Positions 1 through 64,000 of a stretch of 64,000 nt of DNA are shown piece after piece. Position 1 is the first letter of the stretch, and each line of letters opens with the position of its first letter. This DNA is from an uncultured Thermoleophilia bacterium. GTDB taxonomy: Bacteria > Actinomycetota > Thermoleophilia > UBA2241. A program made the position numbers and the translations under genes. The notes under the pieces are model-generated. The model had not been told where the DNA came from, searched no databases, and saw nothing but the letters and a program-made list of their open reading frames with translations. Location: contig CAVPRQ010000020.1 in assembly GCA_963707855.1 (NCBI GenBank), positions 114,907 to 178,906 of the forward strand. Reading direction: 5' to 3'.

Positions 1-483
1 GTCACCAACTACATCCTCGATGCTCTCGGGGAAGGCGACTCGTTCGACGACGCGGTCGCCCACACCCAGCGCGAGGGGTGGCTCGAGGCCGACCCGGCGC
101 TCGACCTCGACGGGGTCGACTCGGCCTGCAAGCTCGCCATCCTGGCGAACTCCCTGCTCGATGCGCAGATCACGCCCGACGACATCCCGCACCAGAGCAT
201 CCGAGGCGTCACTGCCGAACGGGTGGCCGCCGCCCGCGCCGCGGGGCGACGGTTGTGCTTGCTCTGCAGCGGGCGGTCCCACGACGACGGTGTCGACTGT
301 TCTGTGCGGCTTGTGGAGCTGCCGCTCGCCCATCCGCTGGCCGGCATCCGCGGCTCCAGCCTCGGTCTGATCCTGCATACCGACCTCATGGGAGACGTGC
401 TCACGGCCGAGCTCGACGCCATAACGCAGCAGACCGCCTACGCCATCCTCGCCGACCTGCTCGCCCTGCGCGCCCGCCGTTAG
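1..483 (+). CDS. hom: homoserine dehydrogenase, C-terminal part (5' end truncated by window edge)
   Basis: Frame-1 translation from base 1 reads NYILDALGEGDSFDDAVAHTQREGWLEADPALDLDGVDSACKLAILA, which is the Homoserine_dh catalytic domain signature. It ends at TAG 481-483. The 223..483 ORF in the track is part of it. Confidence 0.8.
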   Translation, partial: VTNYILDALGEGDSFDDAVAHTQREGWLEADPALDLDGVDSACKLAILANSLLDAQITPDDIPHQSIRGVTAERVAAARAAGRRLCLLCSGRSHDDGVDCSVRLVELPLAHPLAGIRGSSLGLILHTDLMGDVLTAELDAITQQTAYAILADLLALRARR

Positions 484-620
484 GTGGAGGACCTCACGGC
501 CAGTTGTCGGCAAGGACGCTCCCGTCGAGGGCCTTCACGGCGTCGGTGCATCGGTATGGCCCGCGGCGAGAGAAGCTGCGGCTTGAGCGTGCGGCGCGAC
601 CGCGCCGCGAGCGCTCATTC

Positions 621-1205
621 TCAGGGGTCGACGGCCGCCGCCTTCTTCCACTCCATCCTGGCCTGCGCGATGTTCCCTTCATCGAAGTAGATGCCGGCCA
701 AGGCGTTGTGAGCTTTCTGGGACTTGGGGTTCTTCTTCAACACTCCTCGGATGAGCGCCTTTGCCTTGGCGTCGTTGCCGCCGGCGTGGTAGACCATCGC
801 GAGCTGCACGCTGGCTTCGGGGTCGCCGGGACGCAGACGCAGGGCGCGCACGAAGAGCGCTTCCGCCTTGTCGTACTGCTCGCTCGCGAAGAACGCCGTG
901 CCCAGCGCCGTCATCGTCTGCGTGTCGGATGGGTCCTTGTCGAGCTTCGCCTTGAGGGCGGCGATCATCTGGGAGGCGTCGGGGGCCGCCGAGCTGCTTG
1001 GGCAGATAGAGGGATCGCCCGAGGGGAGAGACGTCGGGTTCGCCGCCGACGGCGTCGGCGCTGCCGAGCCGGAGTCGTTCGCGGACCCCACGAAGACGAT
1101 CACTGCGGCCACGACGATGGCGCTGGCGGTCAGAAGGAGAGCGTAGTTCTTCCTCAAGCGGCGTCCTTCCTCGTGAGCTTTTGACTGGGTAGGCACTCTA
1201 AGCAT
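621..1205 (-). CDS. TPR-repeat protein with N-terminal transmembrane/signal segment
   Basis: 194-aa ORF with a hydrophobic N-terminus (LLLTASAIVVAAVIVFVG) followed by TPR-like repeats (AEALFVRALRLRPGDPEA, AKALIRGVLKKNPKSQKAHNALAGIYFDEGN). The exact start is uncertain. Confidence 0.55.
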   Translation of the reverse strand: MLRVPTQSKAHEEGRRLRKNYALLLTASAIVVAAVIVFVGSANDSGSAAPTPSAANPTSLPSGDPSICPSSSAAPDASQMIAALKAKLDKDPSDTQTMTALGTAFFASEQYDKAEALFVRALRLRPGDPEASVQLAMVYHAGGNDAKAKALIRGVLKKNPKSQKAHNALAGIYFDEGNIAQARMEWKKAAAVDP

Positions 1206-1410
1206 AGCATCGCCGCGCTCAGCGGCCGCGCGCTTGCGGCGCGATGCAGGGCCACATCACCTCGCGCCGCATCCCCGCTTCATAGAGCTCGACTTCAGCC
1301 AGCCTCCCTCCCTTGGCGAGCGGGTGGCGGACGGCGATGCCCCTCTCGAGCGCCCCAACAGGGAGATCGCCCGGAGGGCGACGTCGTCGGCGTCCACCCG
1401 AACGACGGGC

Positions 1411-1480
1411 CTCACCCGGCTCGCGGGCGCCTCACCGCGGCTCGCGGGCACCTCAACGCGGCTCGCGGGCGCCTCAACGA
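1411..1480. repeat. short tandem repeat, about 21 nt x 3 (ctcac/acgcggctcgcgggcgc)
   Basis: Three consecutive near-identical 20-21 nt units are seen directly in an intergenic stretch. Confidence 0.5.
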
Positions 1481-1692
1481 CAGAATGGAACGACGAGTCG
1501 TTCGCGGGGCGGCGCTACCTCTCGTCCGACTCGCTCGCCGGGCTCTGCGCCGCCTGGCAGACACACGCGCGCGCGGCCCGGCGCCAACGCGGCGGGTGGC
1601 GGTCCTGCTCACCGCCCGGTGGCCGCAACGACGATCAAGGACTACTCTGGGTCAGGGACGTGGCCCTTGCGACGACCCGGCACGGCGGTTTA

Positions 1693-1795
1693 GAGTAGAA
1701 GGTGCCATGCCAACCTACCCAGGTGGATACACACTCCCCCGCCGGGTAGCCGACCGTGGACAGCACGATCATCGTCAAGAGCGGCCAAGGGGGTG
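1693..1795 (+). promoter_or_regulatory. conserved 5' leader/promoter element upstream of SBP gene (copy A), with core ACCCAGGTGGATAC and a -10-like TAGAGT
   Basis: About 100 nt with roughly 70% identity to 8470-8575. It contains the stem ctaccc(a)gg...ccgggtag and the 14-mer also found at 8491 and, inverted, at 18213. Confidence 0.5.
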
Positions 1796-1911
1796 GTGAG
1801 TGTGCACTTCCACGTGATCTCCGGGACGTGGCGATCGGCCCGTTCAGGAGGGGAGGGGGCCTGCCGGCGAAGACACGGTCGGGACCGGTGGGCCAGTCAT
1901 CAGAAAGGGGT

Positions 1912-3567
1912 GATGGTATCGTGAGTGACCAAGAAGGCGGGTCTTCATTCGAAGTCGGGAAGCTCTGGGAGATCGCCAACAGCAAGCGGGTGACGCGTCG
2001 CACGGTGCTCAAGGGAGCCGCCGCCACGGGCGCCCTCGCCGCGCTCGGCCCGATCGCCGCGGCCTGCGGCGGCAGCGAGTCCGACACCGCTGCATCACCG
2101 TCGGCCACCGCACCCAAGAAGGGCGGCCACATCAGGTCGGCGATCACTGGCGGCAACACCAAGGACACGCTCGACGGGCAGATCAGCTACATTGACGCGG
2201 GAAAGAAGTCTGAGCAGATCTACGAGCCCCTCTTGGGCTGGACCCCCGACTCCAAGCTGGAGCTGAAGCTTGCGGAGTCGTACGAGATCAGCGCCGACGG
2301 CATCGAGTATACCGTCAGGCTGAAGCCGGACCTTACCTTCCACGACGGCAAGTCGGTGACCGCCGACGACGTGATCTACAGCTACCAGCGCGTCCTCGAC
2401 CCGAAGACGGCGGCGCTCGCCACAAGTCATCTGACGGCGCTCAAGCCCAGTGGCATCAAGAAGCTCGACGATCTCACCGTGAAATTCACGCTCGAGCAGG
2501 CAGACATGTCCTTCAAGGAGGTGCTGGCCTATTACGGGTGCTGTATCGTGCCGGTCGGCTTCGAGACTCCCAAGGGCGTGGAGGGCGCCATCGGCACCGG
2601 CCCCTGGAAGGTCACCAGCTACTTCCCCGGCGAGCAGACCGAGTTCGTGGCCAACCCCGACTACTGGGGCGAGGGTCCGTACGCCGACAAGCTCACCATG
2701 ATCGAGTTCGCCGATCCGACGGCGAAGCTCAACGCGCTGCTCGGCGGCTCAGTCGACCACCTGGCGATCCTCGACACCTCCCAGGTGCCGACCATCGAGA
2801 GCAGCCCGGGGTACTCGATACTTGAGGTGAAGACCGGCGGCTGGGACCCGTTCACCATGGCCATGGACCTGAAGCCCTTCGACGACGTGCGCGTGCGCCA
2901 GGCCTTCCGGCTCATCGTCGATCGTCCGCAGATGATCGAGCAGGCCCATGGCGGCTACTCGTGGGTCGCCAACGACATGTGGGCGGTCTTCGACCCCGGC
3001 TACCCCAAGGACCTGCCGCAGCGCGTGCAGGATCTGGAGCAGGCCAAGTCGCTGCTCAAACAGGCCGGCTACGACAACGACCTCAACATCGTGCTCAACT
3101 GCTCGACTGCCACGGGCGCCAATGACCCGGCGGCCGCCCAGGTGTTCGCGGAGCAGGCCAAGGGCGCCGGCGTGACCGTCAAGGTGAACAAGGTCGATCC
3201 CAACGCCTACTGGAACGAAGGCAACTACTTGTCGTACCCCTTCGCCATGACCATGTGGGGCACCAACTCGTACCTTTGGCTGTGTCGGTCTGCCCTGTTC
3301 CCCGACGGGCCCTATTACGAGACCCACTGGAAGGACGACGAGTGGGAGAAGCTCGTCCTGGAGGCGTACAAGACGGTGGACGATACCAAGCGCAACGAGC
3401 TCGTCAGCCAGTGCCAGACGATCGAGTACGAACGCGGCGCCTACATTCAGTACCAGTTCCACGTCATGCTGGACGCGCACTCGGACAAGCTGCAGGGCCT
3501 TGTCCCAGACCAATTCGGCGCGGAAGGCGCCACGAAGAGCCGCTTCAACCTGATGTACTTCGTTTGA
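1912..3567 (+). CDS. ABC transporter substrate-binding protein, family 5 (peptide/nickel/opine type), Tat-lipoprotein
   Basis: This is the 603-aa ORF 1756..3567. It has a twin-arginine signal plus lipobox (RRTVLKGAAATGALAALGPIAAACGG) and a family-5 SBP fold. The start is placed at ATG 1912 after aagggg; the earlier GTG at 1756 lies inside the leader. Confidence 0.8.
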   Translation, partial: DGIVSDQEGGSSFEVGKLWEIANSKRVTRRTVLKGAAATGALAALGPIAAACGGSESDTAASPSATAPKKGGHIRSAITGGNTKDTLDGQISYIDAGKKSEQIYEPLLGWTPDSKLELKLAESYEISADGIEYTVRLKPDLTFHDGKSVTADDVIYSYQRVLDPKTAALATSHLTALKPSGIKKLDDLTVKFTLEQADMSFKEVLAYYGCCIVPVGFETPKGVEGAIGTGPWKVTSYFPGEQTEFVANPDYWGEGPYADKLTMIEFADPTAKLNALLGGSVDHLAILDTSQVPTIESSPGYSILEVKTGGWDPFTMAMDLKPFDDVRVRQAFRLIVDRPQMIEQAHGGYSWVANDMWAVFDPGYPKDLPQRVQDLEQAKSLLKQAGYDNDLNIVLNCSTATGANDPAAAQVFAEQAKGAGVTVKVNKVDPNAYWNEGNYLSYPFAMTMWGTNSYLWLCRSALFPDGPYYETHWKDDEWEKLVLEAYKTVDDTKRNELVSQCQTIEYERGAYIQYQFHVMLDAHSDKLQGLVPDQFGAEGATKSRFNLMYFV

Positions 3568-3597
3568 GTCTCCGTTTCTCCGTTGATCTCAAGCGGG

Positions 3598-3630
3598 CAG
3601 GGTCGCCGTCCGGAACTGGCGGCGACCCTG
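3598..3630 (+). terminator. intergenic hairpin (attenuator/terminator) between SBP and permease genes
   Basis: An 11-bp stem cagggtcgccg / cggcgaccctg with an 11-nt loop, with no U-tract (common in high-GC genomes). Confidence 0.4.
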
Positions 3631-3657
3631 TCGCGACCTTGGGGAGGTAGACGCGCG

Positions 3658-4623
3658 ATGCCACCGCTTCTCAAGATCATCCTCCGCCGGCTTGCGCTGG
3701 GCCTCCTTACCCTGCTGGTCATCTCGGTCATCGTGTTCGCGGCGACGCAAGCGCTGCCCGGGGACTCGGCGACCGCGATCCTCGGCAAGGAGGCAACGCC
3801 GGAGCGCGTCAAGGTGCTACGCGAGAAACTCGGATTGGACCGGCCGCTCCTTCTGCAGTACGTCGACTGGATAGGCGGCATTCTGAGGGGCGACGCCGGC
3901 GACTCCCTCGTCGGCACTGGGGAGCCGGTCACGCAGCTGCTCGGCAGACGGGTGATGAACACGCTAGCCCTTATGCTCGCGGCCGCCCTCATCAGCGTCC
4001 CGCCGGCCCTCGTCCTCGGCAGCCTGAGCGGTCGGTACCGTGACGGATTGTTCGACGGGGCCGTCTCCGTGGGCAGCCTCACCTTCGCGGCGCTGCCCAC
4101 GTTCGTCATCGGCATCCTGCTCATGCTGCTGTTCGCCACACAGATCCTCCACATCTTACCGGCCGTGTCGCGGGTCGAGCCCACCGCGTCGGTCTGGAGT
4201 CAGCTCGAGCTACTGTGGCTGCCGGCGCTCACGCTGGCGCTCGCGAGCGCACCGTTCACCGTGCGCATGCTGCGTGGCTCCATGATCGAAGTGCTGGAGA
4301 GCGACTACGTGCAGATGGCCCGTCTGAAGGGTGCCCCCGAGCGCATCGTGCTCCAGCGCCACTCGCTCCCCAACGCCATCATCCCGGTCATCCAGGTGAT
4401 CGCCCTCGATCTCGCCTGGATGGCCGGCGGCGTCGTCACCGTGGAGTATCTCTTCAACTACCCGGGCATCGGCGCGTCGCTCGTCAACGCTGTGGCGAAC
4501 CGTGACGTGCCGGTGGTCCAGGCGATCGTGCTTCTCATCGCCACCGTGTACGTGGTCTTCAACCTCACCGCCGATATCCTCACGATCCTCATCAGCCCGC
4601 GACTCAGGACGGGTCTCCAGTGA
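3658..4623 (+). CDS. ABC transporter permease (DppB/OppB-like)
   Basis: This is ORF 3583..4623. An ATG at 3658 gives MPPLLKIILRRLALGLLTLLVISVIVFAATQALPGD, a typical BPD permease N-terminus. Confidence 0.85.
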   Translation: MPPLLKIILRRLALGLLTLLVISVIVFAATQALPGDSATAILGKEATPERVKVLREKLGLDRPLLLQYVDWIGGILRGDAGDSLVGTGEPVTQLLGRRVMNTLALMLAAALISVPPALVLGSLSGRYRDGLFDGAVSVGSLTFAALPTFVIGILLMLLFATQILHILPAVSRVEPTASVWSQLELLWLPALTLALASAPFTVRMLRGSMIEVLESDYVQMARLKGAPERIVLQRHSLPNAIIPVIQVIALDLAWMAGGVVTVEYLFNYPGIGASLVNAVANRDVPVVQAIVLLIATVYVVFNLTADILTILISPRLRTGLQ

Positions 4624-5597
4624 GCGCCGACCACCCGGCTTCCGCGGGCGGACGCCCCGTCGGCGCCCTCGACGTCGGTCTCGACGGGGCTTTCAACGAG
4701 ACTCTCGGGCACGGTCTCGAGTTCCCGCCGGCCCGCGGCAAGCACCGCCGGCGCGAGTGGGTCCAGCTGCCTCTGGACGCGCTCCACTACCGGGTCACGC
4801 AGGTCGGACTCGCGATGTTCCTGTTCATCGTGGCCATCGCCGTGGTCGGTCCGTACATCGCCCCGTATTCGCCCTATGAGTTTGTCACGGCGCCGTACGC
4901 CAAGCCGTCGTCGGTCGCCTGGCTCGGCGGCGACAACCTCGGCCGCGACGTGCTGAGCCGCGTGCTCTGCGGGGGGCGCTCGGTGCTCACCCTCTCGTTC
5001 ATCGCGACGGCTATCGGCATGGTCCTCGGGGTGTCGCTCGGCCTCGTCGCCGGTTACGCTCGGACCGCCATCAGCGAAGTGATCATGCGCGGGCTCGACG
5101 TGATGCTCGCCTTCCCGCAGATCGTGTTCGTGCTGCTGTTGGTCTCGGTGCTGGGGCCGCAGCTCTGGCTCCTCGTGTTGGGCGTGGGCGTCACGCTCGC
5201 GCCGCCCATCGCTCGAGTGGTGTACGGCGTCACGATGGAGGTCAAGGAGCGCGACTTCGTGATGGCGGCCGAGTCGCTCGGCGTCTCGCACTTCAAGATC
5301 GCCTTCACCGAGATCCTGCCGAACATCGTGAGCCCGTTGATGGTGGAGTTCGGTCTGAACCTCACGTTCGCCATCGGGACCATCGCGTCGCTCAGCTTCC
5401 TCGGCTTCGGCATACAGCCGCCAGCGGCCGACTGGGGTCTCATGATCAACGAGAACCGCATCGGCCTGGTCGTCCAGCCGTACTCGGTCTTCGTGCCGGT
5501 GGCGCTGATCGCCATCCTCGCCGTCGGCGTCAACCTCGTCACCGACGGCGTGGCTCACGCCATGATCGGCATAGACCGCGACACGGGGTCATCATGA
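4620..5597 (+). CDS. ABC transporter permease (DppC/OppC-like)
   Basis: 325-aa ORF with multiple TM helices and the permease signature region. Its start overlaps the stop of the upstream permease. Confidence 0.85.
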   Translation: MSADHPASAGGRPVGALDVGLDGAFNETLGHGLEFPPARGKHRRREWVQLPLDALHYRVTQVGLAMFLFIVAIAVVGPYIAPYSPYEFVTAPYAKPSSVAWLGGDNLGRDVLSRVLCGGRSVLTLSFIATAIGMVLGVSLGLVAGYARTAISEVIMRGLDVMLAFPQIVFVLLLVSVLGPQLWLLVLGVGVTLAPPIARVVYGVTMEVKERDFVMAAESLGVSHFKIAFTEILPNIVSPLMVEFGLNLTFAIGTIASLSFLGFGIQPPAADWGLMINENRIGLVVQPYSVFVPVALIAILAVGVNLVTDGVAHAMIGIDRDTGSS

Positions 5598-7390
5598 GCC
5601 GCATCATCCTTGCCGTGAAGGACCTCGAGATCGCCCTCGACCCGTCGGGCGTCGAGATCGATCACGAGGTCAGCTTCGAGCTCGTCGAAGGCGAGGTCCT
5701 CGGGCTGGTCGGCGAGTCGGCGTCGGGCAAGACCACCGCGGCCACGTCGCTGCTCAACTTCCAGCGCCGCGGCGCCAAGATCGCGGCCGGCTCGATCACC
5801 ATCGACGAACGCGACGTGCTGGCGCTAGGCTCGACGCAGCTGCGTCGGCTGCGTGGCGGCGTGATCAGCTACGTGCCTCAGGACCCCGGCTCCGCATTGA
5901 ACCCCGCTCTGCGCATCGGCCAGCAGCTACGTGAGGTCCTCGAGTTCCACGACTTCGGCGACTCGGACGCAGAGCGCCGCAAGCGCGTCGAGGAGATGAT
6001 GGCCGAGGTGCTGTTGCCCAGCACCAAGGAGTTCCTGCGGCGCTACCCACACCAGCTCTCCGGCGGCCAGCAACAGCGCGTGGTGCTCGCCATGGCGTTC
6101 TCCTGCCGGCCCAAGGTCATCGTGCTCGACGAGCCTACGACCGGTCTCGACGTGACCACCCAGGCGCACGTCCTCAACACCATCCGCGATCTCGTGACCG
6201 CCCACCGCGCCGCGGCCGTGTACGTGACGCACGACCTCGCGGTGGTGGCGGAGCTCGCCGACCGCATCGCCGTCATGTACGCGGGCCGGCTCGTCGAGGT
6301 CGGACCTGCCGCGGAGCTGTTCGCGGGGGCGAGCCACCCGTACACGCGGCGCCTGCTGCACGCGGTCCCGGCGCTGACGGGGCGGCGCACCCTCGAGGGC
6401 ATCCCTGGCTTCGCGCCGCGCCCCGGGCATCGTCCGGCGGGCTGCGCGTTCGCGCCGCGGTGCGGCTACGCCGTGGCGAAGTGCTCCGCCGAGATGCCGC
6501 CCGAGGAGACCGTCGGCCAGATGCACCGCGTGCGCTGCTGGCGTCACGAGGAGGTACGAGCGGAGGCGCCCGTGCTCGCGCAGAAGGATGACAGCTCTCT
6601 GGAGAGCGGCGGGGAGGCGGGTCTTCTCACCGTCAGGGGCGTCACCGCCTGGTACGGCTCCAGGGAGATCCTCCACGACGTCGACGTCACCCTTCGCGCC
6701 CACGAGTGCCTGGCCCTCGTCGGTGAGTCGGGCAGCGGCAAGACGACCCTGGCGCGCTGTATCGCCGGGATCCACCCTTTCAGGATCGAGGGTGACATCG
6801 GCTTTCAGGGCAAGGCCCTGCAACGTCGGGCGCGCAGTCGCCCACGCGCGATCCGTCACGCCATCCAGTACGTGTTCCAGAACCCGTACAGCGCCCTCAA
6901 TCCACGCAACACCATCGCCCAGATCCTCTCGCAGCCGCTGCGCATCTTCTTCGACTACACGCGCGACCAGCGTGAGGATCGCCTTGCGGAGGTGCTCGAC
7001 CTCGTCTCGCTCGACGACACGCTGCTGAGCCGCTACCCGGACCAGCTCTCGGGCGGAGAGCGGCAGCGCGTGGCCATCGCCCGTGCGCTGGCCGCCGAGC
7101 CGACGGTGCTCGTCTGCGACGAGGTCACCTCCTGGCTGGACGTCTCGGTGCAGGCCTCCATCGTCGAGCTCCTCGTGCGCCTGCAGAACGAGATCGGTCT
7201 CTGCATGCTGTTCGTGACGCACAACCTCGCCCTCATCCGCAGCATCGCCTACGACGTCGCGGTGATGAGCGAGGGCCGCATCGTCGAGTACGGGCCCACG
7301 GACGACGTGCTCGCCCACCCGCAGGCCGACTACACGCGCAAGCTGCTCGCCGACACGCCGAAGGTGGAGGCGGCCCTGCTCAAGACGTAG
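5594..7390 (+). CDS. ABC transporter ATP-binding protein with duplicated ATPase domains (fused DppD/DppF type)
   Basis: 598 aa with two Walker A motifs (GESASGKTT, GESGSGKTT) and two ABC signatures (LSGGQQQRV, LSGGERQRV). Confidence 0.9.
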   Translation: MSRIILAVKDLEIALDPSGVEIDHEVSFELVEGEVLGLVGESASGKTTAATSLLNFQRRGAKIAAGSITIDERDVLALGSTQLRRLRGGVISYVPQDPGSALNPALRIGQQLREVLEFHDFGDSDAERRKRVEEMMAEVLLPSTKEFLRRYPHQLSGGQQQRVVLAMAFSCRPKVIVLDEPTTGLDVTTQAHVLNTIRDLVTAHRAAAVYVTHDLAVVAELADRIAVMYAGRLVEVGPAAELFAGASHPYTRRLLHAVPALTGRRTLEGIPGFAPRPGHRPAGCAFAPRCGYAVAKCSAEMPPEETVGQMHRVRCWRHEEVRAEAPVLAQKDDSSLESGGEAGLLTVRGVTAWYGSREILHDVDVTLRAHECLALVGESGSGKTTLARCIAGIHPFRIEGDIGFQGKALQRRARSRPRAIRHAIQYVFQNPYSALNPRNTIAQILSQPLRIFFDYTRDQREDRLAEVLDLVSLDDTLLSRYPDQLSGGERQRVAIARALAAEPTVLVCDEVTSWLDVSVQASIVELLVRLQNEIGLCMLFVTHNLALIRSIAYDVAVMSEGRIVEYGPTDDVLAHPQADYTRKLLADTPKVEAALLKT

Positions 7391-7810
7391 CGGCGTGCGG
7401 CGCCTTGGTTCTCGACTACGTCACGGGTGAGCGCCGCCCGTCGAGCCGCGGCGCTCGAGGACTCGCGCAAATGGGCGTGCCGGGAAGACCCTGCATGAAC
7501 ATACGGGAGTGGCGAAGCGCCTGAGCAGATCATGCGAGTCGCCTTCACTGCAGGGTCGAGTGTCAGGAGGAGTGATACTGAGCCAGATCATGACCGTGCG
7601 CGGGCCGGAGACTCCGGCGAGCTCGGCTTCAAGCGCATCTCCGGGTATCGCCCTGTCGACCCTGCGTCGTGTAGGCGTGCTCTGAGGACGAGATCCGTCT
7701 CATGATGTTCGAGGACCCGGCTCGCATACTGGCAACGCCGTAGACGACTGATTCCCCGCCCTCGGGCGCGGTGCCAGACCAGGGCACGGCTGGGGCGAGG
7801 GAGCTAGTGC

Positions 7811-8347
7811 TTGAGCGACAGACAGGCGACCGGGAACAGGACTCGACAACGGGAGGGAGCTTTGGAAGGCGAGACGACACGGGGTGCCGAGCCGAGTTCT
7901 TGCCTGGCGGGAGACCTGACGGCCGCGCAGCGGGATCTGGTGATCCGCCACCTTCCGCTGAATGTCACGGTTTGCGATGAAGAAGGTAGGATCGTGTACT
8001 GGCACGGCGATCTTCGGCGCCTGCTGCAGGCCTCGGGCGTCGAGCTAGCCTTCACGCCCGGCCTCGACGGCGTTCTCGAAGACTGTGATCCGGGATACAT
8101 CGGCCGCCACTACAGCGAATGTCATCCCGCATCCGCGCGTGCCGTCATCGCACGCATCGAGAAGGCCTTTCGGGAGGGCAGCCAGCAGGAGGCGATCTAC
8201 CGGCGCCTGGAAGCCGGCCGGCTGATCCTGGTGCGGTACTGCCCCCTTCGTGACGACCAGGGGACCTACCGCGGCATGATGGAGACGATGCAGGACATCA
8301 CGGACATCCGCCAGATGGACGGCGAGAAGCTCGTCCTCGACTGGTAG
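7811..8347 (+). CDS. PAS-like (PAS_10-type) sensor domain protein, uncharacterised
   Basis: 178 aa. LPLNVTVCDEEGRIVYWHGD...GRHYSECHPASARAVIARIEKAF resembles the PAS_10 family pattern (vDkdgrvryf...GR.v..CHP..S). The N-terminal 40 aa are low complexity, so the true start may be later. Confidence 0.45.
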   Translation: MSDRQATGNRTRQREGALEGETTRGAEPSSCLAGDLTAAQRDLVIRHLPLNVTVCDEEGRIVYWHGDLRRLLQASGVELAFTPGLDGVLEDCDPGYIGRHYSECHPASARAVIARIEKAFREGSQQEAIYRRLEAGRLILVRYCPLRDDQGTYRGMMETMQDITDIRQMDGEKLVLDW

Positions 8348-8469
8348 GCGCGCCGCAGCGTTCCGGCAGCTGCGGTCAGCGGGGGCATCGAGAATGGCCT
8401 CAACGACGACCAGGGACTCCACCACGCAGGGGACCTGACCCTTGCCGCAACGCGGGAGGGTGCTCTAGA

Positions 8470-8575
8470 ATGGATGCATCGTTGTAGCCTACCCGGGTGG
8501 ATACATGCTTCCGCCGGGTAGCCGGCCGGGGACGGCACGAATCGTCGTCAAGAACGGCGCTGGCTGAAGAGAGGG
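8470..8575 (+). promoter_or_regulatory. conserved 5' leader/promoter element (copy B) with core ACCCGGGTGGATAC and a -10-like TAGAAT
   Basis: Homologous to 1693-1795. It has the stem ctacccgg...ccgggtag and shares the downstream segment atcgtcgtcaagaacggcgc. Confidence 0.5.
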
Positions 8576-8633
8576 GGTCAGCGTGACACGCTGTGCGAGG
8601 AGCTTCCGAGGGTCTATCTGGGGAGGTACGGCA

Positions 8634-10431
8634 ATGCGCAGGTTCGTGATCGCAACTATCTTGCTGACGCTTCTGATCGGCCTGGCCGGGGGGGTGGCCC
8701 GCGCCGACACGAGCGCGTCGCCGTCGCCCGGCGCCGAGAAGCTCGTGTTCCGCGTCGGGCAGACGCAGGAGGTCGACAACCTCAACCCGTTCATCGGCCA
8801 GTCGAGCATCACCTACTGAGATCTTCAGCCTCAACTACGACTATCTGGTCGGTACCGCCCCGAACGGCGACCCACGACCGGAGCTGGCCGACAGCTGGGA
8901 GGTCTCCGACGACGGCCTCACCTGGACCTTCAAGATCCACCCCGGCATCAAGTGGCATGACGGAGAGCCGCTCACGGCCCGCGACGTGGCCTTCACCTAC
9001 ATGTACGTGATCGACAACGAGCTCGCACGCCTTCACCTGGAACACGGTCGAACATGAAAGAGGTCGTCGCCGTCGACGACGCCACGGTCGTGTTCCACCT
9101 CTCGAAGCCCAGGGCCGACATGCTGCGCACCGGGGTCCTCATCGTGCCGGAGCACATCTGGAGCAAGGTGCCCGCCGACAAGGTCGAGACGTACCAGGTC
9201 AAGCTGCCGCTCGTCGGCTCCGGGCCCGTTCCAGGTGACCGAGGAGAAGAAGGGCTCGTACTGGGTCATGGAGGCCAACAAGGACTACTTCGGGGGCGCG
9301 CCCACGATCGACGAGGTCATCTTCGAGCGGTACACGAACCAGGACACGTTGGCCATGGACATCAAGAACGGCCAGCTCGACGTGGCTTTCGAACTGCCGG
9401 AGGCGCAGATCGAGGCCCTCCAGAGCGAGCCCGGCCTCACCGCAGACGCCTTCTACAGGATGTACTTCGACTGCATGGCGATGAACGTGTACGACGACCC
9501 GGACTCGCTGGCCAACCCCGTGCTGAAAGACGTCAAGTTCCGTCAGGCGATCGCGTGGGCCATCGACAAGCAGAAGATCGTCGACAGCTGCATGGGCGGC
9601 TACGCGACGGTCGGCGACTCGATCTGCGGCCCCGGCACCGACGGCGCCTGGACGCCGACGGAGGACGAGGCGTTCGGCTTCGACCTCGAGAAGGCGAAGC
9701 AGATGCTCGAGGACGCCGGCTACACGGACACGGACGGCGACGGGGTCCGCGAGGACAAGCAGGGCAAGCCGATCGAGCTGCGGCTCTGGACGCGGACCGA
9801 GAGCCCACCGCAGCAGCGCGCCGGCAAGCTGATCGCCGGATGGTACGAGTCGATCGGCCTCAAGATCAAGCTCAGCGTGATGACCGACGGAGGGATCTAC
9901 GACGGCCTCTACAACTACACGGACAACGGCAAGACCTACGCCCCCGACTTCGACATGTACATCTGGGGCTGGCCCGGCGGCATCGACCCCGAGGGCATAC
10001 TCTCCTGCTTCACCACCTCCGCGATCGAGTGGTGGAACGAATGCTCCTGGTCGAACGCCGAGTACGACGCGCTGGAGAAGCAGCAGATCACAGAGATGGA
10101 CTGGCCGAAGCGCGAAGAGATGGTCCAGCGCATGCAGCAGCTCTTCTACCAGGAAGCGCCCGACATCGTGCTGTACTACCCGGACTCGCTGATGGCCTAC
10201 AACTCGGACAGGTGGGAGGGCTGGGTCCCCTACCCGACCGAGGACGGCATGGTCGTGAACACGCACACCATTGACACGTACATCCAGCTGCATCCCAAGG
10301 CGGCGGCGACCACGAGCTCGGAATCCTCGAATACCGCGCTCATCGTCGGCGCGGTGATCGCGGCGCTCGCCGTGATCGCCATCATCCTGCTGCTCGTGCG
10401 CCGGAGCCGCGGTCGCGCCGTCGAGGAGTAG
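8634..10431 (+). pseudogene. family-5 ABC substrate-binding protein gene, copy 1 of a tandem pair, apparently frameshifted (at least 3 frame changes)
   Basis: An ATG at 8634 gives the signal peptide MRRFVIATILLTLLIGLAGGVARA. The SBP body is split over frames (8583..8819, an unlisted frame, 9054.., 9235..10431). The C-terminus has an S/T-rich linker and a TM anchor, ...ALIVGAVIAALAVIAIILLLVRRSRGRAVEE. Confidence 0.6.
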
Positions 10432-10447
10432 GGCTGACTCAAGGGAG

Positions 10448-10486
10448 CGGGGAGGGGCAGGCGACGGACGGACCTGCCCCTCCCCG
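10448..10486 (+). terminator. GC-rich hairpin after SBP copy 1
   Basis: cggggaggggcagg ... cctgcccctccccg forms a perfect 14-bp stem. An identical element lies after copy 2. Confidence 0.5.
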
Positions 10487-10560
10487 CCCCGTCGTGCGAG
10501 CGGGCGCCCGCGCGTCCGCGCGCGAAGAGTCTCGAAGGGTCTACTGGGGGAGGCACGGCA

Positions 10561-12368
10561 ATGCGCAGGTTCGTGATCGCAACTATCTTGCTGACGCTTC
10601 TGGTCGGCCTGGCCGGGGGGGTGGCCCGCGCCGACACCGAGCGCGTCGCCGTCACCCGGCGCCGAGAAGCTCGTGTTCCGCGTCGGGCAGATGCAGGAGG
10701 TCGACAACCTCAACCCGTTCATCGGCCAGTCGCTCATCACCACTGAGATCCTCCACCTCAACTACGACTATCTGGTCGGTTACGCCCCGAACGGCGACCC
10801 ACGACCGGAGCTGGCCGACAGCTGGGAGGTCTCCGACGACGGCCTCACCTGGACCTTCAAGATCCACCCCGGCATCAAGTGTCACGACGGGGAGCCGCTC
10901 ACGGCCCGCGACGTGGCCTTCACCTACATGTACGTCATCGACAACGAGCTCGCGGCCTATACCTGGAACACGTCGAACATGAAGGAGGTCGTCGCCACCG
11001 ACGACGCCACGGTCGTGTTCCACCTCTCGAAGCCCAGGGCCGACATGCTGCGCACCGCGGTCACCATCGTGCCGGAGCACATCTGGAGCAAGGTGCCGGG
11101 CGACAAGGTCGAAACGTACCAGGTCAAGCTGCCGCTCGTCGGCTCCGGGCCCGTTCCAGGTGACCGAGGAGAAGAAGGGCTCGTACTGGGTCATGGAGGC
11201 CAACAAGGACTACTTCGGGGGCGCGCCCACGATCGACGAGGTCATCTTCGAGCGGTACACGAATCAGGACACCTTGGTCGATGGACATCAAGAGCGGCGC
11301 GCTCGACGTGGCTGTCGATCTGCCGGAGGCGCAGATCGAGGCCCTCCAGAGCGAGCCCGGCCTCACCGCAGGCGCCCTTGACAGGCCGTACTTCGACTGC
11401 ATGGCGATGAACGCGTACGACGACCCGGACTCGCTGGCCAACCCCGTGCTGAAAGACATCAAGTTCCGTCAGGCGATCGCGTGGGCGATCGACAAGCAGA
11501 AGATCGTCGACAGCTGCATGGGCGGCTACGCGACGGTCGGCGACTCGATCGTGCCCCCCCGGCGCGGACGGCGCCTGGACGCCGACGGAGGACGAGGCGT
11601 TCGGCTTCGACCTCGAGAAGGCGAAGCAGATGCTCGAGGACGCCGGCTACACGGACTCGGACGGCGACGGGGTCCGCGAGGACAAGCAGGGCAAGCCGAT
11701 CGAGCTGCGGCTCTGGACGCGGACCGAGAGCCCACCGCAGCAGCGCGCCGGCAAGCTGATCGCCGGATGGTACGGGGACGATCGGCCTCAAGATCAAGCT
11801 CAGCGTGGATGACCGACGGAGGGGTCCTACGACGGCCTCTACAACTACACGGACGACGGCAAGACCTACGCCCCCGACTTCGACATGTACATCTGGGGCT
11901 GGCCCAGCGATATCGACCCCGAGGGCATCCTCTCCTACTTCACCACCTCCGAGATCGAGAGGTGGAACGAGTGCTCCTGGTCGAACGCCGAGTACGACGC
12001 GCTGGAGGATCAGCAGATCACAGGAGATGGACTGGCCGAAGCGCGAAGAGATGGTCCACCGCATGCAGCAGATCTTCTACGAGGAAGCGCCCGACATCGT
12101 GCTGTACTACCCGAAGTCGCTGATGGCCTACAACTCGGACAGGTGGGAGGGCTGGGTCCCCTACCTGACCGAGAACGGCATGGTCGTCTGAACACGTTCA
12201 CACCATTGACACGTACATCGAGCTGCATCCCAAGGCGGCGGCGACCACGAGCCTCGGAGTCGTCGAATACCGCGCTCATCGTCGGCGCGGTGATCGCGGC
12301 GCTCGCCGTGATCGCCATCATCCTGCTGCTCGTGCGCCGCGAGCCGCGGTCGCGCCGTCGAGGAGTAG
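10561..12368 (+). pseudogene. family-5 ABC substrate-binding protein gene, copy 2 of the tandem pair, with at least 5 frame changes
   Basis: It has the same signal peptide (MRRFVIATILLTLLVGLAGG) and roughly 90% nt identity to copy 1, broken into the ORF fragments 10673.., 11160.., 11281.., 11630.., 11805.. and 11885... Single-base insertions and substitutions distinguish it from copy 1. Confidence 0.55.
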
Positions 12369-12385
12369 GGCTGACTCAAGGGAGC

Positions 12386-12423
12386 GGGGAGGGGCAGGCG
12401 ACGGACGGACCTGCCCCTCCCCG
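12386..12423 (+). terminator. GC-rich hairpin after SBP copy 2 (duplicate of 10448-10486)
   Basis: The same 14-bp stem sequence as after copy 1. Confidence 0.5.
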
Positions 12424-12483
12424 CCCCGTCGTGCGGGCGGGCGCCCGCGCGTCCGCGCTGAACAACGACGAAGGAGCTCGACG

Positions 12484-13887
12484 ATGGGCGTGCACGGTGT
12501 CCTGGACGGCGTGGCCGCGAGCCTCGAAGCCGCGGTGGCCGCGTTCGTCAAAGAGAAGCACGTGCCCGGCGTGGCGGCCGGAGTGGTGCTCGGCGACGAG
12601 CTCGCGTGGGAACTGGGCTGGGGCTGTGCGGACCTCGCCACCGGACGCAGGCCCGATGCGCGGACGCCGCACATGATCGCCTCGATGACGAAGCCCTTCA
12701 CCGGTACGGCCATCATGCAGCTGCGCGATCAGGGTCTTCTTGACCTCGACGACCCAGTCAGCCGCCATATCCCGGAGCTGCGGCCCAACGATGCCGCCGG
12801 GCTCGGCAAGGTCACCATTCGCCGTCTGCTCTCCCACGAGTCGGGCCTCATGGGCGAGCCGCCCGGTACGGACTGGGGGACGGCCGACTACGGCACGATC
12901 GCCGAGACGCTCGCGCGCGCCGACGAGATCGCCGCGCGCATCCCGCCCAACATGCAGTGCAAGTACTCCAACCTCGGGTATCAGCTTCTCGGTGAGGTCG
13001 TGGCGCGCATCGCCGGCATGCCGTACGCGGAGTACGTCCAGCAGCGCATCTTCGACCCGCTCGGGATGACCTCGACCAGCTTCGCGCCAGATGCCGAGCT
13101 GGCGTCACGTTGCGCCGTCGGGTATCTGCCGGCGACGTTCGCCGGCGACTTCAGGCCCGCGCCCATCGTCCGCAATTACACCTCCGAGGCCGGCCTCTGG
13201 TCGACGGTGGAGGACCTCGCGCGCTGGATCGGCCTGCAGTTCCGCACGGACGCCGGCGAGCCGGACGGCGCGCAGATCCTGCGCGGCGCCACACTCGCCG
13301 AGATGCAGACGGCGCGCTACCTGAGTGACGCGGCCTGGAACGAAGCCTGGTGTGTCTCGTGGTACGCGACGCGCCGGGGCGAGTCGATCTGGATCGGGCA
13401 CGCCGGCATGCTCGACGGCTTCACCTCCTACGCCGGCTTCCTGCCGGCGCAGAAGCTCGGTGTCATCGTCCTCGTCAACAACGGTGTCGCCGAACCTGCC
13501 GACCTCGCCATGCGGCTGGGTGAGATCGCCGCCGGCGTCGCCCGGCGCCCGCCCGCAACGCCGCTCGCGGCGCCCGTGCCCGACGCCTTGCGCGACTTCC
13601 CCGGGCTCTACATGAACGAGCGCTGGGGCATGGTGTTCCGTATCGAGATCGAGTGGCGCGACGGCGCGCTCCGCGTCGTCGCCCCCGACCAGACGAGTCC
13701 TCCCCCAACGCTCTCGCAGACCGACGATCGCGACGTCTTCATGATCGCGGGCGGCCGTGACGCGGGGGAGACGGCCGTCTTTCTGCGCACCGCCGACGGA
13801 CGCGTGCGCGGCGTTCGCCTCGCGTACTCGACGCTCGCCCGGCTCGAGCCGGTGGAAGAAACGGCCGGCGTGCCCGCGGGGTCCTGA
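12484..13887 (+). CDS. serine hydrolase of the beta-lactamase / class C / PBP family
   Basis: 467 aa with SxxK (ASMTKPFTG), YSN (KYSNLGYQLLG) and HAG (IGHAGMLDG) motifs. Confidence 0.8.
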   Translation: MGVHGVLDGVAASLEAAVAAFVKEKHVPGVAAGVVLGDELAWELGWGCADLATGRRPDARTPHMIASMTKPFTGTAIMQLRDQGLLDLDDPVSRHIPELRPNDAAGLGKVTIRRLLSHESGLMGEPPGTDWGTADYGTIAETLARADEIAARIPPNMQCKYSNLGYQLLGEVVARIAGMPYAEYVQQRIFDPLGMTSTSFAPDAELASRCAVGYLPATFAGDFRPAPIVRNYTSEAGLWSTVEDLARWIGLQFRTDAGEPDGAQILRGATLAEMQTARYLSDAAWNEAWCVSWYATRRGESIWIGHAGMLDGFTSYAGFLPAQKLGVIVLVNNGVAEPADLAMRLGEIAAGVARRPPATPLAAPVPDALRDFPGLYMNERWGMVFRIEIEWRDGALRVVAPDQTSPPPTLSQTDDRDVFMIAGGRDAGETAVFLRTADGRVRGVRLAYSTLARLEPVEETAGVPAGS

Positions 13888-13983
13888 GCGCTGGGAAGGA
13901 TGCGTCAGGAGCCTCTCAGTGCGGGAGGCTGTGGCCGGCCGGGGAGCCGCCAGGCTCTTGGAGGCGTGAAGCGGGGGGTGGAG

Positions 13984-15093
13984 ATGTCCGAGATCGTGAC
14001 CGTGCGGGGATCGATTCGCCCCGATGAGCTGGGTTTCACGAGCATGCATGAGCACCTGTTCGTCCGTGAATCCTATCGGCGCGAGATCTTCAAGAGCAGG
14101 CACCCAGATCCGGCCGAATGGGCGAAAGCCGACAAGGACGAGCTACTCAGTCTGGAGAACCTTGGCGCAGTGCGGCGGAATCCCTACCTCATTCTCGATG
14201 AGACGCGGCTCGATGATGAGGAGCACACGACGTCGGAGGTCGCCGAGTACAAGGCGGCCGGCGGCGCAGCGATCCTCGAAATGAGCGCCCCGGGGATCAG
14301 GATCATGACCGACAGCCTGGAGCGGGTATCGGAAGCGACCGGCGTGCACATCATCGCCTCCACGGGCCTCTACACAGAGCAATCCTGGCCTGACTGTTTC
14401 CGTTCCATGACGTTGGAGCAGTATGCCGACCATTTCCGCAGCGAGCTGGTCGGGGGGATCGGGGAGACTGGGGTAAGGGCTGGTCACATCAAGGTAGCCG
14501 TGGTCGACGAGATAACGCGGCAGCAAGAGACGGTGCTGCGAGCAGCGGCCCGTGTGTCAGCTGAGACCGGCGTCTCGATCACGGCACATCCTGGATTCGA
14601 CATCGGCAACGACGGCCGTGCGATCGTCAGGATCCTCAAGGATGAAGGCATGGATCTTCAGCGGCTCATCCTGGCTCATACGTCGGGATTCTTCATTCGC
14701 ACCTCAGACATGAAAGCCAGGATCCTGTATCCAGAGGCCACATGGGGTCTGACGTTGGACTATGCTGAGCAACTGCTTTCCCTTGGAGTCACCCTCTCGA
14801 TCGACTGCTTCGGCCACCTGTGCGAGTTGGAGTTCCTCCGCGACCGCCAGGAAGAGGATTGGCAGCGATTGGCCGGTCTCGTCGCACTGCTGCAGCGTGG
14901 TTATGCGGAGCAGCTGGTACTCGGCTGCGATGTCTATATGAAGTCGCTGACGCGGCGCTACGGTGGAGACGGCTACCGGCGCCTTCCCGCAGCGATCATT
15001 CCCATTCTCAGGGATTGTGGCGTCTCTGACTGCGCCATTCGACACATGACCGTTGGCAATCCTGCGCGACTGCTTGCCTGGTCAGCAGCCTGA
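13984..15093 (+). CDS. phosphotriesterase-family (PTE/PHP-like) amidohydrolase, possible lactonase
   Basis: An ATG at 13984 gives MSEIVTVRGSIRPDELGFTSMHEHL, the PTE signature GxTxxHEHL. A TIM-barrel metal-dependent hydrolase pattern follows. Local GC (about 58-60%) is lower than the surroundings. Confidence 0.75.
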   Translation: MSEIVTVRGSIRPDELGFTSMHEHLFVRESYRREIFKSRHPDPAEWAKADKDELLSLENLGAVRRNPYLILDETRLDDEEHTTSEVAEYKAAGGAAILEMSAPGIRIMTDSLERVSEATGVHIIASTGLYTEQSWPDCFRSMTLEQYADHFRSELVGGIGETGVRAGHIKVAVVDEITRQQETVLRAAARVSAETGVSITAHPGFDIGNDGRAIVRILKDEGMDLQRLILAHTSGFFIRTSDMKARILYPEATWGLTLDYAEQLLSLGVTLSIDCFGHLCELEFLRDRQEEDWQRLAGLVALLQRGYAEQLVLGCDVYMKSLTRRYGGDGYRRLPAAIIPILRDCGVSDCAIRHMTVGNPARLLAWSAA

Positions 15094-15149
15094 GACGGCG
15101 GAAGACGGGCGGCACGTCTGATGCAACATCGTGGGCAAGGAAGCACAGA

Positions 15150-15563
15150 ATGAAAAGCGAGATCGATTTCTCAGTTTCAGGAGAGTTGCTCCCAGACGAA
15201 CTCGGTGAACTGCTGGATCTGGTAGATCTGCCATTGGCGATATCGTATACACCGAAAGAGTTGGCTCAACTCATCGCCGGCTCTACGGCATATGTCACAG
15301 CGCGCCATTCTGGTGATCTGGTTGGATTTGGCCGCATACTTTCCGATGGTGCGGCCATAGCCTATATCAACGATATGTCAGTACACCCCAAATACCAAAG
15401 ACAGGGTATTGGTCAACGCATTCTGGAGTTGCTCATGCACGCCGTCGGAGACGTCAGTTCGATCTATCTCTATACGAATACCGCCGATTCACTCTATATG
15501 CGCAATGGTTTCCAGCTCTCCGAGAAGCGTCTCTATGTGTATCGCCTGCAAGCCAGGCAATGA
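15150..15563 (+). CDS. GNAT family N-acetyltransferase
   Basis: 137 aa. YINDMSVHPKYQRQGIGQRILELLMHAV is the acetyl-CoA binding motif A (Q/RxxGxG/A). The gene is markedly low in GC (about 50%), suggesting horizontal acquisition. Confidence 0.75.
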   Translation: MKSEIDFSVSGELLPDELGELLDLVDLPLAISYTPKELAQLIAGSTAYVTARHSGDLVGFGRILSDGAAIAYINDMSVHPKYQRQGIGQRILELLMHAVGDVSSIYLYTNTADSLYMRNGFQLSEKRLYVYRLQARQ

Positions 15564-15844
15564 CCGGAACCAACCCTGATCCGTCGTTCGACACTGACCT
15601 CAAGCTCCCGACAGATCGGCTCGACCCCGAGACGGTCGCGGTGCGCGTCGATGTCAAGAGGATCGTCGGCTGTGCAGGAGATGACCGTGCGGAGAGTGTC
15701 GAGGTGGGCGTCCATCGTGGCCTCTGGGTCGGCGGTGACCAATGCGGCGCCGATCTCGGCCTCTCCGCTTCTCTTTCCTGTCGCATGTCGAGATCCGTGG
15801 AATCAAGCACGTAGAATCGGGGCGTCCCTGACTGGAGGTCTGCC

Positions 15845-16906
15845 ATGCCGTTCGACGTAGAGTTCTTCCGCGCCCTCACCCAGGCTCCGGGTCCCACAGG
15901 CTTCGAGGGCCCGGTCATGCGCGTCGTGCGCGAGCGCCTGTCCGCTGTGGCGGAGCCACAGGCCGACGCTTTGGGAAACGTGTGGGCGCGCGTCGGGGCG
16001 GACGGTGACCTCGAGATGGCCGTGGTGGCACACGCGGACCAGATCGGCCTCATCGTCACCTACGTCGATGAGCAGGGTTTCGTCTGGTTCGACCACATCG
16101 GCGGCGTCGATCGCCAGCTCCTGCCGGGTCACGCCGTTGCCATCCACGCAGCCGACGGCGTGGTCGACGGAGTCGTCGGGCGCAAGCCGACGCACCTCAT
16201 CCCGCAAGAGGATCGCGGCAAGGCTCCGGAGCTGCACGAGCAGTACATCGACATCGGGGCGCCAGACAGGGCCGCGGCGCTGGAGCGGGTCGCCATCGGC
16301 GATCCGGTCACGTTCGCGCAGCGTTTCGTCGAGCTTTCGCCGGGTGTGTACGCGACGCTCGCCTGCGACGACAGGGCCGGCGTCTACGCAGCCTGCCGGG
16401 CTCTCGAGGAGCGTGCCGCGGCCGGCAGCGGCGCCGCTCTGACCGCCGTCGCCACGGTGCACGAGGAGACCACGCGCATGGGCGCCAAAGCGCAGCTCCA
16501 CACTCTGAACGCCGATGTGATCGTCGTCCTTGATGGCGACTTCGCCAGCGATCAGCCGGATCTCGACGTCAAGAAGGCCGGTGGAGAAGTCACGATCGGC
16601 GGCGGACCGATCCTGGCGCGCGGCATCAGCAGCAATGAGCGCCTGTTCCATCGCGCCATCGAGGTGGCGCGCCGCGAGAAGATCCCCTTCCAGGTGAAAG
16701 CCATTGGCGGCGGGACTCTGGGCACCGACGCCGACGAGCTGATGGCGGTCGGCGACGCGGCGACCCTGTCGCTGTTCATCCCGATGCGCTACATGCATTC
16801 TCCGTTCGAGGTGGTGCGCGGCGACGACATGGAGGCCACCGTCTCCCTCATTGTTGCGCTGGCCAAGGAGCTGGGCGGGTCCAGTCTCGACGATTTCCGA
16901 GGCTGA
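15845..16906 (+). CDS. M42 family metallopeptidase (FrvX/deblocking aminopeptidase/CelM-like)
   Basis: 353 aa. MPFDVEFFRALTQAPGPTGFEGPV with HADQIG and conserved D/E metal ligands is typical of M42. Confidence 0.8.
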   Translation: MPFDVEFFRALTQAPGPTGFEGPVMRVVRERLSAVAEPQADALGNVWARVGADGDLEMAVVAHADQIGLIVTYVDEQGFVWFDHIGGVDRQLLPGHAVAIHAADGVVDGVVGRKPTHLIPQEDRGKAPELHEQYIDIGAPDRAAALERVAIGDPVTFAQRFVELSPGVYATLACDDRAGVYAACRALEERAAAGSGAALTAVATVHEETTRMGAKAQLHTLNADVIVVLDGDFASDQPDLDVKKAGGEVTIGGGPILARGISSNERLFHRAIEVARREKIPFQVKAIGGGTLGTDADELMAVGDAATLSLFIPMRYMHSPFEVVRGDDMEATVSLIVALAKELGGSSLDDFRG

Positions 16907-16935
16907 CCCCGGAGCGATGCCCGAAGGAGGGCACA

Positions 16936-17769
16936 ATGAAGGTGTTCATCAGTATCGATCTCGAAGGCATCACCGGCGTTTGTGCTGAGGCTCAGACTGA
17001 TCCGGGCACGCCGCAGTACGCTACGGCGTGCGAGTTGATGAGGGCCGACCTCGATGCGGCCCTGGAAGGCTGCCTGACCGCCGGTGCGACCGAGATCGTG
17101 GTCTGCGACGCACACTATCTTGGCACGAACCTCACCTGCCGGGGCCTGCCGCCGCAGGTGTCACTGGCGTCGGGCTACCCTCTCGACGGTCATGCCGACC
17201 TTGGCATGATGCACGGACTCGACGACACCTTCACTGCGGCGGTCTTCATCGGCTACCATGCCATGGCCGGTACCAGGGCCGGCGTGCTGGATCACACGTT
17301 CACCTACGATGTCTACCGGGTGCACATCGGCGAGCATCTCGAAGTGGGAGAGACCGGAGTCAACGCCGGCCTCGCCGGTCGCTACGGGGTGCCGGTGGTG
17401 TTCGTCTCCGGCGACGCCGCCACTGCCGAGCAGGCGCGCGAGTTGCTGCCCGGTGTCGGCACGGCGGTCGTCAAGCACGGGACGTCGCGCACGGCCGCGC
17501 AGCTTCTGCCGCCCGAGGTGACGCGCCCCCTCATCCGCGACGGCGTGGCGGAGGCGCTGCTCGCGGCAGACCGACCGGAGCCACTCGATTTCGCCGATCT
17601 GCCCGTGACCCTTGCTCTGATCAACACGCGCCGCTGCGATGCGGCGGCCCTCTGTCCGGGCACCGAACGGCTCGACGGACGCACGCTGCAGATTGCCGGC
17701 GGCGACTTCCTGCGGACCTTCGCAGCTCTGGAGACCTGCATCGAACTGGCGGCGACGGCACGCGAATGA
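16936..17769 (+). CDS. dppA: D-aminopeptidase, M55 family (DppA-like)
   Basis: 277 aa. The N-terminus MKVFISIDLEGITGV matches the DppA hallmark (MKiyISaDiEGiaGV). Confidence 0.75.
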   Translation: MKVFISIDLEGITGVCAEAQTDPGTPQYATACELMRADLDAALEGCLTAGATEIVVCDAHYLGTNLTCRGLPPQVSLASGYPLDGHADLGMMHGLDDTFTAAVFIGYHAMAGTRAGVLDHTFTYDVYRVHIGEHLEVGETGVNAGLAGRYGVPVVFVSGDAATAEQARELLPGVGTAVVKHGTSRTAAQLLPPEVTRPLIRDGVAEALLAADRPEPLDFADLPVTLALINTRRCDAAALCPGTERLDGRTLQIAGGDFLRTFAALETCIELAATARE

Positions 17770-17865
17770 CCGGCGCCGGCCGCGTCGCTGGCTTGTCGCG
17801 GGCACCGTCGGCGCGTGGTCCGACGATGACCTCCGGCGAGCGGATGTTGCGTAGCCGGTAACGCG

Positions 17866-18054
17866 TCAGCTTCCCGAGCTGAAGACCGCGGGCATGGCCG
17901 CCGAGCGGGCGCGGAGGCACGAGAGGCGCGCCGCGTAGCCGCGGTTGTGACCGGTCAGGGCGCAGAGCTCGTCGAGCATGCGCGTGCGCTCGCGGCTGCG
18001 CGCCCGCCGGTAGCGCTGCGCCATCTCCTTGGTGACCTGCTTCCTCGTTGCCAT
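17866..18054 (-). mobile_element. truncated transposase N-terminal (HTH) fragment, IS remnant
   Basis: The minus strand gives MATRKQVTKEMAQRYRRARSRERTRMLDELCALTGHNRGYAARL..., resembling N-termini of DDE transposase/integrase-core proteins (...ILDEFCxxTGYHRKYAIRLL). It stops after about 60 aa, so no catalytic domain is present. It lies within ORF 17866..18177. Confidence 0.4.
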
Positions 18055-18115
18055 CGACAGGGCCACGTGCCGCCGCCTCTCGATGCGCCTCCGTGACGCT
18101 CCAGAGGTTCGGCAT

Positions 18116-18174
18116 GCTTCGAGTACATTCTTATGTGAGGTAACGGAGCGGTTTCGAGTGCATTCTTGCTGAGG
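18116..18174. repeat. AT-richer imperfect direct repeats (ttcgagtacattcttatgtgagg / ttcgagtgcattcttgctgagg) next to the IS remnant
   Basis: Two approximately 23-nt units about 35 bp apart in a local low-GC patch. They could be IS end remnants or regulatory. Confidence 0.4.
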
Positions 18175-18186
18175 CAAGGCGCTGTA

Positions 18187-18215
18187 TTGACAGGCGCTGA
18201 CCAGCTCCGTAGGGT
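18187..18215 (+). promoter_or_regulatory. sigma70-like promoter of mtbB (TTGACA, 17 nt, TAGGGT)
   Basis: TTGACA at 18187-18192, a 17-nt spacer and TAGGGT at 18210-18215, about 60 nt upstream of the mtbB start. Confidence 0.5.
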
Positions 18216-18236
18216 ATCCACCCGGGTGGTTCTACC
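18213..18236 (+). promoter_or_regulatory. imperfect 24-bp palindrome GGTATCCACCCGGGTGGTTCTACC overlapping the -10/TSS (putative operator)
   Basis: Its reverse complement contains CACCCGGGTGGATAC, identical to the 14-mer at 8491-8504 and 13/14 identical to 1717-1730. Confidence 0.45.
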
Positions 18237-18273
18237 TTCCGGCCGACGATCCAGTGGAGGAGGTGTGCCTGCC

Positions 18274-19674
18274 GTGAGCACGATCATCACGCGAATGGGG
18301 GACGCCGCGACCGTCGAGATGACCCGGGACGAGCTGCACCGGGACATCGTCGAGGGCTCGGAGGCGGCGGCGGCCAAGGGCAAGGTCCCCGTTCTGGAGG
18401 AACGCGAGGTCGAGTACCTGCTCGAGATGTTCTCGAGCCCCAGCCGGATCTGGGGGGTCGAGCGCGGTCACGAGGCGATCCTCACCAAGGACGGTTCCAC
18501 GAACACGATCTACTCCTCGCGTCTCTCGAGCGGGGTCTGCGCTCCCCTTGGCAGGGAGGCGGCCGTCCGCCTCTACGAGACCGCCTTCGCCTTCGACACC
18601 ATGGAGGTCGGTCATACCGACTACTCCGTCAAGCCCGCCAAGTTCCTGGCGAGCCTCGAGGCGATGCACATGGAGCTCCTGCAGCAGGTCACCATCCTCC
18701 CACTCTTCTACGGCTTCATGCCCAATCTCGGTCTGTACTACCGCCCGGACGGGCCGTTCCCGAACCCGTCGGACCTGCTGCCCAAGGGCCAGATCGCCGA
18801 GGCGCGTGCGGCTCAGGAAGAGGCGCTCGTGTCCTGTCGCGACGACGTCGTGTGGCTCAGCAAGCAGATGATCGACGTCGCCGCCGACGGCATCAACTAC
18901 GACACGGTCGCCTCGACCGGCGACGCCGACTTCCTCGCCACCCTCCAGGCGTGCGAGGAGATCACGTCGACGACCGACCTGCCGGTCGAGATCGGGATGG
19001 CGGCCGAGATGGTGCTCGGCTTCCACGGCGAGCTCGAGTACGACGGCGTGCGCCTCGCCGGCCTCTGGCCGCACCAGCAGCTCAAGCTGGTGGAGAAGGC
19101 CGGCGCCTCGATCTTCGGTCCGGTGGTGAACACCAACACGCGCAAGTCGTGCGCCTGGAACGTGGCCCGTGCCGTGACCTTCGTCAAGGCGGTCACGGCC
19201 GAGGCGACGATACCGATCCACCCCAACGTCGGACTCGGCGTCGGCGGCGTGCCGATGTTCGAGGTCGCGCCGGCCGACATGGTCTCGCGCGCCAGCGCGG
19301 CGATGATCGAGATCGGCAAGGCCGACGGGTTGTAGGTGGGCACCGGCGACCCCAGCGGCATGGGGATGGCGCACGCTCTCGCCTCGTCGATGGGCGGCAT
19401 CAAGACCACCGGAGACCTGGTGGCCAGGATGCAGCTCAAGAAGATGAGGCTTCCGGAGGCGAAGCGCTACGTGGCCGGCAAGCTCGGCGTGAGCGAGCGC
19501 GACCTCTCCGACTCGACGGTCATGCGCACGGTGCGCGAGGACCTCGACATCGGCGTCGTCACCGCGGTGCCCGGCATCGCGAAGGGGCTCGAGGCCAAGG
19601 CGCGCATCGCCGAGCTCCTCGACATCCGCATCAACTGCGTCGAGCGGCTCAAGCAGAAGACCGGGCTCAGGTAG
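18274..19674 (+). CDS. mtbB: dimethylamine:corrinoid methyltransferase MtbB with in-frame UAG at 19333-19335 (putative pyrrolysine codon)
   Basis: A GTG at 18274 lies 10 nt after GGAGGAGG. ORFs 18166..19335 and 19336..19674 are in the same frame and separated only by TAG. The conserved MtbB blocks RMGD..., EVGHTDYSVKPAKF, PLFYGFMPNLGLYYRPDGPFPNP, VRLAGLWPHQQ and GPVVNTNT are present. The TAG falls in ...IEIGKADGL-[UAG]-VGTGDPSGMG, the position of Pyl (about residue 356 in Methanosarcina MtbB). Total length of about 466 aa equals MtbB. Confidence 0.75.
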
Positions 19675-19745
19675 CATCAGCGCGACCGGCGGCGCCGCGG
19701 CCTCGGGCCGTGGCGCCGCCGGAGCGCAGACCGGAGGTGACGCAC

Positions 19746-21215
19746 GTGAGAAGGAACCCGCAGGCGGGACGTCACCGGCTGGGCGCCCTCAGCCTGGACG
19801 TCTTCACCGAGGACGACCTCGTCGACATCCACCAGGCGACGCTCGAAGTGCTCCGCGAGGCCGGAGTCTTCGTCGAGGATGCCGGGGCGCGGCAAGTGAT
19901 GGCCGCCGGGGGTTGCGAGGTCGACGAGGAGAGCCGGACCGTGCGGATCCCGGCCTACGTGGTCGAGGCGGCGGTGCGCAGCGCGCCCTCGACGCTGCTG
20001 CTGGCCGCCCGCGACCCGGCGAACGACTTCGTCATGGGGCCGGGTCGCGTCGGCTTCACCAACTTCGGCGAGGGTATCAAGATCGTCGACGTCGAGACCG
20101 GCGAGCTGCGCGAGCCGACGAAGAAGGACGTCGGCGAGTCGGCGCTCGTGGTCGACGCCCTGCCCGAGATCGACGTCTACGAGCGCGCCGTCGGGGCGTC
20201 CGACGTCCCGCAATCGGTGGTCCCGGTCCACAATGCCGAAGCCGCCTTCACGAACACGGGCAAGCACATCTTCATCGGACCCGGCAACGGCGAGCTGCTC
20301 AGGCGCATCGTCGACATGGGGGCGGCGATCGCCGGGGGCATGGCCGCCTTTGCCCGTCGCCCGCTGATCTCGTTCAACACCTGTCCTGTCAGTCCGCTCA
20401 AGCTCGTCCAGGACACCTGCGAGATCATCATGGGGGCGGCTCGGACGGGCACCGCGGTCAACATCCTCTCCATGGCGATGGCCGGCGGCTCGTCGCCGGT
20501 GACGCTCGCCGGGACGATGGTCACGCATAACGCCGAGGTCCTTGCCGGCGTGACGCTCTCGCAGCTCACGAAGGAGGGCGCGTCCGTCGTCTACGGCAGC
20601 TCGACGACGGCGATGGACCTTCGTCTCGCCGCCGCCTCGGTCGGCAGCCCCGAGTGCGCTCTCATCAGCGCCGGGGTCGCCTGTCTGGCGCGCTTCTACC
20701 TGCTGCCGAGCTGGGTCGCCGGGGCGTAGGGCGACGGCAAGATCGTGGACGCGCAATCCGGCCACGAGAAGACGCTCACAGGCCTACTGCCGGCGTTGGC
20801 AGGCGCCAACCTGATCTACGGCCTGGGGATGCTCGAGTCCGGGATGACGTTCGATTTCGGCCAGCTGGTGCTGGACCACGAGTTCGCGCGCTTCATCAAG
20901 CAGGCGGTCGCCGGGATCCCGGTGAGCGACGAGACACTGATGGTGGAGGAGATCAAGAAGGTAGGCGCCTTCGGCGACTTCCTCAGCCTCGACAGCACGA
21001 TGAAGTACATGCGCGGACAGTCCCAGCCGAAGCTCATCGACCGGCGCGTGCGCGACGAGTGGAAGGCGGCCGGCTCGACGGACGTGTACCGGCGCGCCCT
21101 TGACGAGGCGCGCCGGATCCTCGCCGAGCACCGGCCGCCGCCGCTGCCCGACGGCGCCGCCGACGAGCTGCGTCGCATCGTCAGTGAGACCGAGCGCGAG
21201 TTGGCGACCGACTGA
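19746..21215 (+). CDS. mttB: trimethylamine:corrinoid methyltransferase MttB with in-frame UAG at 20727-20729 (putative pyrrolysine codon)
   Basis: A GTG at 19746 lies 9 nt after GGAGG. The reading frame of 18852..20729 continues in-frame into 20745..21215 across TAG. MttB-family sequence includes LSLDVFTEDDL, NILSMAMAGGSSPVTLAGTMVTHNAEVLAG and ...LPSWVAGA-[UAG]-GDGKIVDAQSGHEKTLTGLLPALAGANLIYGLGMLE. The amber is at the Pyl334-equivalent position. Total length of about 490 aa equals MttB. Confidence 0.75.
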
Positions 21216-21240
21216 CGCGGCCCGGACGACCTTCGGCCCG

Positions 21241-21284
21241 CGTGAGAGGGGCGGGGCGCCCGCGGGCGCCCCGCCCCTCTCACG
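21241..21284 (+). terminator. perfect 44-nt palindrome after mttB (intrinsic terminator-like)
   Basis: cgtgagaggggcggggcgcccgcg / cgcgggcgccccgcccctctcacg sits 26 nt after the mttB stop. Confidence 0.55.
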
Positions 21285-21342
21285 TGCGGCCGCCGACGCC
21301 GGCGGGCGTCGATGCTCGTGCCCGCCTGCGCCGTCACGCTCA

Positions 21343-21428
21343 CTCGTCGTCCGCGGCGCAGCACCTTGCTGACCTCGATGCCCTTCGGCACGGTCAGGCC
21401 GAGGCCGCGACGGAGCAGGTTCGAGACC
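21343..21428 (-). repeat. approximately 85-bp duplicated fragment of the 3' end of the FAD-oxidoreductase gene (partner copy at 23199-23285)
   Basis: About 95% identity to the 3' terminus of the 23198..24692 gene (encodes ...VSNLLRRGLGLTVPKGIEVSKVLRR). It forms a direct repeat flanking the LarA-like gene. Confidence 0.7.
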
Positions 21429-21699
21429 ACCTGCACGTTCGACAGCCCCTGCGCGATCGGCGGTGGTATGATCACGAAACTCGCATGGCTTCAATAAGCT
21501 GCGCGATTCTTGTTCGGCGCGGGATCGTCTGTCGGCTTCGCTGACGGAACGCTCGATCGCCGACGAGGACGGGGTGGCGACGCCGACGACGGCGGCCGAA
21601 CGCGAGACCATGCAGCGCGAGCGCTGCGCGGAGCGGGGCTGCAGGCGCCCGGCGGCTGAACGGCCCGTCGGGGCGCGCGAGGCAGGAAGAGGAGAATCG

Positions 21700-23067
21700 A
21701 TGTCCGGGACGATGGACGTGGCGGCGAGCGTGCAGCTTGGGCTGCCGTACGGCGACGGCGAGGTGCGCTTCTCGCTGCCGCGGGCCAACCTGGTGGGCGT
21801 GATCGAAGCCCGCGGCGGCGGCGCGTGCGAGCCGAGCGACCTCGACGGCGACGCGAGCCGCGAGGCGCTGACACGAGGCCCTGCGGCGGGTGATGCGCAC
21901 TCGGTCGCGGCCGGCCCGACGCCGGCGGAAGAGGAGGCCGAGATACGGCGCGCCCTGGCGGAGCCGATCGGCGCGCCGCGCCTCGGCGAGCTCGCAGCTC
22001 AGGCGTCCTCGGCGGTCGTCGTCGTCAGCGACGTGACGCGGCCGGTCCCCTCGTACAAGTTCCTGCCCGTCCTCATAGAGGAGCTGCGGCCGCTGTTGCC
22101 CGAGGCGATCACGATCCTGTTCGCCCTCGGCAGCCACCGGCGCCAGACGCCCGCCGAGCAACTCGCCCTCGTCGGCGAAGAAGTGGCGGCGAGCGGCGTG
22201 CGCCTTCTCGATTTCGACCGGGAAGACTGCGTCCCGTACGGCACGACGAGTCGCGGCACGCCGCTCGCCGTCTCCCGCACCTACGCCGAAGCGGACCTGC
22301 GGATCTGCACCGGGGGCATCGACTACCACGCCTTCGCCGGGTTCTCCGGGGGGTCCAAGTCGGTCCTCCCGGGCGTCTGTGCCTCGGCGTCGATCCAGGC
22401 CAACCACGGCATGCTGCTCGAGGACATGGCGCACGCGGGCGTGCTCGAGGGGAACCCGGTGCGCGAGGACATGGACGAGGCCGGCGCCATCATCGGCATC
22501 GACTACCTCCTCAACGTCCTCATCGACGACGAGCGCCGCATCATCGGCGCCGTGGCCGGCGAGTTCCTCGCGGCGCACCGCGCGGGCTGCGCCCTCCACG
22601 ACGCGCGCTGCGACTTGCGCATCGACGCGCGGGCCGACGTGGTCGTCGCCTCCCCGGGCGGCGCGCCCAAGGATATCGACCTCTACCAGGCGCAGAAGAC
22701 GCTCGACAACGTGTCCGACGCGGTCCGTGACGGCGGCGTCGTCGTGCTCGCCGCGCGCTGCGACGACGGGCTCGGCCACCCGGTCTTCGAGCGATGGATG
22801 GCGGAGATGGAGGAGCCGGCCGATCTCGTCGAGAGGATCCGTCGCGAGTTCGTCGTCGGCGGGCACAAGGCCGCGGCGATCGCCGGGCTGCTCATGCGGG
22901 TCTCCCTCTTCCTCGTCTCCGATCTGCCGGACGACGTCGTGGCCGACATGCGGATGACGCCGTTCGCCACCGTCGACGACGCCGTCACCGCGGCGCTGCA
23001 GCGCTGCGGTGACGGCGCCGGCGTGCTCGTCGTGCCGCACGGTGTCCGGGTGACCGTGCGGGGTTGA
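21700..23067 (+). CDS. LarA-like (lactate racemase family, nickel-pincer cofactor dependent) protein
   Basis: An ATG at 21700 follows gaggag. LarA N-terminal domain motifs VSDVTRPVP, ALGSHRRQT and GGSKSV are present, with a DUF2088/LarA-like fold. This is the C-terminal 455 aa of ORF 21574..23067. Confidence 0.65.
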   Translation: MSGTMDVAASVQLGLPYGDGEVRFSLPRANLVGVIEARGGGACEPSDLDGDASREALTRGPAAGDAHSVAAGPTPAEEEAEIRRALAEPIGAPRLGELAAQASSAVVVVSDVTRPVPSYKFLPVLIEELRPLLPEAITILFALGSHRRQTPAEQLALVGEEVAASGVRLLDFDREDCVPYGTTSRGTPLAVSRTYAEADLRICTGGIDYHAFAGFSGGSKSVLPGVCASASIQANHGMLLEDMAHAGVLEGNPVREDMDEAGAIIGIDYLLNVLIDDERRIIGAVAGEFLAAHRAGCALHDARCDLRIDARADVVVASPGGAPKDIDLYQAQKTLDNVSDAVRDGGVVVLAARCDDGLGHPVFERWMAEMEEPADLVERIRREFVVGGHKAAAIAGLLMRVSLFLVSDLPDDVVADMRMTPFATVDDAVTAALQRCGDGAGVLVVPHGVRVTVRG

Positions 23068-23197
23068 CGAGGCAGGGTCCGGCGGCGATCTCGGCGCGCG
23101 GCTCGCTGCGCGACATGCGCGCGAGGGCCTCGCCCATGCGGGCAGGGATGGGTGGCTCCATGGCCACGTCGTCGTGCGGGCGGCCCCGCAGACCGAG

Positions 23198-24692
23198 TCA
23201 GTCGTCGTCGCGGCGCAGCACCTTGCTGACCTCGATGCCCTTCGGCACGGTCAGGCCGAGGCCGCGACGCAGGAGGTTCGACACGGGGTCGGGCTTCTTG
23301 CCCTCGTCCTCGAGGATCTCGTAGCGCTCGATCGCGGAGCGCATGGCGCGCGCGCCGACGAAGCGGAACGGCTCGGGTGGCAGGTAGCTCGGCGGCTCGG
23401 AGACGAGCGGCGAGCGCGCGTGGTCGTCGTCGCGTTCGAGCGCGACGGAGGCGAGCGTGCGGCCGATGAGGTTGCTCGGCGCGACGCCGTTGCCGCCGTA
23501 GCCGATCCCGTAGTGGATGTTGCGCGCCTTGCCCAGGGTGCCGACCCAGGGGAAGCCGTGCTGCGTGCGCTCGACCGGGCCGCCCCAGCGCCACTCGACG
23601 GTGAGGCCGCCGGTGGCGGGGAAGAGGGCGCGCATGTCGGCGACGATGCTCTCGGCGTTGGCCTTGTCGTGGAAGTGGCTGGGGATGACCCGCCCGGCGT
23701 AGCCCAGGCGGCCGCCGCCGCGGCCGAAGACCAGCCGGTCGTCGGCCGTGCGCTGACCGTAGTGGACGGCCGTGCGGCCGTCGGCGAAGGGCCGGCCGCG
23801 CTGCCAGCCCATCTCGTCGAGGATCGCGGCGGAGGGCGAGGTCGCGACGATGTGCGCCGGGATCACGAAGACGGTCCGGCGCAGCTCCGAGACCTGGGCC
23901 GTCCACGCGCCGCTGGCGAGGACGACCTTCTGCGCCGTCACGCAGCCGGCGGGCGTCTCGACGACCGCCGGCGCCGACCGGCGCAGGCGCGTCATGGGGC
24001 TCGCCTCAAAGACCCTGACGCCGGCCTCGACGGCCAGCCGGCGCAGGCCCTGGGCGAGGAGCGCCGGCTGGACGCCGCCGGCCGTCTTGAGCACGACGCC
24101 GCCGAGCGCCCGGGGCGAGCCGCAGGCCGCCTTCGCCTGCTCCGCGTCGAGCAGCTCGACGAGGTGGGCCGTCCCGTGCTTCTCGCGCTCGGCGGCGTCC
24201 TCCTCGAAGCGCGCCATCTGCGCCTCGGAGAGGGCGATCTCGAGCCCGCTGTTCATCACGAAGTCACAGTCGAGGCCGCCCTCGGTCACGGCGCGCCCGA
24301 TCTCCCGGACCCCCTCGAGCGATCTGCTCGACCAGCCAGCGGGCGGCGTCGGCGCCGAAGCGCGCGACGAGCGACGGCAGGGCGTCCTCCCAGCCGTTCA
24401 CCCAGCCGCCGTTGCGGCCTGAGGCGCCGAGGCCGCAGACCGTCTGCTCGACGAGCACGACGTCGGTGTCCGGCGCCAGCCGCTTGACGTACAGCGCCGT
24501 CCACAGGCCGGTGAAGCCGCCGCCGACGATGCAGAGGTCGGCGTGGATCGCGTCGGTCAGCGGGGTGACGTCGGGGGGCGTCCAGCGCTCGTCGCCCCCG
24601 CACCAGTAGATGCCGTCCCTGGGCTGATCCGACGTTGCGACCTGGCCGACCGACATGACGCACCTCCGACGCTGATGACCGTTCGCGTGCAA
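23198..24692 (-). pseudogene. FAD-dependent oxidoreductase (PuuB/OrdL gamma-glutamylputrescine oxidase-like), apparent frameshift near 24270-24300
   Basis: Two overlapping minus ORFs (24264..24692 and 23198..24289) together give a DadA-family protein (IVGGGFTGLWTALYV, GASGRNGGWV). The frame break could be an assembly indel. Confidence 0.6.
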
Positions 24693-24801
24693 GGCTATCA
24701 GCGGCGCGGTCGCGGTCCAATGGGCGCGCGGCGCGTCCCGCGCTCGCGCACGTCACGCCCTGGGCCCGCCTGCGCCGCGCCTTGCGCCTGCGCGCGCGCC
24801 T

Positions 24802-24915
24802 GACGTACACTCTCCGGACCATGCGTCACGGTGCGACAAGCGAGTCCAGCCGGGAGGCCCACATTGAGGTACGCGCCCGCGACCTCGAGCTCCTCGGCGG
24901 CCTGCTCCTGCTCCC
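24802..24915 (+). CDS. putative leucine-rich leader peptide of the leu operon (MRHGATSESSREAHIEVRARDLELLGGLLLLPLRGDV)
   Basis: 37-codon ORF 115 nt upstream of leuA with 7 Leu codons among 12 residues (LELLGGLLLLPL). It is followed by the hairpin gacggccacgcgtgccgtc. It is not in the ORF track because it is under 60 aa. Confidence 0.45.
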
Positions 24916-25030
24916 CCTCCGGGGGGATGTGTAGACACCTGCCGGCCCACAGGGCCACCCTTCGATCAGGCACCGACGCTCCGATCTTCCTGACGGCCAC
25001 GCGTGCCGTCACGGGGGAAGTGAGGGACTC

Positions 25031-26607
<1,577 letters not shown>

Positions 26608-26608
<1 letters not shown>

Positions 26609-27903
26609 TGGGACAGACGATCACCGAGAAGATCCTCGCCCGGGCGTCCGGGCGCGACGGGGCGCGCGCCGGCGACATCGTCGAGGCGCGCGTCGACCTC
26701 GCGATGGCCAACGACATCACGGCGCCGCTGGCGATCGCCGAGTTCGAGAACGCCGGGTTCGACAAGGTGTTCGACCCGGCCCGGATCGCCCTCGTGCCGG
26801 ACCACTTCACGCCCAACAAGGACATCAAGACGGCCGGCCAGGTCAAGAAGGTGCGCGAGTTCGCGCGCAAGCACGGCGTCGCGCACTTCTTCGAGACCGG
26901 CCGCGTCGGCATCGAGCACGTGATCCTGCCCGACATGGGCATGGTGGCGCCGGGCGACGTCGTCGTCGGCGCCGACTCGCACACCTGCACCTACGGCGCC
27001 GTCGCCGCCTTCTCGACCGGCGTCGGCTCGACCGACTTCGCCGCCGCGATGGCCTGGGGCCGCGTGTGGCTGCGCGTGCCCGAGACGCTGAAGTTCGTCT
27101 ATCGCGGGCGGCCCGGGAAGTACGTCGTCGGCAAGGACCTCATGCTGCACACGATCGGCCTGATCGGCGTCGACGGCGCCCTCTACAAGGCGATGGAGTT
27201 CGCCGGCGAGGCGATCGAGACGCTCTCCATGGACGGCCGCTTCACGATGTGCAACATGGCGATCGAGGCCGGCGGCAAGAGCGGCATCGTCGGCTTCGAC
27301 GAGAAGACGACGAGCTACCTCCAGAGCCGGCCCGAGGGCAGCCGGGCGCGCGTCGCCGGGCAGGTGTTCGCGAGCGACCGCGACGCGGCGTACGCGCAGG
27401 TCTTCGAGATCGACGCGAGCGCCGTCCGGCCGACCGTCGCCAAGCCGCACCTGCCGTCGAACACCGTCCCGGCCGACACGCTCGCCGACGTCAAGATCGA
27501 CCAGGTCGTCGTCGGCTCGTGCACCAACGGCCGGCTCGTCGACCTGCAGCAGGCGGCCGCGGTGCTCAGGGGCCGCCAGGTCCACCCCGACGTGCGCCTC
27601 ATCATCCTGCCCGGCTCGCAGGAGGTCTTTCTGGCCGCGAGCCGGGACGGCACCATGCAGGCGCTGGTCGAGGCCGGCGCCGCCTTCAGCACGCCGACCT
27701 GCGGCGCCTGCCTCGGCGGCCACATGGGCGTGCTCGCCGCCGGCGAGCGCGCCGTGGCGACGACGAACCGCAACTTCGTCGGCCGCATGGGCCATCCCGA
27801 GAGCGAGGTCTACCTGTCCAACCCGTACGTGGCCGCCGCCTCGGCGATCGCCGGCCACGTCGCGACGCCCGACATGGTCGCGGCGGGGAAGGGTGGTGCG
27901 TGA
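26608..27903 (+). CDS. leuC: 3-isopropylmalate dehydratase large subunit
   Basis: An ATG at 26608 gives MGQTITEKILARASG... with aconitase-family motifs (GSCTNGR, CGACLGG). This is the C-terminal part of the long track ORF 25729..27903. Confidence 0.9.
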
Positions 27904-28409
27904 TGACCTTCGAGGGCACGGTCCACGTCTACGGCCGCGACGTCGACACCGACGTCATCATCCCGGCCCGGTACCTGAACACCAGCGACCCGGCGGAGCT
28001 CGCGAAGCACTGCATGGAGGACATCGACCCGGAGTTCGTGACCCGCGTGCAGCCGGGCGACATCATCGTCGCCGGCGAGAACTTCGGCTGCGGGAGCTCG
28101 CGCGAGCACGCCCCGGTGGCGATCAGGGCCTCCGGCGTGAGCTGCGTCGTCGCCGCCTCGTTCGCGCGCATCTTCTACCGCAACGCGTTCAACACCGGCC
28201 TGCCGATCGTGGTCTGCCCCGAGGCGGCCCGTGAGGTCAAGGCCGGCGACCGCCTGCGCGTCGACGTCGTCGAGGGCAAGGTCGAGGACCTGACCACCGG
28301 CAAGACGTTCACGGCCGACGCCTACCCGCCCTTCATGCGCGAGCTGGTCGACAGCGGCGGCCTGCTGCCGTACGTCAAGAAGCGTCTGGCGGAGGAGTCC
28401 CGGGAATAG
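27903..28409 (+). CDS. leuD: 3-isopropylmalate dehydratase small subunit
   Basis: MTFEGTVHVYGRDVDTDVIIPARYL...GENFGCGSSREHAP is the LeuD/aconitase swivel domain. Its start overlaps the leuC stop. Confidence 0.9.
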   Translation: MTFEGTVHVYGRDVDTDVIIPARYLNTSDPAELAKHCMEDIDPEFVTRVQPGDIIVAGENFGCGSSREHAPVAIRASGVSCVVAASFARIFYRNAFNTGLPIVVCPEAAREVKAGDRLRVDVVEGKVEDLTTGKTFTADAYPPFMRELVDSGGLLPYVKKRLAEESRE

Positions 28410-28493
28410 CCGCCGCAGGCGAGCTGTCGAGCGGGGCGCCGGAGGTGCACCGCTCATAGCGCGCAAGCCCATTCGTCATCGGAGAGAGGAAGC

Positions 28494-29576
28494 ATGGGGA
28501 AGACGTACAAGATCGCGGTGCTGCCGGGCGACGGCACGGGGCCCGAGGTGGTCGCTGAAGGACTGAAGGTCCTGCAGGCGGCCGCCGCCAAGCACCAGTT
28601 CGCGCTCGACCTGACGCACTACGACCTCGGCGGCGACCGCTACCTGCGCACCGGCGAGATCCTGCCGGCCTCGGCCGTCGAAGAGCTGAAGGGATTCGAC
28701 TCGATCTACCTCGGCGCCATCGGGCACCCGGACGTCGAGCCCGGCATCCTCGAGAAGGGCCTTCTCCTCCGCCTCCGCTTCGAGCTGGACCAGTACATCA
28801 ACCTGCGTCCCGTGCGCCTCTACCCCGGCGTCGAGACCCCGCTGAAGGACAAGGGCCCGAAGGAGATCGACTACACCGTGGTCCGCGAGAACTCCGGCGA
28901 CGTGTACGCCGGCGGCGGCGGCAGCATGATGAAGGGCACGCCCCATGAAGTGGCCGTCCAGAACATGGTGTACAGCTGCGCCCAGGTCGACCGCTGTCTG
29001 CGCTGGGCGTTCGAGTACGCGCGCAAGCACGGCAAGAAGGCGCGCGGCATCGGCCCGGACAACACCCTCGGCCTGGTGGGCAAGACCAACGTGCTGACGT
29101 ACGTCTACGACCTCTGGTTCCGCCGCTTCAACGAGATCGGCGACGAGGAGTACCCGGACGTCAAGCGCGAGTACTACCACGTGGACGCCACCTGCATGTG
29201 GATGGTCAAGAGCCCGGAGTGGTTCGACGTCCTGGTGACCGGCAACATGTTCGGCGACATCATCACGGACCTGGGCGCCATCACCCAGGGCGGGATGGGC
29301 GTCGCGGCCGGGGGCAACATCAACCCCGAGGGTGTCAGCATGTTCGAGCCCATCGGCGGTTCGGCGCCCAAGTACACGGGCCTGGGCGTGATCAACCCCA
29401 TCGCAGCCATCGTGGCCGGCGCGATGATGCTCGATACCTTGGGCGAGAGCCAGGCAGCGCAGGACGTCGAGAGCGCTGTGGCCGAGGTCACCGGCACGAA
29501 GATGAAGGGCATGGCATCCGGCCAGATGGGCTACTCGACGTCCGAGGTCGGCGACCTCGTGGCCGAGCGCGTATGA
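28494..29576 (+). CDS. leuB: 3-isopropylmalate dehydrogenase
   Basis: 360 aa with the MGKTYKIAVLPGDGTGPEV N-terminus and an isocitrate/IPM dehydrogenase fold. Confidence 0.9.
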   Translation: MGKTYKIAVLPGDGTGPEVVAEGLKVLQAAAAKHQFALDLTHYDLGGDRYLRTGEILPASAVEELKGFDSIYLGAIGHPDVEPGILEKGLLLRLRFELDQYINLRPVRLYPGVETPLKDKGPKEIDYTVVRENSGDVYAGGGGSMMKGTPHEVAVQNMVYSCAQVDRCLRWAFEYARKHGKKARGIGPDNTLGLVGKTNVLTYVYDLWFRRFNEIGDEEYPDVKREYYHVDATCMWMVKSPEWFDVLVTGNMFGDIITDLGAITQGGMGVAAGGNINPEGVSMFEPIGGSAPKYTGLGVINPIAAIVAGAMMLDTLGESQAAQDVESAVAEVTGTKMKGMASGQMGYSTSEVGDLVAERV

Positions 29577-29654
29577 CGGTGCAGGAGGCCAGGTCAGCCC
29601 TTGAATAGGGACAGAAGGTGCCGCGCGGAGCGCGCGTGAAGGTCAGGAGGACCG

Positions 29655-30576
29655 ATGCCCATCCCCGAAGTCGACAAGATCTGGATGAACGGCAAGCTCG
29701 TGCCCTGGAACGAGGCGAAGACCCACGTCCTCACGCACGCGCTGCACTACGGGTCCGGCGTCTTCGAGGGCATCCGCGCCTACAAGACCGAGCGCGGCGC
29801 CGCGGTCTTTCGCCTCACCGAGCACCTCGAGCGCCTGCGCCGCTCGGCCAAGCTCTACTACATGGAGCTGCCGTACACGGTGGCCGAGCTCGCCCAGGCT
29901 ACCCGCGACGTCATCAAGGCCAACGGCCTCGAGGCCTGCTACATCCGCCCGCTCGTCGTACCGCGGCTACGGCGAGATGGGCCTGTACCCGCTGCACGCC
30001 CCGGTCGACGCCGTCATCGCCGTCTGGCCCTGGGGCGCCTACCTCGGCGACGAGGGCATCAGGCACGGCATCCGCGCCAAGGTGTCGAGCATCCAGGCGC
30101 TCGGGCACACGCAGCTCGCGCGCGCCGCGAAGGCCACCGGCCAGTACCTCAACAGCATCCTCGCCAAGGTCGAGGTCACGAACGCGGGCTACGACGAGGC
30201 GATCATGCTCGACGCCGCCGGGCACGTCTGCGAAGGCTCGGGCGAGAACCTCTTCCTCGTCCGCGACGGCGTCCTGTACACGCCCTTCCCGGTCGACGGC
30301 GTGCTCGAGGGCATCACCCGCGACACCGTCATGCGGATCGCCGCCGACGAGGGCATCGAGGCGCGCGAGCGCACGCTCGCGCGCAGCGACCTCGTGATCG
30401 CCGACGAGCTCTTCTTCACCGGCACGGCGGCGGAGATCGTGCCCATCCGCGAGGTCGACGACCACGCGATCGGCGAGCCGGGACCGGTGACGCGGCGCAT
30501 CCAGCGGCGCTACCGCGACATCGTCGAAGGTCGCGACGCGACGTTCGCGCACTTCCTCGACCACGTCGGGGGCTGA
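29655..30576 (+). CDS. ilvE: branched-chain amino acid aminotransferase, with apparent +1 frameshift near 29950
   Basis: 29655.. gives [43 protein letters not shown]... and then shifts frame (expected ...[12 protein letters not shown]...). 29977..30576 continues with EGSGENLF and IVEG. A single extra g in ctcgtcgtaccgcgg is likely a sequencing indel. Confidence 0.75.
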
Positions 30577-30601
30577 CGACAGGGAGGGGAGCGAGGCGCA
30601 G

Positions 30602-32200
30602 CATGGCCACCGCGGCGAACACGACGGAACGTCCCGTGCAGGTCTACGACACGACCCTGCGCGACGGCATGCAGCAGGAGGGCATGTCGGTCTCGGTCGA
30701 CGAGAAGGTCCGCATCGCCCTCAAGCTCGACGAGCTCGGCCTGCAGTTCATCGAGGGCGGCTTTCCCGCCTCCAACCCCAAGGAGGCGGCGTTCTTCGCC
30801 CGCATGGAGCGCGAGCGGCTCGAGCACGCCGAGCTCGTCGCCTTCGGCATGACGAGGCGCAAGGCGGCCAAGGCCGCCGACGACGCCAACCTGCGCGTCC
30901 TCGCCGAGGTCTTCACCCCCACGGTGTGCATCGTCGGCAAGACCTGGGGCCTTCACCTGACCAAGGTGCTGCGCGTCAGCCGCGACGAGAACCTGCGCAT
31001 GATCGCCGACTCGGTCGGCTTTCTCGTCGGCGAGGGCAAGAAGGTCGTCTACGACGCGGAGCACTTCTTCGACGCCTATCGTGACGACGCCGCGTACGCG
31101 GTGGCGTGCGTCCGCGCCGCCGCCGAGGCGGGCGCGGGCGTCGTCTGCCTCTGCGACACCAACGGCGCCTCGCTGCCGTCGTTCGTCGAAGCCGTCGTCC
31201 GCGACGTCGCCGGCAAGGTCGACGACGCACGGTCGGCGTCCACATCCACAACGACAGCGACTGTGCCGTGGCCGGCAGCCTCGTCGCCGTGGCTGCCGGC
31301 GCGCGCCACGTGCAGGGCACCATGAACGGCTACGGCGAGCGCTGCGGTAACGCGAACCTGGTCTCGATCATCCCCGCCCTGCAGCTGAAGATGGGGCACC
31401 GTGTGCTGGGTGACGCGCAGCTCGAGCGCCTCACCGAGACGGCGCACTTCGTCGCCGAGCTGGCCAACGTCGCCCTCGGCGCGCACGCCCCGTACGTCGG
31501 GCGCTCCGCCTTCGCGCACAAGGGGGGTCTGCACGTCGCCGCCGTCGAGCAGGCCCCGCAGACCTTCGAGCACGTCGATCCCGCGCGCGTCGGCAACGAG
31601 CAGCGGGTCCTGATCTCGGAGCTCTCCGGCAAGGGCGCCGTCTTGCGCAAGGCGCAGGAGATCGGCCTGCAGCTCTCGGGCGACGACGAGCGTGTCGCCG
31701 CCGTGCTGAGCAGCCTCAAGGAACGCGAGCACCGCGGCTACCACTACGAGGCCGCGGACGCCTCGTTCGACCTCCTGCTTCGCGACGCGATGGCCCCGCA
31801 CGAGCCGCTCTTCCGCCTCGAGAGCTTCCGCGTGATGGTCGAGAAACGCGAGGACGGCAGGGCGGTCTGCGAGGCGACGATCAAGATCCACGTCGGCGGG
31901 GAGCGGCTCATCAGCACCGCCGAGGGGAACGGCCCCGTCAACGCGCTCGACTCCGCGCTGCGCCAGGCGATCGTGCGCACGCACCCGCACCTCGCCGACA
32001 TCGAGCTCGTCAACTACAAGGTGCGCATTCTCGACGAGGCCAAGGGCACGGGCGCCGTGACCCGCGTCCTTCTGGACGCGAGCGACGGCGAGCGCAGCTG
32101 GGGCAGCATCGGCGTCTCGGAGAACATCATCGAGGCGAGCTGGGAGGCCCTGGTCGACTCGATCGAGTACGGGATGCTGCGCGGCCCCGAGGGAAGAGGA
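30602..32200 (+). CDS. cimA: (R)-citramalate synthase / LeuA-family synthase (CimA-like), apparent frameshift near 31240 and uncertain 3' end
   Basis: [30 protein letters not shown] is a CimA-type N-terminus. The frame switches at about 31240 ([40 protein letters not shown] continues in ORF 31106..). Conservation ends near EYGMLRG and the stop position is unclear. Confidence 0.6.
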
Positions 32201-32339
32201 GTGACGGCGGACGCCGTGGGGCGGCCGCCGGCCGGCGCCTTCGGCCGCGCCCTGGTCGAGGGCGAGGCGCGCTGCTGGCGCTCGACCGGCGCCGCGGTCG
32301 AGGTGCTCGACCGGCCGGCGTACGAGCGAGGGCGTCCGC

Positions 32340-32987
32340 GTGACGGGAGAGGCAGGGCTCGCCGACCTTCGTCTGCTCGCCCCGGTCGTCCCCACGAAGG
32401 TCGTCGCCGTCGGGCTCAACTATCGCGCCCACGCCGACGAGCTGAGCATGGAGACCGCCGCCGAGCCGATCCTCTTTCTCAAGCCGGCGACGTCGGTGAT
32501 CGGGCCGGGTGAAGCCATCGTCTGCCCCGCCCGCTCGATGCGCGTCGACTACGAGGCCGAGCTCGCCCTCGTCGTGGGCCGGCGCTGCAAGGACGTCGCG
32601 CCGGCCGAAGCCGCGGCGTGCGTGGCCGGCTACACCTGCGGCAACGACGTCACGGCCCGCGACCTGCAGCAGCTCGACGGCCAGTGGACCCGAGCCAAGA
32701 GCTTCGACACGTTCTGCCCGCTCGGGCCGTGGGTCGTGGCCGAGGCGCCGTCGGCGGAGGCGCGCGTGAGCGCGCTGCTCGACGGCGCCGAGGTCCAGCA
32801 CGGCCACGTCGGCGACATGATCGTCTCGCCGCTCGAGCTGCTCGCGTTCGTCAGCGGCATCATGACCCTCGAGCCCGGCGACGTGCTGCTGACCGGCACC
32901 CCGCCCGGCATCGGGCCCATCCGGCCGGGTCAGACGGTGAGCATCGTCGTCGGGGGAGTCGGCCGGCTCGACAGCCCGGTCGCCTGA
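32340..32987 (+). CDS. fumarylacetoacetate hydrolase (FAH) family protein (YcgM-like)
   Basis: 215 aa. VVAVGLNYRAHADE, ILFLKP and YEAELALVVGR are FAH-fold motifs. Its size matches short YcgM-type members. Confidence 0.8.
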   Translation: MTGEAGLADLRLLAPVVPTKVVAVGLNYRAHADELSMETAAEPILFLKPATSVIGPGEAIVCPARSMRVDYEAELALVVGRRCKDVAPAEAAACVAGYTCGNDVTARDLQQLDGQWTRAKSFDTFCPLGPWVVAEAPSAEARVSALLDGAEVQHGHVGDMIVSPLELLAFVSGIMTLEPGDVLLTGTPPGIGPIRPGQTVSIVVGGVGRLDSPVA

Positions 32988-33055
32988 TCGCCGTCGGGAC
33001 GGCGTCCGGTGACGGCGGCCCTCACCGGCCACCGTGGTAGAATCGAGGACCGTCG

Positions 33056-36000
33056 ATGGCCTCCCAGTTCGTGCATCTCCACGTCCACAGCGAGTTCTCG
33101 CTGCTGGACGGAGCCTGCCGCATCCCCGCCCTCGTCGCCCGCGCCCAGGAGCTCGGCATGCCGGCGGTCGCGGTCACCGATCACGGGACGCTCGCCGGCG
33201 CCGTCCAGTTCTACACGGCCGCGGTCAAGGCGGGTATCAAGCCCATCATCGGCATCGAGCTGTACGTGGCGGGCGACCGGCGCGCGCGCGGCGGCGTCAA
33301 GGAGCGCTTCGCCCACTTGACGCTCCTCGCGCGCGACCTCGAAGGCTACCGCAACCTCGTCAAGCTCTCGACGCGCGCCTACCTCGAGGGCTACTACTAC
33401 AAGCCGCGCGCCGACTGGGACCTGCTGGCCGCGCACAAGGACGGACTCATCTGCCTCACGGGCTGCATGAGCGGCCGCGCCTCGCTGCTGCTGCGCGAGG
33501 GCAACGCCGACGCGGCCGAGGACGAGGTCCGCCGCCTCGCCGACCTCTTCGGCGCCGAGAACGTCTACGTCGAGCTCCAGGACGCCGGGCTGCCCGAGCA
33601 GCGCGAGCTGCTGCCGCTGCAGGCGGCGCTCGCGCAGCGGCTCGGGCTCAAGACCGTGGCCACCAACGACGTCCACTACCTGCGTCACGAGGACGCCTAC
33701 GCCCACGACGCCCTGCTCTGCATCCAGACGCAGAGCAACCTCGGCGACGAGGACCGCATGCGCTACGGCAGCGACGAGTTCTACCTCAAGTCGGCCGAGG
33801 AGATGCGCGACCGGTTCCGCGACTACCCCGAGGCCTGTGACGCCACCCTCGAGATCGCCGAGCGCTGCGACGTCACCCTCGAGTTCGGCGGCTACCTGCT
33901 GCCGCACTACCCCGTGCCCGAGGGCCAGACCGAGGCGTCGTACCTGCGCGAGCTCTGCGAGCGGGGCATCGTGCGGCGCTACGGGGCCGAGCCCGGTCAG
34001 GAGGTGCGCGAGCGCCTCGACTACGAGCTCGGCGTCATCGGCGACATGGGCTTCGACGCCTACTTCCTCATCGTCTGGGACTTCGTCAAGTTCGCCAAGG
34101 ACAGCGGCATCGCCGTGGGCCCCGGGCGCGGCTCGGCCGCCGGCTCGATCGTCAGCTACGCCCTCGCCATCACCGACATCGACCCGCTCAAGTACGACCT
34201 CCTCTTCGAGCGCTTCCTCAACCCGGGGCGCAAGAGCATGCCGGACGTCGACACCGACTTCTCGGTGGCGCGCCGCGAGGAGGTCATCGATTACGTGGCG
34301 CGCAAGTACGGCCGCGACCACGTCGCCCAGATCATCACCTTCGGCACCATGGCGGCGCGGGCCGCGACGCGGGACGCGGCCCGGGTGATGGGCCTGCCCT
34401 ACGCCGTCGGCGACAAGATCGCCAAGATGATCCCCGAGCAGGCGCCGCCGGCGACCTTCGAGCAGGCCATGCTCCCGGGCGGCGAGCTTCGCCAGGCCTA
34501 CGACGCCGACGCCCAGGTCAAGGCGGTCGTCGACCTGGCGATGAGCCTCGAGGGCCTCATCCGCAACGATTCCATCCACGCCGCCGCGGTGGTCATCAGC
34601 GACAAGCCGCTCACCGAGTACGTCCCTCTGCAGCAGAAGGGCGACGCCGAGATCGTCACTCAGTTCAGCATGGACGACGTCGCCAGGCTCGGTCTGCTCA
34701 AGATGGACTTCCTCGGCCTGCGCAACCTCGACGTGATCGAGGCCGCGCTGGCGATCATCGAGAGGACCCATGGGGTCTGCATCGAGATCGACCAGCTGCC
34801 GCTCGACGACGCGAAGACCTACCAGATGCTCGCCCGCGGCGACTCCACCGGCGTCTTCCAGTTCGAGAGCGCCGGCATGCGCGAGGCGCTGCGCGACGTC
34901 CGCCCGACGCAGTTCGAGGACCTCATCGCCATCGTCGCCCTGTACCGGCCGGGTCCCATGCAGTACATCCCGGCCTACGCCCGCAACAAGCGGGACCCGG
35001 CCTCCGTCATCTACGATCACGAGTCCCTGCGCCCGATCCTCGAGCCCACCCACGGCGTGACCATCTACCAGGAGCAGTACATGGCCATCGCCCGCCGGGT
35101 GGCGGGGTTCACGCCGGCCCAGGCCGACGACCTGCGCAAGGCGATCAGCAAGAAGGACAAGCAGCTCATGGGCTCGCTGAAGGAGCCGATGATGCACGGG
35201 CTCGCGGCGAGCGGCGTGCCCGGCGGCATCGCCCAGAAGCTGTGGGCCAACTTCGAGGCCACCGGCGACTACTCGTTCAACAAGAGCCACGCCGCCTGCT
35301 ACGCGCTGATCAGCTACCGCACCGCCTGGCTCAAGGCGAACTACCCGGTCGAGTACATGGCGGCGCTCATCTCGAGTGTCATGAACACCAAGGACAAGGT
35401 CCCCTTCTACGTCAACCAGTGCCACGAGCTGGGCATCGAGGTCCTGCCCCCGGACGTCAACGAGAGCGACGTCGGCTTCACCGTGGTCGAGGGCAAGATC
35501 CGCTTCGGCCTCAACGCCGTGAAGGGCGTCGGTGTCGGCGCGATCGAGGCGATCGTCGCCGCCCGCGACGCGGGCGGCCCGTTCGCCTCGGTGTACGACT
35601 TCTGCGCCCGGGTCGACTCGCAGCTCGTCAACAAGCGCGTCCTCGAGGCGCTCGTCAAGAGCGGCGCCTTCGACTCGACCGGCGATCCGCGCCGCGGCAT
35701 GCTCGAGGCGCTTCCGGCGGCGATGGCCGACGGGGAGCGCCGGCGCAGGGACCGCGACCAGGGCCAGGGTGGCCTCTTCGATCTCGCCCCGGACGAGCAC
35801 GCGGCGCAGACGCCGACCGTATCGGGGCGCGAGTACGACCAGGCGACGCGGCTGCGCTTCGAGAAGGAGGCGCTCGGCCTCTACGTGTCCTCGCACCCTC
35901 TCCAGGGGCTGCGCGAGCAGCTCCGCGCCGAGGTCGACGTCCCCGTCGGCGCGCTCGACGAGACGGCCGGCGAGGTGATCCTGTGGACCGGCGGCATCGT

Positions 36001-36470
36001 CACCGGCGTTCAGCGCAAGGTGAACAAGCAGGGCGGCGTGTGGCTCGTCTTTCGCCTCGAGGACGTCGACGGCAGCTGCGAGTGCATCGCCTGGGCGAGC
36101 ACCTACGAGCAGTACCGCGACCTGCTCGTCGAGGACTCCATCGTCAAGGTCAAAGGACGCCTCGACCGGCGGACCGAGGACGAGGTCAAGCTCGTCGCCC
36201 TCGAGGTGGTGCCGTTCGGCGGCGTCAGCGAGTTCCGGCCGCTCACGCTCACGATCGACGCCGGGACCGTCCAGCCCACGGTGCATCGACGACCTCAAGC
36301 GTGTCCTGGCCGACTTCCCCGGCAAGGTGCCTGTCATCCTGCACATGGTCGCCGACGGGCGGCTCACCCGCCTCCGCGTCGGCGACGGGCTGCGCGTCGA
36401 CCCGGCCGCCGGCCTGTACGCCGAGCTCAAGGCGCTGCTCGGCGAGAGCAGCGTCCAGGCGGGCGTCTGA
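33056..36470 (+). CDS. dnaE: DNA polymerase III alpha subunit, with apparent frameshift near 36283
   Basis: ORF 33056..36508 has a PHP domain (FVHLHVHSEFSLLDGA) and the polymerase core. After about 36283 the annotated frame becomes Arg-rich nonsense, while another frame gives the canonical C-terminus IDDLKRVLADFPGKVPVILHMVADGRLTRLRVGDG...LLGESSVQAGV ending at 36470. As this is an essential gene, it is an assembly indel. Confidence 0.85.
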
Positions 36471-36504
36471 GGGCGCCCGCCGGTCACCCGACGATGGAGG
36501 GGCC

Positions 36505-37701
36505 ATGATCCCCGAAGGCATGCGCGACGTCCTGCCCGGCGAGGCCGCCGAGCTGCACGCCGTCGAGGCCGTCCTGCGGGCGCGCTTCGCCGCCTACGGC
36601 TACGGCGAGGTCCGCACCCCGACCCTGGAGTTCGCCGAGACCCTGGAGCTCGCCGCCGACGACACCCTGGGCGGCGGGTACCGGCTGTTCGACGACCAGG
36701 GCCGGGAGCTCATGCTGCGCACCGACATGACGGTGCCCGTGGCGCGGCTCGCCGCCGCCCGCTACCGCGACAAGCCGCTGCCCCTGCGCCTCTTCTACGT
36801 CGGCGGGTCGTTCCGCCCGTGGGCGCCGCAGCGCAGCCAGGACGGCGAGTTCCTCCAGGCCGGCGTCGAGCTGCTCGGCGAGGCGACGGCAGAGGCCGAC
36901 GCCGAGTGCGTCGCCCTGCTCTGCGACGCCCTCGAGTCGTGCGGGCTCCCCGAGTACAGCGTGACGCTGAACACGATGGCCTTCCCGACCGCCCTCGTCG
37001 ACACGCTCGGGCTCGAGGCCGACGACAGCGAGGCGCTGCTCGAAGCTCTGGCCGACCGCGACTACCCGCTGCTCGAGACGATCGTGTCCAACGCCTCCGA
37101 CGGCGACGAGGCGCTCAAGGCGCTGCAGGCGACGCTGGCTCTGGGCGGCACGCGCGACAGCCTCGCCCAGGCGCGCAAGCTCGCGACGACGCCGGCGATG
37201 GAGGCCGCCATCCAGCGCCTCGTGAAGGTGCGCGACCTGGTGGCCGAGGCGGGCTACGAGGACGCCGTCACCTTCGACTTCGGCCTCTTCCAGGACCTGG
37301 ACTACTACACGGGCGTGATCTTCGAAGCCTGGGCGCCGGGTGTCGGGTTGCCGGTCGCTTCGGGCGGTCGCTACGACGAGCTCCCGGCGCGCTTCGAGTG
37401 GGAGGTGCCGGGGGTCGGCTTCGCCATCGCCCTGGACCGGCTGCGGGACGCCCTCGACGAAGCTGGGCGTCTGCCGGCCGCCGAGACGGCGCCGCTCGCG
37501 TTCGCCGGCGGGTTCGAGGAGCCGGCGCGAGTGGCGGAGCTGCGTCGCGCCGGCCTCGCGGTGGCGGCGCTGCCGGACGACGCGGCGCCTCCCGCGCCGT
37601 CCCTGCGCCGCGAGGGCGGCCGCTACCTGCTCGAGCTCGCCGACGGCCGCAAGGCCGACGGGTCGTGGCGCGAGATCCTGCGCGCCCTGGGGCTCGCATG
37701 A
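36505..37701 (+). CDS. hisZ: ATP phosphoribosyltransferase regulatory subunit (HisRS paralog)
   Basis: MIPEGMRDVLPGEAAELHAVEAVLRARFAAYGYGEVRTPTLEF is a class-II aaRS-like core lacking the anticodon-binding domain. It lies directly upstream of short-form hisG. Confidence 0.85.
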   Translation: MIPEGMRDVLPGEAAELHAVEAVLRARFAAYGYGEVRTPTLEFAETLELAADDTLGGGYRLFDDQGRELMLRTDMTVPVARLAAARYRDKPLPLRLFYVGGSFRPWAPQRSQDGEFLQAGVELLGEATAEADAECVALLCDALESCGLPEYSVTLNTMAFPTALVDTLGLEADDSEALLEALADRDYPLLETIVSNASDGDEALKALQATLALGGTRDSLAQARKLATTPAMEAAIQRLVKVRDLVAEAGYEDAVTFDFGLFQDLDYYTGVIFEAWAPGVGLPVASGGRYDELPARFEWEVPGVGFAIALDRLRDALDEAGRLPAAETAPLAFAGGFEEPARVAELRRAGLAVAALPDDAAPPAPSLRREGGRYLLELADGRKADGSWREILRALGLA

Positions 37702-38324
37702 CGCTTCGCGTCGGTCTCGAGCCGCAACCTCAGCTCGAGGCGATCCTTGGGCTGCTCGCGGCGGCGGGGCTCCCCGTGGCGGCGCTCCGCGGCCTGCAGC
37801 ATCAGCCCGGCGTCGTGGACGCCGGCGACGTCACCTGGGTGCGTGCCCCGGGGGCCGACCTGCTCGGCTTCTGCGAGAGCGGGGTGCTCGACCTGGCCGT
37901 CGTCGGCAAGGAACTGCTGCTCGAGCACGAGCCCGACGTCTTCGAGCTGCTCGACCTGCGCGTCGCCCCGGCGCGGCTCCTCTTCGCCGTCGCGGACGGC
38001 GTCCGCGACGACCGGCGCGGCCGGCTGCGCGTCGCGACGCGCTTCCCGCGCCTGACGGCGCGGCACTTCGCCGCCGGGGGGTTGCAGGTGCAACCGGTGC
38101 GGCTCACCACGGCGGCGACGCTGGCCGTCTCCCTTGGACTCGCCGACGGCGTCGTCGAGCTCGACACCGTCATCGGCGCCGCGTCGCTGCCGGATCTCGT
38201 CCAGCGCGAGACGGTCGCGCGCTGCGGGGCGCGCCTCGTGGCGGGGCGCGCGGCGCGCTCGCTGCGCGGTGCGGAGATCGCCGCGCTGCTCGCCCGCCTG
38301 CGCGCCCTGCTCGAGCATCGCTGA
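37698..38324 (+). CDS. hisG: ATP phosphoribosyltransferase, short form
   Basis: 208 aa with a HisG fold and no C-terminal regulatory domain. Its start overlaps the hisZ stop. Confidence 0.85.
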   Translation: MTLRVGLEPQPQLEAILGLLAAAGLPVAALRGLQHQPGVVDAGDVTWVRAPGADLLGFCESGVLDLAVVGKELLLEHEPDVFELLDLRVAPARLLFAVADGVRDDRRGRLRVATRFPRLTARHFAAGGLQVQPVRLTTAATLAVSLGLADGVVELDTVIGAASLPDLVQRETVARCGARLVAGRAARSLRGAEIAALLARLRALLEHR

Positions 38325-38418
38325 CCGTCGCGCCGGACGGTGACGGACCGCCGCGCCGCTCGGCCTTTCCCCAGGCGTGAGCCTGTGGTACAACTCGGGC
38401 CTCCCCGAGGAGGAGCGC

Positions 38419-39009
38419 ATGCCCGCACGCCGCGCAGAGGTGCACCGCACCACCAACGAGACCGACATCGCCCTCACCCTCGACCTGGACGGCTCCGGCG
38501 TCGCCGAGGTGGGGACGGGCATCGGGTTCTTCGACCACATGCTCGAGCTCTTCGCCTATCACAGCCGCTTCGACCTGCGCCTGAAGGCGAGCGGCGACCT
38601 CGACGTCGACGGCCACCACACGGTGGAGGACGTCGGGCTCGCGCTGGGTCAGGCGCTGCGCGAGGCGCTCGGCGACAAGCGCGGGATCTGGCGCTACGGC
38701 TCGTGTCTTCTGCCGATGGACGAGGCGCTCGCCATGGTCGCGCTCGACCTGTCGGGCCGTCCGTTCTTCGCTCACGACCTGCAGCTCGCGGGGGTGCGGT
38801 TGGGCAGCTTCGAGGCCGAGCTCGCGCCGCACTTCTTCCGCTCGCTCGCCACGCATGCCGGCATGACCCTGCACGTGCGCCTGCTGGCCGGCAGCGACAC
38901 CCACCACATCGTCGAGGCCGTGTTCAAGGGTGTGGCGCGCGCGCTGGCGGAGGCCTGCGCGCGCCACGGCCGGGACGACGAGGTGCCCTCGACCAAGGGG
39001 ACGCTCTGA
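38419..39009 (+). CDS. hisB: imidazoleglycerol-phosphate dehydratase
   Basis: An ATG at 38419 follows GGAGGAG. RTTNETDIALTLDLDG and HHTVEDVGLALG are IGPD motifs. Confidence 0.9.
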   Translation: MPARRAEVHRTTNETDIALTLDLDGSGVAEVGTGIGFFDHMLELFAYHSRFDLRLKASGDLDVDGHHTVEDVGLALGQALREALGDKRGIWRYGSCLLPMDEALAMVALDLSGRPFFAHDLQLAGVRLGSFEAELAPHFFRSLATHAGMTLHVRLLAGSDTHHIVEAVFKGVARALAEACARHGRDDEVPSTKGTL

Positions 39010-39028
39010 AGCTCCCGGGGAGGCCGAG

Positions 39029-39753
39029 GTGACGCCGGCGCGGCCGACCGGTGGGCGACCCGCGGTCGCCGTCATCGACTACGGCATGGGCAACCTCGCG
39101 AGTGTGGCCAAGGCGCTCGAGCGCGCCGGTGGCGAGGTGCGCCTCGTCGACGCCACGGCCGGCCTCGGACGCGCCGACGCCGTCGTCCTGCCGGGCGTCG
39201 GCGCCTTTCGCGATGCCGCGGCCCGGCTCGAGGCGACGGGCCTCGGCGCCGCCGTCCTCGAGCGCATCGCCGCCGGCGTGCCCTTCCTCGGCGTCTGTCT
39301 GGGCCTCCAGCTCCTCTTCGAGAGCAGCGGGGAGGGCGGCCGCTGGCAGGGGCTCGGCGTGTTCGGCGGCACCGTCGAGCGGCTCGAGACCGACCTCAAG
39401 GTGCCGCACATCGGCTGGAACGACCTCGACGTGGACGGCGGCGGGGGAGGGCATGGCCCGCGGCCTGCCCGCCCCCGCCGCCGTTCTACTTCGTCCACTC
39501 CTACGCGGCGCGGCCGTCCGACGCCGGCTGTGTCGCCGCGGTCACCGACTACGGCGGTCCGGTCGTCGCGGCGGTGGCGCGCGACAACGTCTGGGCGGTA
39601 CAGTTCCATCCGGAGAAGAGTTCCGGTACAGGCCTTTCCCTGCTGGCCAACTTCGTCGCCCGCGCGCAGGATGAGCGCGGCGACCGGCGAACGCCCACCG
39701 GAGAGGCAGACGCCCGGCAAGGGCGATCGTTCCCAGAGGAGAGCTGCCGATGA
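39029..39753 (+). CDS. hisH: imidazole glycerol phosphate synthase glutamine amidotransferase subunit, with apparent frameshift near 39455
   Basis: A GTG at 39029 gives ...[20 protein letters not shown]...GVCLGLQLL...HIGWNDL. After an extra base, another frame supplies the expected ...[11 protein letters not shown]...VQFHPEKS, and the stop overlaps the hisA ATG. Confidence 0.8.
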
Positions 39754-40475
39754 TCGTCTTCCCGGCGATCGACATCAAGGACGGCAAGGCGGTGCGCCTG
39801 CGGCGCGGCGACTTCGACGACGTCACCGTGTTCGCCGACGATCCCGTGGCCCTGGCGCGGCACTGGCAGGCCGAGGGCGCCGAGGCCCTGCACGTCGTCG
39901 ATCTCGACGCGGCGCGGACCGGCGAGCTGGTCAACGTCGAGATACTCGAGCAGATCGTCCACGCCGTCGACATCCCGATCCAGTACGGCGGCGGCATCCG
40001 CTCCGACAAGAGCCTGGCGATCGTCGCCGGTCTGGGCGTGCACTGGGTCGTCATGGGCACCGCGGCGATCACCGCCCAGGAGCTCCTCGCCGACGCCGTC
40101 AACTGGCTCGGCGACCGCCTCGTGGTCGGCATGGACTGCACCGAAGGCATGGTCGCGACCCATGGCTGGCAGCAGCGCACGCAGATGAGCGCGGTGCGCT
40201 TCGTGCGCATCCTCGAGGAGCACGGCGTCAAGCGCGTCGTCTACACCGACACGGCACGCGACGGCATGCTCGGCGGGCCGAACCTCATCAGCCTGCGCGA
40301 CCTCGCCGAGATGACCTCGCTCGAGCTCGTCTGCTCGGGCGGCGTCGCGCTTCTCGACGACCTCCGTCGGCTGGCGCGGATCAAGGCGTCGAACATCGTC
40401 GGCGTCATCGTCGGCCGGGCGCTCTACGAGCGGGCGTTCACGCTCGCCGACGCCATGGCCGCCGTCCGCGGCTGA
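39750..40475 (+). CDS. hisA: ProFAR isomerase
   Basis: 241 aa. [17 protein letters not shown] is a (beta/alpha)8 HisA signature. Confidence 0.9.
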
Positions 40476-40491
40476 CGCCGGGCCGGTCCCC

Positions 40492-41267
<776 letters not shown>

Positions 41268-41271
<4 letters not shown>

Positions 41272-41975
41272 GCGCCGAGCGCGTCGATCTGACGGCCCTC
41301 GACATGGCCGCCGCGAGCGCGCTGCCGCTGCGGCTCGCCGTCGCGCGCCTCGTCTGCTTTCCGACCGACACCGTGTACGGCATCGGCGGTGCGCTGTCGC
41401 CGGCGACGGTCGCGGCGATCGTCGCCGTCAAGGGCAGGGATCCCGAGAAGCCCCTGCAGGTGATCTTCCCGAACCGCGAGCTGCTGCTCGCCGCCGTGCC
41501 CCTGGGCCGGCGCACGACCGACGCCTGTCTGCGCCTGCTGCCCGGGCCGGTCACGCTGGTCGTGCCGTACCCGGAGGGCTTCAGCTGCCCGCCGCCGGGC
41601 GAGGTCGTCCACGACGAGAAGCGCGGCCTCGGGAGGACCAGAAGCGTCCGGGTGCCCACGCTTGGCTTGCGCGTACCGCGCTGGCCGGCGCCGGCGCGCC
41701 TGCTCGAGACGCTGCCGTTCCCCCTCGTCGCCTCGAGTGCCAACCCGAGCGGCGCGCCGGCGCCGGCGACCCTCGACGCCGTCGATCCCGGCGTGCTCGC
41801 GGCCTGCGACCTGGCGCTCGATGGAGGGCCCGCGGGGGGCGTCGCCTCGACGGTCGTCGACTTGAGCCGCTACGAGGAGACGGGCCGCTGGCGCGTCCTG
41901 CGCGGGGGGGACTGGGGGCCGGCCGAGATCGAAGAGCGCCTCACGCGCCGCCGCGACGACCTGCCCCCGCTCTGA
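41268..41975 (+). CDS. tsaC: L-threonylcarbamoyladenylate synthase (YrdC/Sua5 family)
   Basis: 235 aa with [13 protein letters not shown] and SSANPSG motifs. Confidence 0.8.
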
Positions 41976-42096
41976 CGCCGGCGGGTCGTCGGGCGCCGGC
42001 GCCAGACTGGTACAATCACGACCTTGGTGCGGAGCGGCCTGGCCTCCCGGCCGGGCGCGTCCGCACCCTCCGACCACCGAACGAGGGGACGCTGCC

Positions 42097-42543
42097 GTGA
42101 GGATCGTTGCCGGCGCCGATCACGCCGGGTACGCCGTCAAGCAGGCCATGGTCCGCCGCCTGCGCGCCCAGGGCCACCAGGTCGTCGACATGGGGACCGA
42201 CGACGCCGAGACGTCGGTCGACTACCCCGACTACGCCCACCTCGTCGCCGCCGCCGTCGCCGGCGGGACCGCCGAGCGCGGCCTGCTCGTCTGCGGCACG
42301 GGGATCGGCATGTGCATGGCCGCCAACCGGCACCGCGGCGTGCGTGCCGCCGACTGCACGACGCCGCACCTCGCCGAGATGTCGCGGCGGCACAATGACG
42401 CCAACGTCCTCTGCCTCGCGGGTCGTCTGCTCTCGGAGGACGAGGCGTGGGCGATCACCGAGGTCTGGATGGCGACCCCGTTCGAGGGCGGTCGCCACGA
42501 GCCCCGCGTCGAGCGTATCGACGAGGAGGGTGACGGCGCGTGA
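42097..42543 (+). CDS. rpiB: ribose-5-phosphate isomerase B
   Basis: 148 aa. [15 protein letters not shown]...[22 protein letters not shown] is the RpiB/LacAB signature. Confidence 0.85.
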
Positions 42544-42612
42544 GCCCCGTCGGCCGCGAGTGGCGGCGCGAGCCCCTCTACCACCTCGACCCCGAGCTCA
42601 ACGAGCTCCTGT

Positions 42613-43114
42613 GAGCGAGCCACGCGACAGCGCCGCGGCAGGCAAGGCGTCGCCGTCGCGGCGGCCGAGCTGGGACGAGTACTTCCTGCAGCTCGCCCGC
42701 CAGGCGGCGACGCGCTCGACGTGCCTGCGGCGGCAGGTCGGCGCCGTCCTCGTGCGCGACAAGCGCCTGCTGGCCACCGGCTACAACGGCGCGCCGCGCG
42801 GCACCGCCCATTGTCTCGACATCGGCTGCCTGCGCGAGCAGCTCGGCATCCCGTCAGGCGAGCGCCAGGAGCTGTGCCGCGCCATCCACGCCGAGCAGAA
42901 CGCGATCATCCAGGCGGCCGTGCACGGGGTCGCCATCGAGGGCGCTACGCTCTACGCCACGCTGCACCCGTGCATCCTCTGCGCCAAGATGCTGATCAAC
43001 TGCGGCGTCAGGGAGATCCACTACCTCGAGGGCTACCCGGACGAGCTCTCGCGCGACATGCTCGCCGAGGCCGGGGTCACGCTCATCAAGGAGGACCTGC
43101 CATCGACGGGCTGA
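42613..43114 (+). CDS. dCMP/CMP deaminase family zinc enzyme (ComEB-like)
   Basis: A GTG at 42613 is proposed. [36 protein letters not shown] and [13 protein letters not shown] are cytidine/deoxycytidylate deaminase zinc motifs. This is the C-terminal part of track ORF 42107..43114. Confidence 0.75.
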
Positions 43115-43140
43115 TCAGCCTCTCGAGCTCCTCGCGCACG

Positions 43141-44214
43141 GCCGTGCTGGGCTTCGTGCTCGCCGCCGCCATCGTCCTGCTTGCGACGCCGCTCATGGGG
43201 AGGCTGGCGCGGCGCGCCGGCGTCGTCGACCACCCCTCGGAGGAGCGGCGCATGCACCGGCAGGCGACGCCGCTCCTCGGCGGGCTTGGTCTCTACGTCG
43301 CGTGGCTGGTCCCTGTGCTGCTCCTCGTGCACATCACGCGTCCGGTCTGGGGGATCATCGCCGGCGCCACCATCGTCGTCGCCGTCGGGCTGTTCGACGA
43401 CCTGTTCGAGCTCGAGCCCATCATCAAGTTCACCGGGCAGCTTCTCGCGATCGCCGTCGCGCTGTACTTCGAGGTGCGCATCACGCGCGTGGCGGTGCCG
43501 TTCGTCGACGAGTTCATCCAGTTCCCGGGCGTGTTCTCGCTGCTCGTGACCGTGCTCTGGATGGCGGCGGTCATCAACATGGTCAACTTCATCGACGGTC
43601 TTGACGGGCTCGCCGCCGGCGTGTGCGGCATCGCCGCCGTCACCTTCGCCGTGATCTCGATCTCGACAGGCTTCTCCGGCCTCGGCATCCTCGCCGCTGT
43701 CCTGGCGGGGGCGACGTTCGCCTTTCTGCGCTTCAACTTCCACCCGGCGAGCATCTTCATGGGCGACGCCGGATCGATGCTGCTCGGCTTCGTGCTCGGT
43801 GCGATCAGCGTGCAGAGCGTGATGAAGGGCACCGCCGCCGTCGCCCTGCTGCTGCCCCTGCTGGTCCTGGGCGTGCCGTTCATCGACCTCTTCCTCATCG
43901 TGTGGCGGCGGTGGAGGCGCGGGGTCCCTTTCTACGCCGCAGGGGCCGACCACGTGCACCACGATCTCGTCCTCGTGCACGGCTTCTCGCAGCGCAAGAG
44001 CGTCCTCGTGCTCTACACGTGGTGTGTCCTGCTCAACGGCCTCGCCATCGCCATGCAGCAGGACTCCACCTGGGCGACGATCGTGCTGGGAGCCTCCGCC
44101 GCGGTCGCGACCGCGTACATGGCACGACTCCTGAGCCGGTACCGATCGGGTCGCGGACCCGCCTCCCCCGACGCCTCCAACGGGTCCGCTGCCGTCGGCG
44201 CAGGCGGGTCATGA
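43141..44214 (+). CDS. glycosyltransferase family 4 polyprenyl-phosphate sugar-1-phosphate transferase (WecA/TagO/MraY-like)
   Basis: An approximately 357-aa polytopic membrane protein with DDLFEL and NMVNFIDGLDGLAAG motifs. The start (GTG 43141) is approximate. It is the C-terminal part of track ORF 42721..44214. Confidence 0.75.
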   Translation, partial: AVLGFVLAAAIVLLATPLMGRLARRAGVVDHPSEERRMHRQATPLLGGLGLYVAWLVPVLLLVHITRPVWGIIAGATIVVAVGLFDDLFELEPIIKFTGQLLAIAVALYFEVRITRVAVPFVDEFIQFPGVFSLLVTVLWMAAVINMVNFIDGLDGLAAGVCGIAAVTFAVISISTGFSGLGILAAVLAGATFAFLRFNFHPASIFMGDAGSMLLGFVLGAISVQSVMKGTAAVALLLPLLVLGVPFIDLFLIVWRRWRRGVPFYAAGADHVHHDLVLVHGFSQRKSVLVLYTWCVLLNGLAIAMQQDSTWATIVLGASAAVATAYMARLLSRYRSGRGPASPDASNGSAAVGAGGS

Positions 44215-44263
44215 GCGTTCTGGCGCGCCGGAGCCCGGGGGTTTTCACCACGCGCGCGTTGCC

Positions 44264-44512
44264 TTGCTTCGACGCGGCGGTTATAGTGTGACGCCACATC
44301 GACCGGGCAGTGCGGAGGACGAGGGTCGGCGGCCGTCTCCGTCCGGGGAGTCCGTGGCCTTCCTGATCCTGGGAGGCGTGGTCACGGGCGGGGCCGTGGG
44401 TGCGGCCGTCGACTGGGTCATCGACCAGTTCCCGCTCTGCACGGCCATCGGTGTGTTCGTCGGGTTCGCCCTGGCGCTCTACGCGGTCTACCTCGAGACG
44501 AAGCCGCGATAG
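44264..44512 (+). CDS. small membrane protein upstream of atp operon (AtpZ-like)
   Basis: The 82-aa ORF ends with two hydrophobic helices (FLILGGVVTGGAVGAAVDWVIDQF...IGVFVGFALALYAVYL). Its position and size fit AtpZ. The start is uncertain. Confidence 0.45.
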   Translation: MLRRGGYSVTPHRPGSAEDEGRRPSPSGESVAFLILGGVVTGGAVGAAVDWVIDQFPLCTAIGVFVGFALALYAVYLETKPR

Positions 44513-44537
44513 GCCGCTTCGGGGGGAAGAAGGGGAG

Positions 44538-44918
44538 ATGAGCAGGCAGCTGATCACGCCTCTCGCGCTGTGCGGAATGGTGGCCGTCTGCGTCGCCGTG
44601 GCGGCGGCCACGGGGAACCCCGTCTGGGCCGCCGCGCTCGGCGCCGGCCTGGCGCTGCTCATGTGGGGTCTCGAGTACCTCGGCTGGCGCCGTGCCCGCG
44701 TCTCGAGCTTCAACGGGGCGGTCGCGGTCGCTCTCGGCGGCATGATGCTGCGTCTGGCCGCCGTGCTCGGCATCCTCATCGTCGTGGGCGTGCTCGACCG
44801 CGATGCCTTCGCCACCACCGCGCTTAGCTTCCTCGCCGCGTTCACCGTGTACGGCGCGCTGCGGCTGTTCCTGTTCGCCGGCGAGCCGGCGACCCGCCGA
44901 GAGGCGCGCCCCCAGTGA
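44538..44918 (+). CDS. atpI: ATP synthase protein I
   Basis: An ATG at 44538 gives a 126-aa protein with 4 predicted TM helices immediately upstream of atpB. Confidence 0.6.
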   Translation: MSRQLITPLALCGMVAVCVAVAAATGNPVWAAALGAGLALLMWGLEYLGWRRARVSSFNGAVAVALGGMMLRLAAVLGILIVVGVLDRDAFATTALSFLAAFTVYGALRLFLFAGEPATRREARPQ

Positions 44919-45769
44919 AGAAGGCCCTGCTCTCCCTGTGGCTCGTCCTCGGCGCGGCGGCGCTCGTCGCCCTGGCCATCATCCCCGGTGGCGAAAAGGA
45001 GGAGCACTCGGTCGCGGCCGAGTTCGATCTGCACCCCATCGTCGAGCTGCCCAAGCTCGGCCCCGTGGACCTCTCGATCACGAAGGCCGTCGTCTATCTG
45101 TGGATCGCCGCCGCTGTCCTCATCGTGGTGGCGATCGTCCTGTCGCGCACGATCAAGCCCACGCCGTCGCGCTTCCAGTTCGCCATCGAGTCGCTCTACG
45201 AGCTCGCCCGCGACGGCATCGTCGGTTCGGTCATGAAGAGCGGCCAGGCGACGTGGTTCCCGTACATCGCCGGCGCCTTCTTCTTCGTCCTCACGTCGAA
45301 CCTGATCGGCCTGATCCCTCTGCCGTTCGCCGAGCACTGGCAGCTGGGCTTCTACGCCGCCACGGCGAACCTCTACGTGACGCTCGGCTTGGCCCTGTTC
45401 ACGTTCGTCTTCACGCACTACGCCGGCATCCGCAAGAACGGCGCCGTGCGCTACTTCAGGAACTGGGCGCCGCCGAGCGCTCCGCCCGTGCTCAAGCAGC
45501 TGATCTTCGTGATCCACGCCGTGAGCGAGGTCTTCCGTCTCGTCTCGCTCTCCGTGCGACTCTTCGCCAACATGCTCGCCGGTCACGCCATCCTCGGCGT
45601 GTTCTTCGCCATGGCGCTGATCTTCCAGAACTACCTCGCCGCCTTGCTGCTGCAGGGCGGCTCCGTGCTCATCTACCTGTTCGAGATCTTCGTCGCCTTC
45701 ATCCAGGCGTTCATCTTCGCCATCCTCTCCGCCGTGTACATCGGCGGGGCGTTGGACCAGGAGCACTGA
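44915..45769 (+). CDS. atpB: F0F1 ATP synthase subunit a
   Basis: 284 aa. The motifs RLFANMLAGH are conserved, including the essential Arg. Confidence 0.9.
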   Translation: MKKALLSLWLVLGAAALVALAIIPGGEKEEHSVAAEFDLHPIVELPKLGPVDLSITKAVVYLWIAAAVLIVVAIVLSRTIKPTPSRFQFAIESLYELARDGIVGSVMKSGQATWFPYIAGAFFFVLTSNLIGLIPLPFAEHWQLGFYAATANLYVTLGLALFTFVFTHYAGIRKNGAVRYFRNWAPPSAPPVLKQLIFVIHAVSEVFRLVSLSVRLFANMLAGHAILGVFFAMALIFQNYLAALLLQGGSVLIYLFEIFVAFIQAFIFAILSAVYIGGALDQEH

Positions 45770-46063
<294 letters not shown>

Positions 46064-46106
46064 GCGGGGTCGCGCGCGAGGTGTCCCCGACGGAACGGAG
46101 AGTCGC

Positions 46107-46616
46107 ATGCTGAACACCGAGTGGGGTCTGATGGTCTGGACCTTCGTCACCTTCGGCATAGCTGTGCTCATCCTCTGGAAGTTCGCCTTCGGGCCGCTGC
46201 AGCGCGTCATCGACGAGCGCCGTGCGCGCATCCAGGAGAGCATGGACGCCGCCGACGAGACGCGCGCCGAGGCGCAGCGGCTGCTCGACGAGTACAAGCA
46301 GACGCTCGCCGAGGTGCGCGGCGAGGCCGAGGAGATCCTCGAGCGCTCGCGCAACGCCGGCGAGGCGACCAAGGCCGAGATCCTCGCCGAGTCGCGCGCC
46401 CAGGCAGAGCGCGTGGTGACGAAGGCGCACGAGCAGATCGAGCGCGAGACGCGTGCCGCGCTGCAGGAACTCAAGACGCAGGTCGCCGAGCTCACGCTGC
46501 TCGCCACCGAGAAGGTGGCGGCGAGCAGCCTCAGCGAGGCCGACCAGCGGCGGCTCATCGACGCCGCCCTCGCCGAGATGGATTTCGACCGCATCGGCAC
46601 GGAGCCGAACGGGTGA
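46107..46616 (+). CDS. atpF: F0F1 ATP synthase subunit b
   Basis: 169 aa with a single N-terminal TM helix and a long charged coiled coil. Confidence 0.85.
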   Translation: MLNTEWGLMVWTFVTFGIAVLILWKFAFGPLQRVIDERRARIQESMDAADETRAEAQRLLDEYKQTLAEVRGEAEEILERSRNAGEATKAEILAESRAQAERVVTKAHEQIERETRAALQELKTQVAELTLLATEKVAASSLSEADQRRLIDAALAEMDFDRIGTEPNG

Positions 46617-47166
46617 GCGAAGGACAGGTCGCACGCGTCTACGCGCGAGCTCTGTTCAGCGCCGCGCAGGCCGCGGACAGGGTCGGGCCGGTGCGCCGCG
46701 AGCTGGGCGACTTCGTCGCCGCCCTCGCGGCCTCCGCGCCGCTACGCCACGTTCTCGCCGACCCGCAGGTCGACGAGGCCGCCAAGCGACGCGTCCTCGC
46801 CGAGCTGACGCGTGACGCCGAGCCGCTCGTCGCCAACACACTGCAGCTTCTGCTGCAGAAGGGCCGACTCGTCGTCGTCGCCGAGCTCTCCTCCGAGCTC
46901 GAGGCGCTGGCGGCGGCCGAGGCCGAGGTCGTCAAGGTCGAGGTCACCTCGGCCGTCGAGCTGGGTCCAGACGCCGAGGAGCGTCTTACCGCCAAGGTCG
47001 CCGCGGCGACCGGCCGGCGAGTGGAGTTGACCAAGCGGGTCGACGCCGGCGTCCTCGGCGGTCTCGTGGTCCGCGTCGGCGACGTGATCGTCGACGGCAG
47101 TCTGCGCTCGCGCATCCGCCAGTTGCGCCGGCGTCTTGTCACAGCAGAAGTGAGAGGTGACGCGAA

Positions 47167-47170
<4 letters not shown>
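46613..47170 (+). CDS. atpH: F0F1 ATP synthase subunit delta
   Basis: A GTG at 46613 gives [10 protein letters not shown]..., an OSCP-family protein. It is the in-frame part of track ORF 46121..47170. Confidence 0.8.
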
Positions 47171-48693
<1,523 letters not shown>

Positions 48694-48694
48694 G

Positions 48695-49573
48695 GTGGCC
48701 ACCCTGCGTGACATCCGCCGGCGCATCGCGTCGGTCCAGAACACGCGCAAGATCACCAAGGCCATGGAGATGGTCGCGGCGGCCAAGCTGCGCCGCGCGC
48801 AGGGCCGTATCGAGGCGCTGCGCCCGTACGCGATCGACATGGTCGAGATGATGATGGACCTCGCGACGTACTCCGAGGAGACCCTCCAGTACGCGCTTCT
48901 GCGCGAGCGCGCCGAGGAGCGCGCCGTGGCCCTCGTCGTCATGACCGGCGACCGTGGACTGGCGGGTTCTTTCAACGCCAACGTGATCCGTCGAGCGGTC
49001 GAGGAGGAGCGTGTCCTGCGCGAGGCCGGCGAGACCGTCCGCCTGATGGCCGTCGGCAAGAAGGGCATCGGGACGCTGCGCTTTCGTCGCTTCGAGCTGG
49101 ACGAGACCTGGCAGGGTCTCAGCGACCGCCCCGAGTACACGCACGCGCAGCAGATCGCCCAGCGCGTCATCGAGGAGTTCGTCGGCGAGCGCGTCGACCG
49201 CGTGCGCCTGATCTACAACCACTTCAAGTCGCCGATGGAGCAGAAGCTCATGGATGTGACGATCCTGCCCATCCGGCGCGAGGAGGTCATCGACGAGCGC
49301 CGCGAACAGCGTCCGGTGACGTACCTCTACGAGCCCGACCCGGCGACGATCTTCGAGCGGCTGCTGCCCGCCTACGTCGAGATCGCCGTGTACCGCGCCC
49401 TGCTCGAGTCGAGCGCCAGCGAGCAGGGGGCGCGCATGACCGCCATGCGCAATGCGAGCGAGAGCGCCGAGGAGATGCTCGGCGACCTCACACTGGCGCT
49501 CAACCGCGCCCGCCAGGCGGCGATCACGCAGGAGATCCTCGAGGTCGTGGCGGGCGCCGAGGCCCTCGGATGA
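48695..49573 (+). CDS. atpG: F0F1 ATP synthase subunit gamma
   Basis: 292 aa. MATLRDIRRRIASVQNTRKITKAMEMVAAAKL is conserved. Confidence 0.9.
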   Translation: MATLRDIRRRIASVQNTRKITKAMEMVAAAKLRRAQGRIEALRPYAIDMVEMMMDLATYSEETLQYALLRERAEERAVALVVMTGDRGLAGSFNANVIRRAVEEERVLREAGETVRLMAVGKKGIGTLRFRRFELDETWQGLSDRPEYTHAQQIAQRVIEEFVGERVDRVRLIYNHFKSPMEQKLMDVTILPIRREEVIDERREQRPVTYLYEPDPATIFERLLPAYVEIAVYRALLESSASEQGARMTAMRNASESAEEMLGDLTLALNRARQAAITQEILEVVAGAEALG

Positions 49574-51037
<1,464 letters not shown>

Positions 51038-51048
51038 GCGCCGTCGTC

Positions 51049-51477
51049 ATGGCCGACACGGCGCTGCATCTCGAGGTCGTCACGCCCGAGGGCGAGGTGT
51101 ACCGCGACGACGTCGCCATGGTGGTGCTGCCGGGCGTCGAGGGAGAGCTGGGCATCCTCGCCCGGCACCAGCCCCTCGTGACGCTGCTCGGCATCGGCGA
51201 GACGCGCGTCAAGCGGCTCGACGGAGCCTACGAGTACATCGCCACGGGGGTCGGCTACGCCGAGGTGCTCTTCGACAAGGTCATGGTCGTGGTCGACCAC
51301 GGCGAGCTCGCCGGGCACATCGACGTCGACCGGGCCGGAGAGGCCGCCCGTCGCGCCCGCGACCAGCTCGCGAGTCGCGGCGACCCAGGAGCCAGGGCGG
51401 AAGTCGACTTCTTCCGCGCCGAGCAGGCGCTCAAGCGCGCGGAGAACCGTCTGCGCGTCGCGCGGCGCGGCGTCTGA
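51049..51477 (+). CDS. atpC: F0F1 ATP synthase subunit epsilon
   Basis: An ATG at 51049 gives MADTALHLEVVTPEGEV, with a beta-sandwich plus helical C-terminus. It lies within track ORF 50938..51477. Confidence 0.85.
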   Translation: MADTALHLEVVTPEGEVYRDDVAMVVLPGVEGELGILARHQPLVTLLGIGETRVKRLDGAYEYIATGVGYAEVLFDKVMVVVDHGELAGHIDVDRAGEAARRARDQLASRGDPGARAEVDFFRAEQALKRAENRLRVARRGV

Positions 51478-51610
51478 GGCACTCGGCCGGCGCCGGCGCG
51501 CACCGGCGCGACGACTGAGGCGCGGGTCGGCAGCGGGCCGGCGCGTCGCTCACCCGCCCGCGCCGCGGACGCGTCGCGCATGCGCGCACGCTATACTTGC
51601 GGACTGTCTC

Positions 51611-52942
51611 ATGGACGGGAGCTTCGAACACACGGAGCGCCTCCTGGTCCGCGGCGGTCGCCGTCTCAGCGGCGACGTCGTCCTTTCGGGGGCCAAGAAC
51701 TCGGCGCTCAAACTCATGGCGGCCAGTCTGCTCACGGCGGAGCCGTGCGCGATCCGTCATGTCCCGCGCATCAGTGACGTCGAGACCATGACGGACATGC
51801 TCGCGGCCCTCGGCGCCGACGTCAGCCGGGACGGCGACGCATTGCGGGTCACCGCCGGTCCGGGGCTCACCGGCTGCGCACCGTACGAGCTCGTCCGCAC
51901 GATGCGCGCGAGCATCATCGTCATGGGGCCGCTGGTGGCCCGCCTGGGTGAGGCGACGATCGCCATGCCGGGCGGCTGCAACATCGGGCCGCGGCGCATC
52001 GACTTCCACCTCCGCGGCCTCGAGAAGCTCGGCGCCACGATCGAGATCGAGCACGGGTTCATCAAGGTCGCCTGCGACCGCCTGCGCGGCGCCGTCGTCG
52101 CCCTCGACTACCCGAGCGTGGGAGCGACCGAGAACCTGCTCATGGCGGCCACGGCCGCCGACGGCGAGACCGTTATCGAGAACGCCGCCCGCGAGCCCGA
52201 GATCGTCGACCTCTGCGACTTCCTCAGCGGCATGGGCGCCGCGATCGAGGGAGCGGGGACCAGCGCCGTGCGCATCGAGGGCGGGCATCCGCTGCACGGC
52301 GTCGACCACCCCGTGATCGCCGACCGCATCGAGGCCGGCACGTACCTGATCATGGGCGCCGCCAGTGGCGGCGACGTCACGGTCCACGGCCTCGATCCCG
52401 TGCATCTCGAGCTCTTCCTCGGCAAGCTCGCGCTCATGGGCGTGGCCGTCGACGCTGACGAGCGCGGCATCCGCGTTCGCCGCGACGGCGGACTGACGCC
52501 GGTCGACGTCTCCACGTTGCCGCACCCGGGGTTCGCCACCGATCTGCAGGCCCAGATGATGGTCCTGCTCTCGCTCGCCGACGGCACCTCCATCGTCACC
52601 GAGAACGTGTTCGAGAACCGCTTCGTCGTCGTCGACGAGCTGAACCGGCTGGGCGCGGGCATCACGACGAGCGGGCATCACGCCGTGGTCGCCGGACCCC
52701 GCGCGCTCACCGGGAGCGTCGTCGAGGCCCCGGACCTGCGGGGAGGGGCGGCCCTGGTCACTGCCGGCCTGGTCGCGGACGGCGTCACCGAGGTCCGGGG
52801 CATCCATCACGTCGACCGCGGGTACGAAGACCTCTGCGACAAGCTCGGCGCTCTGGGCGCCGACGTGACGCGCACGATCGTGCCCGGCGGGGATCCCGCC
52901 GGGAAAGGCGCGTCGCGGGTCGGCGCCCGACTGTCCCAATGA
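51611..52942 (+). CDS. murA: UDP-N-acetylglucosamine 1-carboxyvinyltransferase
   Basis: 443 aa. LVRGGRRLSGDVVLSGAKNSALKLMAASLL and active-site Cys context (PGGCNIGPRRID, Cys in the catalytic loop) are present. Confidence 0.9.
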   Translation: MDGSFEHTERLLVRGGRRLSGDVVLSGAKNSALKLMAASLLTAEPCAIRHVPRISDVETMTDMLAALGADVSRDGDALRVTAGPGLTGCAPYELVRTMRASIIVMGPLVARLGEATIAMPGGCNIGPRRIDFHLRGLEKLGATIEIEHGFIKVACDRLRGAVVALDYPSVGATENLLMAATAADGETVIENAAREPEIVDLCDFLSGMGAAIEGAGTSAVRIEGGHPLHGVDHPVIADRIEAGTYLIMGAASGGDVTVHGLDPVHLELFLGKLALMGVAVDADERGIRVRRDGGLTPVDVSTLPHPGFATDLQAQMMVLLSLADGTSIVTENVFENRFVVVDELNRLGAGITTSGHHAVVAGPRALTGSVVEAPDLRGGAALVTAGLVADGVTEVRGIHHVDRGYEDLCDKLGALGADVTRTIVPGGDPAGKGASRVGARLSQ

Positions 52943-55060
52943 GCAGCGACGGAACATATACGGTCTATCGCGCGGGCCGGGACGCGCCGGTCCGGCGCGA
53001 GTCGCGCGGAGCCGCGGGGGCGCCGCGTGTCGCGCCGGCCGCGGGAGCGGGCGTTCCGCCGCGCGCGCCTGCCGAACCGCTCGCCGCGCTCTCGCGCCGA
53101 CAGCGGGCACGACCACACCGTTCGCGCTCCGTCCTCCTGTGGTCGCTCGTCGGGGCCGCTCTGGTCGCCGGCGCCGTCCTCTTCTGGCTCTACGGGCGCC
53201 GGCCGCTTGCAGGACCTCTGGACGGTGCTCGACCTTGCCGAATCGACGGGAGACATGCCTCCGTGGCTCCTCGTCGGCGTCCCGGGGCTTGCCGTGGCGG
53301 TGGCGGCCGCCGTCACCGCCTACCTCGCTTTCGGTCATCACCTCGCGCTCAAGGTGATCGGCCTGGTCGTCGTCACGATCGCGCTGGCGGCGCCAGGGTT
53401 CGCGCTGGGCTGGACCAACGGGACGCTGGGCGAGATGGGAGACCGGAGCGCCGATGTCGTCGTCGCGGTCGAGAAGACCCGCGAGAAGCTGCAGCCGCCG
53501 TTGCCCGGCAAGGCGGTCAACATCCTGCTTCTCGGCGCCGACAAGCGCCCCGACGACCCGGGGCGAGCCGACACGATGGTCCTTGTGCGCCTCGACCCGG
53601 CGACCAAGAGCATCACCATGCTCTCGTTCCCGCGCGACCTCTACGTGGAGATCCCTGGCCGCGGCTACGACAAGATGAACGCCGCCTACCCGTACGGCGG
53701 GGCGGCGCTCGTCGTCGAGACGGTGGGCCAGCTCACCGGCCTGCCGATCCACCACTTCATCGAGGTCGACTTCGGCGGTTTCTGGTCCGTGGTCACCATC
53801 CTCGGCGGCGTGTACTACCCCGTCGACCGGCGCTACTACAACCCACCGGGCACTGGTTACCTGCCCATCGACCTCGAGCCCGGCTACCAGCTCCTCCGGG
53901 GCCATGACGCGCTCGGTTTCGTGCGCTTCCGCCACGATCAGCTCGGCGACTTCTCGCGCATCCGGCGCCAGCAGACCTTCCTCAAGGAGCTGCAGCGCCA
54001 GTCCGGGCGCTGGAACAAGGACTGGAAGAGGGTCACCAAGCTGCTCACGTCGATCACGAAGAACACGACGTCGGACCTCGACTCGCTGGGGACCCTGCTG
54101 CCGCTCGCCAGTCTCGCCCTGACGCTCGACACGAGCAACGTGCACTCGGTGCAGCTGCAGGGGTCGATGAGCATGATGGACGGGCTCTCGTACGTGGTCG
54201 CCTCGAGCGAGGAGGTGCAGGATGCGGTGGCCGAGTTCTCCGACCCGACGCAGGCGCCGGTGGCCAAGAAGGGCGGCGTCATGCCCAAGCGGGCCTACAC
54301 GGTCCGCGTCCTCAACGGCAGCGGCGTGCCCGGTATCGCGGCCGCGGCGGCCGACCAGCTCGCCGGCCAGGGCTTCCGGGCCGAGGCGGTCGGCGATGCC
54401 GACACGTTCGCCTACGAAGCGTCGGTGGTGTACGCGCCGGAGGGCATGGATACCACCGCCCAGCAGTTCGTGCATCTTCTGGCGCCCGCCGAGCTCCGCG
54501 TGCTCCCGCGCGCCCCAGGCCAGGCAGACGGCATCACGATCGTCATCGGTTCGAGCTTCGACGGCACGATCGACGTCCCCGAACCGCAGGTGGAGGAGAA
54601 CCCGCTTCTCACGACGCGGGGGCGTTACGACGAGGCGGGCTGGCGGGCGCTCGACGCCCAGACTCCGCTCAAGCTGGAGATGCCGGGCGTGTGGGCCCCC
54701 GGGCTCGCCTACGACGAGTTCCGCGCCTATCGCATCAAGACGCCTGAGGGCCGGCAGGCCTCCTCGGCCGTGGCTGTCGGACGGACGCCGCGTTCCGGGT
54801 ACTTCAGCATCCAGGTGACGCGTTGGCTCCATCCTCCGGCGATCGCCCACCCGACCACGCGGAAGACGATCGGCGGGACGACGTACTTGCAGTTCTACAG
54901 CGGCGCGCGCCTGCACATGGTGGCGTGGCGGCGGGGCAACGCTCTGTACTGGGTGCTCAACACCCTCGATGACGAGCTTCCCGCCGACTTCATGATGGCG
55001 CTGGCGAGGTCGTTCGCGCCGCTCGACCCGGTCCAGCCCGAGGTGTCGGCCTCGCCGTGA
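52939..55060 (+). CDS. LytR-CpsA-Psr (LCP) family protein with LytR_C and an extra C-terminal domain, possible frameshift near 53200
   Basis: LCP motifs NILLLGADKRP...RADTMVLVRLDP...LSFPRDLYVEIPG are present, with the LytR_C-like YTVRVLNGSGVPGIA. An ATGA overlap with the murA stop at 52939 opens a TM-containing frame that differs from the main frame (53027..), suggesting an indel. The alternative start is M at 53255. Confidence 0.65.
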
Positions 55061-56343
55061 GACGGGGCCGCGCCGTGCGCCGCCTGCTCGATCCGTGGGC
55101 CGGCCTGCTCTTCACGGCGCTCATCGTCCTCGGCGTGGTGATCCTGTTGGCCACGCCTGGCCCCTGGCGCGTGGTCGGGGAGAGCGAGGCGCCGGTGACG
55201 CTCGCCCCCCAGCCCCCGAACGACCTCGCCGTCTTCGTCCTGGCGGGTCCCGCGGCGGCGCGCTGCACTGCCGTCGTGTGGCTTCATGTCGAGCACGAGT
55301 CGCCGGCGCTCACGGCGACCCTGGTGCCCGCGCAGACGCGGTGCGCGGTCCCGGAAGGAGGCTACGCACCGCTGCGGCGCCTCGTCACCGACGTGGGCGC
55401 CGCGGAAGCGAGCGACGCGCTCGGCTGGGTGCTGGGAGTCGAGTTCGACGGCTGGGTGACGCTGGACCGCGGCGCCTTGCTGCGCCTGTTCACGGCGGCG
55501 CGCGCCTCGGGCGGCGGGCGCAAGGGTCTGCTCGGTCTCAAGGCCGCGATGGCCGCGTACTCGGCGCCGGCGCGCGACGTCGCCACCCTGCGCCTCCAGA
55601 GAGCGGCGCTCGAGGGCAGTCTCGGCGCTCTGCCCTTCGAGAGGCTGAACGCCAATGCCGTCGTCAACTACGCCCTTGGGTCGGCCGACGTCCACACCGG
55701 CCTCGACCTGCGTGGGGCCTCGAGGCTGACGGCGACGTTCAGCGCGCTCGGCGCGCGCGACGTCGCCGTCGGCGCGGCGGCGGCGATCGTCGAGCGCTGC
55801 GGCGCCGCGCGTTCGTGGCGCCTCGACGCGAGCCGGCTGGGGCCGTTGCGCCTGTCGCTCGCCCTCGGTCTTGACGCGCCGCGGGTGGAGCCGAAGGTCG
55901 CGATGCGCGAGCGAGTCGCGGAGGTGCTCGTGGTGACCCTGGACCCGTTCCGGGGGCGCGCGTTCGCGCGCGACCTCGAGGTCGCGCTGCGGGCGAACGG
56001 GGCGCTGCCCGTCGCCGTCCGCAGCGTGGCGTTGGACGGGGAGGGGGCGGCGCGGCAGCTCGCCGCTACCCTCGCCGAACGGCGCCCGCTCGCCGTCGTC
56101 CTGGCGCCGGACGCCGCCGGGGATGGGCGCGGCGCCGACGTCGCCGAGCCTCTCGCGGCGATGGCGGACGTGCTGCGGCTGACCAGTCAGCCCGGCGTGA
56201 TCGTCGGCGGCGAGGGCTGGGCGGGCGACGAGGTGGAGGCGGCGGTGGCGGCGAGCCGCCTGCCGTTCATCGAGTCCGTGACATCGCCGACTCCCTCACC
56301 GGCGTCTGGGACGCTGGATCTGCCCAGGCGAGGCGCGCCGTGA
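55057..56343 (+). CDS. hypothetical membrane-anchored protein
   Basis: 428-aa ORF with an N-terminal TM (LLFTALIVLGVVILLA), translationally coupled to the LCP gene. No recognised motif. Confidence 0.5.
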   Translation: MRRGRAVRRLLDPWAGLLFTALIVLGVVILLATPGPWRVVGESEAPVTLAPQPPNDLAVFVLAGPAAARCTAVVWLHVEHESPALTATLVPAQTRCAVPEGGYAPLRRLVTDVGAAEASDALGWVLGVEFDGWVTLDRGALLRLFTAARASGGGRKGLLGLKAAMAAYSAPARDVATLRLQRAALEGSLGALPFERLNANAVVNYALGSADVHTGLDLRGASRLTATFSALGARDVAVGAAAAIVERCGAARSWRLDASRLGPLRLSLALGLDAPRVEPKVAMRERVAEVLVVTLDPFRGRAFARDLEVALRANGALPVAVRSVALDGEGAARQLAATLAERRPLAVVLAPDAAGDGRGADVAEPLAAMADVLRLTSQPGVIVGGEGWAGDEVEAAVAASRLPFIESVTSPTPSPASGTLDLPRRGAP

Positions 56344-56365
56344 GACGGCGCGCCTCGCCGCGGAG

Positions 56366-56698
56366 GTGCTCGCGCGTTCCTGCTGGCCGGAGTACCTTGC
56401 TCCCGACCTGGTGGGGACGCGTCTCGAGTTCAGCTACGCCGCCCGGCGGGCGACCGACGTCGCCGTCGCGGGCGGCGACGCGACCGAGCTTGCCCTGCGA
56501 CTCGCCCGCTGGGGGTATGACGTGGCCGCGGATGGGACCGGAGCCTGGGCGGCGCCGTCGGCGCCGGCGATCGCCTATCAGCCGGTCGCCCGCCGCTCCG
56601 CGCTGGCTCTCGCCGGCGATCTGCGCTGGCAGGCGGCGACACTGGCACGCGACCCGGCGGCGCCGACGACGCTCGTGGTCGTCGGTCCTCCCGACTGA
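56366..56698 (+). CDS. hypothetical protein
   Basis: 110-aa ORF with protein-like composition. The alternative overlapping ORF 56340..56726 is Arg-rich nonsense. Confidence 0.4.
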   Translation: MLARSCWPEYLAPDLVGTRLEFSYAARRATDVAVAGGDATELALRLARWGYDVAADGTGAWAAPSAPAIAYQPVARRSALALAGDLRWQAATLARDPAAPTTLVVVGPPD

Positions 56699-56763
56699 CC
56701 GCGCAGAACGAACAGGGCGCCCGTGAGGGCGCCCCGTTCTGGAGCGTGTGATGAGGCGGTCGC

Positions 56764-57135
56764 CTACGGACGACGCCGGCGCAGGAGCGCGCCGCTTCCG
56801 GCGAGGCCGGCCCCGGCCCCAAGGAGCATGAGGATCTCACCCCCGGTGAAGGCGAGCTCGCCGGGCTCCTCACCCGGAGCCTGCAGGTCCGCGAGGTAGT
56901 CCTCGAGGATGCCCTCGTACCTGGTGTACTGCTGGTACGTCGGGTCGTTGCGCACGTAGTCGAGCGCAGCGCTGACCTCGGCCGCGGTCCAGTCCCCGTC
57001 GATCATGCCGTTGTCGGCCGCGTCGTCGAGGATCGCGAGGATCGTGTCCTCCGAGACCGCGGAGTACGCGACTGTCGCGAAGACCATCATGGCCACGGCG
57101 GCGAGCAGGATCGCGACGATCAACTTGGCCTTCAT
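56764..57135 (-). CDS. small secreted protein with LAXTG-type sortase sorting signal
   Basis: N-terminal signal peptide MKAKLIVAILLAAVAMMVFATVAYSA. The C-terminus has LAFTGG, then a hydrophobic stretch (EILMLLGAGAGLAGSGALL), then RRRRP. This is the classical sortase substrate architecture, and the LAxTG variant is typical of actinobacterial class E sortases. Confidence 0.65.
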   Translation of the reverse strand: MKAKLIVAILLAAVAMMVFATVAYSAVSEDTILAILDDAADNGMIDGDWTAAEVSAALDYVRNDPTYQQYTRYEGILEDYLADLQAPGEEPGELAFTGGEILMLLGAGAGLAGSGALLRRRRP

Positions 57136-57245
57136 ATCTTCACCCCCCTCCCGTTCGTCATCCGTGCAGACGGATACGTGTGTTGGTCTGGTCCTTATAC
57201 CACGCCACCGCGCTGAGGACTACATCCGCCGCCTAGGAGCGGGCG

Positions 57246-59396
57246 GTGCGGACGGCGGGTATACTGCCGCTCATGCGCGACCCGGAACAGAGCGATCTCG
57301 ACACGCTCTCGTCCGCGTCGTCCGTCTGGCGCGACTCGCTTCCGTACCTCGCCACACTCGCCGCCTTCACCGGTTTCTCGTTCCTCTCCGGGGGCTACGT
57401 GCTGACGCGCGCCGCCCCGATCGCCATCGCGTGGCTGATCGCCGCGGCATGCTGGTCCTGGATCGTGCGCGTTCGTCAGCCACCCTCACGCCTGTATGTC
57501 GGCGGACTGGCCGCGCTCGGCGTCTACACCCTCCTGGCAGGGGCCTCCATGCTCTGGTCGTTCGGACCCGACCTCTCCTGGGTGGCGTTCGACTACGCCG
57601 CCCTCTACCTCGCCATGGGCGCGGTTCTCGGGGTCACGCCGACGGGGGTCCATCAGCTCCGCCTCGCCGGCTTCGGCTTCCTTGCCGCCACCGTCGTCGT
57701 GAGCCTGTACGCCTTCGCCGGAAAAGTGTTGCCAGAGACGGTGACGCACGCCCAAGCCTATGCGCGCCTCGACAGCCCCATCGGGTACTGGAACGTCCTC
57801 GCGTTGCTGATGGTGATGGCGCTGCCGCCGGCGCTCTCGCTGGCGTCGCGGCGAGACGCAAGCCTCCTGCTGCGCGCCCTGGCCGCCGCCGCGGCCGTCC
57901 CTCTCGCCTTCACGTTCGTCTTCTCCTTCTCCCGGGGCGGCGTCGTCGCCCTGGCCGTCGCACTGGTGTGCTACTTCGCGCTCACCGACCGCCGCCTCGC
58001 CGGCCTGGTCTCGCTGTCGGCGGTGGCCGCACCGGTGGCCGTGGCGCTCTGGCAGGTGCGAGGTCTCGAGACGCTCTTCACCGCCACCGAGGACGACGCC
58101 CTGCGGACGCTCGAGGGCCACGTCCTCCTGCGCTGGGCTCTGTACGCGCTGGTGGCCGCCGCGCTGCTGCAACTCGCGGCGTCTGCGGTAGAGCGGGCCG
58201 TGCGATGGCCGCGTAGCGTGCGGGTCGCGGCCGGCACGGCCGTTCTCATCGGTCTGGTCCTGGGACTTGGCGGGGCCGGTCTCTGGTACGTGGACCGGCA
58301 GGGCGGGACCAAGTGGGTGCGCGACCGCTACGAGGCCTTCGTCGGCGACAGCGATACGCACAGCACGGGCGACTCGGCGGGTCGCCTGCTCTCGCTCAAC
58401 ACGGGGCGCCCGCCGTTGTGGCGCCACGCGCTGGAGCAGCACGACGCCGGCCCATGGCTCGGGACCGGAGCCGGGACGTACCGCTTCACGTTCGACCGTT
58501 TCCGCGACGTCGGCGGTGTCGTCAGACACGCGCACAGTCAATGGCTGAACGCGCTGAGCGAGCTGGGCACACCCGGTCTCGCGTCGTTCGCCGCGGCGAT
58601 GGCCTTGCTGCTGGCGGCCGCGCTGCGCGGACTGCGTCGCGGGCGCCGCGACCGTGAGCGTGCCCTCCTCTCGGCGCTTCAGGCGGGACTCGTCGCCTTC
58701 GTCGTCCATCTGACCTGGGATTGGGACTGGGACATGGCGGCGGCGGGGACGGCGTTCTTCCTGCTGGCGGCAGCCGCCTCGTCCTACATCACGCAGCGCG
58801 ACGCCCTTGCGGCGGGCGCCTCAGGCTCATACGCCAGGGAGGAGCTCGACGTCGCTCCCGGCGCCGAGGCCGGATCCGCCTGCGCGTCGGGTCGCGCGAC
58901 TGGTCCGGCAGCGTCTGCCGGTGCGGCAGACTCGGCGAACGGCGCACCGGCGCGCCGGCCGCGTGTCGTCGTCACGCCGGCGCGCGTCCTCGCCTCCGGT
59001 CTTCTCCTCCTGACGGCGGCGAGCTGGGTACCGCCGTACCTCGGCGACCGCGCGCAGAACCGCGCCGTGGACCAGGCGGCGAGAGGTGAGCTGGTCGCCG
59101 CCGGCGCGTCGGCGCGCAGCGCGACACGGTGGGACCCGCTTGCCGCGGACCCGCTGGTCACGCTCGCCTTGATCGAGCAGCGGCAGGGGCGCAACCGCGA
59201 CGCGCTGCGGAGTCTGCGCGCCGCCGCCGACCTGCAGCCGCAGAACTACGTCGTCCAGTACCAGCTCGGCCTGCTGCTGGAGCGGGCGTACGGTCGGTCC
59301 GAGGAGGCGGCCGCGGCCTTCCGCCGCGCCCTCGAGCTGAATCCGCTCGACAGGAACAGCGCCTACGAGCTCGAGAGGCTCGCCGGCGGCGGGTGA
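57246..59396 (+). CDS. O-antigen ligase/polymerase (Wzy_C) family membrane protein fused to C-terminal TPR domain
   Basis: 716 aa and polytopic. The Wzy_C core (GTGAGTYRFTFDRF...HAHSQWLNALSELGTPG) is followed by a soluble TPR-like C-terminus (...LQPQNYVVQYQLGLLLERAYGRSEEAAAAFRRALELNPLDRNSAYEL). Confidence 0.7.
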   Translation: MRTAGILPLMRDPEQSDLDTLSSASSVWRDSLPYLATLAAFTGFSFLSGGYVLTRAAPIAIAWLIAAACWSWIVRVRQPPSRLYVGGLAALGVYTLLAGASMLWSFGPDLSWVAFDYAALYLAMGAVLGVTPTGVHQLRLAGFGFLAATVVVSLYAFAGKVLPETVTHAQAYARLDSPIGYWNVLALLMVMALPPALSLASRRDASLLLRALAAAAAVPLAFTFVFSFSRGGVVALAVALVCYFALTDRRLAGLVSLSAVAAPVAVALWQVRGLETLFTATEDDALRTLEGHVLLRWALYALVAAALLQLAASAVERAVRWPRSVRVAAGTAVLIGLVLGLGGAGLWYVDRQGGTKWVRDRYEAFVGDSDTHSTGDSAGRLLSLNTGRPPLWRHALEQHDAGPWLGTGAGTYRFTFDRFRDVGGVVRHAHSQWLNALSELGTPGLASFAAAMALLLAAALRGLRRGRRDRERALLSALQAGLVAFVVHLTWDWDWDMAAAGTAFFLLAAAASSYITQRDALAAGASGSYAREELDVAPGAEAGSACASGRATGPAASAGAADSANGAPARRPRVVVTPARVLASGLLLLTAASWVPPYLGDRAQNRAVDQAARGELVAAGASARSATRWDPLAADPLVTLALIEQRQGRNRDALRSLRAAADLQPQNYVVQYQLGLLLERAYGRSEEAAAAFRRALELNPLDRNSAYELERLAGGG

Positions 59397-59719
59397 ACGC
59401 GCCGCCGCGAGCGCGGACCACGACCGTCTGAGCGCGTTCGCGGTCGTCTGCAGACCAGTGTGCGCCCCGTTTCCACCGTCCGCCGTGACGCTGAGCATCT
59501 GGCCGAAGCCGGTGTCGTGGCCGGACCCGGTTGGGGAGGGCCCTCGTCCGGTGAGACCCGGAGCAGCGTGTCGATCTTGCTGAGCTGAGTCGCCGCCCAG
59601 AGGTTGCCGGACAGGGCCTCGGGGCGGACCCGCGGTGCCCGACCTACTGGAGCGCGATGGTAGACTTACGGCCCAAGCCCGCAGGCTCGGGCGGAAGCGG
59701 ACGGAGGTGCGTGAGAAGG

Positions 59720-61039
59720 ATGGACGCTGCAGCGCCGATCGGCGTCGTCGGTACAGGGTACGTGGGCCTGGTCTCGGCGGTCTGTCTCGCCCACCTCGGT
59801 CAACACGTCGTGTGCATGGACGTGGACGAGGCCAAGATCGAGGGGCTGCGCCAGGGCCGGGTCCCGATCTACGAGCCCGGCCTGGACAAGCTGATCGACG
59901 ACACCAGCGGGCGTCTGTCGTTCACGACCTCGTACGACGAGCTGCTCGACGCCTGCCGCATCCTCTTCATCGCCGTCGACACGCCGCCCTCGGCCTCCGG
60001 CGACGCCGACCTCTCGCGCGTGCAACGCGCGACGCGCGAGATCGCGCGTCGCGGAGGCGCGCGCCTCCTGGTCATGAAGAGCACCGTGCCGGTCGGCACG
60101 GGCGAGCGCGTGATGAGCGACCTCGCCGCCCTGGGCGCGGACGAGGTCACGTATGCCTCCAACCCCGAGTTCCTGCGCGAGGGCGCCGCCATCCAGGACT
60201 TCCTCGAGCCCGACCGCATCGTCATCGGCGCCTTCCGCCCCGAGGACGGTGACGCGGTCGAGGCCCTCTACAGGGGCATCGACGCCGAGATCGTACGCGC
60301 GACGGTGCCGACCGCGGAGATGATCAAGTACGCCTCGAACGCCTTCCTCGCGACGAAGATCTCGTTCATCAACGAGATCGCCAACGTGTGCGAGGAGGTC
60401 GGCGCGGACGTGCGCGAGGTGGCCCGCGGGATGGGTCTCGACCATCGCATCGGGCCGCACTTCCTCCAGGCCGGCATCGGGTACGGCGGCTCGTGCTTTC
60501 CCAAGGACGTGCAGGCGCTCAAGCAGCTCGCCGGCAACAGCGGCTACCACTTCCAGCTGCTCACCGCCGTGCTCGAGGTGAACGCGCTGCAGAAGCGCCG
60601 CGTCGTCACCAAGCTCAAGCAACGACTCGGGGGGCTGCACGGCAAGAAGGTCGCCCTGCTCGGCCTGACCTTCAAGCCGAACACCGACGACCTCCGCGAG
60701 GCGTCGTCGATCGTGCTCGCGGCGCGGCTGCAGGGGGAGGGTGTCGCGGTCAGCGCTTACGACCCCATGATCTCCGCCGGCGAGCATCCGCTCTTTCCGG
60801 GCGTGACGATCGTCGCCGATCCGCTCGAGGCGCTGTCCGGCGCGGACGCCTCGGTCCTCGTGACCGAATGGCCCGAGTTCGGGCGCCTCGACTGGAGCGC
60901 GGCGGCGGTCGCGATGCGCCGCCCGCTCGTCATCGACGGCCGCAACTTCCTCAGCCCGGTCGTCGTCACCGAGGCCGGACTGGAGTACGTCGGCATCGGT
61001 CTCGGTGACGCCTCGCCGGACGCGGGGGAGCCGGCCTGA
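59720..61039 (+). CDS. ugd: UDP-glucose 6-dehydrogenase
   Basis: An ATG at 59720 gives IGVVGTGYVGLVSAVCLAHLGQHVVCMDVD with a GGSCFPKD catalytic Cys motif. Confidence 0.85.
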   Translation: MDAAAPIGVVGTGYVGLVSAVCLAHLGQHVVCMDVDEAKIEGLRQGRVPIYEPGLDKLIDDTSGRLSFTTSYDELLDACRILFIAVDTPPSASGDADLSRVQRATREIARRGGARLLVMKSTVPVGTGERVMSDLAALGADEVTYASNPEFLREGAAIQDFLEPDRIVIGAFRPEDGDAVEALYRGIDAEIVRATVPTAEMIKYASNAFLATKISFINEIANVCEEVGADVREVARGMGLDHRIGPHFLQAGIGYGGSCFPKDVQALKQLAGNSGYHFQLLTAVLEVNALQKRRVVTKLKQRLGGLHGKKVALLGLTFKPNTDDLREASSIVLAARLQGEGVAVSAYDPMISAGEHPLFPGVTIVADPLEALSGADASVLVTEWPEFGRLDWSAAAVAMRRPLVIDGRNFLSPVVVTEAGLEYVGIGLGDASPDAGEPA

Positions 61040-61050
61040 CGGTCGGCCGC

Positions 61051-62205
61051 ATGGCGCCGCGCGGCACACCCTCGCAAGCGGTGATCCTCGTCGGCGGCGA
61101 GGGCACGCGGCTGCGCCCTGTCACCGCGCGCGTCCCCAAACCCGTCGCGCCGGTCGTGGAGCGGCCGTTCGTCGCCTACATCCTCGAGAACCTGGTCCGG
61201 CACGGCGTCTCCCGGGCGGTCTTCTCGAGCGGCTTCCTGGCCGCCGCGATCGAGGCCGAGATCGGCGACGGGGCGAGGTACGGCATCGCCGTCGACTACG
61301 TCGTCGAGGACGAGCCGCTCGGTACGGCCGGCGCCATCGCCAATTGTGCCGAGAAGCTCGACGCCGGCCCCTTCTTCGTCTTCAACGGCGACGTTCTGAG
61401 CGACGTCGACCTCGGGGCGCTCGCCGCCCTTCACGTCGCGAAGGGCGGCATGGGCACGGTGTTCCTCACGCCGGTCGCCGACCCGCGCCGCTACGGTCTG
61501 GTCGAGCTCCGCGACGACGGCAGCGTGGCGAGCTTCGTCGAGAAGCCGGGCGAGCACGAGGGCACGGCGCTGATCAACGCGGGCGTGTACGTGCTCGAGC
61601 AGGAGGTGCTCGAGCTCATCCCGCGCGGGCGGCTCTTCTCGATCGAGCGCGGCGTCTTTCCCAAGCTCGCCCGTGCGGGCTCCCTGTACGGCTACGTCGA
61701 CCACGGCTACTGGCGCGACATCGGCACGCCCGAAAGCTACCTGCAGGCTCACTTCGACATCCTCGAGCGTACCGTGGTGACCTCGGTCGGCGACCTGCTC
61801 GGCGACGCGTACTTGTACGTGGCGCCGACGGCGACGGTCGATCCGGCGGCACGGATCGTGCCGCCGTGCTACGTCGCCGACGGCGCCCGTCTGGACGCCG
61901 GCGCGCGCGTAGGTCCGCTCGCCGTCGTCGGGGCAGGAGCGGCGGTCGAGGAGGGCGCCACGGTGAGCGAGTCAGTCTTGCAGGCCGGCGTGCGCGTGGG
62001 CGCCCACGCCGAGGTCGCGCGCAGCATCCTTGTGCGCGACAGCCGCGTGGGCGCCGGGTCGCAGCTCCACGCCGCCGTGCTCGGCGAGGCGTGCGACATC
62101 GGCGCCGCCAACCAACTCGCCGCGGGCGTCTGCCTCTCGCCGGGGACGACACTCACGGACGGCTGCATCAGGTTCCGCGAGCAGTTCGACGCCGGGGAGG
62201 CCTGA
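61051..62205 (+). CDS. sugar-1-phosphate nucleotidyltransferase with C-terminal left-handed beta-helix (mannose-1-P guanylyltransferase-like)
   Basis: AVILVGGEGTRLRPVTARVPKP is the NTP_transferase motif, and the C-terminal hexapeptide repeats fit. Confidence 0.75.
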   Translation: MAPRGTPSQAVILVGGEGTRLRPVTARVPKPVAPVVERPFVAYILENLVRHGVSRAVFSSGFLAAAIEAEIGDGARYGIAVDYVVEDEPLGTAGAIANCAEKLDAGPFFVFNGDVLSDVDLGALAALHVAKGGMGTVFLTPVADPRRYGLVELRDDGSVASFVEKPGEHEGTALINAGVYVLEQEVLELIPRGRLFSIERGVFPKLARAGSLYGYVDHGYWRDIGTPESYLQAHFDILERTVVTSVGDLLGDAYLYVAPTATVDPAARIVPPCYVADGARLDAGARVGPLAVVGAGAAVEEGATVSESVLQAGVRVGAHAEVARSILVRDSRVGAGSQLHAAVLGEACDIGAANQLAAGVCLSPGTTLTDGCIRFREQFDAGEA

Positions 62206-62253
62206 GCGCGGCGGACCGCCCGGCAGTGCGCCGGCCGGCGACGAGGAGGACAC

Positions 62254-63603
62254 ATGGACATCCCGAAGGCGATCTTCAAGGCGTACGACGTGCGCGGCCT
62301 GTATCCCTCCGAGCTGGACGAGACGACGGCCGCACGCATCGGCTGCGCCCTCGCCCAGCAGCTCGGCGCCCGTTCACTGGGCGTCGGCATGGACCCCCGG
62401 CCCTCGTCGCCGGGGCTGCTCGAGGCGTTCGCCGCCGGCGCCGCGGCCGCCGGGGCGTCGATCCTCGACGTCGGGCTGGTCGCGACCGAGATGCTCTACT
62501 TCGGGGTCGCCGAGCGCAGGCTCGACGGCGGCGCGATGGTCACGGCCTCTCACAACCCGCCGCAGTACAACGGCATGAAGCTCGTCGGCGAGGGCGCCCT
62601 GCCCCTCTCCGGCGAGCAGGGCATGCCCGAGCTCATGCGGCGCACGCTCGCCTTGGGCGAGCTGCCGCCCACCGCCGAGGGCGCGACGCGCTCGACGGAG
62701 GACCTGTACCCCTCGTACGTGCGGCACCTGCACGGCTTCGCCGACACCGGCGCGTTCCTCCCGCTCAAGGTCGTGATGGACGCGGCGAACGGCGTCGCCG
62801 GCAGGCTGGCGCCCCTGGTCTTCGCCGGGACGCCGCTCGAGACGGTGCCGATGTACTTCGAGGTCGACGGGACGTTCCCCAACCACGAGCCCAACCCGCT
62901 GCTCGAGGAGAACAGCCGCGAGATCCGCGAGCGCGTGGTCGCCGAGCGGGCTGACCTCGGCATCGCCTGGGACGGCGACGCCGACCGCTGCTTCTTCATC
63001 GACGAGGCTGGCGAGTTCGTTCCCGGCGACTTCGTCACCGCGTTGCTCGCCGAGGCACTGCTCGCCCGGAATCCCGGCGCGGCGATCCTCTACGACCTGC
63101 GCGCCAGTCGAGCGGTGCCCGACGTGATCCGCGCCAACGGGGGAGTGCCGCTCATGAACCGCGTCGGGCACGCCTTCTTCAAGCAGCGCATGCGCCGCGA
63201 GGCGATCCTCTTCGGCGGCGAGGTCTCCGGGCACTACTACTTCCGCGACAACCACAACGCCGACTCGGGCTTCGTGCCCGCGCTGCTCATCCTCGAGCTG
63301 CTGTCCCGGAAGAGGGCGACGATGGCCGAGCTGCTCGCGCCGCTGCGCTCGCGGTACTTCATCTCGGGCGAGATCAACTCGACGGTGGCGGACGTCGCCG
63401 CGGCGCTCGCGCGCCTCGAGGCGCAGTTCGCCGACGGCGAGGTCACGAAGCTCGACGGCATCTCGGTCGACTACGACCGCTGGCACTTCAACGTGCGCCC
63501 CTCCAACACCGAGCCGCTCGTGCGTCTCAACCTCGGTGCGGACAGCCGAGGACTCATGGAGGAGAAGCGTGATCTCGTCCTCGGCGTCATCCGGGAGGAC
63601 TAG
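62254..63603 (+). CDS. manB: phosphomannomutase/phosphoglucomutase
   Basis: 449 aa with TASHNPPQYNGMKL, the active-site Ser loop. Confidence 0.85.
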   Translation: MDIPKAIFKAYDVRGLYPSELDETTAARIGCALAQQLGARSLGVGMDPRPSSPGLLEAFAAGAAAAGASILDVGLVATEMLYFGVAERRLDGGAMVTASHNPPQYNGMKLVGEGALPLSGEQGMPELMRRTLALGELPPTAEGATRSTEDLYPSYVRHLHGFADTGAFLPLKVVMDAANGVAGRLAPLVFAGTPLETVPMYFEVDGTFPNHEPNPLLEENSREIRERVVAERADLGIAWDGDADRCFFIDEAGEFVPGDFVTALLAEALLARNPGAAILYDLRASRAVPDVIRANGGVPLMNRVGHAFFKQRMRREAILFGGEVSGHYYFRDNHNADSGFVPALLILELLSRKRATMAELLAPLRSRYFISGEINSTVADVAAALARLEAQFADGEVTKLDGISVDYDRWHFNVRPSNTEPLVRLNLGADSRGLMEEKRDLVLGVIRED

Positions 63604-63604
63604 C

Positions 63605-64000
63605 GTGGGCGAGGCCGATCTGGGGCCGGCGGCGGTCGCCGAGCTCGACCGGGAGGACATGCTCGGCGCCATCGCCGGCCTGTCCCGTCAGGTCACGGAG
63701 GGGTACGCGGCCGCCCGTGCGGGACTGGCGGCGGCCGCGTTGCCGCGCCCGGACGGCGTCGTGGTCTGCGGCATGGGCGGCTCGGCGATCGGTGCCGACC
63801 TCGTCCTGGCGGCGACCCCCGAGTTGCGCGTGCCCGCCGCGGTCGTGCGGGGGTACGAGCTTCCGGCGTGGGCGGGACCGGGGACGCTGGTCGTGGCCGT
63901 GAGCTGCTCCGGCGACACCGAGGAGACCCTGGCCTGCGCCGAAGCGGCGCCCGCGCGCGGCTGCCCGATCGTGTGCGTCGCCTCGGGCGGGCGCCTCGCG
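63605..64000 (+). CDS. bifunctional phosphoglucose/phosphomannose isomerase (SIS domain), 3' end truncated by window edge
   Basis: A GTG at 63605 gives ...DGVVVCGMGGSAIGADL...LVVAVSCSGDTEET, the SIS/PGI-PMI signature. Confidence 0.7.
   Translation, partial: MGEADLGPAAVAELDREDMLGAIAGLSRQVTEGYAAARAGLAAAALPRPDGVVVCGMGGSAIGADLVLAATPELRVPAAVVRGYELPAWAGPGTLVVAVSCSGDTEETLACAEAAPARGCPIVCVASGGRLA

Follow-up and report, generated by a model that had tools for sequence, protein, structure and literature searches.

Genes and Features of the Locus

The stretch of DNA that was analyzed, here called the window, comprises 64,000 nt with a GC content of 70% and stems from an uncultured Thermoleophilia bacterium; the names carried by homologues likewise point to Thermoleophilia. 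Related loci that were fetched from other genomes for comparison carry L-numbered names (e.g., L001, L088, and L130). The genes named in this section are all encoded on the plus strand. SBP1 (1921-3567) encodes an SBP_bac_5 protein with a TAT signal and is followed by the genes for two permeases (3583-4623 and 4620-5597) and a fused double ATPase (5594-7390), all of which were assigned with Pfam. Based on these matches and on orthologous operons that carry the putative operator described below, the whole region 1921-7390 is a candidate regulated operon for a Dpp-like ABC importer. A gene for a PAS-domain protein (7811-8347) lies between this operon and two extra SBP_bac_5 copies, SBP2 (8634-10431) and SBP3 (about 10561-12370), which were recognized by Pfam and self-comparison. 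They go back to a tandem duplication (8609-10521 versus 10536-12458, 95.2% identity), and a predicted promoter and putative operator precede SBP2 only. Both copies are frame-broken and could be pseudogenes or the result of long-read indel errors. In the related MAG locus L085 the permease genes are likewise fragmented. The region 12484-17769 encodes beta-lactamase-fold, PTE, M42, and M55 hydrolases.

The next gene is mtbB (18274-19674), which has an in-frame TAG at 19333, followed by mttB (about 19677-21215) with an in-frame TAG at 20727. Both were identified with Pfam, and Rfam detected the elements PYLIS_2 in mtbB and PYLIS_3 in mttB. A 28-nt inverted repeat directly past the mttB stop codon (21241-21284) may be a terminator. 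Further downstream a LarA-like gene (21574-23067) is followed by leuA, leuCD, leuB, and ilvE and then by dnaE. The LarA-like gene is flanked by an 85-nt direct repeat (21340-21424 and 23198-23281, 95% identity), which may be the scar of an insertion or duplication.

Upstream of the mtbB promoter there is an imperfect direct repeat, TTCGAGT(A/G)CATTCTT..TGAGG (18118-18140 and 18153-18174), and the region with this repeat stands where related genomes have a tetR gene. Between the M55 peptidase gene and mtbB, the stretch 17840-17913 (plus strand) matched the general tRNA model weakly, with 26.6 bits versus a gathering score of 29. ARAGORN did not detect a tRNA at this position, and the match is probably spurious. 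The minus strand upstream of mtbB (17621-18115) was also considered as a transposase fragment, which was rejected because the stretch had no Pfam match and tblastx gave low-complexity noise only.

A Recurring Motif and Its Predicted Promoters in the Window

The initial annotation had reported that a 14-mer, ACCCGGGTGGATAC, recurs in the window. An exact copy was found at 8491-8504 on the plus strand, and also the 13/14 variant at 1717-1730 is present and reads ACCCAGGTGGATAC on the plus strand. The inverted copy upstream of mtbB exists as well, but its true coordinates are 18214-18227, 2 nt away from the reported 18216-18229. The core had been described as containing a palindrome at all three sites; CACCCGGGTG is present at mtbB, but it is absent from both SBP sites. 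Only the mtbB site of the window has the palindrome in its full length of 12 bp (CCACCCGGGTGG, 18218-18229). The sequence at the SBP sites is CTACCC(G/A)GGTGG, i.e., CTACCCGGGTGG at 8489-8500 and CTACCCAGGTGG at 1715-1726, and in both the left half-site is weakened (CTACC, T for C).

Together with their flanking positions, the three putative operators are AT-CCACCCGGGTGG-TT at mtbB (18216-18231), GC-CTACCCGGGTGG-AT in the SBP2 leader (8487-8502), and AC-CTACCCAGGTGG-AT in the SBP1 leader (1713-1728). Their scores with the position weight matrix (PWM) described below are 23.4, 20.0, and 24.3, respectively, and a site identical to the SBP1 operator occurs in L009 and L130. An 11-mer, CCGCCGGGTAG, which equals the core minus one central base, lies 14 nt downstream of the SBP1 operator (1740-1750) and is present once more at 8512-8522. 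This element may represent either a second, degenerate operator or the 3' arm of a clade-specific hairpin in the leader.

At mtbB the predicted promoter (18187-18215, plus strand) consists of TTGACA at 18187-18192, a spacer of 17 nt, and TAGGGT at 18210-18215. The operator core starts 2 nt past this -10 box and thus covers the predicted transcription start, in agreement with the operator-like position at the mtbB -10 region and start that had been noted before. The predicted promoters of SBP2 (8442-8471, plus strand; TTGCCG, 18-nt spacer, TAGAAT at 8466-8471) and SBP1 (1667-1696, plus strand; TTGCGA, 18-nt spacer, TAGAGT at 1691-1696) contain the -10-like hexamers downstream of which the two SBP copies had been located. 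The distance to the operator core is indeed 17 nt at SBP2 and 18 nt at SBP1. A promoter scan of the window with a 9-of-12 rule recovered only the SBP2 promoter (9/12 matches), while those of SBP1 and mtbB fall below this rule and are predicted because other loci share them. The SBP1 promoter is kept in L001, L006, L009, and L130, and the mtbB promoter architecture is kept in orthologous tetR-mtbB intergenic regions.

The three recurring sites are thus present, but the copies at 1717 and 8491 are not independent. They share a homologous promoter/leader block of about 170 nt and therefore count as a single event with a paralogous copy. Three matches with at most two mismatches to ACCCGGGTGGATAC did not occur in any of 100 dinucleotide-shuffled sequences. 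The probability of about 1e-3 that had been given for a chance recurrence did not hold, because it leaves out the look-elsewhere effect. Even with the known duplication excluded, the GC-rich window contains 356 maximal exact repeats of at least 14 nt, and thus the recurrence of the 14-mer within the window alone is only suggestive. For this reason, the significance of the motif rests on other genomes.

Conservation of the Motif in Related Genomes

An alignment of SBP1 homologues was used to fetch 80 metagenomic loci, which together with the window comprise 497 kb. In this set the 12-mer palindrome occurred 8 times exactly and 16 times with at most one mismatch, while Markov simulations yielded 0 and about 2.3 occurrences, respectively. 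A PWM was made from the sites in this set, and mtbB-based and tetR-based loci were then added, resulting in about 170 related loci in total. The PWM scan of these loci revealed 96 distinct sites with the consensus A-N-CCACC-YR-GGTGG-R-T. This is a palindrome of 16 bp, of which the previously reported 14-mer is the right-hand part, and the inverted repeat suits a symmetric dimer. CCACC and GGTGG were 93-100% invariant over the 96 sites, a value that is partly imposed by site selection because the PWM was trained on core-containing sites.

Targets of the putative operators were mtbB (42 sites), tetR (27 sites), SBP_bac_5 genes (19 sites, plus one upstream of a transporter permease gene), Pyl-mttB (5 sites), Aminotran_3 (4 sites), and MtbA-like URO-D genes (2 sites). 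Orthologous SBP_bac_5 operons with the operator were found in more than 15 loci, and the putative mtbB operator is kept in the independent genomes L136, L096, and L088. All PWM matches of the window and of the SBP loci adjoin a predicted promoter, and none of the genes examined was seen to contain a copy of the motif.

The motif could in principle have arisen by chance in GC-rich DNA, or its copies could belong to a dispersed repeat of the REP/MITE type without a regulatory role. The many exact repeats in the window and the paralogy of two of its three copies are in line with this explanation. It is opposed by the strong enrichment over the simulations, the fixed distance to promoters, and the lack of sites above the cut-off in control loci (see below). 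In addition, conservation is confined to 12-16 bp and the flanks are unrelated, whereas copies of a REP or MITE would be similar over a wider region. Enrichment, control loci, and promoter geometry effectively refute an origin by chance or as a dispersed repeat, and its probability is negligible.

Positions of the Sites Relative to the Predicted Promoters

Almost every site lies behind a conserved predicted promoter of the type TTGACA-16/18-TAnnnT, in one of four fixed positions. In the first class, which comprises mtbB, Pyl-mttB, Aminotran_3, and URO-D genes, the core begins 2-4 nt past the -10 box and extends across the predicted start (38 sites, including 18218 in the window and the sites in L136 and L096). 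At the tetR promoters of L094-L135 the core begins 8-13 nt past the -10 box. The distance is largest for the SBP class with 15-22 nt, e.g., at 1715 and 8489 in the window. In the last class the core lies inside the 17-nt spacer between the -35 and -10 boxes, as seen for site 1 of L043 and for mtbB in L088-L093, L132, and L133. At all four positions relative to these predicted promoters a bound protein would block RNA polymerase, which is the typical geometry of a repressor.

A second operator 105-145 bp upstream of the promoter-overlapping one was observed in seven tetR-mtbB loci (L100 5844, L101 5794, L105 5788, L107 5752, L113 2558, L114 5798, and L121 5829). No own promoter was detected for the second operators of these seven loci. 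They could allow cooperative binding or looping.

DNA Operator Versus RNA Element

A common dimeric regulator and an RNA hairpin had both been suggested by the initial annotation. A function in the RNA would mean that the element is a 5'-terminal stem-loop or a riboswitch-like part of the SBP 5' UTRs, which are 145-270 nt long, and that it controls stability, termination, or translation. The position of the SBP motif, at about +10 to +30 of long and partly conserved leaders, fits this possibility. Furthermore, the window motif (CTACCC..GGTGG) can pair with the downstream CCGCCGGGTAG, and in L001 and L003 this pairing contains changes from U.G to C-G and from U-A to U.G. However, this hairpin of the window SBP leaders is clade-specific, its changes are one-sided only, and it may be a by-product of two tandem operator-like sequences.

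Further results argue against a role of the RNA. Rfam searches, both at the gathering threshold and with E values up to 10, found PYLIS_2 and PYLIS_3 within mtbB and mttB only and no match at the motif sites (regions 1700-1920, 8470-8640, and 18190-18275). The same three regions do not fold more stably than shuffled sequence (z = +0.40, -1.00, and +0.18). Over the 96 sites the core never covaries and only 21 have a Watson-Crick pair at position ±7; moreover, a stem of 5 bp cannot close over a loop of 2 nt. Sites inside the -35/-10 spacer or across the predicted start cannot be transcribed intact, and the motif at mtbB is inverted relative to its SBP-like twin in L035. An RNA element is thus very unlikely, and of the two earlier suggestions the regulator, which is in accordance with recurrence, geometry, and gene linkage, was retained, while the hairpin was abandoned based on Rfam, folding, and covariation.

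Because the core is invariant without compensatory change, the flanks are unpairable, and some sites are not transcribed as a whole, the element is best read as one that is recognized as double-stranded DNA by a symmetric protein. Judged from the sequences compared here, the palindrome is very probably a protein-bound DNA operator.

The SBP1 leader itself has a length of about 220 nt (1697-1920) and is conserved in the orthologues L001-L009 and L130 (nhmmer E values as low as 1e-68). Within it lies a G-rich box, CGGCCAAGGGGGTGGTGAG (1783-1801), which recurs in most operator-bearing SBP leaders. The SBP1 leader has no match in Rfam. A uORF in this leader (1796-1924, with a GTGA start/stop overlap) was rejected, because the lengths of the leader indels are not divisible by three and the reading frame stops early in L001.

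A TetR-Family Protein Is the Likely Binder

In L088 and L035 a gene for a TetR-family protein directly precedes the sites. An alignment of these two proteins was used to search one genome per species, and loci were taken by protein similarity alone. The search yielded 48 TetR orthologues with 55-100% identity, and 47 of them came from Thermoleophilia, Actinomycetes, or Actinomycetota. Sites were present in 45 of the 48 loci and missing in 3. A site was located at most 250 nt upstream of tetR in 27 loci, at most 450 nt downstream in 39 loci, and at both positions in 24 loci. The gene after tetR was mtbB in 36 cases and Pyl-mttB in 7 cases, together 43 of 48. The search also returned 32 unrelated TetRs of other phyla, and their loci served as controls. 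None of these loci had a site above a score of 14, and only two weak matches were seen (12.7 and 13.1).

The L088 gene (9207-9896) encodes an N-terminal TetR_N domain (PF00440) and shows a weak match to TetR_C_6. The protein matched 57 TetR-family PDB sequences as well as TetR-family models of NCBIfam, and the best PDB match (E = 1.6e-10) covered the helix-turn-helix only. The helix-turn-helix does not vary among the orthologues, including the copy in L130, and reads TLExVAAEAGVNKASIRYNFGNKAGL even where the overall identity is only 55%. The BetI model (TIGR03384) aligned over residues 32-207 with 43.6 bits for the L088 protein and 42.0 bits for the L130 protein. These scores are far below the curated cut-off of 201.3, and thus the protein was rejected as a BetI orthologue. 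Taken together, the TetR-family protein encoded at the related loci is likely to be the binder of the operator.

The palindrome could also be the DNA operator of another protein, either a divergently encoded Lrp/AsnC regulator of the SBP operons or some other factor; the adjacency of tetR would then indicate membership in the regulon and not the identity of the binder. Operator-bearing SBP promoters do have a divergent gene of the Lrp/AsnC type upstream of them in L010, L034, L038, L039, L044, L065, L085, L090, and L092, and the window and L004 have operators without a tetR nearby. Many operator-bearing SBP loci with such a divergent gene have no tetR visible on their short contigs. However, the same AsnC subfamily is found beside SBP genes without the palindrome (L011-L014), while in the 24 loci with operators on both sides of tetR the surrounding ±5 kb are mostly devoid of AsnC. 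Moreover, close to the AsnC promoter the regions between AsnC and SBP have conserved AT-rich boxes of their own, and these presumably resemble typical Lrp sites more than the palindrome does. Lrp/AsnC as the binder was rejected on this co-occurrence (AsnC without the site in L011-L014, and the site without AsnC in most tetR-mtbB loci), and a binder other than the TetR-family protein is on the whole improbable.

The Lrp/AsnC regulator has a length of about 190-210 aa and a conserved N-terminal extension, and it is encoded divergently from the SBP operons of L010, L034, L038, L039, L044, L085, L090, L092, and L011-L014. It is probably a second regulator that is specific for SBP operons and adds a further layer of control.

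With regard to the TetR-family protein, the earlier statement that no regulator gene is present in the window was confirmed, as the 64 kb do not contain a tetR. Neither the vicinity of mtbB nor any other part of the window gave a significant colinear match when it was searched for tetR or its remnants. In the closest tetR-mtbB locus, L136, the homology to the window starts only at position 18256; upstream of it the promoter and operator architecture of L136 is nevertheless retained in the window. L130, a Thermoleophilia MAG contig, is 95-97% identical to positions 1-3229 of the window. On this contig a LarA paralogue is followed by a tetR gene, the stop codon of which lies about 2.0 kb to the left of the equivalent of window position 1. 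No operator of its own was found at this tetR. Given the location of this tetR beyond the left edge, the three window operators most likely answer to a regulator whose gene lies just beyond the window.

The Proposed Regulon and Its Significance

The unit that would be canonical for Thermoleophilia is [operator]-tetR-[operator]-mtbB(-mttB), with further putative operators at the promoters of SBP_bac_5 ABC importers, omega-aminotransferase genes, and MtbA-like genes. In the proposed mechanism a homodimeric TetR-family repressor, with a C-terminal domain that is distantly BetI-like, would bind to the 16-bp palindrome. Without effector it would occupy operators that overlap the start (the mtbB class, including 18218 in the window), lie in the -35/-10 spacer, or, in the tetR and SBP classes (with 1715 and 8489 in the window), are located at about +10 to +30, and it would thereby block binding or promoter escape of RNA polymerase. 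The repressor would come off upon binding of a small molecule, for which a methylated amine is plausible, and the uptake system, the Pyl-dependent DMA and TMA methyltransferases, and tetR itself would be turned on together.

What the compared sequences show is a conserved motif at fixed positions relative to predicted promoters and tightly linked to tetR; that a protein binds to it, represses transcription, and responds to a given effector is inferred from them. A methylated amine is a reasonable guess for the effector, based on the composition of the regulon and the BetI-like domain. The more specific proposal that the TetR-family protein senses methylated amines (DMA, TMA, or a quaternary-amine precursor) is tentative and has somewhat less than an even chance to be correct.

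The initial annotation had connected a Dpp-like ABC transporter with the methylamine methyltransferases, and this connection gained weight, as the palindrome was found at promoters of these gene groups across dozens of independent Thermoleophilia genomes and the gene neighbourhood points in the same direction. Independent of the motif, SBP homologues adjoin mtbB, mttB, non-Pyl MttB, and corrinoid-protein genes, and therefore the comparison supports a functional tie of the importer to methylamine demethylation. In L004 (contig_22769), L085, and L088, SBP-ABC operons are clustered with genes for non-Pyl MttB-family proteins, corrinoid proteins, peptidase S15, BKACE, thiolase, and dehydrogenases. 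The composition of these clusters hints at the catabolism of a quaternary amine (e.g., carnitine or a betaine) rather than at peptide uptake.

Pyl-type mttB and mtbB are expressed by uncultured Actinobacteriota MAGs in soils and peat (PMC10805028). The literature that was searched contained no account of this operator and regulator or of the bacterial regulation of Pyl-encoding mtbB and mttB. The present analysis offers a testable unit that consists of an operator sequence, a candidate repressor, and a list of targets, and it connects the ABC importer with the demethylation of methylamines. Defined probes together with an expressible protein open a route to the inducer and thereby to the true substrate of the pathway. 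If the TetR-family protein were a sensor of methylated amines, widespread soil Thermoleophilia would couple an SBP_bac_5 importer of the 'peptide/nickel type' to pyrrolysine-dependent methyltransferases. This would reveal a previously unrecognized substrate class for the SBP_bac_5 transporter family and a dedicated regulon for the bacterial Pyl-dependent use of methylamines, and the pair of operator and TetR could then serve as a methylamine biosensor.

Comparison with Known Regulatory Systems

Leader RNAs and riboswitches at SBP genes of ABC transporters share with the SBP operons described here a long 5' UTR (145-270 nt) with the motif near the 5' end of the leader. They differ from the present case, in which there is no Rfam family and no covariation and copies are found at untranscribed positions. 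Lrp/AsnC regulators encoded divergently from transporter operons are a second known arrangement, and such a gene is present at the same SBP operons in at least nine loci. In contrast to those systems, the Lrp/AsnC gene is here unlinked to the palindrome and absent from most tetR-mtbB units.

The closest resemblance is to TetR-family systems such as TetR/tetO, QacR, AcrR, EthR, and AmtR. The N-terminal TetR_N helix-turn-helix is shared, and so is a short palindromic operator that overlaps the core promoter or lies directly past it. Also the location of the regulator gene beside its target with an operator in its own promoter is alike, which implies autoregulation, and by analogy ligand-induced release would be expected here, too. 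In contrast to these systems, the operator is GC-rich (CCACC-YR-GGTGG) and new, the tetR gene is usually co-directional with and upstream of its target instead of divergent, and no characterized orthologue exists, the best PDB match being confined to the helix-turn-helix. The putative regulon, with Pyl-dependent mtbB/mttB, SBP_bac_5 importers, an aminotransferase, and an MtbA-like gene, is likewise new.

Among known repressors, the choline-responsive BetI, which controls genes for betaine synthesis and transport, shows a weak full-length similarity that includes the C-terminal domain. Metabolism and transport of methylated amines are controlled by BetI and, putatively, also by the TetR-family protein described here, while the targets and the group of organisms differ. 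TetR-family repressor/operator regulons are well known as such, and the novelty lies in the operator, the regulator, and the regulon.
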